Shown here one piece after another: positions 1 to 35,892 of a stretch of DNA of 35,892 bases. The position numbers were made by a program, and so were the translations under genes. The stretch is from a virus, in the IMG/VR virus record IMGVR_UViG_3300041405_000195, positions 1-35,892 of that record. One strand, given 5' to 3'. The notes below the pieces were generated by a model, which saw only the letters and a list, made by a program, of their open reading frames with translations, searched no databases and was not told where the DNA came from. Position 1 is the first letter of the stretch. Each line of letters begins with the position of its first letter.

Positions 1-27
1 ATGGTGCGGACGGAGAGACTCGAACTC
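1..27. repeat. att core, left copy: displaced 3'-end fragment of a tRNA gene (tRNA sense is minus strand)
   Basis: Identical to 35866-35892. The reverse complement reads GAGTTCGAGTCTCTCCGTCCGCACCA, i.e. T-loop, T-stem 3' half, acceptor 3' strand, discriminator A and CCA. Bases from 28 onward cannot complete the T-stem, so this copy is only a fragment. Confidence 0.85.
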
Positions 28-99
28 AACACCAGCACCCCGGGCACGCCTGTAAGCCTGATTTACTGTGGCCAGCGCGATGCGCTAGAGCCTGTATTT

Positions 100-119
100 G
101 TTCCCAAGTCATTCCCAGT
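100..119 (+). promoter_or_regulatory. Two phased TTCCCA repeats (candidate integrase arm-type sites, left arm)
   Basis: The sequence is GTTCCCAAG (100-108) followed by ATTCCCAGT (111-119). TTCCCA starts are 11 nt apart. The same motif, orientation and phasing recur at 35792-35822. Confidence 0.5.
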
Positions 120-160
120 GAATGAAGGGGTGCGCACTGTATGAGCCCCGCCGCCACTGG

Positions 161-179
161 TCAACCGATTTTCGGTTGA
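161..179. repeat. Perfect 8-bp inverted repeat TCAACCGA-TTT-TCGGTTGA
   Basis: Read directly from the sequence. There is no T-run after it, so it is more likely a protein-binding palindrome than a terminator. Confidence 0.5.
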
Positions 180-187
180 GGCATCGG

Positions 188-470
188 AAAAAGGTAATTT
201 CGGTTAGGGGTCTTTGTAGACCGGCTGAAAGCCTTTAACTTCAAAGGTTTGGAATATGTATCTAAAGGTAATTAAATAGTAAGTGTTAGGTAATCCACTT
301 ACCTCTATCCATGGTTTTCAGCCCAACACCTACAGCCCTTTAAAATCAATGACTTACAGAAAAATTACCTTTCACCTAACTAAAAATCACCATCCAAGGT
401 AATCGCCACAGCCCAGTAAACACGGGGCCTTGAGCGTCATGCCGGCGTACTCAAAACCAAAATTACCCTT
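188..470. repeat. Array of about 7 AAGGTAAT(T/C) boxes in both orientations in an AT-rich non-coding arm
   Basis: Plus-orientation copies are at 191-199, 265-273, 287-295 (TAGGTAATC) and 396-404. Minus-orientation copies are at 299-304 (core only), 363-371 and 461-470 (one extra G). Confidence 0.75.
344..356 (+). promoter_or_regulatory. IHF consensus match (WATCAANNNNTTR)
   Basis: AATCAATGACTTA matches every specified consensus position. It is preceded by an A/T tract and sits in the middle of the box array. Confidence 0.45.
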
Positions 471-649
471 TTCCCTGCACCAAACTGAAAACGCTGCGCC
501 CGGCAAGACATCCAGAAGGCCGCAGAAACGACGCGCACTGCAGGGATCCGCAGGTATTTCCGCGATCAACCAACACGCCCGCAGCCACCGCCCAGGGCCG
601 CCTGCCGCCATCTGCAGGGGTGCAGACAATTCGACCTATTTAGCCCGCA

Positions 650-668
650 GGTGAGGTGGGGGGATGAC
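650..668. other. Candidate cos cohesive-end sequence
   Basis: GGTGAGGTGGGGGGATGAC matches the P2 19-nt cohesive end, as I recall it (GGCGAGGCGGGGAAAGCAC), at 13 of 19 positions. It lies about 280 nt beyond the portal stop, as in P2-like phages. Confidence 0.3.
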
Positions 669-814
669 GGCGCGCGCCAGGGGCTGGCCAGCCCTGCCGG
701 TCGGCAGCCGCCCTACGGTGGTGCGCAGCTGGTGCGTCGACCGCGTGACGATATAGGCAGCCGTTGCCGCCTGTCTAAATTGGCCCAAAACCCCAGTATT
801 TACTGGGCCGCAGC

Positions 815-835
815 GACTTTTAAGAGGACTTTTAA
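815..835 (+). repeat. Tandem 9-mer GACTTTTAA x2, 12-nt period
   Basis: The copies are at 815-823 and 827-835, between the candidate cos and the portal gene. They are a possible packaging (cosB-like) or bending element. Confidence 0.4.
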
Positions 836-906
836 AGCGCTACAAGGTAGGATGTGCTGGGGTTATTCCGCATGAGGCGACTGCAAACATCTAGTCGCGC
901 AGACAC

Positions 907-933
907 AAAAAAACCGCCTCGAGGCGGCTTTTT
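907..933. terminator. Bidirectional rho-independent terminator after the portal gene
   Basis: AAAAAAA-CCGCCTCGAGGCGG-C-TTTTT. On the minus strand the hairpin is followed by 7 T, directly after the portal stop at 947. Confidence 0.8.
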
Positions 934-946
934 GATGGGGCGGTGA

Positions 947-1972
947 CTATTTGCTGGTGGTGCCCAGCTCAAACGGTTTGAACCGCACTACCTCTTCGCC
1001 CACCCAGTCATTCAGCAGGGCCAGACGCGCCTGGATTGGCTCGAGTTCCAGGGTGGCCCACACCGCTGCCGCCTCCTGGGGCGAGCCGAAACCGCCCGCG
1101 TTCTTGGGCACGATGCCCATCAGTTGCGGGTACACGCGTAGCGCGGCCAGCACGTCCTCGAGCGTCTTGTCCTTGATCGAGTTGAATTCATCCTTCGCCG
1201 CCACCTCGCTCACCGGGATCAGCTGGATGCCGTCCTTCTTGCCGTTGGGCGCATAGACGAACAGGTTGCGGAAGTTGCCCGGCCCCTTCGAGCTCTTCAG
1301 CGCCGTGCGCAGGTCATCGATGTCATCCTCCTGCTGCGCGGCATCGGTCATGTACAGGATGAACCCGGCGTGACTGCCGTTCTCGAAGTAGCGTCGGCGG
1401 AACAGCGTGGCGGATTGATTGAGCAGCGCCGACTGGAGCGCACAGATCCACTCCGGTAGCCCGTAGATCTCCTGGTGTAGGTCCAGCTCGCGCAAATGGA
1501 AAACGCTGCCCTGCTCGAATTCGTGTTCATCCTTCCAGCCCTGCACCTGGAAGTAGCGCCCGTCCTTGCCCACCCGCATGTACTTGGCCAGCGTCGGTTT
1601 CAACGCCAGCGGCGAGCCCAGCACCGAGCGCCGCGTCTCGACATAGCCATTGCCCAGCGCCAGGTAGTCCTGGGCGTACTGGTCAAACGCCTCGCGGCTC
1701 AGCAGCTTGTGCGGGATAAAGGTCCTACTCAACTGGTTGCGCTTGAAGCGCAGGCCCGAGTCCAGGTGCACGCTGGCCTTCACCGAACGCGCCAGCCCAT
1801 CCATCGAGAGCGGCGGCTCATACCAGCGGCCGTTAAACCAGCACTCGAGATAATCGAAAATCTCATGGGCCGATAGCACCGACTCCGGCGCCCCGAATGT
1901 AAAGGCAGTCGCCCCCTGGTGAGAGCTAACCTGCGCGTCGGCAGCAACTGCCACCTGATTGCCTGTACTCAT
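947..1972 (-). CDS. Q: Portal protein (P2 gpQ-like)
   Basis: 341 aa, the size and position of P2 Q. It is immediately downstream of the large terminase on the minus strand, in the conserved Q-P arrangement. Confidence 0.9.
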   Translation of the reverse strand: MSTGNQVAVAADAQVSSHQGATAFTFGAPESVLSAHEIFDYLECWFNGRWYEPPLSMDGLARSVKASVHLDSGLRFKRNQLSRTFIPHKLLSREAFDQYAQDYLALGNGYVETRRSVLGSPLALKPTLAKYMRVGKDGRYFQVQGWKDEHEFEQGSVFHLRELDLHQEIYGLPEWICALQSALLNQSATLFRRRYFENGSHAGFILYMTDAAQQEDDIDDLRTALKSSKGPGNFRNLFVYAPNGKKDGIQLIPVSEVAAKDEFNSIKDKTLEDVLAALRVYPQLMGIVPKNAGGFGSPQEAAAVWATLELEPIQARLALLNDWVGEEVVRFKPFELGTTSK

Positions 1973-3733
1973 CTAAAAAATCTCCATCCGGCCGGTATTG
2001 GCAGCTGTCTGCCCTTCCAGCGGTTCGTGGTGTAGTGCGTGAAAGAGCGCCCAGGCCAGGTCGGCGTGGCCGGTGGTCTCGTTGCGCCCCGCGGTATAAG
2101 TGAACTGCCGTCCGCTGGCCGTGATCGTCTTTCGGATGGCCATCAGCGATTGCGCAAAGTCCGTCCAGCCGGCGTCGAATTCCAGCCGGCCCTTGTGGAT
2201 CACGTCGTGGGCTTTCAGCACTAGGCGAGTCTTCACCTCCGGCGAATAGCTGAACTTGGTCAGTCCGGGGAAAAACTGCTGCACCAGCTGCGCCACACCC
2301 GAGCCCATGCCCGTGGTATCGATGCCGATGTAGGTCACCCAGTAGCGCTGGCACACCTGGCGGATCGACTCGGCCTGCGCGGCGAAGTCCATGCCGCGGA
2401 ACTGATGCCGCTCGAGCACGCGGAACTTGCCCCCCGCCACCATCGGCGGCGCCACCACCACAAGGCCCGAACTGTCTCCGGTTTCGGCCGGGTCATAGCC
2501 CACCCACACCTGGCGATCGCCAAACGGCCGGGCCGCGAACGGCTTGAAGTCCTCGCCCCACTCCACCCAGCTATCGACCATGCACGGCTGCAGGGCCGAC
2601 AACGGAAAGATGCTCGCCCCGTCGTCGACGAACTGGCACATCAGCAGGTTCTGGAAGGCCTCGGCGTCGTACTCCTGGCGCAGCTCCTCGAGGTCGAACA
2701 GATCGCAGCCACGCTGCTCGGCGTCCAGGATCGTGACGATCTGCCGCCACACCTTGTCCTCGCACAGCCGGCCCTGCTGCAGCGAGTCGTGCGACACATC
2801 CAGGTTGATGCGCTGCGCCGCCGGCTTGCCCTTGTTGAAGCGCTCGCCAGTCCAGAACGTATAGGCCTCATGGGCCATGCTCGACGGCGTCGAAAAGTAG
2901 GTTCGGCGGTACTGCTTCTGCATCGCCATGCCGCTGGCGACCTTGTTCAGTTCCTTGAATTTGAACGTCCAGAAGAACTCGTCGAAGTAGAAATTGCCGT
3001 GGTAGCCCTGCGCCGTGCGCGCGTTGGTGCCAAGAAAATGCAGCTCGGCGCCGTTGGCCAGAATGATCGGATCGCCCGTCAGCTCAACGCCGCACACCTC
3101 GCGGGCGAAGCTCTGGATATAGGCCTTGAAGATATGCGCCTGATTTTTCGAGGCAGACAAAAATATCTGATTGCGCCCCGTCGCCAGCGCATCGAGCAAC
3201 GCCTCCCGGGCGAAGTAGTAAGTAGCGCCGATCTGCCGGCTTTTCAGGATCGCCCTGGTGCGCTGATTGCCCGCCCGGTACCAGTCCAGCTGATAGCCGA
3301 AACAACCATCGGTGAACGCCTCGGTCAGCTTCTCGACGTCCTCCTCGCTGAACTCGTTGCGCTTGGCCTTCTTCTTCGGCCCGGCGTTGCGCGCATCCAG
3401 CTTCGGGTTTAGTTCAGCCTCGGAACCACCGCCCTGGAAGCGCTCGATGCGCGCCTGGCGCTCGAGTTGGCGGTGCAGCAGGTCGATTTCCTTGAAGTCG
3501 CCGCCGGTCTTGCCGTCCTTCAGGATCAGCTGCACTAGGCGCGCCTCCAGCGCCCCGCCGATCCGCTCCACATTGTCCGCCCGGTCCCACTCGTCGCGGG
3601 CCTTCCAACTGTGGACGGTTTTTTCCTTCTCGCCCAGGTGCTCGGCAATTTCGGTGACGCGCCAGCCCGTCCAGTACAAAAACTTGGCCTGGCGACGGTT
3701 ATCACGAACGGGAATTTCAACGGCAGCATTCAT
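1973..3733 (-). CDS. P: Terminase large (ATPase) subunit (P2 gpP-like)
   Basis: The track ORF extends to 3958, but the MNAAVEIPVRDNRRQAKFLYWTGW... start at 3733 gives 586 aa, matching P2 P (about 590 aa). The N-terminal HTH-like region and terminase body are recognisable. Confidence 0.88.
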   Translation of the reverse strand: MNAAVEIPVRDNRRQAKFLYWTGWRVTEIAEHLGEKEKTVHSWKARDEWDRADNVERIGGALEARLVQLILKDGKTGGDFKEIDLLHRQLERQARIERFQGGGSEAELNPKLDARNAGPKKKAKRNEFSEEDVEKLTEAFTDGCFGYQLDWYRAGNQRTRAILKSRQIGATYYFAREALLDALATGRNQIFLSASKNQAHIFKAYIQSFAREVCGVELTGDPIILANGAELHFLGTNARTAQGYHGNFYFDEFFWTFKFKELNKVASGMAMQKQYRRTYFSTPSSMAHEAYTFWTGERFNKGKPAAQRINLDVSHDSLQQGRLCEDKVWRQIVTILDAEQRGCDLFDLEELRQEYDAEAFQNLLMCQFVDDGASIFPLSALQPCMVDSWVEWGEDFKPFAARPFGDRQVWVGYDPAETGDSSGLVVVAPPMVAGGKFRVLERHQFRGMDFAAQAESIRQVCQRYWVTYIGIDTTGMGSGVAQLVQQFFPGLTKFSYSPEVKTRLVLKAHDVIHKGRLEFDAGWTDFAQSLMAIRKTITASGRQFTYTAGRNETTGHADLAWALFHALHHEPLEGQTAANTGRMEIF

Positions 3734-3780
3734 GGCGCAGATGCTGCCTCTCGCGCGCGTGTCGTACCCGCCGCGCACGC

Positions 3781-3799
3781 TGTAAGGCCCCGCCCTACA
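3781..3799. promoter_or_regulatory. Dyad TGTA-N11-TACA (candidate Ogr-type late activator site, P/O divergent region)
   Basis: The sequence is TGTAaggccccgcccTACA. The same dyad with a C-rich 11-nt spacer occurs upstream of V and FI. Confidence 0.55.
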
Positions 3800-3888
3800 A
3801 CACCGCCTCGTTGCCCGTAACGTGCCAGCTCCCGAACATGCCCTCAACGCAACGGCAGCAAGCCGCCACCGCATCGAGGACAGCCCCA

Positions 3889-4740
3889 ATGGCCGCATCC
3901 GCAACCAAAGCCAAGAAATTCCGCTCCAAGTGGACCCGCATCGCCGTTGAAGGCGCAACCACCGACGGCCGTCAAATCGAGCGCAGCTGGATTGAGGACA
4001 TGGCCGTCCAATACAGTCAAAACACCTACGGCGCGCGCCTCAACTGCGAGCACATCAAAGGCTACTGGCCGGGTGGTGAGTTCGGTGCATATGGCGATGT
4101 TTTGGCGCTCAAGGCCGAGGAAGTCGAAATCGCCGGCACCAAGAAGTTGGCCCTGCTGGCTCAGATCGAACCCAACGACGCTCTGCTCGCTTTGAACAAA
4201 GCGGGGCAAAAGGTCTACACCTCGATTGAAGTGCAGCCCAAGTTCGCCGACACCGGCAAAGCCTATCTGGTCGGCTTGGCCATCACCGACAGCCCCGCCA
4301 GCCTAGGCACTGAAGCCCTGAGCTTTAGCGCCCAGCACGGCACCCTGGCCAGCCGCAAACAGGACAAAGACAACCTATTTACCGCAGCAGAAGAAACCAT
4401 CCTCGATTTCGAGGAGGTCACCGAGCAGCCCAACGCTTTTGCAGCCATCAAGGCCAAGCTCAGTGACCTCATCAACATGAGCAAGGACAAAGAAGGCAAG
4501 GACGCCACCAACTTCTCCGAAATGGGTGAAGCCCTGGAAAGCCTGGTAACCCTCGCCACCCAACAGGCCGAGAAAACCGACGCATCAGGCGTTGCCCTGG
4601 CGGCTCTACAGCAACAGTTCACCAGCCTGGACACCGAGCTGGCAGCGCTCAAAACCAAACTTGGCCAGACCGCAGACCACCGCCAGCAAACACGCCCACC
4701 CGCGACTGGCGGCGACGGCACCGTGCTGACTGCTTACTGA
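3889..4740 (+). CDS. O: Capsid scaffolding protein (P2 gpO-like)
   Basis: Starting at the ATG at 3889 (GAGGA 8 nt upstream) gives 283 aa, against 284 aa for P2 O. The N-terminus KKFRSKWTRIAVEGATTDGRQI resembles the P2 O N-terminus. Confidence 0.85.
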   Translation: MAASATKAKKFRSKWTRIAVEGATTDGRQIERSWIEDMAVQYSQNTYGARLNCEHIKGYWPGGEFGAYGDVLALKAEEVEIAGTKKLALLAQIEPNDALLALNKAGQKVYTSIEVQPKFADTGKAYLVGLAITDSPASLGTEALSFSAQHGTLASRKQDKDNLFTAAEETILDFEEVTEQPNAFAAIKAKLSDLINMSKDKEGKDATNFSEMGEALESLVTLATQQAEKTDASGVALAALQQQFTSLDTELAALKTKLGQTADHRQQTRPPATGGDGTVLTAY

Positions 4741-4785
4741 CCCCACGGCCCCACACCAAAAAACCTATTCACCGGAGAACACCCC

Positions 4786-5859
4786 ATGCGTAAAGAAACC
4801 CGCTTCGCCTTCGCTGCCCTGGCCGTGCAGATCGCCCTGCTCAATGGCGTGGCCAGCGCCCACGAAAAATTCAGCGTCGACCCGAGCATCCAGCAAAAGC
4901 TGGAAGTTGCGGTTCAGGAGTCCGATGGCTTCCTGAAACAAATCAACATCATTGGCGTCGACGAACAGTCCGGCGAAGCCCTGCTGCTGGGCGTCAATGG
5001 CCCAGTTGCCAGCCGTACCGACACCTCCGGGGGCACCCCGCGCAGCCCACAAAGCCGAAGCGCCCTGAGCAAAGATGCCTACACCTGCAAGCAAACCAAC
5101 TTCGACAGCTCGTTCCCCTACGCCCTGCTGGATGCCTGGGCCAAGTTCCCCGAATTCCAAGTCAAACTGAGCAACGCCATCATCCTGCGCCAGGCCCTGG
5201 ACCGCATCATGATCGGCTTCAACGGCACCAGTGCCGCCGCCACCACCAACCGCGCCACTTACCCACTGCTGCAAGACGTCAACATCGGCTGGCTGCAGAA
5301 GATCCGCACCGGCGCAGCCGACCGTGTGCTGGATGAAGTGGTAGAAGCCTCCGGCGTGGTCACCCTCGGCCCGCGCAAAGTCATCAAAGTGGCAGGCGTG
5401 GATACCGTGTTCGAGGGCGACTACGCCAGCCTCGACGGCCTGGTATTCGACGGTATTCAAATGCTCGACGCATGGCACCGCAGCCGCCCGGACCTGCGCG
5501 TGATGGTTTCGCGCAACCTGATGCATAGCAAACTGCTGGCCGCCGTGGAAAAGGGTGCCGACTCCAACCAGGAAGAAAACGCCGCGCAAGAAATCGTCAG
5601 CCGCGCCCGCCTGGGTGGCCTGCCAGTGGTCGACGCCCCGTTCTTCCCAGACAACACCGTGCTGATCACCACCCTCAGCAACCTGTCGATCTACTACCAG
5701 AACGGTGCCCGTCGCCGTCACCTGAAAGACGAGCCGGAACTTGACCGCATCGCCGACTACCAGTCCTCCAACGAAGCCTACGTCATCGAAGACTTCGGCC
5801 TGGTCGCCCTGATCGAGAACATCACCCCGGTCGCCTATCCAGAACCGACTGAAGCCTAA
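4786..5859 (+). CDS. N: Major capsid protein (P2 gpN-like)
   Basis: 357 aa, the same length as P2 N, in syntenic position. Confidence 0.9.
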   Translation: MRKETRFAFAALAVQIALLNGVASAHEKFSVDPSIQQKLEVAVQESDGFLKQINIIGVDEQSGEALLLGVNGPVASRTDTSGGTPRSPQSRSALSKDAYTCKQTNFDSSFPYALLDAWAKFPEFQVKLSNAIILRQALDRIMIGFNGTSAAATTNRATYPLLQDVNIGWLQKIRTGAADRVLDEVVEASGVVTLGPRKVIKVAGVDTVFEGDYASLDGLVFDGIQMLDAWHRSRPDLRVMVSRNLMHSKLLAAVEKGADSNQEENAAQEIVSRARLGGLPVVDAPFFPDNTVLITTLSNLSIYYQNGARRRHLKDEPELDRIADYQSSNEAYVIEDFGLVALIENITPVAYPEPTEA

Positions 5860-5870
5860 GAGGTGACCCC

Positions 5871-6587
5871 GTGTCCTTGACACCCGCCCAACGCAACCAA
5901 CTGCGCAAGCGCGCAGCCAAGGAGGCCGCCGCCACCGCGCCGGCCATCTCCATGGCCGGCGCTACCGCCTACGAGCAGCAACTCGCCCAGCTCCTGCAGG
6001 ATCGCCAGCGCCTTAAAAACGTGCAGTCTAACCAGGGCAAGGCCGAGCTCAAGGCACAACTGATCCCGGCCTACAAGCCCTACATCCAGGGCGTGTTGGC
6101 TGCCGGCAACGGAGCGCAGGACGAGGTGCTAACCACCCTGATGGTTTGGTGTATCGACGCGGGCCTGTACCTGGGTGCCCTGGAAATTGCCGGCTACGTG
6201 ATCAAGCACAACCTGCTCATGCCCGATCGTTTCGAGCGCAGCACCGGCACTCTCATCGCCGAGGAAATCGCCAACGCCGCACTCAAGGCGCAAAAGGCCG
6301 GCGAGAGCTTCCCGCTCTCCATCCTGGAGGACGCCGCAACCCTCACCGCCGAGCAGGACATGCCCGACCAAGCCCGCGCCAAGCTGCACCTGGCTCTCGG
6401 CAAGGCAAACGCCGAGAAAGCGCCCGATGAGCAGCTCACGTCTACGCACATTGGCTTTCTGGTGCTGGCCAAGGCGCACCTGGCCAAGGCCATCGACCTG
6501 CACAGCAACTGCGGCGGCAAAAAAGATCTGGAGCGCGTCGAGCGCCTCCTAAAAAAACACGCTGCGCCAGCACCGGCAGCTAACTGA
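5871..6587 (+). CDS. M: Terminase small/endonuclease subunit (P2 gpM-like)
   Basis: 238 aa with a GTG start, syntenic after N. Confidence 0.8.
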   Translation: MSLTPAQRNQLRKRAAKEAAATAPAISMAGATAYEQQLAQLLQDRQRLKNVQSNQGKAELKAQLIPAYKPYIQGVLAAGNGAQDEVLTTLMVWCIDAGLYLGALEIAGYVIKHNLLMPDRFERSTGTLIAEEIANAALKAQKAGESFPLSILEDAATLTAEQDMPDQARAKLHLALGKANAEKAPDEQLTSTHIGFLVLAKAHLAKAIDLHSNCGGKKDLERVERLLKKHAAPAPAAN

Positions 6588-6682
6588 GCGTCCCCACGCA
6601 CACGGCGGCTCGGGGCTGATCAACGGGTTTACTCCTTTTCCCAGTTGTGACGCCCCGACCACCGCCGTTTTAGGGCCAGACC

Positions 6683-6976
6683 ATGAACAGATTCACGGAC
6701 CTGCACATGTGCGACTTCACGCTCACCGAGCGCGACCAACTGCTGCAGTCGATCGCCGAGCAATATGTCCGTGAAACCGAGGCATACGACCGCACCGTCT
6801 GCACCGGGCCGATCCGCCACGGCGCAATAATCCCAGTGACCGGCCGCGAGCGTGCCCAGATCAATCGCAACGCCCAGGAGCTGATGACCAGCCTCTGCCA
6901 ACGTCATCCCCAGTTCACCCGCCGCGAGATTCTCAGCGCAGTGCACGACTTTGATCGGCGCGGGGCCAGACCATGA
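6683..6976 (+). CDS. Hypothetical 97-aa protein inserted between M and L
   Basis: Clean ORF whose stop overlaps the L start (ATGA). It is bracketed by 14-nt direct repeats GGGCCAGACCATGA at 6673-6686 and 6963-6976. P2 has no counterpart. Confidence 0.6.
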   Translation: MNRFTDLHMCDFTLTERDQLLQSIAEQYVRETEAYDRTVCTGPIRHGAIIPVTGRERAQINRNAQELMTSLCQRHPQFTRREILSAVHDFDRRGARP

Positions 6977-7446
6977 GCGGCTTCATCGCCTCCGGCGCCG
7001 TCCCCGCCGCAGCCGAGCCCCACCCGATCAGCAACGACGGCTGGTGGCCGGATCTCGACGGTGAAGCGGTACGCGCCGCCCTGCGCCTGGACAGCAGCAT
7101 CAGCGCCATCCGCCTCGAGGTCGCCCTGGTCAACGCCATCCTCAGCGTCAACCGCGAACTCGACGACTACCAGGTCGCCCAGTTGGCTCTCGGCCACGCC
7201 GACCTGGCCGCCGTTCCCGGCCCGCTGATCCAGAATCAATCGCGCCCGGTGCACCTGTACCTGCGCGCCGTCTACTGCACCGCCGGCGCCGAGCTGGCCG
7301 AGCGCTACCGCAGTTATGACTCCACCAACGCCGGCGACAAAAACGCCGACGAACTCACCCCTAGCATCGACGAATACCGCCGCGACGCCCGCTGGGCCAT
7401 GCGCGACCTGCTCGGTAGCCGCCGCACCACCGTGGAGCTCATCTGA
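6973..7446 (+). CDS. L: Head completion/stabilisation protein (P2 gpL-like)
   Basis: 157 aa, syntenic. Confidence 0.8.
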   Translation: MSGFIASGAVPAAAEPHPISNDGWWPDLDGEAVRAALRLDSSISAIRLEVALVNAILSVNRELDDYQVAQLALGHADLAAVPGPLIQNQSRPVHLYLRAVYCTAGAELAERYRSYDSTNAGDKNADELTPSIDEYRRDARWAMRDLLGSRRTTVELI

Positions 7447-7646
7447 TGAAAGGATTTCAGGTCATTGACTGGAATGAGATCTCACGTCTAGGGCTACTTG
7501 AGCGCATCAACAGAGAAATCATGCACCCGGTCGGGTACGCGGTTTGTCGGGAAGTTGAAACCGGCGCATCACCTGGTGCGCTTGTGTCACCAGATGGCGT
7601 CTGGGTTTACCCCGATCAGGCCAACACACCAGCGGAGCCAATCTGA
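7446..7646 (+). CDS. Hypothetical 66-aa protein inserted between L and X
   Basis: Lower GC than its flanks. A TGATG overlap is present at both ends, within the 8-nt repeat ATCTGATG at 7441-7448 and 7641-7648. Confidence 0.55.
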   Translation: MKGFQVIDWNEISRLGLLERINREIMHPVGYAVCREVETGASPGALVSPDGVWVYPDQANTPAEPI

Positions 7647-7855
7647 TGGCCCAGCAGCTGCGCGCCATGCAAGGCGAAACGGTCGACGCCATCTGCTGGC
7701 GGCACTACGGCCGCACCGCCGGCGTCACCGAGGCCGTGCTCGAAGCCAACCCTGGCCTGGCCGACCTCGGCCCGATCCTGCCCCATGGCCACCTGATCAC
7801 CCTCCCCGAGCAAGCCCCCCAACCCCAACGTCAGATGGTGAATCTATGGGACTGA
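7646..7855 (+). CDS. X: Tail protein X (P2 gpX-like, LysM-like)
   Basis: 69 aa. The pattern GETVDAICWRHYGRT...LEANPGLA...LPHG is typical of gpX. Confidence 0.85.
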   Translation: MAQQLRAMQGETVDAICWRHYGRTAGVTEAVLEANPGLADLGPILPHGHLITLPEQAPQPQRQMVNLWD

Positions 7856-8304
7856 TCTACCTCGCCCTCTACAAAGGCCAAGGCACCCTGTTCAACCGCC
7901 TGATCCGCCTGTGGACGCGCTCCAAATACAGCCACTGCGAAATCGTCATGAGCGGCGGCCAGTGGTTGTCCGCCTCGGCCATGGACGGCGGCGTGCGCCT
8001 GAAAATGATCGAGTTCGACCTCGCCCACTGGGACCTGATCCCCGCGCCCTGGGCAGACCCTGCCCACATCTGGGATCTGTACTTCACCCATGAGGGCAAG
8101 GGCTACGACTGGCTCGGCCTGCTCGGCAGTCAGATCCTGCCGCTGGCCATCGACAACCCCCGCCGCATGTTCTGCAGCGAGTTCTGTGCCGCCGCCCTGG
8201 GGTTTACCCTGGCCCAGCGCTACAGCCCCGCGCTGCTCGGTGAAGTCGTGCGGCGCTTCCACGCCATCACAACCACAGGACAACAGGATGAAACGCATGC
8301 CTGA
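7846..8304 (+). CDS. Putative permuted papain-fold amidase (YaeF/YiiX C92-like)
   Basis: 152 aa from the internal ATG at 7846. The motif order TRSKYSHCEIV ... GKGYDW ... MFCSEFC matches the His-early/Cys-late order of the family, as recalled. Confidence 0.5.
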   Translation: MGLIYLALYKGQGTLFNRLIRLWTRSKYSHCEIVMSGGQWLSASAMDGGVRLKMIEFDLAHWDLIPAPWADPAHIWDLYFTHEGKGYDWLGLLGSQILPLAIDNPRRMFCSEFCAAALGFTLAQRYSPALLGEVVRRFHAITTTGQQDETHA

Positions 8305-8611
8305 CCGCCCCGAAACCTGGGCCTGGTTCGCCACCTGGCTGGAGCACAACTTCCCCGCGCTCTACGCCGGCGGCCTGGCCTTACTGATTGCCGTCTGGCG
8401 AATCATCTACACCGGCGGCCGCTTCCGCCAACTGGCGATGGAAGCCCCGCTGTGCGGCCTGCTCGGCGTCGGCGTGTCCTACGGCCCGCAACTGATCGGC
8501 GCACCGCAGGGTGCTGGCGTGTTCTTCGCCTGCGTCGTCGGCCTGCTCGGCGTCGAAACCAGCCGCGCCGCGGCCAAACGCGTACTGGATAGAAAGGTTG
8601 AAGAACTATGA
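8288..8611 (+). CDS. Class I holin, lambda S-like, with dual-start motif MKRM
   Basis: 107 aa with three hydrophobic segments and a charged C-terminus. It resembles lambda S (YTGGRF.., ..AAAKR). Two in-frame ATGs at 8288 and 8297 each have an AGGA upstream. Confidence 0.8.
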   Translation: MKRMPDRPETWAWFATWLEHNFPALYAGGLALLIAVWRIIYTGGRFRQLAMEAPLCGLLGVGVSYGPQLIGAPQGAGVFFACVVGLLGVETSRAAAKRVLDRKVEEL

Positions 8612-9447
8612 CCAGACTCCGCCACGGCGACCGCAGCCAGGCCGTTCGCCAACTGCAACGCCAGCTCAACCAGGCCGGCGCCGCGCTGTTCGTCGACGGC
8701 CACTTCGCCGACACCACCGAAGCCGCCCTGCGCGCCTTCCAGACCCGCGCCGGCCTAGTCACCGATGGCATCGCCGGGCCTAAAACCCTGGCCGCCCTCG
8801 CCGGTACCGGCGCCGCCAATCCACTGCGCCAAAGCAACCTGGTCAGCGCAGCCGAGCACCTCGGCGTTGAACTGGCCGCCATCATGGCCGTCAACGAGGT
8901 GGAAAGCCTCGGCCAAGGCTTCGACGCCACCGGCAAACCGAAGATTCTCTTCGAACGTCACGTCATGTACCGCCAGCTCAGCACCCCGCGCCTCGAGGGC
9001 GATGATGCCGCAGCGCTCCAAGCCCACGCCAAGCAACTGGCCGCCAGCTACCCCGCCCTGGTCAACCCTCGCCCCGGCGGCTACAGCGGCGGCAGTGCTG
9101 AACACCAGCGTCTGGCCAACGCCCGCCTGCTCGACGCCCTCTGCGCCAACGAGTCAGCCAGCTGGGGCGCCTTCCAGATCATGGGCTATCACTGGCAGCG
9201 ACTCGGCTATGCGAGCGTCGACGCCTTCATCGCCAGCATGAGCCACAGTGAGGCCGAGCAGCTCGCCGCCTTCGTCGGCTTCATCGAAACCGACCCCGCC
9301 CTGCACAAGGCCCTCAAGGGCAAGCGCTGGGCACAGTTCGCCAAGCTCTACAACGGCCCGGCCTACGCCCGCAACCTCTACGACATCAAGCTCGAGCGCG
9401 CCTACCAGCGCCACGCCGCCGCTATCGGCGCGCAGGTGGCGGCATGA
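8608..9447 (+). CDS. Endolysin: PG_binding_1 domain plus N-acetylmuramidase (DUF3380-type) domain
   Basis: The N-terminal LQRQLNQAG...VDGHFADTTEAALRAFQTRAGLVTDGIAGPKTLAAL is a peptidoglycan-binding repeat. The C-terminal part carries the WGAFQIMGYHW motif. Confidence 0.85.
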   Translation: MTRLRHGDRSQAVRQLQRQLNQAGAALFVDGHFADTTEAALRAFQTRAGLVTDGIAGPKTLAALAGTGAANPLRQSNLVSAAEHLGVELAAIMAVNEVESLGQGFDATGKPKILFERHVMYRQLSTPRLEGDDAAALQAHAKQLAASYPALVNPRPGGYSGGSAEHQRLANARLLDALCANESASWGAFQIMGYHWQRLGYASVDAFIASMSHSEAEQLAAFVGFIETDPALHKALKGKRWAQFAKLYNGPAYARNLYDIKLERAYQRHAAAIGAQVAA

Positions 9448-9650
9448 TCGATCTGGAGGCGGTGCGCAAACTGGACGTCCAGGACGGCAACCTGTTGGTG
9501 GTGCCGGAAAATGCTGACCAGGAGGATATGAGGCTGTTGCTCGAAGCCTTGAACCGCATGAAGTCGGGTCGCCAAGTGATCATCGTGCGAGGTCCCGTGG
9601 AACTGATAGATGTCGGTGACATGAACAAGCTGGGCTGGTACCGCGCATGA
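9444..9650 (+). CDS. Hypothetical 68-aa protein between endolysin and i-spanin
   Basis: ATGA overlaps at both ends (GCATGA at 9442-9447 and 9645-9650). No TM segment is visible. It occupies the P2 lysA position but does not resemble it. Confidence 0.55.
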   Translation: MIDLEAVRKLDVQDGNLLVVPENADQEDMRLLLEALNRMKSGRQVIIVRGPVELIDVGDMNKLGWYRA

Positions 9651-10078
9651 GTAACTTGCGCCAGGCCCTGTACGGCATCGTTCTGCTGGGCGCCCTGGCA
9701 CTGCTTATCTGGGGCCAGCAACAGCGAATTACCGTAGCCGAGAAGAACACCGAACTGGCGGCAAAAGACACCCAAACTGCACGCGACGAAGCTGGAAGGC
9801 TGCGCGCAAACCTCAGCACGCTACAAACCACCCTGAACGCCGAACGCAATGCCTTGGTCGCCCTGCGGGCCCAGCAGGATCAGCTGCGCCAGGGCCTGGC
9901 AAAGCGCGAGCAAACTATAGAGGGACTCAAACGTGAAAATTCTGATCTTAGGGCCTGGGCTGACCAGCCTCTGCCTGAGCCTGCTCGTCGGCTGCGCCAA
10001 CGCCCCACCATCGTCGGCGCCGCAGCTTATCGAGCTTGGCTGTCCGGCAGTGGTGCCCTGCGTCCTGCCGGCGACTAG
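9647..10078 (+). CDS. i-spanin (Rz-like)
   Basis: N-terminal TM segment (LYGIVLLGALALLIWG) followed by a long coiled-coil-like region, syntenic after the endolysin. Confidence 0.85.
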   Translation: MSNLRQALYGIVLLGALALLIWGQQQRITVAEKNTELAAKDTQTARDEAGRLRANLSTLQTTLNAERNALVALRAQQDQLRQGLAKREQTIEGLKRENSDLRAWADQPLPEPARRLRQRPTIVGAAAYRAWLSGSGALRPAGD

Positions 10079-10199
10079 CCCGGGTACTAACGGCGAACTG
10101 CTCTCCGACACCGAACGCGCCGAACTGGCCTGGGCCGAATGCGCCGCCCAGGTCGACATGCTCTACCACCACCAGCAACAACCGAGGGCCGACCCGTGA
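9933..10199 (+). CDS. o-spanin (Rz1-like lipoprotein), overlapping architecture
   Basis: GTG start in another frame inside Rz. Signal peptide with lipobox LLVG-C (Cys21) and a Pro-rich mature part. It extends past the Rz stop. Confidence 0.8.
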   Translation: MKILILGPGLTSLCLSLLVGCANAPPSSAPQLIELGCPAVVPCVLPATSPGTNGELLSDTERAELAWAECAAQVDMLYHHQQQPRADP

Positions 10200-10723
10200 A
10201 CAAACCCAACTCCCTGCGCGCCCACCTCCTGGCCGCCGTGCCCGAGCTGCGCCACAACCCCGACCGCCTGCTGGTATTCATCGACGACGGCAAACTGCGC
10301 AGTACCGCTGCCCCCGGCCTGTCCTTCGAGTACAGCTACACCCTCAACCTGATCTTCACCGACTACGCCGGCCACCCGGACGCCATCGCCATCCCACTGT
10401 TCGCCTGGGTGCTCGAGCAACAGTCCGATCTGATGACCAACCTCGAAAAAAGCAAGGACGCCATCCAGTTCGAGGTCGACGTGCTCGCCAACGACAAAGT
10501 CGACCTGTCCATCACCCTGCCGCTCACCGAGCGCGTCGTGGTCAAGCGCCAACCCGACGGCAGCCTCAGCGTCACCCACGTCGCCGAGCCTCAGCTCACC
10601 GAGCAGCAAGACGCCACCCACATGCAAGTATTCGTCGGTGACGAACTGCTGGCCGAGTGGGACAGCCCCGCCGGCCAGGGCGTAGACATCGAAACCCCGC
10701 ACCCGGCCCCCGCCAATGGCTGA
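10196..10723 (+). CDS. R: Tail completion protein R (P2 gpR-like)
   Basis: The GTG start at 10196 gives NKPNSLRAHLLAAVPELRHNPDRLLVFIDDG..., colinear with the P2 R N-terminus (LKPDSLRRALTDAV..NPD.L.IFVDNG). Confidence 0.85.
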   Translation: MNKPNSLRAHLLAAVPELRHNPDRLLVFIDDGKLRSTAAPGLSFEYSYTLNLIFTDYAGHPDAIAIPLFAWVLEQQSDLMTNLEKSKDAIQFEVDVLANDKVDLSITLPLTERVVVKRQPDGSLSVTHVAEPQLTEQQDATHMQVFVGDELLAEWDSPAGQGVDIETPHPAPANG

Positions 10724-11168
10724 CGACCTGCACGCCCTGGAAGACTGGGCCGGCGCCCTGCTGGCCCAGCTCGAGCCGGCCCAACGGCGCAAACTCACCC
10801 AGGCCGTGGCCCGCGATCTGCGCCGCAGCCAGCAACGGCGCATCGCCACCCAGCACAATCCCGATGGCAGCGCCTACGCCCCGCGCAAACCGCGCCAGGC
10901 ACGAGAGAAAACCGGGCGCATCAAGCACAAAATGTTCAGCAAGCTCGGCAGCGCCAAATACCTCAAGTTGCAGAGCACCGCCGACAGCGTCGCCATCAGC
11001 TTTCTCGGCCGCACCGCGCGCATGGCCCGCATCCACCAGTACGGCCTGCGCGACAAACCCGGGCGCAATTCGCCCGACATTCAATATGAGCGCCGCGAAC
11101 TGCTCGGTTTCACCGCCGCCGACCGCGAGCTGATCCGCGACAGCCTGCTGGCCCACCTCGCCCTGTAA
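10716..11168 (+). CDS. S: Tail completion / virion morphogenesis protein S (P2 gpS-like)
   Basis: 150 aa, syntenic, overlapping the end of R. Confidence 0.85.
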   Translation: MADDLHALEDWAGALLAQLEPAQRRKLTQAVARDLRRSQQRRIATQHNPDGSAYAPRKPRQAREKTGRIKHKMFSKLGSAKYLKLQSTADSVAISFLGRTARMARIHQYGLRDKPGRNSPDIQYERRELLGFTAADRELIRDSLLAHLAL

Positions 11169-11182
11169 CCCCCCGCGCTACA
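11164..11182. promoter_or_regulatory. Dyad TGTA-N11-TACA upstream of V (candidate late promoter activator site)
   Basis: The sequence is TGTAaccccccgcgcTACA. Its centre is about 57 nt before the V start. Confidence 0.55.
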
Positions 11183-11229
11183 GCTCCAGCCCCAAGACAC
11201 CCACGCGCGAGGCCGGCAACCTGCGCCCT

Positions 11230-11763
11230 ATGACTATCGCCGACCTGACCCGCCGCCTCGAAAACCTGATCCGCTTCGGCACCGTCGCCGAGGTAGACCA
11301 CTCTGCGCCGCGCTGCCGGGTCAAAACCGGCGGCCTGCTCACCGGCTGGCTGCCATTTTTCGCGCCCAGGGCCGGCCAGGATGCCGAGTGGGATCCGCCC
11401 AGCATCGGCGAGCAGTGCGTGGTGTTCTCGCCCTCCGGCGATCCCGCCACCGGCGCCGTGCTCTTCGGCCTGTACTGCGACCTGTTCCCGGCACCCGACA
11501 ACAGCCCGACCCGTCACCGCCGTAGTTACCGTGACGGCGCGGTCGTCGAGTACGACACCGCCACCCACACGCTCAAAGCCACCCTGCCCGAAGGCGGGCA
11601 AGCGCAAGTCGTCGCCCCGGGCGGCGTCACAATCATCGGCGACGTGGCCATCACCGGCGGCGTAACCGTCAGCGAAGACGTCATCGCCAGCGGCATCAGC
11701 CTGGTCAACCACACCCACGGCGGCGTCCAGGCCGGGCCGAGCAGCACAGGTGCCCCGCAATGA
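11230..11763 (+). CDS. V: Baseplate spike/assembly protein V
   Basis: 177 aa, syntenic. The C-terminal ...SLVNHTHGGVQAGPSSTGAP is typical of gpV spikes. Confidence 0.88.
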   Translation: MTIADLTRRLENLIRFGTVAEVDHSAPRCRVKTGGLLTGWLPFFAPRAGQDAEWDPPSIGEQCVVFSPSGDPATGAVLFGLYCDLFPAPDNSPTRHRRSYRDGAVVEYDTATHTLKATLPEGGQAQVVAPGGVTIIGDVAITGGVTVSEDVIASGISLVNHTHGGVQAGPSSTGAPQ

Positions 11764-12113
11764 CCGGCATGTCCCGCACCACCGGCCGCGCCCTGGATGA
11801 CCTGTCCCACCTCAGCCAGTCCATCGCCGACATACTCACCACGCCCATCGGCAGCCGTGTCATGCGCCGCGACTACGGTAGCCAACTGCCCGAGATGATC
11901 GACCAGCCGTTCAACGAGGTCACCAAGCTGCGCGCCTACGCCGCCACCGCCATCGCCCTGATGCGCTGGGAGCCGCGCATCCGCCTGTCCCGCGTGCAGA
12001 TCTTCCAGGGCGACGCCCAAGGCGGCGCCGTCATCGAGCTAGACTCCGAGCGTGTCGACAACAACGCCCCGCTCAATCTCCAGGTGCCGCTACAGATGGG
12101 GGCCAGCGCATGA
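11760..12113 (+). CDS. W: Baseplate wedge protein W (gp25-like)
   Basis: 117 aa against 115 aa for P2 W, with an ATGA overlap with V. Confidence 0.88.
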   Translation: MTGMSRTTGRALDDLSHLSQSIADILTTPIGSRVMRRDYGSQLPEMIDQPFNEVTKLRAYAATAIALMRWEPRIRLSRVQIFQGDAQGGAVIELDSERVDNNAPLNLQVPLQMGASA

Positions 12114-13021
12114 ATTTCACCCCCATCGACCTCAGCCAACTGCCCGACCCGAGCGTGGTCGAGGCCATCGACTACGAGCAGATCCTTGCCGAGCGCAAGG
12201 CCTACGCCGTCAGCCTCTGGCCGGCGGACGAACAACCCGCCATCGCCGCCCTTCTGGCCCTCGAGTCCGAGCCGCTGACCAAGCTGCTGCAAGAGAACGC
12301 CTACCGCGAAACCCTCTGGCGCCAGCGCGTCAACGAGGCCGCGCTCGCCACCCTGCTGGCCAAGGCCCGGGGCAGCGACCTCGAGCAGATCGCCGCCGGC
12401 GTCAACGTCCAGCGCCTGACCATCATCGCCGCCAACCCCACCGCCATCCCGCCGCAGGCCGCCGTGATGGAGGGCGACAACGCCCTGCGCGAACGCGCCC
12501 AGATGGCCTGGGAAGGCCTCAGCACCGCCGGCCCGCGCAATAGCTACGTGTTCCACGCCCGCAGCGCCGATGGCCTGGTCGCCGATGCCACCGCCGCCAG
12601 CCCGAGTCCCGCTGTGGTGGTGGTCACCATCCTGGGCGCCCTGGGCGATGGCAGCGTCGACCAGGCCCTGATCGACAGCGTCGCCGCCTACATCAGCGAT
12701 GACGATCGCCGCCCGGTGGCCGACCGCCTCACCGTCCAGGGCGCCGCCATCCTCGAATACAGCGTCGACGCCACCCTCTACCTCAGCACCGTCGGCCCCG
12801 AGGCCGAACCGATCCGCGCCGCCGCAGAAGCCAAGCTAGACGCCTACGTCAACCAACGCCGCCGCCTCGGCGTCGAGGTCTCGGAGTCGGCCATCCACGC
12901 CGCGCTGCATGCCGAAGGCGTGACCAAGGTGGTGCTCACCGGCTGGGCCGACATCACCCCCACCGCCGCCCAGGCCGCCTACTGCACCGGTTACAGCGTC
13001 AGCATCGGCGGCCAGGCATGA
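12110..13021 (+). CDS. J: Baseplate protein J
   Basis: 303 aa against 302 aa for P2 J, syntenic. Confidence 0.9.
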   Translation: MNFTPIDLSQLPDPSVVEAIDYEQILAERKAYAVSLWPADEQPAIAALLALESEPLTKLLQENAYRETLWRQRVNEAALATLLAKARGSDLEQIAAGVNVQRLTIIAANPTAIPPQAAVMEGDNALRERAQMAWEGLSTAGPRNSYVFHARSADGLVADATAASPSPAVVVVTILGALGDGSVDQALIDSVAAYISDDDRRPVADRLTVQGAAILEYSVDATLYLSTVGPEAEPIRAAAEAKLDAYVNQRRRLGVEVSESAIHAALHAEGVTKVVLTGWADITPTAAQAAYCTGYSVSIGGQA

Positions 13022-13635
13022 CCAGCCGCGGCCTGCTGCCCGCCAACGCCAGCGCCTTGGAGCGCCAGGCGGCCGAAGCCCTGGCGCAGATCCAACGCGT
13101 GCCGGTACCGATCCGCGAGCTGCACAACCCCGACCTCTGCCCTGTCGCCTTACTGCCCTACCTGGCCTGGGCCTACAGCGTCGACCGCTGGGACTCGGCC
13201 TGGCCGGAGGCGACCAAGCGCGGCGTCATCCGCGCCGCCTACTTCGTCCACGCCCACAAGGGCACCATCGGCGCCCTGCGCCGGGTGGTCGAGCCGCTGG
13301 GCTACCTGATCGAGGTGCTCGAGTGGTGGCAAACCGTCCCCGAGGGTGTGCCCGGCACCTTCGCCCTGCTGGTCGGCGTACTCGACACCGGCATCAGCGA
13401 AGAGATGTACCTCGAGCTCGAACGCCTGATCGACGACGCCAAGCCCGTCAGCCGCCACCTCACTGGCCTGGCCATCAGCCTGGAAACCAGCGGCTACCTG
13501 CGCCACGGCGTGAGCATCTACGAAGGCGACGAACTCACCGTTTACCCACCTGAACTTCACGACATCGAGGTCACCGGCCACATCGGTGCCAGCGGCCGCG
13601 AACACTCAATCGACACCATGGACGTCTACCCATGA
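13018..13635 (+). CDS. I: Tail protein I
   Basis: 205 aa, syntenic, with overlapping start and stop. Confidence 0.85.
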   Translation: MTSRGLLPANASALERQAAEALAQIQRVPVPIRELHNPDLCPVALLPYLAWAYSVDRWDSAWPEATKRGVIRAAYFVHAHKGTIGALRRVVEPLGYLIEVLEWWQTVPEGVPGTFALLVGVLDTGISEEMYLELERLIDDAKPVSRHLTGLAISLETSGYLRHGVSIYEGDELTVYPPELHDIEVTGHIGASGREHSIDTMDVYP

Positions 13636-15035
13636 CAGACCAGAACAGCCAGTTTTTCGCCATTCTCACCGCCGTAGGCGAGGCCAGGCAGGCCAACGCC
13701 GACGCCCTCGGCATCGCCTGGAAGATCACCCATATGGGCGTGGGGGATGCCGATGGTACCGAGCCCACCCCCGATCGCCAGCAGACGGCGCTGCTCAACG
13801 AGCGCCGCCGCGCACCGCTCAACCAGCTCAAGGTCGACCCCGGCAACACCTCTATCATCATCGCCGAGCAAGTCATCCCCGAGGATGTCGGCGGCTGGTG
13901 GATCCGCGAAATCGGCCTGTACGACGAAGCTGGTGACTTGGTCGCCATCGCCAACTGCGCGCCCAGCTTCAAACCACAACTGTCGCAAGGCTCAGGCCGC
14001 ACCCAGGTGGTGCGTATGAACCTGATCGTCAGCAGCGCCACCAACGTCGAACTGAAGATCGACCCGGCTGTGGTGCTTGCAACCCGTAAATACGTCGACG
14101 ACGAGCTGGCCAAGCTGGACCACAAGAACAGCGTGCGTGCAGCCACCACCGCCAACATCGCCCTCAGCGGCACTCAAACCATCGACGGCGTCGCTCTTGT
14201 CGCCGGTGACCGGGTGCTAGTAAAAAACCAAGCCAGCGGCGCTGCAAACGGCATCTACGTGGTGGTCGGTGGTGCCTGGTCGCGCGCGGCGGATGCCGAT
14301 GCCAACATCGAGGTCACCCCGGGCATGATCGTGCCGGTCGAACAAGGCACAGCCAACGCCGACAGCGTCTGGCAACTGGTCACCGATGCCCCCATCACCC
14401 TCGGTACCACAGCGCTAACCTTCGAGGCTGCGGCCGGGCCGTCCGGCGTATCGGCTGGCACCTACCGCAGCGTAACGGTGGACAAGCGTGGGCGGGTCAT
14501 CGGCGGTACTAACCCGACCACGATGGCCGGCTATGCCATCAGCGAAGCTAGTCAGGCCGAAGCCGAGACCGGCACTGACAACTCCAAGCCGACGACGCCA
14601 TTGCGAGTAGTCCAGATCTTGCGCGCAGCAGCAGCTAAGGCAACCGAGGTACTAGCCGGTACCTTGCGCGTGGGAACCCAGACAGAAGTCAATGCGGGCA
14701 CCTCGGACGAGCGGATAGTCACCCCGAAAAAACTGCACTGGGGGTTTGCGATTAGCTTGGCAATTAATGGCTATATCGTGTTCCCCACTTGGTTAGGTGG
14801 GTTGATCATCCAGTGGGGGACGGCGCCAATGAACTCAGGCTCACTGCAACCCATCACCTTCTCCATCGGCTTTCCCACGGAAATTTTTTGCGTGCTCTGT
14901 ACGACCCAGGACAATATCGATGCGACGACGATCACCAAACCACTCATTGTTCAGTCTCGAACCTTAACGGGTGCTAGTTTGTACATCGGCGAGGGCGGCG
15001 CGATTAATGCCAATTACGTTGCAATTGGCCGCTAG
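13632..15035 (+). CDS. H: Tail fibre protein H (conserved N-terminus, mosaic C-terminal receptor-binding part)
   Basis: The N-terminus is colinear with P2 H (..IIAEQVIPEDVGGWWIREIGLYDEAGDLVAIAN..). The C-terminal GLIIQWG... domain sits in a lower-GC segment. Confidence 0.88.
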   Translation: MTDQNSQFFAILTAVGEARQANADALGIAWKITHMGVGDADGTEPTPDRQQTALLNERRRAPLNQLKVDPGNTSIIIAEQVIPEDVGGWWIREIGLYDEAGDLVAIANCAPSFKPQLSQGSGRTQVVRMNLIVSSATNVELKIDPAVVLATRKYVDDELAKLDHKNSVRAATTANIALSGTQTIDGVALVAGDRVLVKNQASGAANGIYVVVGGAWSRAADADANIEVTPGMIVPVEQGTANADSVWQLVTDAPITLGTTALTFEAAAGPSGVSAGTYRSVTVDKRGRVIGGTNPTTMAGYAISEASQAEAETGTDNSKPTTPLRVVQILRAAAAKATEVLAGTLRVGTQTEVNAGTSDERIVTPKKLHWGFAISLAINGYIVFPTWLGGLIIQWGTAPMNSGSLQPITFSIGFPTEIFCVLCTTQDNIDATTITKPLIVQSRTLTGASLYIGEGGAINANYVAIGR

Positions 15036-15043
15036 GGGGAAAT

Positions 15044-15631
15044 ATGCGCTACTACAGCAGATCAACAGGCTCCACGTACATTGACGAAATACACGGCGAA
15101 GCCATGCCGCCGGATGCGCAGCCAATCACCGACGAGCTTTACCTTTCGGTCATAGCCAACCCTATGCCTGGCAAGATCCGTAGCCACGATGCGCAGGGCC
15201 TGCCGATTTTGGTTGATCCACCGCATGTGCAGATTACCGCAGACGAACTGTGCGCCAGCATCGACCGCACCACCGACACCGCCCGCCGCGCCGTAGCCGG
15301 CGACCCGCTGCGCGCCGTCGAGTACCAGATGGCGGCAACCGAGGCGCAGGCCTTCGCTGCTGCAGGTTATCCAGCCGAAGCGGTACCGCGCACCGTGGCC
15401 GCCTGGGCGATGGCTGGCCGCTCCGCCCAGCAAGCTGCCGACAACATCCTCACCGAGGCCGCGCAGTACAACGAAGCTCTCCATCTGCTGCGCGAAACCC
15501 GTCTGCGGGCCAAAGAGCAGGTACGCCAGGCTATGAACGCCGGCGAAGTGGAGCAAGCCCAAGACATCGCTGTCGCGACCATTGCGGCCATTCAAGCAGC
15601 CATCGCCGGCATCGGCAACAACCCCAACTAA
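15044..15631 (+). CDS. G: Tail fibre assembly chaperone (gpG-like)
   Basis: 195 aa directly after H. The N-terminal half is lower in GC, like the H C-terminus. Confidence 0.7.
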   Translation: MRYYSRSTGSTYIDEIHGEAMPPDAQPITDELYLSVIANPMPGKIRSHDAQGLPILVDPPHVQITADELCASIDRTTDTARRAVAGDPLRAVEYQMAATEAQAFAAAGYPAEAVPRTVAAWAMAGRSAQQAADNILTEAAQYNEALHLLRETRLRAKEQVRQAMNAGEVEQAQDIAVATIAAIQAAIAGIGNNPN

Positions 15632-15651
15632 GCGCCAACCCGCCCCACCCC

Positions 15652-15675
15652 AAGCCCCGTCATCCGGGGCTTTTT
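15652..15675 (+). terminator. Rho-independent terminator after the fibre operon
   Basis: The stem pairs GCCCCG (15654-15659) with CGGGGC (15665-15670). It has a 5-nt loop and is followed by TTTTT. Confidence 0.8.
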
Positions 15676-15687
15676 CCATCTGCGCGT

Positions 15688-15706
15688 TGTACCGCCCCTC
15701 CCTACA
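15688..15706. promoter_or_regulatory. Dyad TGTA-N11-TACA upstream of FI (candidate late promoter activator site)
   Basis: The sequence is TGTAccgcccctcccTACA, flanked to give TTGTA...TACAA. Confidence 0.55.
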
Positions 15707-15779
15707 AGCTCCATCGCTACCCGCCCGCGCGCGCGCGCGTCACCCTGCGCAGAACCTAACTCCTGCGCAGGAATGACCC

Positions 15780-16970
15780 ATGCCAACTAGTTACCACCAC
15801 GGCGTCCGCGTCCTCGAAATCAACGAGGGCACCCGTCCGATCCGTACCATTTCCACTGCGGTCATCGGCATGGTCTGTACCGCCAGCGACGCCGACGCCG
15901 CCGTGTTCCCGCTCGACACCCCGGTACTGCTCACCGACGTGCTCAGCGCCATCGGTAGCGCCGGCGTGCTCGGCACCCTGGCCAAGTCCCTAGACGCCAT
16001 CGCCGACAACGCCAGTCCCTTCACCATCGTCGTGCGTGTGGCCGATGGCGATGGCATCGACGATGCCGCCAAGGCCGCCGACCAGACCAGCAAAATCATC
16101 GGCACCGTCACCGCCGAGGGTAAGTACACCGGCCTCAAGGCCCTGCTCGCCGCCAAGGCCAAGGTCAGCGTTACCCCGCGCATCCTCGGCGTGCCCGGGC
16201 TGGATTCCCTGCCGGTCGCCACCGAGCTGGTCGCTGTCGCCCAACAGCTGCGCGCCTTCGCCTACGTCTCGGCGTGGGAGTGCGCCACCAAGGAAGAGGC
16301 CGTCGCCTACCGCGAAAACTTCGGCGCCCGTGAGGTCATGGTCATCTGGCCCGACTTCATCAGCTGGGACACAACCGCCAATGCCGCTGCAGCTGCCCCC
16401 GCCACTGCCCGCGCCCTCGGCCTGCGCGCCAAGCTCGACCAGCAAGTGGGCTGGCACAAGACCCTGTCCAACATCCCGGTCAACGGCGTCACCGGCATCA
16501 GCCGCGACGTGTTCTGGGATCTGCAAAACCCCGCCACCGACGCCGGCTACCTCAACGCCAATGAGGTCACCACCCTCATCCAGGAGGGCGGCTTTCGCTT
16601 CTGGGGCTCGCGCACCTGCGCGGATGACCCGCTGTTCGCCTTCGAGAACTACACCCGCACCGCCCAGGTACTCGCCGACACCATCGCCGAGGCGCACCTG
16701 TGGGCCATCGACAAGCCCATGCACCCGTCCCTGGTGCGCGACATCCTCGAAGGCATCAACGCCAAGTTCCGCGAGCTCAAGGCCCTCGGCCTGATCGTCG
16801 ACGCCAACGCCTGGTACGACGAAGCGGCCAACAGCGCCACCACCCTCAAGGACGGCAAGTTGTATCTCGACTACGACTACACCCCCGTGCCGCCGCTGGA
16901 GAACTTGCAACTGCGCCAGCGCATCACCGACCGCTACCTGGTCGACTTCGCCGCCCGCATTTCCGGCTAA
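15780..16970 (+). CDS. FI: Tail sheath protein FI
   Basis: 396 aa, the same length as P2 FI, syntenic. Confidence 0.92.
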   Translation: MPTSYHHGVRVLEINEGTRPIRTISTAVIGMVCTASDADAAVFPLDTPVLLTDVLSAIGSAGVLGTLAKSLDAIADNASPFTIVVRVADGDGIDDAAKAADQTSKIIGTVTAEGKYTGLKALLAAKAKVSVTPRILGVPGLDSLPVATELVAVAQQLRAFAYVSAWECATKEEAVAYRENFGAREVMVIWPDFISWDTTANAAAAAPATARALGLRAKLDQQVGWHKTLSNIPVNGVTGISRDVFWDLQNPATDAGYLNANEVTTLIQEGGFRFWGSRTCADDPLFAFENYTRTAQVLADTIAEAHLWAIDKPMHPSLVRDILEGINAKFRELKALGLIVDANAWYDEAANSATTLKDGKLYLDYDYTPVPPLENLQLRQRITDRYLVDFAARISG

Positions 16971-17024
16971 TCCCGCCGCCCCGCCCAGCGCGGGGCCTGC
17001 CCACTGCATCCAGGAGCACGCCCA

Positions 17025-17540
17025 ATGGCCATGCCTCGCAAACTGAAAAACATGAACTTGTTCAACGACGGCCAGAGCTACATGGGCGTCTGCAAGTCCG
17101 TCACCCTGCCCAACCTCACCCGCAAGATGGAAGCCTGGCGCGGCGGCGGCATGGACGGCGCCGTCAAGGCCGATCTGGGCATGGGCGACGATGGCATCCA
17201 GCTCGAATGGACTCTCGGCGGCTGGGACTTAACCGTCATCCGCCAGTACGGCATCACCACCGCTGCCGGCGTGCTGCTGCGCTGGGCCGGCGCCGTACAG
17301 CGTGACGACACCGGCGAAGTCACCGCCGTAGAAGTGGTCGTGCGCGGCCGCCACGAAGAAATCAGCCTGGGCGATTCCGAAGCCGGCGAAGACACCGAGC
17401 ACAGCGTCACCACCACCTGCAGCTACTACAAGCTCACCGTAGACGGCAACGTCGAGATCGAGATCGATCTGCTCAACTTCATCTTCCTGGTCAACGGCAA
17501 AGACCTGCTCGAAGAGCAGCGCAAAGCCATCGGCCTGTAA
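17025..17540 (+). CDS. FII: Tail tube protein FII
   Basis: 171 aa against 172 aa for P2 FII. Confidence 0.92.
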   Translation: MAMPRKLKNMNLFNDGQSYMGVCKSVTLPNLTRKMEAWRGGGMDGAVKADLGMGDDGIQLEWTLGGWDLTVIRQYGITTAAGVLLRWAGAVQRDDTGEVTAVEVVVRGRHEEISLGDSEAGEDTEHSVTTTCSYYKLTVDGNVEIEIDLLNFIFLVNGKDLLEEQRKAIGL

Positions 17541-17572
17541 CCCACACGGCCGGCGCATAGCCGGGCAACCCC

Positions 17573-17926
17573 ATGCAAAGGAGCCACACCATGAATACCC
17601 CCGACACCGTCCAAGCCGCACCCAGCAAAAACCCCAACGAAGAAACCGTTGTCCTGGACGGCCACATCGTCCGCGGCGAACAGATCATCGACAGCGTCAC
17701 CCTGCGCAAACCCATGTCCGGCGAACTGCGCGGCGTGTCCCTGGTCGAGCTGATGAACCTCGACGTCAGTGCCCTGCGCAAGGTCCTGCCGCGCATCACC
17801 AGCCCGGCCCTCACCGACATCGAGATCGGCCGCATGGACCCCGCCGACCTGGTGCAGTGCGGCGTCGCGGTGGCGGGTTTTTTGTTGCAGAAGTCGGCGA
17901 AAGCGGAAGCATCCCTCGTCGCGTAG
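17573..17926 (+). CDS. E: Tail assembly chaperone E
   Basis: Syntenic ORF before the tape measure. It contains the slippery heptamer near its 3' end. Confidence 0.85.
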   Translation: MQRSHTMNTPDTVQAAPSKNPNEETVVLDGHIVRGEQIIDSVTLRKPMSGELRGVSLVELMNLDVSALRKVLPRITSPALTDIEIGRMDPADLVQCGVAVAGFLLQKSAKAEASLVA

Positions 17927-18057
17927 AAGACGCCATGGCGGATCTCGCCATGGTCTTTCACTGGGCCCCAGCGGACATGGATCCGCTGAGCCTCACCGAC
18001 CTGATGGAATGGCGCGAGCGCGCCCGTAAACGACTAGAGGCCAAGCATGGCGCGTGA
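17573..18057 (+). CDS. Tail assembly chaperone E+E' (-1 programmed frameshift product: 17573-17884 joined to 17884-18057)
   Basis: T TTT TTG (17878-17884) is in the zero frame (ggT TTT TTG). The -1 frame stays open to 18057 and encodes ...MADLAMVFHWAPADMDPLSLTDLMEWRERA, the GpE-family signature. Confidence 0.8.
17878..17884 (+). promoter_or_regulatory. Slippery heptamer TTTTTTG for the E/E+E' frameshift
   Basis: The heptamer phase was checked against the E start (17573). Confidence 0.8.
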
Positions 18058-20770
18058 TTTGAAGCTGCAGGTGGTCCTGGCCGCCATCGACAAGGCCACC
18101 AGCCCGATCAAATCCATCATGCAAGGCAGCATTGGCCTGGCCCGCACCCTCAAGAGCACCCGCGACACGCTCAAGGGGCTGCAGGCCCAGCAAAGCAACA
18201 TCAGCAGCTTCAAGACCCTCAAGGGCGCCACCGAGCAAACCAGCCAGGCCATGCAGGCCAACCGCGACAAGCTCAAGCAGCTCTCCCAGCAACTGGCCAA
18301 CACCGCCAACCCGACCAAGGCGCTCAGCGCCGAATTCCAGCGCGCCGCGCGCCAGGGCCATGCCCTCAAGCAAAAGCACGGCGAGCAGCAACGCGAGCTG
18401 CAAGGCCTGCGCGGCAAGCTCAACGCCGCCGGCATCAGCACCCGTAATCTCGGCCAGCACGAACGCGAGCTGCGCCAGAAGATCACCCAGACCAACCAGT
18501 CCCTCAGCCAGCAGGAGAGCCGCCTCAAGCGCGTCACCCAGCAGCAACAGCGCCTGGCCAAGGCCAAGCAGCAGTACGAAAAAACCCAGAGCCTGGCCGG
18601 TAGCATGGCCGGCAGCGGCGCGGCAGGCCTGGCCACCGGCAGCGGCATCCTCTACGCCGGCGCGCGGATGATGGCGCCCGGCCTGGAGTTCGACGCGCAA
18701 ATGAGCCAGGTGCAATCGCTCACCCGCCAGGACAAAGACTCGGCCGACATGCAGGCCCTGCGCGCCCAGGCCCGCGAGCTAGGCGGCAGCACCCAGTTCA
18801 CCGCCGGCGAGGCGGCAGGCGCCCAGGGCTTCCTGGCCATGTCTGGCTTTACGCCGGCGGCGATCAAGGCGGCCATGCCCGGCATGCTCGACTTGGCCAA
18901 GGCCGGCGGGGCTGAACTGGCCGAGACGGCAGACATCGCCTCCAACATCCTCACCGGCTTCGGCGTGGGCGCCGACCAGATGTCGCGCGTGGGTGACATC
19001 CTGGTCGGCACCTTCACCCGCTCCAACGTCAACCTGGCCATGCTCGGCGAAACCATGAAATACGTCGCCCCGGTAGCCGCCTCGGTCGGGCAAGACATCG
19101 AGACTGTCGCCGCCATGGCCGGCAAGCTGGGCGACGCGGGCATCCAGGGCAGCATGGGCGGTACCGCACTGAGGGCAATCCTCGGCCGCCTCTCCGCCCC
19201 GCCCAAGGCTGCGGCCGAGGCGCTGGATAAACTGGGCATCAGCGCCAAGGACGCCAGCGGCAACATGCGCGACGTGCCAACCGTGCTCGCCGAGATCTAC
19301 GAAAAAACCAAACACATGGGCGACGCCGATCGCGCCGGCCTGCTCAAAGGCATTGCCGGTGAGGAGGCCGTCAGCGGCCTGCAGGTACTGGTCAAGCAGG
19401 CGGGCACCGGCGGCCTGCAAGAGTTCGTCCGCACCCTCAAGCAGACCGAAGGCGAGGCCAGCAAAACCGCACGCGTCATGGCCGACAACATGAAGGGCGA
19501 CCTCTCGGGCCTGGGCAGCGCCTGGGAAGATCTCGGCATCCAACTGCAGGAACAACAGAACGGCCCCATGCGCGAAATCACCCAGAGCCTAACCGGGGTT
19601 ATCCGCGGCGTAAGAGGCTGGATCGCCGAGAACCCTGAGCTGGCCGGACAAATCGTCAAAACCGCCGCAGGGCTTGGCATCCTCATGGCTGTCATGGGCG
19701 GCCTCACCCTGGCCCTGGCCAGCATCCTCGGCCCGTTCGCCATGGTCCGTTACGGCATGGCTCTGTTCGGCATCAAGGGCACAGGGCTGGCCGCCACCCT
19801 GGGCCGCCTTGGCAAAGCCGCCCTGCCTCTGGTGGCCAAGGGCATCCTGTTCATCGGCCGCGCGCTGATGATGAACCCCATCGGCCTGGCCATCACTGCC
19901 ATCGCCGCGGCGGCCTTCCTCATCTACACCTACTGGGAGCCGATCAAGGCCTTCTTCGGCGGCCTCTGGGCGCAAATCAAAACGGCCTTTGCCGGCGGCA
20001 TCGGCGGCGTGGCCGCCCTGCTGCTCAACTGGTCACCCCTGGGCCTGTTCTACCAGGCATTCGCCGGCGTGATGAGCTACTTCGGCGTTGAGCTACCGGG
20101 CAAATTTAGCGACTTCGGCGGTATGCTCATCAGTGGCCTGGTCAGCGGCATCACCAACGCCATGGGCAGCGTCAAAACCGCCATCACCGGCGCGGGTGAA
20201 TCCACCATCGGATGGTTCAAGGACAAGCTCGGCATCCATTCGCCTTCGCGCGTATTCGCCGAGCTGGGCGGCTTCACCATGGCCGGCCTTACCCAGGGCC
20301 TAGCCGGCGGCGAAGACGGCCCTCTCAGCCAGTTGGGCGGCTTCGCCAAGCGCATGACCCAGGCCGGCTCCCTGGCCCTGGGCATAGGCGCTGCAGCCAT
20401 GCCCTACCTGGCCGAGATGCAGCCAGCCCAGCAGCAAATCGACCAGGTGCTGCAACCTGCCGCGGTGCCGGCCCTAGTGAATATTCCAGAACTGCCAGAA
20501 CTGATCCAGCGGGTGCGGGTGGTTGTGGACAAGCCACCGGCATTGGCCCAGCTCACGACAGAAAGCTCGCTGAGCATCGACAACCGCCCGCCCCTGAGCG
20601 CCAACGCCGGGGCAGGTGTGAGCATCGGCGGCGATACCTACCACATCACCATCCAGGCCGCGCCGGGTGGCAACGCCAGCGACCTGGCCCAGCAAATCAG
20701 CCGCATTCTCGACGAGCGTGATCGCAGCAAAGCCGCGCGCATCCGCTCGCGCCTGCACGACCAGGAGTAA
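18047..20770 (+). CDS. T: Tape measure protein T
   Basis: 907 aa. It has an N-terminal coiled-coil region, a Gly/Ala-rich hydrophobic middle, and is syntenic. Confidence 0.92.
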   Translation: MARDLKLQVVLAAIDKATSPIKSIMQGSIGLARTLKSTRDTLKGLQAQQSNISSFKTLKGATEQTSQAMQANRDKLKQLSQQLANTANPTKALSAEFQRAARQGHALKQKHGEQQRELQGLRGKLNAAGISTRNLGQHERELRQKITQTNQSLSQQESRLKRVTQQQQRLAKAKQQYEKTQSLAGSMAGSGAAGLATGSGILYAGARMMAPGLEFDAQMSQVQSLTRQDKDSADMQALRAQARELGGSTQFTAGEAAGAQGFLAMSGFTPAAIKAAMPGMLDLAKAGGAELAETADIASNILTGFGVGADQMSRVGDILVGTFTRSNVNLAMLGETMKYVAPVAASVGQDIETVAAMAGKLGDAGIQGSMGGTALRAILGRLSAPPKAAAEALDKLGISAKDASGNMRDVPTVLAEIYEKTKHMGDADRAGLLKGIAGEEAVSGLQVLVKQAGTGGLQEFVRTLKQTEGEASKTARVMADNMKGDLSGLGSAWEDLGIQLQEQQNGPMREITQSLTGVIRGVRGWIAENPELAGQIVKTAAGLGILMAVMGGLTLALASILGPFAMVRYGMALFGIKGTGLAATLGRLGKAALPLVAKGILFIGRALMMNPIGLAITAIAAAAFLIYTYWEPIKAFFGGLWAQIKTAFAGGIGGVAALLLNWSPLGLFYQAFAGVMSYFGVELPGKFSDFGGMLISGLVSGITNAMGSVKTAITGAGESTIGWFKDKLGIHSPSRVFAELGGFTMAGLTQGLAGGEDGPLSQLGGFAKRMTQAGSLALGIGAAAMPYLAEMQPAQQQIDQVLQPAAVPALVNIPELPELIQRVRVVVDKPPALAQLTTESSLSIDNRPPLSANAGAGVSIGGDTYHITIQAAPGGNASDLAQQISRILDERDRSKAARIRSRLHDQE

Positions 20771-20776
20771 AAACCC

Positions 20777-21217
20777 ATGATGATGGCACTCGGCATGTTC
20801 GTCTTCGGCATGCACACCCTCGCCTACCAGGAGCTGCAACGGCAAACCGACTGGCGCCACGGCAGCACCTCGCGCATCGGCACCAACCCGGCGCGGCAGT
20901 TCATGGGCAAAGGCGAGGACGCCATCACCCTGCCCGGCGTGCTGCTCGCCGAAATCGCCGGCAGCCAGCTCAGCCTCGATGTCATCCGGCAAATGGCCGA
21001 CACCGGCAAGGCCTGGCCGTTGATCGAGGGCAGCGGGCGCATCTACGGCCTCTGGGTGATCGAATCCTTGAGCGAAACACGTACCCTGTTCTTCAGCGAC
21101 GGCGCCGCGCGGCGTATCGAGTTCACCATTAGCCTCAAGCGCATCGACGACGGCCGGGTGGATCTGCTCGGCAGCCTCACCGGCACCCTCGGCAACCTGA
21201 TCAGGCGCGTACTGTGA
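20777..21217 (+). CDS. U: Tail protein U
   Basis: 146 aa, syntenic. Confidence 0.88.
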   Translation: MMMALGMFVFGMHTLAYQELQRQTDWRHGSTSRIGTNPARQFMGKGEDAITLPGVLLAEIAGSQLSLDVIRQMADTGKAWPLIEGSGRIYGLWVIESLSETRTLFFSDGAARRIEFTISLKRIDDGRVDLLGSLTGTLGNLIRRVL

Positions 21218-22488
21218 TTGACCAACTGCTCAGCCGTGCCAACGGCCTGCTGCAGGGCGCAGCAGACAGCTACCGGCAACAGGCCAGCTACGCCCGGCCG
21301 ATCTGCCGCGTGCTGGTCGACGGCCGCGACATCACCGCCGCCATCGAGCAGCGCCTGGTCAGCATCACCCTCACCGATAACCGCGGGCTGGAGGCCGACA
21401 CCCTCGACATCCAGCTCAGCGACCACGACGGCCTGCTGGCCATCCCCCCGCACGGCGCCAGCGTGCGCCTCTGGCTCGGCTGGAGCGACACCGGCCTCAC
21501 CGACAAGGGCAGCTACACGGTGGACGAAACCGAGCACAGCGGCGCGCCCGACGTGCTCAGCATCCGCGCCCGCAGCGCCGACTTGCGCGAGGGCCTCAAA
21601 AGCAAACGCGAGCGCAGCTGGCACGCCGCCACCCTGGGCGACGTCATCAGCAGCCTGGCCGCTAGTAACGGCCTGCAAGCCCTCATCGCTCCAGTGCTGG
21701 CCGCCATCGGCCTGGCGCACCTCGACCAAGCCAACGAGTCCGACGCCAACCTGCTCGCTCGCCTGGGCGATCAGCATGACGCTATCGCCACCGTCAAAGC
21801 CGGGCGCCTGCTATTCATGCCCGCCGGCAAAAGCACCAGCGCCAGCGGCCTACCCCTGCCGCACATCACTCTCACCCGCCAGGACGGCGACCAGCACCGC
21901 TACCTGCAAGCAGACCGCGACAGCTACAGCGGCGTGCGCGCCTACTACTACGAGGTTAATAGCGCCGAGAAAAAGTCCGCCATCGCAGGCACAGGCGACA
22001 ACCTCAAGGATCTGCGCCACACCTACACCGACCAAGGCAGCGCCCTCAACGCTGCCCGCGCCGAATGGAGCCGCCTGCAGCGCGGCAGTGCCACCCTCAG
22101 CTACACCCTGGCCAAAGGCCGCCCGGAACTCATTCCCGAGCTGACCTACTCCCTGCACGGCATCAAGGCGGAAATCGGCGCGATCATCTGGCTCGGCGCC
22201 AACATCAACCACAGCTTCACCCCCGAGGCCTACACCACCAGCCTGGAACTGGAATCCAAACTGCCCGACGCCGAGGACCTGGCCGAGTTGGCCGACGACA
22301 GCGGCGACCACACCGGCATCCTCGCCTGGTACCGCGAAGAGCAAACCGCCGAGCAACGCAAGCTCACCGCCGGCGACCAGGCCAACCCCAAACGCCTAAC
22401 CCACCTCTACGCCGACAAAAGCGGCGCACAGCGGGCAGTGGATCGGGAGTGGTCTAAACTAACCAAAAATAACTTACCTAAGAGTTAA
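21214..22488 (+). CDS. D: Late control / tail protein D
   Basis: 424 aa with a GTGA overlap with U. The last roughly 20 nt already have the low GC of the following insert. Confidence 0.88.
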   Translation: MIDQLLSRANGLLQGAADSYRQQASYARPICRVLVDGRDITAAIEQRLVSITLTDNRGLEADTLDIQLSDHDGLLAIPPHGASVRLWLGWSDTGLTDKGSYTVDETEHSGAPDVLSIRARSADLREGLKSKRERSWHAATLGDVISSLAASNGLQALIAPVLAAIGLAHLDQANESDANLLARLGDQHDAIATVKAGRLLFMPAGKSTSASGLPLPHITLTRQDGDQHRYLQADRDSYSGVRAYYYEVNSAEKKSAIAGTGDNLKDLRHTYTDQGSALNAARAEWSRLQRGSATLSYTLAKGRPELIPELTYSLHGIKAEIGAIIWLGANINHSFTPEAYTTSLELESKLPDAEDLAELADDSGDHTGILAWYREEQTAEQRKLTAGDQANPKRLTHLYADKSGAQRAVDREWSKLTKNNLPKS

Positions 22489-22535
22489 GTGATCTGTTTC
22501 TATTACCCAGTTCCCCACATCAAAGGTACAAGCAT

Positions 22536-23345
22536 ATGACGCATCCTCTAGACGGCTGCCAAGCCAAACTTGAAAGAGCTCACGAAAGCATTATTTCTCT
22601 AGAAATCGAAATTCAAAAACACCTTAAAGAGTCCCCCCTTCCTAAAGTGATAGGTGCTTTCAAGCCTGACGGATTAATTTATGAATTCACCGCTTACGGC
22701 GGACCACTCACACCACTACGATTCCAGGTAATAACCGGAGAAATAATTCATCAACTTCGCTCTTGCTTGGATCATTTGGTTTATGCGCTGGTGATCCATA
22801 ACGGCAATAAACCAAGCACAGAAAACCAATTCCCAATTTTCAGCAAAGAATCTGACTTTAAGTCGCGACTAAAGGGAAAACTTCAGGGCATCTCGCATAC
22901 TGCTGTTGAAAAAATCACTGGAATGCAGCCCTTCAGGCAACAGATCCCTAATGACTCAACATTAAAAGTTGTTTCAGATTTAAACAATCAAGACAAGCAC
23001 AATCTATTAATCGTTGTCGCGGCGGCTGCAATTCTAAAGAAAGAAATTATAATTGATACCGATACAGAAATCGCAAAGCGACTTGATAGAGAGGGCCAAG
23101 AGGTTAAAATAGTAAATTTCATTTCCACAGATCCTTTGAAGAAAAAACTGACCGATGAAGGAACAGTATTCTTTTCAATCCAGCTTGCCGAGCCCGCACC
23201 AGAATTTGTTGCAAGAGCTGACGTCGCCCCATTTTTCGCCCTTGAGAAATGCGGGAGTCTAGAACTCCCCAACCTAACAAAGCTACTAATGCACCTACAC
23301 ACGGGAATTAAACAAACATTAGATCAATTCCACAGCGACTTCTAA
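22536..23345 (+). CDS. Low-GC 269-aa moron protein of unknown family (R-x4-H motif; defence candidate)
   Basis: Clean ORF with AAAGG about 10 nt upstream. Hand counts of two 60-nt lines give 40-43% GC, against clearly GC-rich flanks. It carries the motifs IIHQLRSCLDHLVYAL and NNQDKHNLL. Confidence 0.75.
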   Translation: MTHPLDGCQAKLERAHESIISLEIEIQKHLKESPLPKVIGAFKPDGLIYEFTAYGGPLTPLRFQVITGEIIHQLRSCLDHLVYALVIHNGNKPSTENQFPIFSKESDFKSRLKGKLQGISHTAVEKITGMQPFRQQIPNDSTLKVVSDLNNQDKHNLLIVVAAAAILKKEIIIDTDTEIAKRLDREGQEVKIVNFISTDPLKKKLTDEGTVFFSIQLAEPAPEFVARADVAPFFALEKCGSLELPNLTKLLMHLHTGIKQTLDQFHSDF

Positions 23346-23606
23346 CGAGTAATATTTTGGAAACGTCGACTGGCGCATGTACACCGACTAGACTTTCTTA
23401 TGTTGGGACTCATGTTGAACGGGATGTGATGCCCTCGCGAAGGGCTTCGCCCATGCGTTCGGGAGCCACTTCGCCGCTGATGGTTAGCAGGATCGATCGT
23501 CTATGCGGCGAGTGAATTTCAGTAGGTAGCGGGTGTTCTTGCGTAGGCGGAAGCATCAGCTAACTGTGATGCCACATACACCATAGCCTAAAGTCGAACT
23601 CCGACG

Positions 23607-23633
23607 AAAACCCCAGCACTAGGTCGGGGTTTT
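23607..23633. terminator. Bidirectional terminator between the moron and the lysogeny operon
   Basis: The stem is AAAACCCC paired with GGGGTTTT around an 11-nt loop. A-runs and T-runs are present on both sides. Confidence 0.65.
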
Positions 23634-23642
23634 CATCTTTCC

Positions 23643-23759
23643 TTATTTAGCTGACTGCGCGTACGCCTCCGATATCCGCAGGATGTCCCCCCGCTGCCGC
23701 TTGCTCAAAGAGCAATAAAGCCTGATCAGGCGTACCAGGTCGGTAAGGTTGCTAAACAT
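23643..23759 (-). CDS. 38-codon ORF (MFSNLTDLVRLIRLYCSLSKRQRGDILRISEAYAQSAK)
   Basis: It was not in the ORF track because it is under 60 aa. GGAG lies 6 nt upstream of the ATG, and the stop is 10 nt before the terminator. Confidence 0.4.
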   Translation of the reverse strand: MFSNLTDLVRLIRLYCSLSKRQRGDILRISEAYAQSAK

Positions 23760-23885
23760 GCTGCACTCCAGTCCATTTCCATGTGACGGGCGCCCGGTGC
23801 CAAACCAGCACCGTCTAAAACGCCCGGGAGCGTTCCATTGTCAGCATGTGGCAACGTGCCACCAGCGCAACCCCTTAAAATGTAA

Positions 23886-24128
23886 CTATTGAGTCGCGGC
23901 AGGCTGGCCGGTGATGACAAACCACACGTCAACATCGCTACGCGCATTCAGCGCCTGCAGGTAATCAACCGGGATTGGCTTGTTGCCTGACTCATAGTAG
24001 CGCTGGGTGGCATCCGGGCGGCCGGCCAGGTGGGCCAGTTCGTGTACCTCCAGCCCCAGCCGCTCACGCTCTGCGCGCAGGCGCGCGCCGAAGGCCATGT
24101 CGTCGTCGAGATCGATCAGTCCTGGCAC
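23886..24128 (-). CDS. XRE-family HTH protein, paralogue of the repressor N-terminal domain
   Basis: 80 aa with a GTG start and GAGGG 8 nt upstream. FGARLRAERERLGL...VDVWFVITG parallels GERLREERDRLGL...VDVHYVLTG in the repressor. Confidence 0.75.
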   Translation of the reverse strand: MPGLIDLDDDMAFGARLRAERERLGLEVHELAHLAGRPDATQRYYESGNKPIPVDYLQALNARSDVDVWFVITGQPAATQ

Positions 24129-24454
24129 AGCGCAAGCCCTCGCTCGATAAGTGGCGCCACACTGAGCTTGGCATCCGGTGCCGCTGGGTCATCCCGCCAG
24201 ATCGGCGCCAGCGGCTCCAGAGCCAGACGCGCGGCCTTAGCGTTGGCAGTGCCGTTGAGCGGGTACATCCGTCCGCTTTCCGGATCTGAGGCCACCACCG
24301 CGCCGCCATCCAGACACAGCAGGTGCACCTCATCGAGCGTAAGCGGCCAGTCAGAGCCATAGGCGGCGGCATCCAGCAACTCGATTTTCCCAGCATTGAC
24401 GCCCTGGCTGATGATGGCTGCCAGCGCCATAGATGCGGTGAAAATTCCTTTCAA
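24116..24454 (-). CDS. Secreted YebY/DUF2511-like protein, translationally coupled to the repressor
   Basis: The TTG start at 24454 overlaps the repressor TGA (TTGA), with AGGAGAGG 4 nt upstream. The N-terminus MKGIFTASMALAAIISQGVNA-GK looks like a Sec signal. The mature part resembles E. coli YebY, including two Cys (LLCLDGG, LALCQD). Confidence 0.65.
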   Translation of the reverse strand: MKGIFTASMALAAIISQGVNAGKIELLDAAAYGSDWPLTLDEVHLLCLDGGAVVASDPESGRMYPLNGTANAKAARLALEPLAPIWRDDPAAPDAKLSVAPLIERGLALCQD

Positions 24455-24813
24455 GGTGCCTCTCCTACAGATCTCTTTATCACGACGTAATTCGCCAGCG
24501 CATCGACCACGCGCTCGACCGAAGCCCGGCTCTCCGGTGACATCGTCCGGTACTGCTCGAGCACCTTGGCTTCCTCCTCCGTCAGGCCATCGGCATCCAT
24601 CGGCGACCGAATACCCGTCAGCACGTAATGCACGTCCACCCCCATGCCCTGCAGGGTGCTGAGGTAGCGGATATCGGGCGAGCTGCTTTCCAGCTCGTAG
24701 GCCTTTTGCGTGCCGCGGCTGACCCCCGCCGCGACGCCGAAATCGGTCTGATTCAGCCCCAGCCGATCCCGTTCTTCTCTCAGGCGTTCGCCTACTCCTG
24801 ATGCTATGAGCAT
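24451..24813 (-). CDS. CI/C-type immunity repressor (XRE HTH plus C-terminal extension)
   Basis: 120 aa from the ATG at 24813, divergent from the early operon. The HTH segment is GLNQTDFGVAAGVSRGTQKAYE. Confidence 0.8.
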   Translation of the reverse strand: MLIASGVGERLREERDRLGLNQTDFGVAAGVSRGTQKAYELESSSPDIRYLSTLQGMGVDVHYVLTGIRSPMDADGLTEEEAKVLEQYRTMSPESRASVERVVDALANYVVIKRSVGEAP

Positions 24814-24831
24814 TTTTTTGATCAATATCAG

Positions 24832-24860
24832 TTGACTTGAACAGAAATCTGCCCAAGAAT
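24832..24860 (+). promoter_or_regulatory. Candidate early promoter Pe (TTGACT-17 nt-AAGAAT)
   Basis: Hexamers are at 24832-24837 and 24855-24860, 38 nt before the Cro-like start. The palindrome TTGATCAA (24818-24825) lies just upstream. Confidence 0.4.
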
Positions 24861-24897
24861 CCCCTTCATCCAACACGATTAAACACGGACGAACACT

Positions 24898-25098
24898 ATG
24901 CATGCCCTTCTCACTCCCGAGCAAGCCCGCGCGGCTCTTGACCGCGAGGGGAAAAGCATCGCCGAGTTCTGCCGCGAGCATGACCTGAACAGAAATCTGG
25001 TCAGCGACCTATTGAACGGTCGCAAAAAGGGTAAGCGCGGCGAAGCACATCGCGCCGCTGTGCTGCTCGGCATCAAAGAAGGCGTGGTTAAAAAGTAA
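24898..25098 (+). CDS. Small Cro/Ner-like DNA-binding early regulator
   Basis: 66 aa, the first gene of the rightward operon. The segment SIAEFCREHDLNRNLVSDLLNGRKKGKRGEAHRAAVLLGIK is HTH-like. Confidence 0.6.
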   Translation: MHALLTPEQARAALDREGKSIAEFCREHDLNRNLVSDLLNGRKKGKRGEAHRAAVLLGIKEGVVKK

Positions 25099-25595
25099 TG
25101 CGCACAGGGTCAGGGGAAAACCAGAAGATGAAACGCCAGATTCTAGAAACCCGCCGCCAGGTCATGAGCGTGGTGGTAAGTGCCTACCCGGGCGGCCGTG
25201 AGTGCGCCGCCGCCCGCCTCGGGCTGGCCGTCAAGAAGCTCGACAACCACGTCTACGAGAACGCCGGCAGCCAGCCCCTGACCGACGCCCAACTGCACCA
25301 GCTCGAGCAAATGGCCGGTACCAACCACCTGCCGGACTACATCTGCGCCCTCTACGGCGGCGTGTTCGTCGCCATGCCGGAGGCCGAGACACTGGACAAC
25401 CTCGACCTCTATACCCGCTGCATGACCACCGCCGTCAAGCGCGGCGCGGTAGACACGCTGATCGCCGCAGCCCTGGCAGATGGCAGCATCGACGAAGCCG
25501 AACTGGCCGAGATCATCGTCGCCCACCGCCAGCACATCGCCGCCCGCCACGCCGAAGTCGGCGCCGTCATCACCTTGCACCGGAGGAAACCATGA
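25098..25595 (+). CDS. Phage regulatory CII (CP76/186 CII)-like protein
   Basis: 165 aa, with an alternative start at 25128. Position and pattern (..ADGSIDEAELAEII..) fit the family. Confidence 0.55.
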   Translation: MRTGSGENQKMKRQILETRRQVMSVVVSAYPGGRECAAARLGLAVKKLDNHVYENAGSQPLTDAQLHQLEQMAGTNHLPDYICALYGGVFVAMPEAETLDNLDLYTRCMTTAVKRGAVDTLIAAALADGSIDEAELAEIIVAHRQHIAARHAEVGAVITLHRRKP

Positions 25596-25879
25596 GCACC
25601 TACAAACTGGTGTGCCCGCACTGCCAAGGACGCATGCGCATCCGCACCAGCGAGGGCCAGCACATATTCCTGCGTATCGCCTACCTGCAATGTACCAACG
25701 AGGCCTGTAGCTGGAGCGTGCGCGCCGAGTTCCAGATGACCCACGAACTGGGCCCCAGCGGCATGGCGAACCCCACCGTGCAGTTGCCCCAGGCCAACAG
25801 CGCCCACCGCCGGGCCTGCATGCGCACCCAACACGACGCACAACTCGACCTGGTCGACCAACTGGAGATGCACTCATGA
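25592..25879 (+). CDS. ogr: Ogr/Delta-type zinc-finger late gene activator
   Basis: 95 aa from the internal ATG at 25592. CPHC-x22-CTNEAC matches the Ogr C-x2-C...C-x4-C pattern. YKLVCPHCQGRMRIRTS...YLQCTNEAC parallels P2 Ogr. Confidence 0.8.
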   Translation: MSTYKLVCPHCQGRMRIRTSEGQHIFLRIAYLQCTNEACSWSVRAEFQMTHELGPSGMANPTVQLPQANSAHRRACMRTQHDAQLDLVDQLEMHS

Positions 25880-26214
25880 GCGAAGCCATGGAATACCGCG
25901 ACAGCATGCAGCAGGCCGCCCGCACCTTCCTCGAGCGCCATCAGGCCGAGCACCTGGGCGACGACGCCCGCCTGTTCGAGCGCGCCGCCCGCTACCTGGT
26001 GCAAGCCATGGAGGTGCCGGTGTTCATGGCCCAGCGCTTGGTGCACCTGGCCATGAGTGACCTCGGCGAGCCGAAGCAACCCTGGATCGGCATCGACCTG
26101 GCCAGCGGCCCCGACTACTGCAGTGTGATGCTGATCGACCACCGTACCGGCGAGCGCGCCCTGTTGCCACGCCGCATCCTGCCCAGCCGCTTTATCGCCA
26201 GACACCCCCTCTAA
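25876..26214 (+). CDS. Hypothetical protein (112 aa)
   Basis: ATGA overlap with the ogr-like gene, and codon usage like its neighbours. Confidence 0.55.
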   Translation: MSEAMEYRDSMQQAARTFLERHQAEHLGDDARLFERAARYLVQAMEVPVFMAQRLVHLAMSDLGEPKQPWIGIDLASGPDYCSVMLIDHRTGERALLPRRILPSRFIARHPL

Positions 26215-26219
26215 ACCCT

Positions 26220-26258
26220 TTGCCCCTGCCTATGCCCGACCACCGTGGGCAGGGGCAA
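26220..26258. repeat. Perfect 11-bp inverted repeat TTGCCCCTGCC / GGCAGGGGCAA with a 17-nt loop
   Basis: Intergenic within the early operon, with no T-run after it. Confidence 0.6.
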
Positions 26259-26280
26259 GTTGCGCCCGATTGGTGACCTT

Positions 26281-26520
26281 ATGAGCGACATCACCGTGTC
26301 AATCCAGCTTTCCCCGACCCAAGGCCAGGCCTACCTGCGCTGGCTGGTCACCCAGTACGAACAAGCCATGGCCGAGCTCTGGTACTCCGATCGCTACCGC
26401 TACGTCGCCGTGGGCTTCCGCGCCCAGCGTGTGCTGGCCGACCACCCGCACATCGCTGGCATCAGCCGCAGCGCCCGCGAACTGCGCAAGCAACTCAGCC
26501 GGCAGGGAGCACCGGCATGA
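26281..26520 (+). CDS. Hypothetical protein (79 aa)
   Basis: The ATG at 26281 is preferred over the track GTG at 26245, which lies inside the hairpin. Confidence 0.5.
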   Translation: MSDITVSIQLSPTQGQAYLRWLVTQYEQAMAELWYSDRYRYVAVGFRAQRVLADHPHIAGISRSARELRKQLSRQGAPA

Positions 26521-26768
26521 ACCACGCCGTTAAAACCGCCCTCGAGGCCCGCCACATCGCCTGCATGCCCAAGGCCCTGGACTGGCTCAGCCAACTGGAG
26601 AAAGCCGCGCGCCCAGGCAGTTTTCTGGGCGCTGCCGAATACCAGGGCCGGCTGACCGGCTACCTCATGGCCATGGCCGACCACGACCTCATTCAATGGG
26701 CCGTCACCCAGCGGGCCCTGCGCGACCTACAAACCCTCGCCACCACCTGGGAGCAGTCAGGCCAATGA
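26517..26768 (+). CDS. Hypothetical protein (83 aa)
   Basis: ATGA overlaps at both ends. Confidence 0.5.
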   Translation: MNHAVKTALEARHIACMPKALDWLSQLEKAARPGSFLGAAEYQGRLTGYLMAMADHDLIQWAVTQRALRDLQTLATTWEQSGQ

Positions 26769-29491
26769 AGACGATGGAACGCGAGATCCGTAGCGAAGTA
26801 CTGCGCCGCCTGGAATCCGACTACGGCCTGCAGCACGCCAAGGGCACGCCCTGGATGCGCAAGGGAACCTGCCCGAGCTGCGGCAAAAAGGAGCTTTATT
26901 CCCGCCAGGACGAGCCCTGGTTCATCCGCTGTGGCCGCGAGAGCAAGTGCGGTGAGCAGTGGCACGTCAAAGAGCTGTTCGAGGATCTGTTCGACGACTG
27001 GAGCAAGCGCGCCCCGGCCAGCGAAGCGGCCCCCAACGCCTCGGTCGACAGCTACCTGCAGTTCGCCCGCGGCTTCGACCTGAGCCGGATCAAGGGCTGG
27101 TACAGCCAGGACAACTACTGGGATCGCGCCCAGGGCATCGGCAGCGCCACCGTGCGCTTCCCCCTGGACAAAGGCGGCTACTGGGAACGCCTCATCGACC
27201 GCCCGCACCGCTTCGGCAAGATGAAAGCCCGCTTCGCCCCCGGCCAGTCGCCTCGCGGCCACTGGTGGTGCCCGCCATGCATCGACCTGCTCGAGGCCAC
27301 GGAACTGTGGATAGTCGAGGGCATCTTCGACGCCATCGCTCTGCTGCACCATGGCATCGCCGCCGTGTCGGCCATGAGCAGCGCCTACTTCCCCGAGGAA
27401 TCGCTCAAGGAATTGTCCCGCCTGCGCGGCGGCAAACTGCCCAAGCTGGTCTGGGCGCTGGACAACGAGCCCGGCGCGCACCGCTACACCCGCAAGCACG
27501 TCAAGCTGGCCCGCGAGCTGGGCTACAGCTGCACGGCCGCGCAGATTCCCCAGCGCGATCGCAAGGCCGACTGGAACGACCTGCACCAGCGCTGGGCGTT
27601 TATCGACGACGCCGACAAGCGCGCCGACAAGGTCGAGCGCGACCTCAAGGAAGCCCGCTACCACGGCGCCCTGCTGCTGGCCGAAAGCGCCGCCGAGAAG
27701 GGCGTGTTGATGTACGAATGGCGCGAGCGCCACGAGTTCCACTTCGGCTTCGAGAGCCGCCTGTACTGGTTCAAGATGGATCTGGATAAGTTCAACAAGG
27801 CCATGCAGCACCTGGAGCAGTCCGAGCGCCAGGAAGATCAGTTGCTCAATGACAAGCAGGTCCGCGAGAAAGCCCTGCGCCAGTGCGGCGCCGTGGTCGA
27901 GATCGCCAACTGCTACCCCACCGCCCTGTACTTCCAGCGCAACGAGGTCACCGACGAGTCCTGGTACTACTTCCGCGTCGACTTCCCGCACGACGCCCCA
28001 GCGGTGCGCAACACCTTCACCGGTGGCCAGGTGGCCGCCGCCAGCGAGTTCAAGAAGCGCCTGCTCGGCATGGCCGCCGGCGCCGTATTCACCGGTACCG
28101 GTGGCCAGCTCGACAAGATCATGAAAGACCAGCTGTACGGCCTGAAAACCGTGCAGACCATCGACTACGTGGGCTACAGCAAAGAGCACGCCTGTTATGT
28201 GTTCGGCGACGTGGCGGTGCATGGCGGCCTGGTCGAGAAGGCCAACGCCGAGGACTACTTCGAGTTCAAGAAGCTGCGCCTCAAGACCCTGCAGAAGTCC
28301 ATCCGCCTGGAAATCGCCCGCGACAGCCACGGCTACCGGGAGGAGTGGCTCGACTGGCTGTGGACCTGTTTCGGCGCCCAGGGCGTGATCGCCCTGGGCT
28401 TCTGGTTTGGCTCGCTGTTCGCCGAGCAGATCCGCGCCGAGTTCCAGTCCTTCCCGTTTCTGGAGGTGACCGGCGAGGCCGGCGCCGGCAAATCGACCCT
28501 GCTGATGTTCCTCTGGAAGCTGCTCGGCCGCCCCGACGAAGAAGGCAAAGACCCCTCGAAGATGAGCCGCGCCGGCCTGCGCCGCTGGATGGGCCAGGTA
28601 TCGGGCATGCCCCTGGTGCTGCTCGAGGCCGACCGCAGCGACAACGACCGCGGCCCGGCCAAGGCCTACGACTGGGACGAGCTAAAGCCCCTGTTCAACG
28701 GCGGCACCCTGGGCGTCACCGGCGTCAAGACCGCCGGCAACGAAACCCACGAACCACCCTTTCGCGGCACCATCGCCATCAGCCAAAACGCCACTGTGGT
28801 GGCCTCTGAGGCCATCCTCACGCGCATCATCAAGCTGCACTTCGTCCGCCCGCAGGTCACCAGCGCCAGCCGCGCCGCCGCCGACAACCTCAACCACCTC
28901 TCGGCCATGGACGTCAGCCACTTTCTGCTGCTGGCAACCAAGGCCGAGCAGCCGGTGCTCGAGGTGTTCCGCCGCCAGGTCAAGGTGCATGAGCAAGCCC
29001 TGCGCGCCCTCAACCAGATCCGCGTCGAGCGAATCATCAAGAACCATGCCCAGCTGATGGCAGCGGTAGACGCCATGCGCCTGATGGTGGCCCTCACCGA
29101 CCAGCAGCACAGCGCCGCCATGACCGAGCTGACCCGCATGGCGGTCGAGCGCCAAGGCGCAATCAACGCCGACCCGCAAGAAGTGGCCGAGTTCTGGGAG
29201 GTGTTCGAGTACCTGGAGACGATCAGCGACGAAGCCGTGGTGGACCACAGCAAAAACCCCGAGCTGATCGCCATCAACCTCAACGAATTCTGCGAGCGCG
29301 CCGCCGAGCACCGCCAGAAGCTCGCCGATATCGCCACCCTGCGCAACCTGCTCAAGAGCAGCCGCAGCCGCACCTTCATCGAGAGCAACAAGAGCGTCGA
29401 CAGCGCCGTGCGCGCCGCCTTCAACGCCCGCAACGGCGGCATAGCCGCCCGCTGCACCACCGTCAAATGCTGGATTTTCAACAAACCGTAA
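26765..29491 (+). CDS. Replication protein: Zn-ribbon plus TOPRIM primase plus P-loop helicase (P4 alpha-like organisation)
   Basis: 908 aa from the ATG at 26765. It carries CPSCG...C..C, the TOPRIM motifs LWIVEGIFDAIAL and WALDNEPGA, Walker A GEAGAGKST (28472-28498) and Walker B-like LVLLEAD. Confidence 0.85.
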   Translation: MKTMEREIRSEVLRRLESDYGLQHAKGTPWMRKGTCPSCGKKELYSRQDEPWFIRCGRESKCGEQWHVKELFEDLFDDWSKRAPASEAAPNASVDSYLQFARGFDLSRIKGWYSQDNYWDRAQGIGSATVRFPLDKGGYWERLIDRPHRFGKMKARFAPGQSPRGHWWCPPCIDLLEATELWIVEGIFDAIALLHHGIAAVSAMSSAYFPEESLKELSRLRGGKLPKLVWALDNEPGAHRYTRKHVKLARELGYSCTAAQIPQRDRKADWNDLHQRWAFIDDADKRADKVERDLKEARYHGALLLAESAAEKGVLMYEWRERHEFHFGFESRLYWFKMDLDKFNKAMQHLEQSERQEDQLLNDKQVREKALRQCGAVVEIANCYPTALYFQRNEVTDESWYYFRVDFPHDAPAVRNTFTGGQVAAASEFKKRLLGMAAGAVFTGTGGQLDKIMKDQLYGLKTVQTIDYVGYSKEHACYVFGDVAVHGGLVEKANAEDYFEFKKLRLKTLQKSIRLEIARDSHGYREEWLDWLWTCFGAQGVIALGFWFGSLFAEQIRAEFQSFPFLEVTGEAGAGKSTLLMFLWKLLGRPDEEGKDPSKMSRAGLRRWMGQVSGMPLVLLEADRSDNDRGPAKAYDWDELKPLFNGGTLGVTGVKTAGNETHEPPFRGTIAISQNATVVASEAILTRIIKLHFVRPQVTSASRAAADNLNHLSAMDVSHFLLLATKAEQPVLEVFRRQVKVHEQALRALNQIRVERIIKNHAQLMAAVDAMRLMVALTDQQHSAAMTELTRMAVERQGAINADPQEVAEFWEVFEYLETISDEAVVDHSKNPELIAINLNEFCERAAEHRQKLADIATLRNLLKSSRSRTFIESNKSVDSAVRAAFNARNGGIAARCTTVKCWIFNKP

Positions 29492-29516
29492 GGGCTGCAA
29501 CCCGAACGCGATCACC

Positions 29517-29538
29517 CCAAAGGAGAAGCACCATGCAA
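29517..29538 (+). repeat. 22-nt RBS/start module CCAAAGGAGAAGCACCATGCAA, copy 1
   Basis: Exact copies occur at 29675-29696 and 30108-30129. Confidence 0.9.
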
Positions 29539-29667
29539 ACCCACGACAACGACCAAACCAGCGGCCTGGAACTCGCCCTCACCCTGATCGGCAGCGCCAT
29601 CGCCCTGGTAGCGCTGGTAGCCATCGCCAGCCAAGTGCCCGACCTGCTGCTGGCCCTCGCCCGCTAA
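29533..29667 (+). CDS. 44-aa small membrane protein
   Basis: Strong AAGGAGA RBS and one hydrophobic helix (LELALTLIGSAIALVALVAIA). Confidence 0.5.
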   Translation: MQTHDNDQTSGLELALTLIGSAIALVALVAIASQVPDLLLALAR

Positions 29668-29674
29668 CCCACCG

Positions 29675-29696
29675 CCAAAGGAGAAGCACCATGCAA
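29675..29696 (+). repeat. 22-nt RBS/start module, copy 2
   Basis: Exact repeat. Confidence 0.9.
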
Positions 29697-30047
29697 ACAG
29701 CACGTGACCGCATACAAGACGACCTCAACCGCCTGGCAGTGGAAGAAGCCGAGCGGCCCTACATCCGACAGGCCGGCATCGAGGCCCTGCACCGGCTGGT
29801 GCCGGTAGCGCAGCGCGACAGCGGACAGAGCCGCATCGTCGGTTGCTTCCTGCTCGGCCTCTATAACGGCAGCGCCTTCCCCTTCCCACTCACCGACCTG
29901 CGCGGGCTGGACACGGCACTGTGGAACGACTGCATGGCGCTGCTGCGCCTGGACCGGCGCCCCGAACAAGAGATGCATGAGTACATCGAGAACGGCGAGG
30001 CGATCTGGTCGCAACTGAAAAAAGACTGGGCGCCACGCGCCAACTGA
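29691..30047 (+). CDS. Hypothetical protein (118 aa)
   Basis: Preceded by the same 22-nt RBS/start module as its neighbours. Confidence 0.6.
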   Translation: MQTARDRIQDDLNRLAVEEAERPYIRQAGIEALHRLVPVAQRDSGQSRIVGCFLLGLYNGSAFPFPLTDLRGLDTALWNDCMALLRLDRRPEQEMHEYIENGEAIWSQLKKDWAPRAN

Positions 30048-30107
30048 CACCGGCCAAGCCGGAAAAAGACAGCGCCGAGGGGCTGCAACCCCTCGACGCC
30101 AACCACC

Positions 30108-30129
30108 CCAAAGGAGAAGCACCATGCAA
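30108..30129 (+). repeat. 22-nt RBS/start module, copy 3
   Basis: Exact repeat. Copies 1 and 3 also share GGGCTGCAACCC 13-16 nt upstream. Confidence 0.9.
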
Positions 30130-30387
30130 GTGAATCAACCCCAAGGCGGCAGCGCAGAGGCTAGCACGAACACCTTCGCCATCGGCGACAAGATCAGCTA
30201 TGTGAAGGTCACCAGCAGCGGCAACAGCTACCGCTTTAGCGCCCGTGAAGGCGTCATCACCGAAATCAACGGCCAGGTGGCCACCGTCAAGGCACGCAAT
30301 GGCCGCACCACTACCCAGCAGCTCAACAAGCTAACCCCGGAAGGCCAGCCCAATGCGCTGACCCGCGCGCTGATGGGGGGTAACTGA
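30124..30387 (+). CDS. Hypothetical protein (87 aa)
   Basis: Preceded by the same 22-nt RBS/start module. Confidence 0.6.
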   Translation: MQVNQPQGGSAEASTNTFAIGDKISYVKVTSSGNSYRFSAREGVITEINGQVATVKARNGRTTTQQLNKLTPEGQPNALTRALMGGN

Positions 30388-30389
30388 TC

Positions 30390-30995
30390 ATGACTCACTA
30401 CTTCTATAAGTCCGAAGCCCCCGCCGTTGTCGCCCTGGTCAGCGACTGGTTCAAACAAAGGGCCGCATTCGACGCTCAACGTAAACAGCTGGGTAAGGTT
30501 TTCGGCGCCGCAACCTCGCCGATGAGTTCAGGCGACAGCACCTACGTCGGCGGCGTGAAGCTCAGCGCCAGTTGTGAACTGGACGTGCACTGGCGTCGGC
30601 CCGATGACTACGGTTACCGCTGCCTGCGCCACAAGGCGATGCCACCCAAGGGCACCAGCAAGGAAGACCGTACCGCCATGCGCGCCGAGCATGAGCGCCT
30701 ACAAGCCCTTTGGGAGCAGCACTGCCCGAAGCGCATCAGCAGCGACGAAACGTGGCAGCAGCTCAACGTCAACACCGGCAACCTATGGATGTGCGGCGGC
30801 GTGATGTTCGAACTGAGCGGCACCACCTACTTTGCCCTCGGCTTCCAGATCAACAAGTCCGAGCACCACGACAACGTCGCGGCCGGCAAACCAACCGCCG
30901 GCTGGATCGAAGGCGCCATCGAGATCCTGCCCAGCGAATACGAAGCCGCCCGCACCAAGAAGCTCGAGCAGCAAAAGGAGGTGGCTAGTGCCTAA
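30390..30995 (+). CDS. Hypothetical protein (201 aa)
   Basis: Clean ORF starting 2 nt after the previous stop. No family was recognised. Confidence 0.6.
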   Translation: MTHYFYKSEAPAVVALVSDWFKQRAAFDAQRKQLGKVFGAATSPMSSGDSTYVGGVKLSASCELDVHWRRPDDYGYRCLRHKAMPPKGTSKEDRTAMRAEHERLQALWEQHCPKRISSDETWQQLNVNTGNLWMCGGVMFELSGTTYFALGFQINKSEHHDNVAAGKPTAGWIEGAIEILPSEYEAARTKKLEQQKEVASA

Positions 30996-31203
30996 CCCAA
31001 CCACCACCGACCGCACCCGCCCACCGTTGGCCAGCCACCGCCTGAGCCTGCCCAGCATCTGCGACATCTGCGGCAAAGCCCGCTCCACCCGCAAGCACCA
31101 GGCCTGCAGCCGCCTGCGCCAACAACTCAAAGCCGCCGAGTGGGAAACCACCCTGGCCGAGAAGACTGCGAAAGCAGCCAGGGGGCGACGTTATGCTCGC
31201 TAA
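30988..31203 (+). CDS. 71-aa basic Cys/His-containing protein (C-x2-C-x9-H-x2-C)
   Basis: GTG start at 30988 with AAGGAGG 6 nt upstream. It overlaps both neighbouring genes. Confidence 0.5.
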   Translation: MPNPTTTDRTRPPLASHRLSLPSICDICGKARSTRKHQACSRLRQQLKAAEWETTLAEKTAKAARGRRYAR

Positions 31204-32983
31204 ACGAATCCTCAAGCACTTCCACTTCTGCTGTGGCCTCGGCGGCGGCGCCAAGGGCTTCAACCGCGCCAAGCCGGTGGTCGGCACCCTGCAGGCCGAG
31301 TGGCGCTGCCTCGGCGGCATCGATGTCGACCCGGCCGGGCTGCGCGACTTCCAACGCCTGGCCGGCGTGCCCGGCACCCTGCTCGATCTGTTCACGCGCA
31401 GCCAGTACACCCGTTTTCACGGCGTCGAGCCGCCGGCCGGTTGGCGCGAAGCAACGCCCGACGACATCCGACGCGCAGCGCAGAACGATGATCCGGACGC
31501 GGTGTTCATCAGCAGCCCCTGCAAGGGCGCGAGCGGGTTGCTCTCGGAAACCATGAGCCTCACCCCGAAGTACCAGGCGCTCAACGAGCTGACCCTGCGC
31601 TGCGTCTGGCTGATGTGTGAAGCCTGGAAGCACAACCCGGTATCGCTGATAGTCTTCGAGAACGTCCCGCGCCTGGCCACCCGAGGCCGCCACCTGCTCG
31701 ACCAGATCGGCAAGCTGCTCGAGTACTACGGCTATGCAGTGGCAGAAACCACCCACGACTGCGGCGTGATCGGCGGCCTGGCACAGAGCCGCAAACGCTT
31801 CCTGCTGGTCGCCCGCCACGTCGAGAAGGTTCCGCCGTTCCTCTACGAGCCCGAGAAAAAGACCCTGCGCGCAGTCGGCGACATCCTCGGCCGCATGCCC
31901 CTGGCCGGCGACATCGATGCCGCCGGGCCGATGCATCGGGTACCGGCCCTGCAGTGGAAAACCTGGGTGCGTCTGGCCCTGGTCACGGCCGGCAAAGACT
32001 GGCGCTCGCTCAACGAGCTGGCGATCGAGGACGGCTACCTGCGCGACCTGATCATCGTGCCGGAGTACCGCGCCGGTTACCTGGGTGTGCATGACTGGCG
32101 CGACACCGCCGGCACCGTCGCCGGCCGCTCCAGCCCCACCAATGGCGCGTTCTCGGTCGCAGATCCACGCGCCCGTGAAGGCGCCTTGCAATACCAGCAG
32201 TACGGCGTGCGCCGCTGGGACGAAACCAGCGGCGCGGTGATCGGCGTCAAGTCGCCCGGGCAAGGCACGTTCAGCGTGGCGGACCCGCGCGACCCAGGAA
32301 TAGGGCACGCCAAATACAACGTTGCTCAGTGGGATGGCGTGTCGCGCACTGTTATCTCCGGCAGTACCACGGGTCAGGGTGCGTTTGCAGTACAGGACCC
32401 GCGTCACATGGGCGCAGCGAAACACTCTAACGAGTTCCGCATCGTCCCTTACAACCGAGCAACTCAAACCGTCACCAGCGCTCACGGCACAGGCCAGTGC
32501 GTAGCCGACCCGCGTCCAGGCATGGCAAAAGAGAAAGGTGATGCCTATCTCACCGGCGGCCACTACGGTGTTGTCGGCTTCGACCAGGCTGCCGGCGCAG
32601 TATCAGCCAGCGCCTGCCACGACAACGGCCGCTGGTCTGTGGCTGACCCGAGGATGCCGGCGGCTGCCGACCGCCTGACCTGCATCATCACCAGCCTGGA
32701 CGGCACATGGCACCGCCCATTCACTACCCTGGAGCTGGCTGCGCTGCAATCGCTGGTTGATCCCGAGGAACAGCTCGAATTGGACGGCCTCAGCGACCAG
32801 TCCTGGCGCGAACGCATCGGTAATGCAGTACCGCCAGACGCTGCGGAAGCGATCGGCCACGTCATGGGCACCACCCTGCTGCTGGCCGGCGCCGGCGAGA
32901 CCTTCATGCTCAGCAACATGCCGATCTGGGTGCGCCCGGTCGCGGTTGGGCTGAGCGTCAGCCAGCTGGAGGTGCGGCCATGA
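31193..32983 (+). CDS. DNA (cytosine-5) methyltransferase with an expanded, internally repeated variable region
   Basis: Motif I is HFCCGLGGG, motif IV SSPCKG (Cys110), motif VI ENV (156-158), motif VIII QSRKRF and motif X GNAVPP. Five repeats of about 30 aa ending in (F)SVADPR lie between motifs VIII and X. Confidence 0.88.
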   Translation: MLAKRILKHFHFCCGLGGGAKGFNRAKPVVGTLQAEWRCLGGIDVDPAGLRDFQRLAGVPGTLLDLFTRSQYTRFHGVEPPAGWREATPDDIRRAAQNDDPDAVFISSPCKGASGLLSETMSLTPKYQALNELTLRCVWLMCEAWKHNPVSLIVFENVPRLATRGRHLLDQIGKLLEYYGYAVAETTHDCGVIGGLAQSRKRFLLVARHVEKVPPFLYEPEKKTLRAVGDILGRMPLAGDIDAAGPMHRVPALQWKTWVRLALVTAGKDWRSLNELAIEDGYLRDLIIVPEYRAGYLGVHDWRDTAGTVAGRSSPTNGAFSVADPRAREGALQYQQYGVRRWDETSGAVIGVKSPGQGTFSVADPRDPGIGHAKYNVAQWDGVSRTVISGSTTGQGAFAVQDPRHMGAAKHSNEFRIVPYNRATQTVTSAHGTGQCVADPRPGMAKEKGDAYLTGGHYGVVGFDQAAGAVSASACHDNGRWSVADPRMPAAADRLTCIITSLDGTWHRPFTTLELAALQSLVDPEEQLELDGLSDQSWRERIGNAVPPDAAEAIGHVMGTTLLLAGAGETFMLSNMPIWVRPVAVGLSVSQLEVRP

Positions 32984-34215
32984 ACCATCAAGCCGATATC
33001 TTCGCCGCCGGCGCCCAGCGCCTGCAGATGACCGACAGCATAGAGCTGACCATTCAGTCCCTGCTGGCCTACGGTGAATCGCATGAGCACTGGGGCATTG
33101 CCTGGTCTGGCGGAAAGGATTCCAGCGCCACCCTGACGCTGATCATGTACCTGATCGACTCCAGCAAGATCCCGGCACCGAAGACCCTCACCGTGTTCTA
33201 TGCCGACACCCGCCAGGAGCTGCCGCCGCTGGCGATCGCCGCCCAGCAGATCATGGACGAGTTGGCGGAGCGCGGCGTGCGCATCGAGGTGGTCACTGCG
33301 CCGATGGACAAGCGTTTCATGGTCTACATCCTCGGCCGCGGTGTGCCGCCGCCGAACAACAACACGCTGCGCTGGTGTACCCGGCAGATCAAGATCGACC
33401 CGATGCAAGCAGCGCTCGAGCACCGCCTGGCCGAGCTCGAGGGCAACGTGCTGATGATCACCGGCGTGCGCCAAGGCGAAAGCGCGATCCGCGACAAGCG
33501 CATAGAGATGAGCTGCGGCAAGGATGGCGCCGAGTGTGGCCAGGGCTGGTACCAGAAGGTGCTGCCCGAAGCGAAGGGCCTGCGCGGCCGCCTGGCCACC
33601 CTGGCACCGCTGCTGCACTGGCGCGTCTGCCATGTGTGGGAGTGGCTCAAGCACTGGGCGCCACAAGCCGAGTTCGGCGACTGGTCGACCGCTACCGTTG
33701 CCGACGCCTACGGCGGCGACGAGGCCGAAGAAATCAACGCGCGCACCGGCTGTATCGGTTGCCCGCTGGCCAGCGAGGACAAGGCGCTCGATACCATCCT
33801 GCTCAACCCTGCATGGGCGTACCTGCGACCGCTCAAGGGCATCAAGACTCTCTGGCGCGAGCTGCGCGAGCCACAGCACCGCCTGCGTAAGGCAGGCTTC
33901 GAGTACTTGAAGGACGGCAGCGCGGCAGCGAATCCCCAGCGCATGGGACCGCTCACCTTTGAGGCTCGACTGATGGGGCTGGAACGCATCCTGGGCATCC
34001 AGGCCAAGGTCAACACAGCGGCGGATCGCCTCGGCCGTCCGCACATCGACCTGATCAACGCCGAGGAGGAGGCCCGCATCCGCGAACTGATCGCCGCCGG
34101 CACCTGGCCGAACGGCTGGGCCGGCGACGAACCCACCGCCGACACCCCAATGGATCAAATCAACGCTGACGGCTCGGTGCAGCCACTGCTGTTCCTGGAG
34201 GTGCAGCATGGCTGA
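32980..34215 (+). CDS. PP-loop ATP pyrophosphatase of the PAPS-reductase/DndC-like family
   Basis: SGGKDS (33106-33123), a downstream RWCTRQIK motif, and Cys clusters SCGKDGAEC and GCIGCP that suggest an Fe-S site. Confidence 0.75.
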   Translation: MNHQADIFAAGAQRLQMTDSIELTIQSLLAYGESHEHWGIAWSGGKDSSATLTLIMYLIDSSKIPAPKTLTVFYADTRQELPPLAIAAQQIMDELAERGVRIEVVTAPMDKRFMVYILGRGVPPPNNNTLRWCTRQIKIDPMQAALEHRLAELEGNVLMITGVRQGESAIRDKRIEMSCGKDGAECGQGWYQKVLPEAKGLRGRLATLAPLLHWRVCHVWEWLKHWAPQAEFGDWSTATVADAYGGDEAEEINARTGCIGCPLASEDKALDTILLNPAWAYLRPLKGIKTLWRELREPQHRLRKAGFEYLKDGSAAANPQRMGPLTFEARLMGLERILGIQAKVNTAADRLGRPHIDLINAEEEARIRELIAAGTWPNGWAGDEPTADTPMDQINADGSVQPLLFLEVQHG

Positions 34216-34465
34216 GTGTCGCTTTTGCGCAGGCTCTTGCTGCACTGCCTGCCAACAGACCGGCCTGGAGGGCAACCCGCACCAGGTCGGCGCGCTGCTG
34301 GACTATCGCAACGACGACCCCGAGCGGCTCATCGATGAGGCGCGCAACAGGGCCAAGCTACTGAGCTACGCCGACTGGGAAACCCCGATCGGTATCTGGA
34401 CCGGCCAGGCCCATGGCAGTGAGCTGGTTGAAATCTGGTACCAGGGACGGCAGTTCCGCGGCTGA
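34208..34465 (+). CDS. 85-aa protein with an N-terminal Cys cluster (C-x2-C-x3-CC-x2-C)
   Basis: It overlaps the previous gene by 8 nt, with GGAGG upstream. Confidence 0.55.
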   Translation: MAECRFCAGSCCTACQQTGLEGNPHQVGALLDYRNDDPERLIDEARNRAKLLSYADWETPIGIWTGQAHGSELVEIWYQGRQFRG

Positions 34466-34498
34466 TCCGAACACCTAGAAAAACCACAACAAACCTCT

Positions 34499-34524
34499 AG
34501 GCCCGGTAACGGGCCTTTTCTTTT
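34499..34524 (+). terminator. Rho-independent terminator ending the early/accessory operon
   Basis: AGGCCCG-GTAA-CGGGCCT followed by TTTTCTTTT. Confidence 0.85.
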
Positions 34525-34567
34525 CCGGCCAGTAAGCTGGATTTTTCGCAATAGCGTGGGGACGCAA

Positions 34568-35734
34568 ATGGCAGATGGTGTAGAAGTGCGCGGCAATCGC
34601 GTGCGCGTGTATTTCAGGTACCAGGGCGAGTTATGCCGGGAGACAATGCCGGGCGATGCCAGCCCGGAGAACATCACCAACGCCGAGCGCATCGCCGGCA
34701 TCATCAATTACGAGATCAAGGCGGGCACGTTCAGCTATGCGCGGTACTTCCCGGAGTCGCCCAGGATCCAGACCAACACGCTGGGGCATTACATCGATCT
34801 TTGGCTTGAGATAAAGGGCAACCAGATGGCACCGTCCGGCTATCGGACGTACAAGAGCAAGGTAGAAGCGCACATCCGCCCGCGCTGGGGCCACCACCAG
34901 GCCGATCAGATCGACCACTTAGACCTGCAGAGCTGGATTCAGACCACGCTGATGCCGGAGCTGCACAACAAAACAGTGCGCGAAATCATCAGCCTGCTGC
35001 GCCAGGTGTTTGTGATTTACCGCACACGCAACAAAACCGCCCATGATCCGACCGAGGGGCTTGGCGTCACACTGCCCGATCCAGACGAGGCCGACCCGTT
35101 CAACCGTAACGAGATCCGTGACATCCTGGGCGGTGCAACGAACAAGCCGCAGGAACTCCACTTGGCGCAGTTCATGCTCTGGGCCGGGCCACGGGTATCG
35201 GAGGCGATATCGCTGGCCTGGGAGGACGTCGACCTCAAGGCCGGAACGGTGAAGTTCCGTCGATCTCAGGTGCGCGGTCACTACAAGGTCACCAAGACCC
35301 GGCGCTCCACCCGCGAGGTACGTCTGCTCAAGCCTGCACTGGATGCACTCAAGGCGCAGGCACGTTTCACCGAGCAGGCGCAGCCAGTAGACATCGAGGT
35401 GACGGACAGGGACAACAAGACCAAGAAGCGGGTAAAGGTGCGTTTCGTTTTCCACTGCACCACCACAAACGCGGCGCACAGCAGCTCGGACATGCTGCTC
35501 AAGGGCTTCTGGCGCCCGCACCTGCAGTCTGTCGGCGTGCGCTACCGCGGCCCGAACAACTGCCGCCACACCTACGCCAGCCAGCTGCTCAGCACCGGCG
35601 CCGTGCCCATCGACTGGATCGCCGACCAGCTAGGCCACACGTCCACGGCCATGATCTGGCGCCACTACGGTAAATGGATCAACCAGGACGGGCCGGACAT
35701 GATTAGCCTGCTCGAGCACGCGCTAAAGCTGTAA
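34568..35734 (+). CDS. int: Tyrosine integrase
   Basis: 388 aa from the ATG at 34568 (the track GTG is at 34556). The N-terminal arm-binding type is VEVRGNRVRVYF. The C-terminus has R...HxxR (CRHTYAS)...GH...Y (RHYGKW). The gene is adjacent to att. Confidence 0.92.
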   Translation: MADGVEVRGNRVRVYFRYQGELCRETMPGDASPENITNAERIAGIINYEIKAGTFSYARYFPESPRIQTNTLGHYIDLWLEIKGNQMAPSGYRTYKSKVEAHIRPRWGHHQADQIDHLDLQSWIQTTLMPELHNKTVREIISLLRQVFVIYRTRNKTAHDPTEGLGVTLPDPDEADPFNRNEIRDILGGATNKPQELHLAQFMLWAGPRVSEAISLAWEDVDLKAGTVKFRRSQVRGHYKVTKTRRSTREVRLLKPALDALKAQARFTEQAQPVDIEVTDRDNKTKKRVKVRFVFHCTTTNAAHSSSDMLLKGFWRPHLQSVGVRYRGPNNCRHTYASQLLSTGAVPIDWIADQLGHTSTAMIWRHYGKWINQDGPDMISLLEHALKL

Positions 35735-35753
35735 CCCAAGCCCCAGGAACGAC

Positions 35754-35784
35754 AAAAGGCAGCCCTTTCGGAGCTGCCTTTTTT
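35754..35784 (+). terminator. Rho-independent terminator after int
   Basis: The stem pairs GGCAGC (35758-35763) with GCTGCC (35773-35778) and is followed by six T. Confidence 0.8.
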
Positions 35785-35791
35785 GTCTGCC

Positions 35792-35822
35792 ATTCCCAAA
35801 GTGTTCCCAAATCGCTCCCATT
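35792..35822 (+). promoter_or_regulatory. Three phased (T/C)TCCCA repeats (candidate integrase arm-type sites, right arm)
   Basis: ATTCCCAAA (35792-35800), GTTCCCAAA (35803-35811) and GCTCCCATT (35814-35822) have an 11-nt period. Motif and orientation match 100-119. Confidence 0.5.
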
Positions 35823-35865
35823 TGCCGAGCGCAGAAAACGAAACCCTTTGAAAACAGCACCTTAG

Positions 35866-35892
35866 ATGGTGCGGACGGAGAGACTCGAACTC
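35866..35892. repeat. att core, right copy (phage-supplied 3' end of the target tRNA)
   Basis: Exact 27-nt repeat of 1-27. It lies about 130 nt downstream of the integrase gene. Identity may extend further but is truncated by the window edge. Confidence 0.85.
35867..35892 (-). tRNA. tRNA gene, 3' terminal 26 nt only (body and anticodon lie outside the window)
   Basis: The minus-strand reading ends ...GTTCGAGTCTCTCCGTCCGCACCA with an encoded CCA. Discriminator A and the T-arm are compatible with a Leu-type tRNA, but the anticodon is not visible. Confidence 0.7.

What the first reader, a model, noticed from the sequence alone, without database searches (positions are those of the whole stretch)
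22489..23345. Low-GC single-gene moron between tail gene D and the immunity region: candidate anti-phage effector with an R-x4-H motif
Seen: base composition collapses about 20 nt before the D stop and recovers after about 23400. Hand counts of lines 22621-22680 and 22981-23040 give 43% and 40% GC, while the late genes on either side are visibly far more GC-rich. The segment holds one clean 269-aa ORF with an AAAGG RBS and no TM or signal sequence. The protein has an N-terminal amphipathic helix, then IIHQLRSCLDHLVYAL (R75-x4-H80, nt 22758-22775) and a second conserved-looking NNQDKHNLL motif. It ends about 260 nt before a bidirectional terminator. Known: P2-like phages carry lysogen-expressed exclusion or defence cargo in variable loci bordering the conserved late operon (tin, old, fun/Z; these hotspots have been described as rich in antiviral systems). 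R-x4-6-H is the HEPN RNase signature common in abortive-infection proteins. Inference: this is horizontally acquired cargo, plausibly a single-protein defence or exclusion factor. I do not recognise the family, which is why it is worth a look.
Basis: partly seen in the sequence, partly recalled or inferred. Interest (0 to 1): 0.72.

Follow-up and report, generated by a model that had tools for sequence, protein, structure and literature searches.

The report
Unannotated mobile cargo gene in prophage
A low-GC single gene slotted after the tail genes of a P2-like Pseudomonas prophage belongs to a very large, unnamed protein family with no recognisable fold that also rides on insertion sequences, other phages and plasmids; it is a good but unproven candidate for a new anti-phage or mobile-element conflict gene.

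Summary
A 269-aa ORF (22536-23345, +) lies in a GC trough of 41.9% against 64.6% for the phage (z = -7.8). It sits between tail gene D and the repressor side of a complete P2/phiCTX-like prophage.

Against the closest relative, the swapped module is 22453-23637, from the last 12 gpD codons to the terminator. In 80 related phages this junction varies from about 200 nt to 3.7 kb. It holds 82 ORF clusters, including PD-Lambda-5, PDC-S06, PDC-M18 and a type II methyltransferase. "Acquired cargo at a variable, defence-bearing site" is therefore supported.

The HEPN reading is not supported. No Pfam, PADLOC, NCBIfam or PDB match exists. Two confident AlphaFold models found no PDB fold match. The R-x4-H lies mid-way along the second helix, and H80 is less conserved than H155, K154, D79 or R75.

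New result: the family is large (18,775 clusters at 50% identity) and every source calls it hypothetical. In 30 of 89 loci it lies within about 3 kb of an IS1595 transposase. In 16 it sits inside the inverted repeats, 13 with perfect 8-bp target duplications. Near-identical IS backbones carry alleles only about 40% identical.

Best guess: a stand-alone sensor-effector defence or exclusion enzyme (about 0.4). An IS-retention or addiction role is not excluded.

The parts
22453..23637 (.). Swapped cargo module relative to the closest related phage: last 12 codons of gpD, leader, cargo ORF, 3' UTR and terminator
   Evidence: blastn against L149: 91% identity up to 22452, resuming at 85% from 23638. 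L149 has 2557 nt of different sequence (GC 44.7%) in between.
22432..23362 (+). Portable cassette (about 100 nt leader + ORF + 17 nt) shared with unrelated prophages L001 (P. corrugata) and L002-L004. Homology to L002-L004 extends left to 22347.
   Evidence: blastn 79-83% identity; alignments A3 and A4 show homology ending about 17 nt after the stop codon. The gene is 42-43% GC in all three backgrounds.
22522..22526 (+). AAAGG ribosome-binding site, 9 nt before the ATG; conserved as AAAGG in L001 and L002
   Evidence: Sequence; alignment A3.
22536..23345 (+). Cargo ORF, 269 aa, member of a large unannotated family
   Evidence: dN/dS 0.19-0.25. AlphaFold mean pLDDT 89.8, pTM 0.85.
22536..23015 (+). 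Conserved N-terminal helical domain (aa 1-160): helix 6-32, beta-hairpin 37-54, helix 61-88, short helices 105-152
   Evidence: DSSP of the models; conservation profile. Distant relatives align only over about aa 1-165.
22740..22775 (+).
   Evidence: Counts in 349 sequences: R75 340, S76 335, D79 343, H80 323 (Tyr 12), H72 313 (Tyr 26), E69 312 (Asp 31).
22992..23000 (+). D153-K154-H155 motif at the end of the last N-domain helix; H155 is the most invariant polar residue of the family
   Evidence: H155 in 347 of 347 residue-bearing sequences, K154 344, D153 332.
23016..23273 (+). Variable beta-rich region (aa 161-246), candidate specificity or sensor part
   Evidence: Lowest column conservation (mean top-residue frequency 0.26, against 0.49 for the N-domain) and indel-rich. 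Strands 161-236 in the model.
23274..23342 (+). Conserved C-terminal helix (aa 247-269)
   Evidence: Helix 247-263; conservation recovers to 0.40 and L251 is at least 90% conserved.
23603..23637 (.). Terminator-like hairpin closing the module; the first terminator after the late tail operon
   Evidence: Inverted repeat of 12-nt arms. RNA fold -19.8 kcal/mol, z = -3.5, followed by a U-rich tract. No terminator-like site lies between gpD and the ORF.
21214..22488 (+). Tail gene D (left backbone anchor); its last ~36 nt belong to the acquired segment
   Evidence: Pfam Phage_GPD; breakpoint at 22452.
23643..23759 (-). 38-aa backbone ORF, the first conserved feature to the right of the module
   Evidence: 100% identical by tblastn in L149; sequence read.
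23886..24128 (-). HTH_31 protein (right backbone anchor, immunity side)
   Evidence: Pfam; used as an anchor in related phages.

Best explanation
The segment is a self-contained, horizontally exchanged one-gene module (leader, ORF, terminator). It sits in a hypervariable cargo site between tail gene D and the immunity region of a P2/phiCTX-like Pseudomonas prophage.

Its product belongs to a very large, unnamed protein family with no recognisable fold. The family moves as a single gene on many kinds of mobile element: IS1595-family transporter insertion sequences, temperate phages of Proteobacteria and Actinobacteria, plasmids and integrative islands.

Most likely mechanism (inferred, not shown): the protein is a stand-alone sensor-effector that protects the carrier cell or element against competing phages or other invaders.
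- The conserved N-terminal helical domain would be the enzymatic effector. It has a polar cluster of R14, E69, H72, R75, D79, H80 and D153-K154-H155, and probably acts on a nucleic acid or nucleotide.
- The fast-diverging beta-rich region (aa 161-246) would set what is recognised.
- Allele swapping on otherwise identical carriers would renew specificity.

In this phage the gene can be transcribed at least by read-through from the late tail operon. It may also be transcribed from its own conserved leader in the lysogen.

What is shown: acquisition, module boundaries, family size, carriage by IS, phages and plasmids, module swapping, purifying selection, and the absence of a partner gene. What is inferred: enzymatic activity, a defence role, and the sensor role of the variable region.
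For: Acquired module:
- GC 41.9% against 64.6%, z = -7.8, and GC3 0.39 against 0.87.
- Breakpoints at 22452 and 23638 against the closest relative.
- The same cassette occurs in unrelated prophages.

Variable, defence-bearing site:
- The gap between gpD and the first immunity-side anchor is 206-3700 nt in related phages.
- 33 loci hold 82 ORF clusters at this site.
- PADLOC hits at the site: PD-Lambda-5 A and B, PDC-S06, PDC-M18 A and B, MTase_II.

Functional gene: dN/dS 0.19-0.25.

Enzyme-like conservation: H155 347/347, K154 344, D79 343, R75 340 and R14 338 of 349 sequences.

Modular protein: conserved N-domain, variable aa 161-246, conserved C-terminal helix.

Single-gene unit:
- No conserved neighbour among 104 flanking ORFs of IS-free loci.
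- Minimal IS elements of 1.9-2.05 kb hold only the transposase and this gene.

Mobile-element carriage:
- An IS1595 transposase lies close by (within about 3 kb) in 30 of 89 loci.
- The gene is inside the IRs in 16 loci, 13 of them with a perfect 8-bp TSD, against 0.0005 by chance.
- It occurs in Gordonia and Mycobacterium temperate phages, on actinobacterial plasmids, and in integrase islands beside HigB/HTH_3, SocA_Panacea, HATPase_c_3, KAP NTPase, CHAT and SLATT_5.

Conflict-type dynamics:
- Transposases 90-93% identical carry passengers only 39-46% identical.
- In L056/L084 there is a sharp DNA-identity breakpoint at the passenger start.
- A 2026 study describes the same pattern, 'identical core genes, completely different defences', for P2/P4 defence loci.
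Against: - There is no sequence or fold similarity to any known defence protein.
- Defence or TA genes make up only about 7 of 104 immediate neighbours of IS-free copies. Many copies sit among housekeeping genes, and some are stably fixed there.
- A passenger on an insertion sequence could serve the element rather than the host.
- No promoter was identified upstream. The gene points the same way as the late operon, whereas most cargo at this junction in relatives points the other way. Expression in the lysogen is therefore unknown.
- dN/dS among close alleles shows no positive selection.
- The loci sampled were the best 80 pattern matches plus a few others, so the 34% IS linkage is not an unbiased estimate.
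Confidence: 0.4

Rival explanations
1. One reading: the protein is a HEPN-superfamily RNase of the abortive-infection type. R75-x4-H80 would be the catalytic motif, and the enzyme would cleave RNA on infection.
For: - The R-S-x-L-D-H sequence fits the Rx4-6H pattern with a polar residue after the Arg. R75 is present in 340 and H80 in 323 of 349 sequences.
- The domain is mostly helical.
- The carriage on mobile elements and the location of the gene resemble known Abi genes.
Against: - No HEPN Pfam family matches the protein, even at E <= 10, and none matches 70 relatives at E <= 0.01.
- No PDB sequence match exists, either with the single sequence or with the family profile.
- Foldseek of the full-length model and of the N-domain model gives no significant hit. 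The only HEPN chain (7ae9) appears at rank 49, E = 6.8, TM 0.26.
- The motif lies in the middle of the second helix (61-88), after a single helix and a hairpin. From my knowledge of the HEPN fold (Anantharaman et al. 2013), the motif should open the last core helix.
- H80 is the least constrained of the conserved polar residues: Tyr in 12 members, and also N, W, Q, L and R. H155 never varies.
- Caveat: Foldseek is weak on small helical bundles, so remote HEPN ancestry is not strictly excluded.
Confidence: 0.1
2. The gene serves the mobile element rather than the host. It would act as an addiction, retention or transposition-modulating factor. For example, it could be a fused toxin/antitoxin-like protein that penalises loss of the element, or a factor that acts on the donor or target site. 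It would then persist in phages and plasmids for the same selfish reason.
For: - It is strongly and repeatedly embedded inside IS1595-type elements, in two gene orders and hard against an IS end.
- Such elements are fixed in populations at housekeeping sites.
- It is carried by every class of mobile element sampled.
- TA modules are frequent neighbours.
Against: - Transposase and passenger do not co-diverge closely: Mantel r = 0.38, and 92.6%-identical transposases carry 39.5%-identical passengers. That argues against a specific partnership with the transposase.
- 59 of 89 loci have no such transposase within about 4 kb, and none of them, nor the window, carries the IS-end signature.
- Stand-alone copies are under purifying selection.
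- No antitoxin-like partner is conserved.
- From my own knowledge, most IS1595-family elements have no passenger at all.
Confidence: 0.2
3. The protein is a counter-defence or establishment factor. It would help an incoming element (phage, plasmid, or an IS riding on them) overcome host immunity.
For: - It is carried by many kinds of transferable element.
- It shows rapid allele replacement.
- In the window it is co-transcribable with late genes.
Against: - Many copies are chromosomal, stable and not on transferable elements.
- Anti-defence genes are usually small and expressed early, whereas this is a 250-270 aa, enzyme-like protein at the end of a late operon.
- The same site in relatives holds defence systems, not anti-defence systems.
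Confidence: 0.1
4. The protein is an ordinary accessory enzyme or regulator with no role in genetic conflict. It would be hitch-hiking on mobile elements in the way resistance or metabolic passengers do.
For: - Many copies lie among housekeeping genes.
- No defence signature of any kind was found.
- The family is very abundant in soil bacteria.
Against: - Swapping of 40%-identical alleles on near-identical carriers is unusual for a metabolic passenger.
- There is no link to any operon or pathway.
- The gene occupies moron positions in three unrelated temperate-phage lineages.
Confidence: 0.15

Closest known systems
Morons and defence cargo of P2-like phage hotspots (old, tin, Z/fun; the systems of Rousset et al. 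2022 and the 2026 NAR survey)
   Same: - A compositionally foreign module with its own terminator sits between conserved backbone genes.
- The site is hypervariable among relatives and sometimes holds PADLOC-recognised systems.
- The cassette is shared with unrelated elements.
   Different: - The site (gpD to repressor side, in a phiCTX-type gene order) is not one of the hotspots listed for E. coli P2-likes: GpA-GpQ, downstream of GpL, and integrase-att or integrase-primase.
- The gene matches no known defence family.
- It is co-oriented with the late operon, unlike most cargo at this site.
Transporter insertion sequences (tIS) of the IS1595 family (by my recollection of ISfinder, the ISNwi1-like subgroup with GGnnATTAT-type ends and 8-bp duplications)
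   Same: - Family members lie between the terminal inverted repeats, together with a DDE_Tnp_IS1595 + Zn_ribbon_IS1595 transposase.
- The elements are 1.9-2.8 kb, have GG(T/G/C)AA... tips and perfect 8-bp target duplications.
- The literature says tIS are restricted to the IS1595 and IS66 families.
   Different: - The window copy has no transposase and no IS ends.
- I found no description of this passenger family or of its allele swapping. I could not read the primary IS1595 paper or the IS reviews, so prior mention as a 'hypothetical ORF' cannot be excluded.
HEPN-domain abortive-infection proteins (AbiD/AbiF, AbiV, AbiU2, AbiJ and similar)
   Same: - Single gene, carried on mobile elements.
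- Mostly helical conserved domain with an R-x4-H string.
   Different: - No profile or fold match.
- The motif sits in an atypical position.
- H80 is replaceable, while a separate D-K-H motif is invariant.
Fused single-protein sensor-effectors of prophages (CapRel-type logic)
   Same: By analogy only: a conserved effector part plus a fast-varying part in one polypeptide, encoded by temperate phages, with no partner gene.
   Different: - No homology.
- Neither toxicity nor a phage trigger has been shown.
- The variable part here is internal (aa 161-246) and is followed by a conserved helix.

Membership tests
HEPN superfamily | Conserved Rx4-6H motif | tested here: inconclusive
   R75 is present in 340 of 349 sequences. 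H80 is present in 323; it is Tyr in 12, with other replacements in a few. The string fits the pattern, but the His is not invariant.
HEPN superfamily | Match to any HEPN family profile (Pfam HEPN clan) | tested here: not met
   0 Pfam families for the protein at E <= 10. No HEPN family among 70 relatives at E <= 0.01.
HEPN superfamily | Four-helix up-and-down bundle with the motif at the start of the last core helix (from my knowledge of Anantharaman et al. 2013) | tested here: not met
   In both AlphaFold models the motif lies mid-way along helix 61-88, preceded by only one helix and a beta-hairpin.
HEPN superfamily | Structural similarity to solved HEPN domains | tested here: not met
   Foldseek against PDB gives best E = 0.017 (TolC-like, TM 0.14) for the full-length model and best E = 1.2 for the N-domain model. 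The HEPN toxin 7ae9 appears at rank 49 with E = 6.8. Foldseek is weak on helical bundles, so this result carries less weight.
HEPN superfamily | Metal-independent RNase activity | not testable with these tools
   Needs biochemistry.
Phage moron / variable cargo locus | Lies between conserved backbone genes at a site whose content differs among close relatives | tested here: met
   Breakpoints at 22452 and 23638 against L149. The gap is 206-3700 nt and holds 82 ORF clusters among relatives.
Phage moron / variable cargo locus | Foreign base composition | tested here: met
   GC 41.9% against 64.6%, z = -7.8; GC3 0.39 against 0.87.
Phage moron / variable cargo locus | Own promoter and terminator | tested here: inconclusive
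   A terminator hairpin lies inside the module. A conserved ~100-nt leader travels with the gene, but no sigma-70-like site was found upstream.
Known anti-phage defence systems (PADLOC-DB v2) | Match to a defence protein model | tested here: not met
   0 hits for the protein. Among 70 relatives there were only two stray hits: mad2 on a methyltransferase fusion, and HEC-06 at E = 0.006, which is at chance level for 70 queries.
Known anti-phage defence systems (PADLOC-DB v2) | Located where defence systems occur | tested here: met
   PD-Lambda-5 A and B, PDC-S06, PDC-M18 A and B and MTase_II occupy the same junction in related phages. Stand-alone relatives lie beside SLATT_5, CHAT, KAP NTPase, HATPase_c_3, SIR2_2 and RM genes.
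IS1595-family transporter IS passenger | Adjacent DDE_Tnp_IS1595 transposase | tested here: not met
   For the window copy: none is present. For the family: 30 of 89 loci have one close by, within about 3 kb.
IS1595-family transporter IS passenger | Gene enclosed by the terminal inverted repeats, with an 8-bp target duplication | tested here: not met
   For the window copy: no IS-end sequence anywhere in the window. For the family: 16 elements are enclosed by IRs, and 13 of these have a perfect 8-bp TSD, against 0.0005 by chance.
Type II toxin-antitoxin module | Conserved small partner gene next to the toxin | tested here: not met
   No conserved neighbour was found. Minimal IS elements hold only the transposase and this gene, and the extra small ORFs in longer elements vary.

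The most novel reading that the evidence does not exclude
The family is a new, fold-level-novel class of single-protein immunity (or exclusion) enzyme whose main vehicle is an insertion sequence. IS1595-type elements would act as the smallest known carriers of defence genes. Alleles would be swapped as cassettes on near-identical transposon backbones, and the same gene would be captured independently by temperate phages and plasmids.
Probability: 0.3. Interest if true: 0.85.

Novelty: new variant of a known kind. Interest (0 to 1): 0.62.

Why it matters
If the protein is a defence or exclusion enzyme, it would add a large family to the immune repertoire. The family has about 18,800 clusters at 50% identity and is spread across Proteobacteria, Acidobacteriota, Actinomycetota, Chloroflexota and others. 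No current tool (Pfam, PADLOC, NCBIfam, PHROGs) recognises it.

It would also show that simple insertion sequences, and not only phages, satellites, Tn7-like transposons and integrative islands, spread immunity genes and shuffle their alleles.

Even if the role is selfish (IS retention), a conserved accessory protein of a DDE insertion sequence would be of interest to transposon biology, given the enzyme-like site and the unmatched fold.

The work also gives concrete targets for testing. The most constrained residues are H155, K154, D79 and R75, rather than H80. Natural allele pairs on identical backbones (L056/L084, and L034/L078/L081) are available for specificity swaps.

Tried and rejected
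- **Curated libraries, single protein:** Pfam, PADLOC, PHROGs and NCBIfam gave nothing usable. The only hits were phrog_4729 at E = 0.028 and a HilD model at E = 0.11, both noise.
- **Curated libraries, 70 relatives:** the same libraries returned only fusion-partner or chance hits.
- **PDB by sequence:** neither the single sequence nor the profile found anything.
- **Fold search:** Foldseek of the full-length model against PDB and BFVD, and of the N-domain model against PDB, returned only the family's own unnamed actinophage members.
- **Conserved partner gene:** ORF clustering found only the antisense shadow ORF and the transposase. Flanking ORFs of IS-free loci are heterogeneous.
- **IS remnant in the window:** no IS ends, no flanking repeats of note and no transposase. 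The window copy is not a decayed IS.
- **Orphan copies as transposase-less IS derivatives:** the IS-end signature occurs only at transposase loci.
- **Strict co-evolution with the transposase:** rejected.
- **Multi-copy bursts:** proteins seen on many contigs turned out to be the same locus in many samples.
- **Structured RNA, or a phage match, for the 23346-24200 spacer:** none.
- **Promoter scan upstream of the gene:** nothing.
- **Literature on IS1595 passengers or IS-borne defence:** nothing about this family. The main IS reviews are not held.
- **Model coordinates:** not available to scripts, so I could not check whether the conserved residues cluster in 3D.
Full report
**1. The observation**

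The window is a complete P2/phiCTX-like prophage. Pfam identifies:
- portal (947-1972, -) and terminase (1973-3958, -);
- sheath (15780-16970), gpU (20777-21217) and gpD (21214-22488);
- two leftward HTH genes (23886-24128 and 24451-24981);
- Cox-like and CII-like genes, and Ogr (25592-25879);
- a Toprim primase (26696-29491) and an integrase (34556-35734).

Its nearest records among sequenced phages are phiCTX, Dobby and similar Pseudomonas phages.

The ORF 22536-23345 (+, 269 aa) exists as described. The segment 22489-23345 is 41.9% GC. Equal-length windows elsewhere average 64.6% (sd 2.9%), so z = -7.8, and this is the lowest such window in the contig. GC3 is 0.39, against 0.87 in gpD.

AAAGG lies 9 nt before the ATG. 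R75 and H80 map to 22758-22775, and NNQDKHNLL is present. The only hydrophobic stretch (aa 157-175) is a beta-strand in the model rather than a TM helix.

The hairpin at 23603-23637 folds at -19.8 kcal/mol (z = -3.5) and is followed by a U-rich tract.

**2. Boundaries and origin of the segment**

The closest related phage in the viral collection is L149, whose gpD is 92% identical. It is collinear with the window at 91% DNA identity up to 22452 and again at 85% from 23638. In between it has 2557 nt of unrelated, 44.7%-GC sequence.

The exchanged module in the window is therefore 22453-23637. It comprises the last 12 codons of gpD, a leader, the ORF, a 3' UTR and the terminator.

A smaller cassette (about 22432-23362, extending left to 22347 for one comparison) recurs at 79-83% DNA identity in two unrelated prophage backgrounds. 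One is a lambdoid-type P. corrugata prophage (L001). The other is a metagenomic element with a methylase and an integrase (L002-L004). In both, the gene keeps about 42% GC although the hosts are 54-56% GC.

Homology covers about 100-190 nt of leader, including the AAAGG, and stops 17 nt after the stop codon. L002 even keeps a non-coding remnant that matches the gpD 3' end.

Among these three alleles dN/dS is 0.19-0.25, so the gene is functional.

**3. Is the junction a cargo site?**

I examined the 80 best of 462 related gpD loci. The distance from the gpD stop to the first immunity-side anchor ranges from 206 to 3700 nt, mostly with depressed GC. None of these loci encodes the family protein.

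Thirty-three loci with defined gaps yield 118 ORFs in 82 clusters, most of them on the repressor-side strand.

PADLOC recognises several of them strongly: PD-Lambda-5 A and B (E down to 1e-96 and 5e-111), PDC-S06 (8e-292), PDC-M18 A and B, and a type II methyltransferase.

So the site is a true variable locus that sometimes carries known or candidate defence systems.

The literature places the main hotspot of E. coli P2-likes between GpA and GpQ. It lists minor ones downstream of GpL, between integrase and att, and between integrase and primase (PMC13586616). The gpD-to-repressor junction of this phiCTX-type gene order is not among them.

**4. The protein and its family**

- **No curated match.** Pfam, PADLOC, PHROGs and NCBIfam return no meaningful hit.
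- **Family size.** A word-indexed search found only 17 relatives. An exhaustive profile search found 18,775 clusters at 50% identity with E <= 1e-3, and 14,012 with E <= 1e-10. Most are 240-280 aa and match full length.
- **No name anywhere.** A profile search of the named database returned 412 hits. Every one that carries a name is a 'hypothetical protein', and none has a Pfam domain. RefSeq plasmid and GenBank phage records say the same.
- **No fold match.** AlphaFold models are confident: full length pLDDT 89.8 and pTM 0.85; N-domain pLDDT 89.5. Foldseek finds nothing in the PDB for either model. In the viral library it finds only the family's own unnamed members.
- **Architecture.** Helix 6-32, beta-hairpin 37-54, long helix 61-88, short helices up to residue 152, a beta-rich region 161-236, and helix 247-263.
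- **Conservation along the chain.** It is high in aa 1-20, 61-80 and 141-160, lowest in aa 161-246, and recovers in the last helix.
- **Conserved residues.** Counts among 349 non-redundant sequences are in the table below.

| Residue | Sequences with the window residue | Main replacement |
|---|---|---|
| H155 | 347 (all 347 with a residue at this column) | none |
| K154 | 344 | R (2) |
| D79 | 343 | N (3) |
| R75 | 340 | A (4) |
| R14 | 338 | W (3) |
| S76 | 335 | A, T (5 each) |
| D153 | 332 | E (8) |
| H80 | 323 | Y (12) |
| H72 | 313 | Y (26) |
| E69 | 312 | D (31) |

This is an enzyme-like pattern.

**5. HEPN?**

- **For:** the string fits Rx4-6H, and the domain is helical.
- **Against:** there is no profile match, no PDB sequence match and no fold match.
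- **Also against:** the motif sits in the middle of the second helix. From my knowledge of the HEPN fold, it should lie at the start of the last core helix.

**6. The unexpected result: an insertion-sequence passenger**

I fetched 80 genomic and 7 viral loci for the family. I then clustered all ORFs within 4 kb of the family gene, adding five loci fetched earlier. In two loci no intact family ORF could be called, which leaves 89.

- **Transposase linkage.** One real neighbour cluster is shared by 30 of 89 loci. Pfam identifies it as DDE_Tnp_IS1595 plus Zn_ribbon_IS1595. Twenty-six of the 30 lie within 1.2 kb of the family gene. It occurs in tandem, convergent and divergent orders. L020 and L021, whose proteins align with most or all of the window protein at 35% identity, are among these loci.
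- **Enclosure by the IS ends.** In 16 loci, inverted repeats of 22-43 nt enclose both genes.
- **Target duplications.** In 13 of the 16, a perfect 8-bp duplication abuts GG(T/G/C)AA... tips. A randomised control gives 0.0005. The elements are 1.9-2.8 kb. The smallest contain only the transposase and this gene, and the longer ones add variable small ORFs.
- **Classification.** These are transporter IS. The literature restricts tIS to the IS1595 and IS66 families (TnCentral preprint). By my recollection of ISfinder, the ends and the 8-bp duplication fit the ISNwi1-like subgroup.
- **The window copy.** It has no transposase and no IS ends. IS-free copies in other genomes also lack the IS-end signature.

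**7. Dynamics**

Transposase and passenger are decoupled:

| Elements compared | Transposase identity | Passenger identity |
|---|---|---|
| L056 / L084 | 92.6% | 39.5% |
| L034 / L078 / L081 | 90-91% | ~46% |
| L028 / L063 | 82% | 36% |

The overall Mantel correlation is only r = 0.38.

Along L056/L084, DNA identity is 87-96% through the transposase and up to the passenger start. It then drops to about 55%, and to background beyond the gene. The passenger module has therefore been swapped among near-identical backbones.

**8. Contexts without an IS**

- **Phages.** Gordonia phages ZiggyZoo and Samba carry it as gp32, between the tail genes and the integrase. Mycobacterium prophage prophiGD13-2 carries it as gp34, a reverse-oriented gene beside the terminase.
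- **Plasmids.** Actinobacterial plasmids carry it beside a recombinase, a replication-relaxation gene, or a helicase plus a methyltransferase.
- **Islands.** It occurs in integrase-bounded islands beside HigB/HTH_3, SocA_Panacea, HATPase_c_3, KAP NTPase, CHAT, SLATT_5 and DUF2971.
- **Immediate neighbours.** The 104 nearest ORFs at IS-free loci show no conserved partner. They are a mix of housekeeping genes with some defence or TA genes: Methylase_S x2, SIR2_2 x2, Mrr_cat, RES and PemK.
- **Stable copies.** Some copies are fixed at housekeeping sites in natural populations.

**9. Interpretation**

*Shown:*
- The segment is an acquired one-gene module at a hypervariable, defence-bearing junction.
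- The gene is functional and needs no partner.
- Its family is very large, unnamed and matches no known fold.
- It is carried by insertion sequences, phages, plasmids and islands.
- Its alleles are exchanged as cassettes.

*Inferred:*
- The N-domain is an enzyme.
- The variable region sets specificity.
- The biological role is defence or exclusion.

I give that reading about 0.4. A selfish IS-retention, addiction or transposition-modulating role gets about 0.2, counter-defence about 0.1, and a non-conflict accessory function about 0.15. The HEPN-RNase version of the defence reading gets about 0.1.

In this phage the gene follows gpD after 47 nt with no terminator between them. Late read-through is therefore expected. 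Whether the conserved leader holds a promoter active in the lysogen is unknown.

**10. Novelty and score**

A compositionally foreign moron in a phage cargo site is a known kind of thing. Three features are not ordinary. The family is large yet invisible to every curated library. Confident models find no fold match. The family lives mainly as an IS1595 passenger with swapped alleles.

I found no description of this in the searchable literature. I could not read the primary IS1595 paper or the IS reviews.

I classify the finding as a new variant of a known kind, with interest 0.62.

Noticed in passing
window 31193-34215 (also 29664-30995): A second cargo region lies between the primase and the integrase: a C5 cytosine DNA methylase (31193-32983) overlapping a PAPS-reductase-like gene (32980-34215), plus two ORFs with no Pfam match. 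It falls in the stretch that corresponds to the canonical P2 GpA-GpQ hotspot.
   Followed up: partly
window 1-550: A low-GC (42-49%) stretch at the contig end beside the portal gene. It has no convincing ORF and no tRNA. It may be the att or cos region, or host flank.
   Followed up: partly
window 23643-23759 (-): A 38-aa ORF (MFSNLTDLVRLIRLYCSLSKRQRGDILRISEAYAQSAK) lies just right of the terminator. It is 100% identical in the closest related phage L149, so it is probably a real backbone gene of unknown role.
   Followed up: partly
L034 9078-9227; L078 9127-9282; L081 2812-2958; L027 2553-2735: The longer IS1595-type elements carry a conserved ~49-aa basic ORF (MNEGPEA.KRFR.AVKTILSVPKSAL...KKQKPK) between the family gene and the transposase. 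They also carry variable 90-110-aa helical ORFs next to the family gene.
   Followed up: no
L002 about 7817-7940: Upstream of its copy of the gene, L002 (not a P2-like element) keeps a non-coding remnant that aligns with the 3' end of gpD in the window. This suggests that its cassette was once lifted from a P2-like gpD junction.
   Followed up: partly
L034, L056, L084, L052 and L076 IS flanks: The 8-bp target duplications of these elements are often palindromic or nearly so (CTAATTAG, CCTGAAGG, CCTTTAGG, AATCGGTT). This hints at a symmetric target preference.
   Followed up: no
L098-L101, 25 nt upstream of the family gene: A conserved 209-aa gene with no Pfam match immediately precedes the family gene in a Desulfobacillus-like island, beside HigB/HTH_3, an IS91 transposase, an integrase and a mer operon.
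   Followed up: no
family alignment, positions 72 and 80 of the window protein: H72 and H80 are each replaceable by Tyr (26 and 12 of 349 sequences; both are Tyr in 2), whereas H155 never varies. If there is a catalytic His, it is more likely H155.
   Followed up: partly
L149 5353-7431 (-): At the same junction, the closest related phage carries a 692-aa ORF plus a 92-aa ORF on the opposite strand in a 44.7%-GC insert. I could not tell which PADLOC model, if any, it matches, because only summary counts were returned.
   Followed up: partly

Follow-up and report, generated by a model that had tools for sequence, protein, structure and literature searches.

DndC (TIGR03183) is the sulfurtransferase of the DndABCDE phosphorothioation system, and its C-terminal region forms the binding site for DndD (PMC12193691). 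PAPS-reductase-type PP-loop domains also serve DNA phosphorothioation in BrxP (BREX type 4) and SspD (SspABCD), and all four established phosphorothioation systems require an NTPase partner (PMC12914056). One group of Vibrio podoviruses owes an anti-Dnd function to two group-specific genes; one is a PAPS-Dam fusion (p0018 of Vibrio crassostreae podovirus 44E38.1), and moving the two-gene locus to a related phage led to escape from Dnd (Piel et al., bioRxiv 10.1101/2021.05.05.442762). PAPS reductases are likewise located in anti-defence operons (PMC13551039), and in the Burkholderia phages phiE125 and phi644-2 an insertion hotspot carries two morons side by side, a PAPS reductase and a methylase (PMC2920897). 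Here, we compare these systems with a four-gene locus that combines a DndC-like PP-loop protein, a DNA methylase and two cysteine-containing mini-proteins.

Prophage setting and operon layout

The window, i.e. the whole 35,892-nt stretch of DNA analyzed, is a complete phiCTX/P2-like Pseudomonas prophage. Citexvirus phages match it in the structural genes and at the accessory end, and the accessory gene content just 5' of the integrase gene (int) differs between relatives. The integrase is 68% identical to that of phiCTX, and int marks a variable accessory-gene site. The early (replication) operon ends distally in the four-gene region, which, with its surroundings, comprises the following features:

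30988..31203, + strand: mini-protein 1 (71 aa, GTG start; phrog_10699)
31193..32983, + strand: C5-cytosine DNA methyltransferase (MTase; 596 aa; PF00145 at 4e-11)
32060..32653, + strand: five tandem repeats of ~40 aa each in the methylase variable region, each ending (S/A/C)V(A/Q)DPR
32966..32982, + strand: junction 1, CTGGAGGTGCGGCCATG, with the methylase 3' end (LEVRP, then stop), SD and PP-loop start codon
32980..34215, + strand: DndC-like PP-loop ATP pyrophosphatase with Fe-S-type cysteines (411 aa; PF01507 at 4e-11; phrog_12882)
34195..34210, + strand: junction 2, CTGGAGGTGCAGCATG, the second junction copy, which gives the PP-loop protein its LEVQHG tail
34208..34465, + strand: mini-protein 2 (85 aa), encoded immediately 5' of int
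34499..34524, + strand: intrinsic terminator (hairpin 34499-34516, 7-bp stem with 6 GC pairs, then a T-run; TTTCTTTT)
34556..35734, + strand: tyrosine integrase (int; PF12167, PF00589, PF14659), context only

A sequence-only reading had described four overlapping genes followed by a terminator and int, an arrangement borne out by the open reading frames and the hairpin search. Mini-protein 1 starts 8 nt inside the upstream gene (end 30995), the MTase 11 nt inside mini-protein 1, the PP-loop gene at an ATGA overlap with the MTase end, and mini-protein 2 8 nt inside the PP-loop gene. A good SD had been assigned to each gene; this holds for mini-protein 1 (AAGGAGGT), the PP-loop gene and mini-protein 2 (GGAGGT in both), all strong, whereas that of the MTase (AGGGGG) is weaker than the other three. 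Between 29400 and 35892 we found no promoter-like site, and the first plus-strand terminator-like site is that at 34499, which closes the early operon. The tight coupling had also been taken as a sign of joint action. However, overlaps are the norm in this prophage: a rough gene call counts 13 overlaps among 32 same-strand junctions, five of them in one run in the tail genes, and the chain itself continues upstream of mini-protein 1. The overlapping stop and start codons reflect the usual compact arrangement of this operon.

Two mini-proteins without a dedicated partner

Mini-protein 1, the counterpart of phiCTX orf40, matches phrog_10699 at 3e-29. A long helix follows the CCHC zinc knuckle of this basic protein, whose motif is C25-x2-C28-x8-H37-x2-C40; a spacing of x9 had been given for the histidine, while the motifs quoted for the PP-loop protein and mini-protein 2 are all present. 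Across the 241 clusters of the family, C25, C28, H37 and C40 are invariant and Arg is frequent. A fold search with the AF2 model (pLDDT 71) gave no match. The gene encodes a conserved zinc-knuckle protein of Pseudomonas prophages. It is also found 5' of unrelated genes, without the MTase in two related loci (L013 and L168) and without the PP-loop gene in phiCTX and L169, and is specific to neither enzyme.

Mini-protein 2 carries C4-x2-C7-x3-C11C12-x2-C15, as had been reported. Its family (17 clusters) combines a conserved C-terminal domain with an optional N-terminal Cys knuckle; most homologues retain four cysteines, but 3 of 16 aligned clusters lack the knuckle and only three have C11. The gene occurs in one of 166 PP-loop loci and in none of 80 methylase loci. 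It stands directly 3' of a methylase, with no PP-loop gene, in L169/L170, and 5' of int with neither enzyme in L168. Mini-protein 2 is a pre-integrase gene, specific to neither enzyme.

The remaining combinations follow the same pattern. phiCTX combines mini-protein 1 with the methylase and lacks the PP-loop gene; D14A and Dobby have mini-protein 1, MTase and PP-loop gene, followed by different genes; L169/L170 have mini-protein 1, MTase and mini-protein 2; L168 has mini-protein 1, a 109-aa gene and mini-protein 2; and L013 has mini-protein 1, a 72-aa gene and the PP-loop gene, with no MTase. Of the 80 closest MTase homologue loci, only 4 contain the PP-loop gene. The sequence-only reading proposed one DNA-modification machine of four translationally coupled genes, acting on or beside 5mC, with the mini-proteins assisting the PP-loop enzyme in an Fe-S, zinc or sulfur-relay role. 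The real overlaps and SDs, the invariant CCHC motif of mini-protein 1, the four cysteines kept in most mini-protein 2 homologues and the enrichment of the PP-loop gene beside methylases (see below) speak for such a machine. Yet all four genes assort independently in related prophages, a result that the sequence-only reading itself had listed as speaking against it; the Cys knuckle of mini-protein 2 is dispensable, and neither mini-protein behaves as a dedicated enzyme partner. The lack of specificity of both mini-proteins for either enzyme means that the locus is no obligate machine of four genes, and we regard this model as very unlikely. The best explanation, to which we assign a probability of roughly 0.6, is that the locus consists of separately acquired accessory cassettes: an MTase and a DndC-like, putatively DNA-modifying enzyme, together with two non-dedicated small proteins.

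Junctions and cassette insertion

The two near-identical junction strings noted on either side of the PP-loop gene are present as quoted. The 40 nt before the PP-loop start codon equal, except for one far-upstream base, the junction between MTase and mini-protein 2 in L169/L170, which lack the PP-loop gene. Among ten close PP-loop homologues, the conserved core ends in DGSVQPLLF and continues into variable tails (T, I, V, LEVQP, LEVRP, LESQQ, LEVAHA or, longer, RELTHFSIEGANHE); the D14A and Dobby proteins end in LLFC, and the LEVRP tail is identical to that of the methylase. The junction identity is non-random, and cassette insertion between methylase and mini-protein 2 accounts for it. The PP-loop gene went exactly into the junction of the methylase and the next gene, which became duplicated, with an SD-bearing linker (LEV-type codons, GGAGGT) recurring at cassette boundaries.

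A methylase with tandem repeats

The MTase, which also matches phrog_116 and phrog_32684, corresponds to phiCTX orf41 (82% identity) and contains motifs I (FCCGLGGG), IV (PCK109), VI (ENV156), VIII (QSRKR198), IX (RPFTTLE508) and X (GNA543). The DPR motifs of its five repeats lie at aa 324, 364, 402, 439 and 485, and homologues have 3 to 6 copies, roughly following protein length. The position of the repeats between motifs VIII and IX suggests that they are putative target-recognition modules. The C5-methyltransferases of the Bacillus phages SPR, phi3T and rho11s are multispecific, and they share with the MTase a phage origin and a variable region with several tandem modules between the same motifs. 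The likeness is one of layout. The DPR-ending repeats, with a copy number that varies from 3 to 6, are peculiar to the present Pseudomonas/Burkholderiales phage family; by analogy with the Bacillus enzymes, the prophage enzyme may be multispecific as well.

A DndC-like PP-loop protein

The PP-loop protein, annotated in databases as 'PAPS reductase', contains SGGKDS (43-48), RWCT (C133), SCGKDGAEC (C179, C186) and GCIGCP (C258, C261), and a further cysteine, C217, that the earlier motif list did not include. In an alignment of 35 family members, the invariant residues include S43, G45, K46, D47, S48, C133, C186, C217, C258 and C261, and C179 is near-invariant. Profile searches confirmed the expectation that the protein is DndC-like and not CysH-like: it reaches 818 bits with phrog_12882, 110-113 bits with DndC models (PADLOC DndC at 6e-33), 46 bits with BrxP, 39 bits with SspD and 16.7 bits with the CysH model (cut-off 154), with no match to DUF3440. 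Its next plasmid relatives beyond its own family are bona fide dndC genes (25-30% identity). Grouped at 90% identity, the family comprises at least 5509 clusters; grouped at 50%, it has 1326 representatives. The 160 related loci that we retrieved are 65-89% identical, and those among them with a named genome come mostly from gamma-, beta- and alpha-proteobacteria. The protein is, judged from its sequence, a member of a widespread, uncharacterized DndC-like family.

Similarity to DndC includes the PP-loop SGGKDS, the RWCT cysteine and the CxxC pair (C133, C258 and C261 equal DndC C146, C280 and C283), and collinear homology over about 350-380 residues, including the stretch after the PAPS-reductase domain. 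Differences are equally clear. Three of the four DndC Fe-S cysteines are kept, whereas the fourth ligand, C273, has no positional counterpart; nor does C262, and the protein has its own C179, C186 and C217. Collinearity stops at W380 (aligned to DndC W407), and the final ~136 residues of DndC, where the DndD-binding surface lies, are missing. The 110 bits with TIGR03183 are far under the family cut-off of 290. Moreover, the gene is phage-encoded and unaccompanied by dndA, dndB, dndD or dndE, and an NTPase partner of the phosphorothioation type is missing from the prophage. BrxP and SspD, with their much weaker similarity, likewise depend on a dedicated NTPase (BrxC or SspC) that is absent here, and BrxP has a fused SspB-like DNA-binding domain.

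The Vibrio fusion resembles the locus as a phage-encoded PAPS/DndC-type domain physically coupled to a DNA methylase. However, it joins an N6-adenine methylase to a PAPS domain of only ~170 aa, in contrast to a separate 411-aa protein beside a C5 methylase, and its absence from the tblastn matches of the PP-loop protein indicates a different subfamily of PAPS domain, not a close homologue. Near relatives are the 'PAPS reductase' morons of Pseudomonas phages Dobby, vB_PaeM-D14A and phiC725A and Rhizobium phage RR1-A, which belong to the same family (72-84% identity, phrog_12882) and occupy variable early or int-proximal regions adjoining methylases. Nothing essential separates them from this copy, which has another downstream neighbour and the junction-derived LEVQHG tail. 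The Burkholderia phage moron is similar by its description (PMC2920897).

The name raises the reading of an auxiliary metabolic gene whose product, a PAPS/APS reductase, would strengthen assimilatory sulfate reduction in the lysogen; this was proposed for the Burkholderia phages (PMC2920897) and is in line with database annotations. The Pfam PAPS_reduct match agrees, as does the AF2 model (pLDDT 88), whose best solved fold matches are APS/PAPS reductases. Against this stand the CysH score, far below those of the DndC models, about 130 extra C-terminal residues that align with DndC but not CysH, and the lack of a separate promoter-like site for the gene, which lies next to DNA methylases in an early lytic operon; we consider a metabolic role extremely unlikely.

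Another reading is that the enzyme thiolates or otherwise modifies a nucleobase or RNA instead of the DNA backbone. TtcA, NcsA and TtuA, the models for such a reaction, are [4Fe-4S] PP-loop enzymes that adenylate a base carbonyl and swap in sulfur. The fold search also retrieved NcsA, TilS, LarE and GMP synthetase; the conserved extra cysteines C179, C186 and C217 are placed differently from those of DndC; and the NTPase that phosphorothioation needs is lacking. Nonetheless, DndC is clearly nearest in sequence, over about 350 residues, and profile search detected no tRNA-binding domain such as THUMP or PUA. DNA is not known to contain a thio-base, and this reading is improbable.

Methylase association and predicted function

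The PP-loop gene is enriched beside DNA methylases of at least three families. Of 166 PP-loop loci, 48 have a methylase at most 60 nt away on either side, another 31 have one within 1.5 kb and four more have one within 5 kb (83/166 in total), as scored with profiles of three main families (fam2 C5, fam3 C5 and fam5 N6/N4), which may miss some. In 53 loci whose flanks each extend to at least 3 kb, the same three profiles detect no methylase within 5 kb; a methylase partner is therefore not obligatory. The PP-loop domain is also matched by PADLOC model PDLC03333, which carries the label MTase_II. The suggested modification on top of 5mC is unlikely because the gene has N6/N4 methylases as partners too and often stands without any methylase.

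Our best guess for the PP-loop enzyme is DNA sulfur modification or evasion of phosphorothioate-based defence. Alternatively, the protein may be a non-catalytic decoy or inhibitor that sequesters host Dnd/Ssp components or cysteine desulfurase and leaves phage DNA unmodified. A DndC catalytic core that lacks the DndD-binding tail would suit a decoy, as would the PAPS reductases of anti-defence operons (PMC13551039) and the locus with a phage PAPS-domain fusion, genetically linked to Dnd escape with no mechanism established (bioRxiv 10.1101/2021.05.05.442762). The catalytic hallmarks (SGGKDS and five cysteines), however, are all invariant. Inhibitors usually diverge fast and lose catalytic residues, whereas this family, with 65-89% identity among phages whose hosts differ greatly, looks more like an enzyme. 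In addition, blocking host phosphorothioation alone would not stop DndFGH from attacking unmodified phage DNA, and we regard a decoy as unlikely.

As a DNA-modifying enzyme, the PP-loop protein would use ATP and cluster- or cysteine-bound sulfur, the latter probably supplied by a host cysteine desulfurase. Since it has no DndD-docking tail and the prophage encodes neither DndD nor DndE, it must find DNA alone or via another partner, possibly a methylase. The MTase, with its five putative target-recognition modules, would shield replicating phage DNA from restriction enzymes, and progeny modified by the PP-loop enzyme may escape phosphorothioate-based or similar host defences, for which the Vibrio phage PAPS-domain/Dam fusion locus offers a precedent.

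Gene layout of the accessory region

The window holds a complete P2/phiCTX-like (Citexvirus-related) Pseudomonas prophage whose structural genes are ~76–77% identical to those of phiCTX, Dobby, Sirocco and BR319a. Four genes, previously proposed to form one DNA-modification module, come last in the prophage's plus-strand early operon; a Toprim primase gene (26696–29491) belongs to the same operon.

Features of the accessory region
30988–31203, plus strand: mini-protein 1 (GTG start, 71 aa)
31193–32983, plus strand: C5-methyltransferase (596 aa)
32980–34215, plus strand: PP-loop protein (411 aa)
34208–34465, plus strand: mini-protein 2 (85 aa)
34499–34524, plus strand: hairpin with T-run, 3' of mini-protein 2
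34556 (start), plus strand: int, downstream of the hairpin and T-run

The reading frames, the overlaps and the terminator before int match the sequence-only reading. All motifs quoted there are present, with the spacing in mini-protein 1 corrected to C25-x2-C28-x8-H37-x2-C40. Overlaps along the chain measure 8, 11, 4 and 8 nt, and the chain extends upstream beyond mini-protein 1. Translational chaining, which had been taken as the sign of a special unit, is ordinary for this prophage: an approximate gene prediction gives overlaps at 13 of its 32 same-strand junctions, including five consecutive ones among the tail genes. No internal promoter-like site was found in the accessory region, and the first plus-strand terminator-like site lies at 34499.

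Directly upstream of mini-protein 1, a gene for a 201-aa phrog_2314 protein (30390–30995) stands in place of the TraR/DksA-like orf39 of phiCTX; this protein and mini-protein 1 occur together in several prophages (loci L013, L014 and L163). Read by eye on the minus strand, the last bases of the window (35860–35892) look like the 3' portion of a tRNA gene truncated where the window stops; a tRNA scan of the window (ARAGORN) found none. Such an end would fit the integration of phiCTX-type phages into a tRNA gene.

Independent assortment of the four genes

A four-gene machine, with the mini-proteins as Fe–S, zinc or sulfur-relay partners, had been argued from the tight coupling of the genes. Related phages and prophages carry them in other combinations.

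Gene order at the site before int in the window and in related phages and loci
phiCTX: mini-protein 1, methyltransferase, orf42
L169/L170: mini-protein 1, methyltransferase, mini-protein 2 (Cys-less form)
D14A (vB_PaeM-D14A) and Dobby: mini-protein 1, methyltransferase, PP-loop gene, 62-aa gene, DUF4224 gene
L168: mini-protein 1, 109-aa gene, mini-protein 2; neither enzyme
L013: mini-protein 1, 72-aa gene, PP-loop gene; no methylase; all genes overlap
Window: mini-protein 1, methyltransferase, PP-loop gene, mini-protein 2

Across 166 loci carrying a PP-loop homologue, mini-protein 1 was present in 23 and mini-protein 2 in one. Among the 80 closest methylase loci in IMG/VR, the PP-loop gene was found in 4, mini-protein 1 in 29 and mini-protein 2 in none. 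The four genes are not one unit, and combinations at the pre-int site vary among Citexvirus-like phages and prophages. Such independent assortment had itself been named as evidence against the four acting together.

The junctions point to how the present arrangement may have arisen. In L169/L170 the methylase directly abuts mini-protein 2, and the 40-nt stretch before the start codon at that boundary (...agccagctggaggtgcggccATGa) is the same as at the methylase/PP-loop boundary of the window, bar one far-upstream base. A second copy of the junction, ctggaggtgcagcATGg, forms the 3' end of the window's PP-loop gene and gives its product a LEVQHG tail. Beyond a conserved core that stops at ...DGSVQPLLF, ten close homologues have differing tails (T, I, V, LEVQP, LEVRP, LESQQ, LEVAHA or the longer RELTHFSIEGANHE), and the PP-loop proteins of D14A and Dobby end ...LLFC. 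The LEVRP tail is identical to the C-terminal tail of the methylase. The simplest reading of these sequences is that a PP-loop cassette was inserted at the methylase/mini-protein 2 junction, with duplication of the linker containing the Shine–Dalgarno (SD) sequence. The near-identity of the junctions would then record the arrival of a cassette, and it is not a shared regulatory signal.

A portable linker of this kind (CTGGAGGTGC.GC..ATG, with the SD inside and LEV-type tails encoded) recurs at cassette boundaries: at 32966–32982 and 34195–34210 in the window, and at the C-termini of the homologous PP-loop proteins P0169, P0170, P0198 and P0215. It confers the same tail on different genes, as with LEVRP on the methylase and on some PP-loop proteins, and may serve as microhomology for cassette exchange.

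The mini-proteins and the methylase

Mini-protein 1 belongs to phrog_10699, a family of 241 clusters whose named sources are all Pseudomonas. It is arginine-rich, and C25, C28, H37 and C40 are invariant across the family. A model of modest confidence predicts a zinc knuckle leading into a long helix, and a fold search with it gave no significant match. Com of phage Mu is likewise a small zinc finger whose gene lies upstream of a DNA-modification gene; we did not adopt this analogy, since unrelated genes too can follow mini-protein 1. Mini-protein 2 had no match in Pfam, NCBIfam, PHROG or PADLOC. Its family is small (17 clusters) and conserved in the C-terminal domain. Of 16 aligned clusters, 3 lack the N-terminal cysteine knuckle and only 3 have C11 of the "CC" pair.

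The 596-aa protein is a predicted C5-cytosine DNA methyltransferase: it scores 43.2 bits against PF00145 (cut-off 22), and motifs I, IV (PC), VI (ENV), VIII, IX and X were all located. It is 82% identical to phiCTX orf41. Five ~40-aa repeats in tandem make up its variable region (window 32060–32653, aa ~290–487), and every one of them closes with (S/A/C)V(A/Q)DPR. Homologues carry 3 to 6 copies, roughly following protein length (585–697 aa). The array looks like a modular set of putative target-recognition units and may make the enzyme multispecific.

The PP-loop protein resembles a DndC core without its docking module

The PP-loop protein passes PF01507, and the profile searches proposed in the sequence-only reading placed DndC (110–113 bits) far ahead of BrxP, SspD and CysH. 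Among specific models, those of DndC match best (TIGR03183, 110.3 bits; PADLOC DndC, 113 and 108 bits). The family threshold for DndC is not reached (TIGR03183 cut-off 290.4 against 110.3 bits; PRK06850 cut-off 536 against 111.6 bits), and the matches cover these profiles only as far as positions 359 (of 447) and 371 (of 505). Matches to BrxP (45.6 bits) and SspD (39 bits) cover the PP-loop domain only, and neither an SspB-like DNA-binding domain nor BrxC/SspC NTPase genes were found beside the PP-loop gene among the window genes scanned; by sequence, the protein does not qualify as a BrxP (BREX type 4) or SspD member.

A role in sulfate assimilation is what the annotation of the family suggests, phrog_12882 (phage 'PAPS reductase') being a full-length match (817.6 bits, residues 4–405 against profile 2–403 of 404). 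The score against assimilatory PAPS/APS reductase (CysH, PRK02090) is 16.7 bits against a cut-off of 154, and CysH has an architecture of ~240 aa, instead of 411 aa with a DndC-like C-terminal half. The N-terminal two-thirds of an AlphaFold model (pLDDT 88, built on a 35-sequence alignment) superpose in a fold search on APS/PAPS reductases, CysD and other PP-loop enzymes, breadth that would also accommodate base or RNA thiolation. Residues ~280–411 had no match in the PDB fold search, where no DndC structure exists; a PDB sequence search gave no match, and a search of a viral structure library nothing specific.

An alignment of the family against a genuine DndC of Salmonella, encoded in a dndBCDE operon, supports a DndC-like core. 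The SGGxDS motif (S43-G-G-K-D-S48) aligns with S50–S55 of DndC and varies little or not at all across the 35-sequence alignment, an intact motif being less expected of a decoy than of an active enzyme. The [4Fe–4S] cluster of DndC is ligated by C146, C273, C280 and C283 in E. coli B7A numbering (PMC12193691). Phage C133 corresponds to C146 and C258/C261 to C280/C283, whereas the segment with DndC C262/C273 is missing. The phage family has cysteines of its own, of which C186 and C217 are invariant and C179 near-invariant; any of these could supply the fourth ligand. Collinear homology ends at W380 (W407 of DndC), after which 31 residues remain, against 136 in DndC. The DndD-binding surface of DndC comprises residues 433–482 and the C-terminal helix, according to modelling backed by pull-down (PMC12193691). 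Because homology stops before this surface, the phage protein is a DndC catalytic core that lacks the docking module.

Potential partners are likewise missing. No DndD (ABC/SMC ATPase), DndE or other dedicated NTPase was detected among the genes scanned at 26696–35734, nor any DndE-like protein among the annotated neighbour families of the 166 loci. All four established phosphorothioation systems need an NTPase (PMC12914056). In about 13 other loci an SMC/AAA_23-type ATPase (580 aa) is encoded upstream of the PP-loop gene, at a distance of one to three genes (L015, L086, L090, L111, L114 and others, e.g. L114:2463–4205). Its likeness to DndD is confined to the Walker A region, so we do not regard it as DndD and read it as probably part of a phage recombination module; it may merit a closer look, since phosphorothioation systems require an NTPase.

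Distribution and gene neighbourhood of the PP-loop family

Clustered at 90% identity, the family has at least 5509 clusters; at the 50% level, 1326 representatives match with E ≤ 1e-3. The 160 related loci from genomes and viral contigs are 65–89% identical, their named organisms mostly gamma-, beta- and alpha-proteobacteria, and homologues in isolated Rhizobium and Microcystis phages are 64–72% identical. The only fusion partner found within the family is DUF6884, an uninformative domain (distant member P0068, 580 aa, with N-terminal DUF6884 and a PAPS-reductase domain).

Neighbour proteins of the 166 loci were clustered, and representatives of the largest families were annotated with Pfam. 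To detect methylases in the flanks, three family profiles (two C5, one N6/N4) were combined with a motif check. In 48 of 166 loci a methylase lies no more than 60 nt from the PP-loop gene, on one side or the other; it is within 1.5 kb in a further 31 and within 5 kb in 4 more. By these raw counts, more than half of the methylases within 5 kb are immediately adjacent. Of the loci whose flanks reach 3 kb or more on both sides, 53 gave no methylase within 5 kb with the three profiles, an upper bound because small or divergent methylases (such as the one in Mae-JY29) escape detection. Proteins that fuse a PAPS domain to a methylase exist, and the PADLOC "MTase_II" model matches the PP-loop domain. 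The affinity of this enzyme class for phage methylases is real, but neither obligate nor C5-specific. The proposal of a modification built on 5mC is accordingly disfavoured, as the PP-loop gene also sits beside N6/N4 methylases or none.

Seven loci (L040, L079, L136, L149, L150, L152 and L158), which belong to prophages in different hosts from this one, encode immediately upstream of the PP-loop gene a reverse transcriptase of ~480 aa (PF00078; PADLOC RT/DRT-type matches; e.g. L149:3223–4665), which suggests that the hotspot also gathers defence-type genes.

The PP-loop/methylase pair is already annotated in the Pseudomonas phages Dobby, D14A and phiC725A and the Rhizobium phage RR1-A. In Burkholderia phages, PAPS-reductase morons beside methylase morons were described at insertion hotspots in 2010 (PMC2920897), and a 2026 paper noted that anti-defence operons of phages contain PAPS reductases (PMC13551039). 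Vibrio podoviruses encode a PAPS–Dam fusion, and the two-gene locus containing it enabled a related phage to escape the host Dnd system (bioRxiv 10.1101/2021.05.05.442762). We did not find the missing DndD-docking tail, the family-specific cysteine arrangement or the junction-duplication footprint stated in the papers examined.

Proposed mechanism and implications

We propose that the four genes are independent cassettes and that the PP-loop protein is a DndC-like enzyme with catalytic activity, which acts on nucleic acid to counter host defence, a reading to which we assign a probability of roughly 0.6. In lytic growth, transcription of the early operon would run through to these genes at its end; the methylase would shield replicating DNA from restriction; and the PP-loop enzyme would use ATP and sulfur from a host desulfurase to modify DNA, or would defeat sulfur-based defence in another way. 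That its role is specifically DNA sulfur modification or anti-phosphorothioate defence we put forward tentatively, at a little under even odds. The rival readings, namely a decoy, thiolation of a base or RNA, sulfate assimilation and a four-gene machine, each received a much lower probability. It seems unlikely that such a minimal enzyme, without DndD, DndE or an NTPase, installs a phosphorothioate or thio-base, whether autonomously or through methylase-guided recognition.

The four-gene picture is thus corrected, with the PP-loop gene, alone or together with the methylase, as the minimal construct of interest. The PP-loop family is very large, highly conserved in prophages and routinely mis-annotated as a sulfate-assimilation enzyme. 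Its function would be either single-gene writing or counterfeiting of DNA sulfur marks, or a new escape from Dnd, Ssp and BREX-4. Were the autonomous or methylase-guided reading true, thousands of temperate phages would carry a portable, one-gene means of mimicking or evading phosphorothioate-based immunity.
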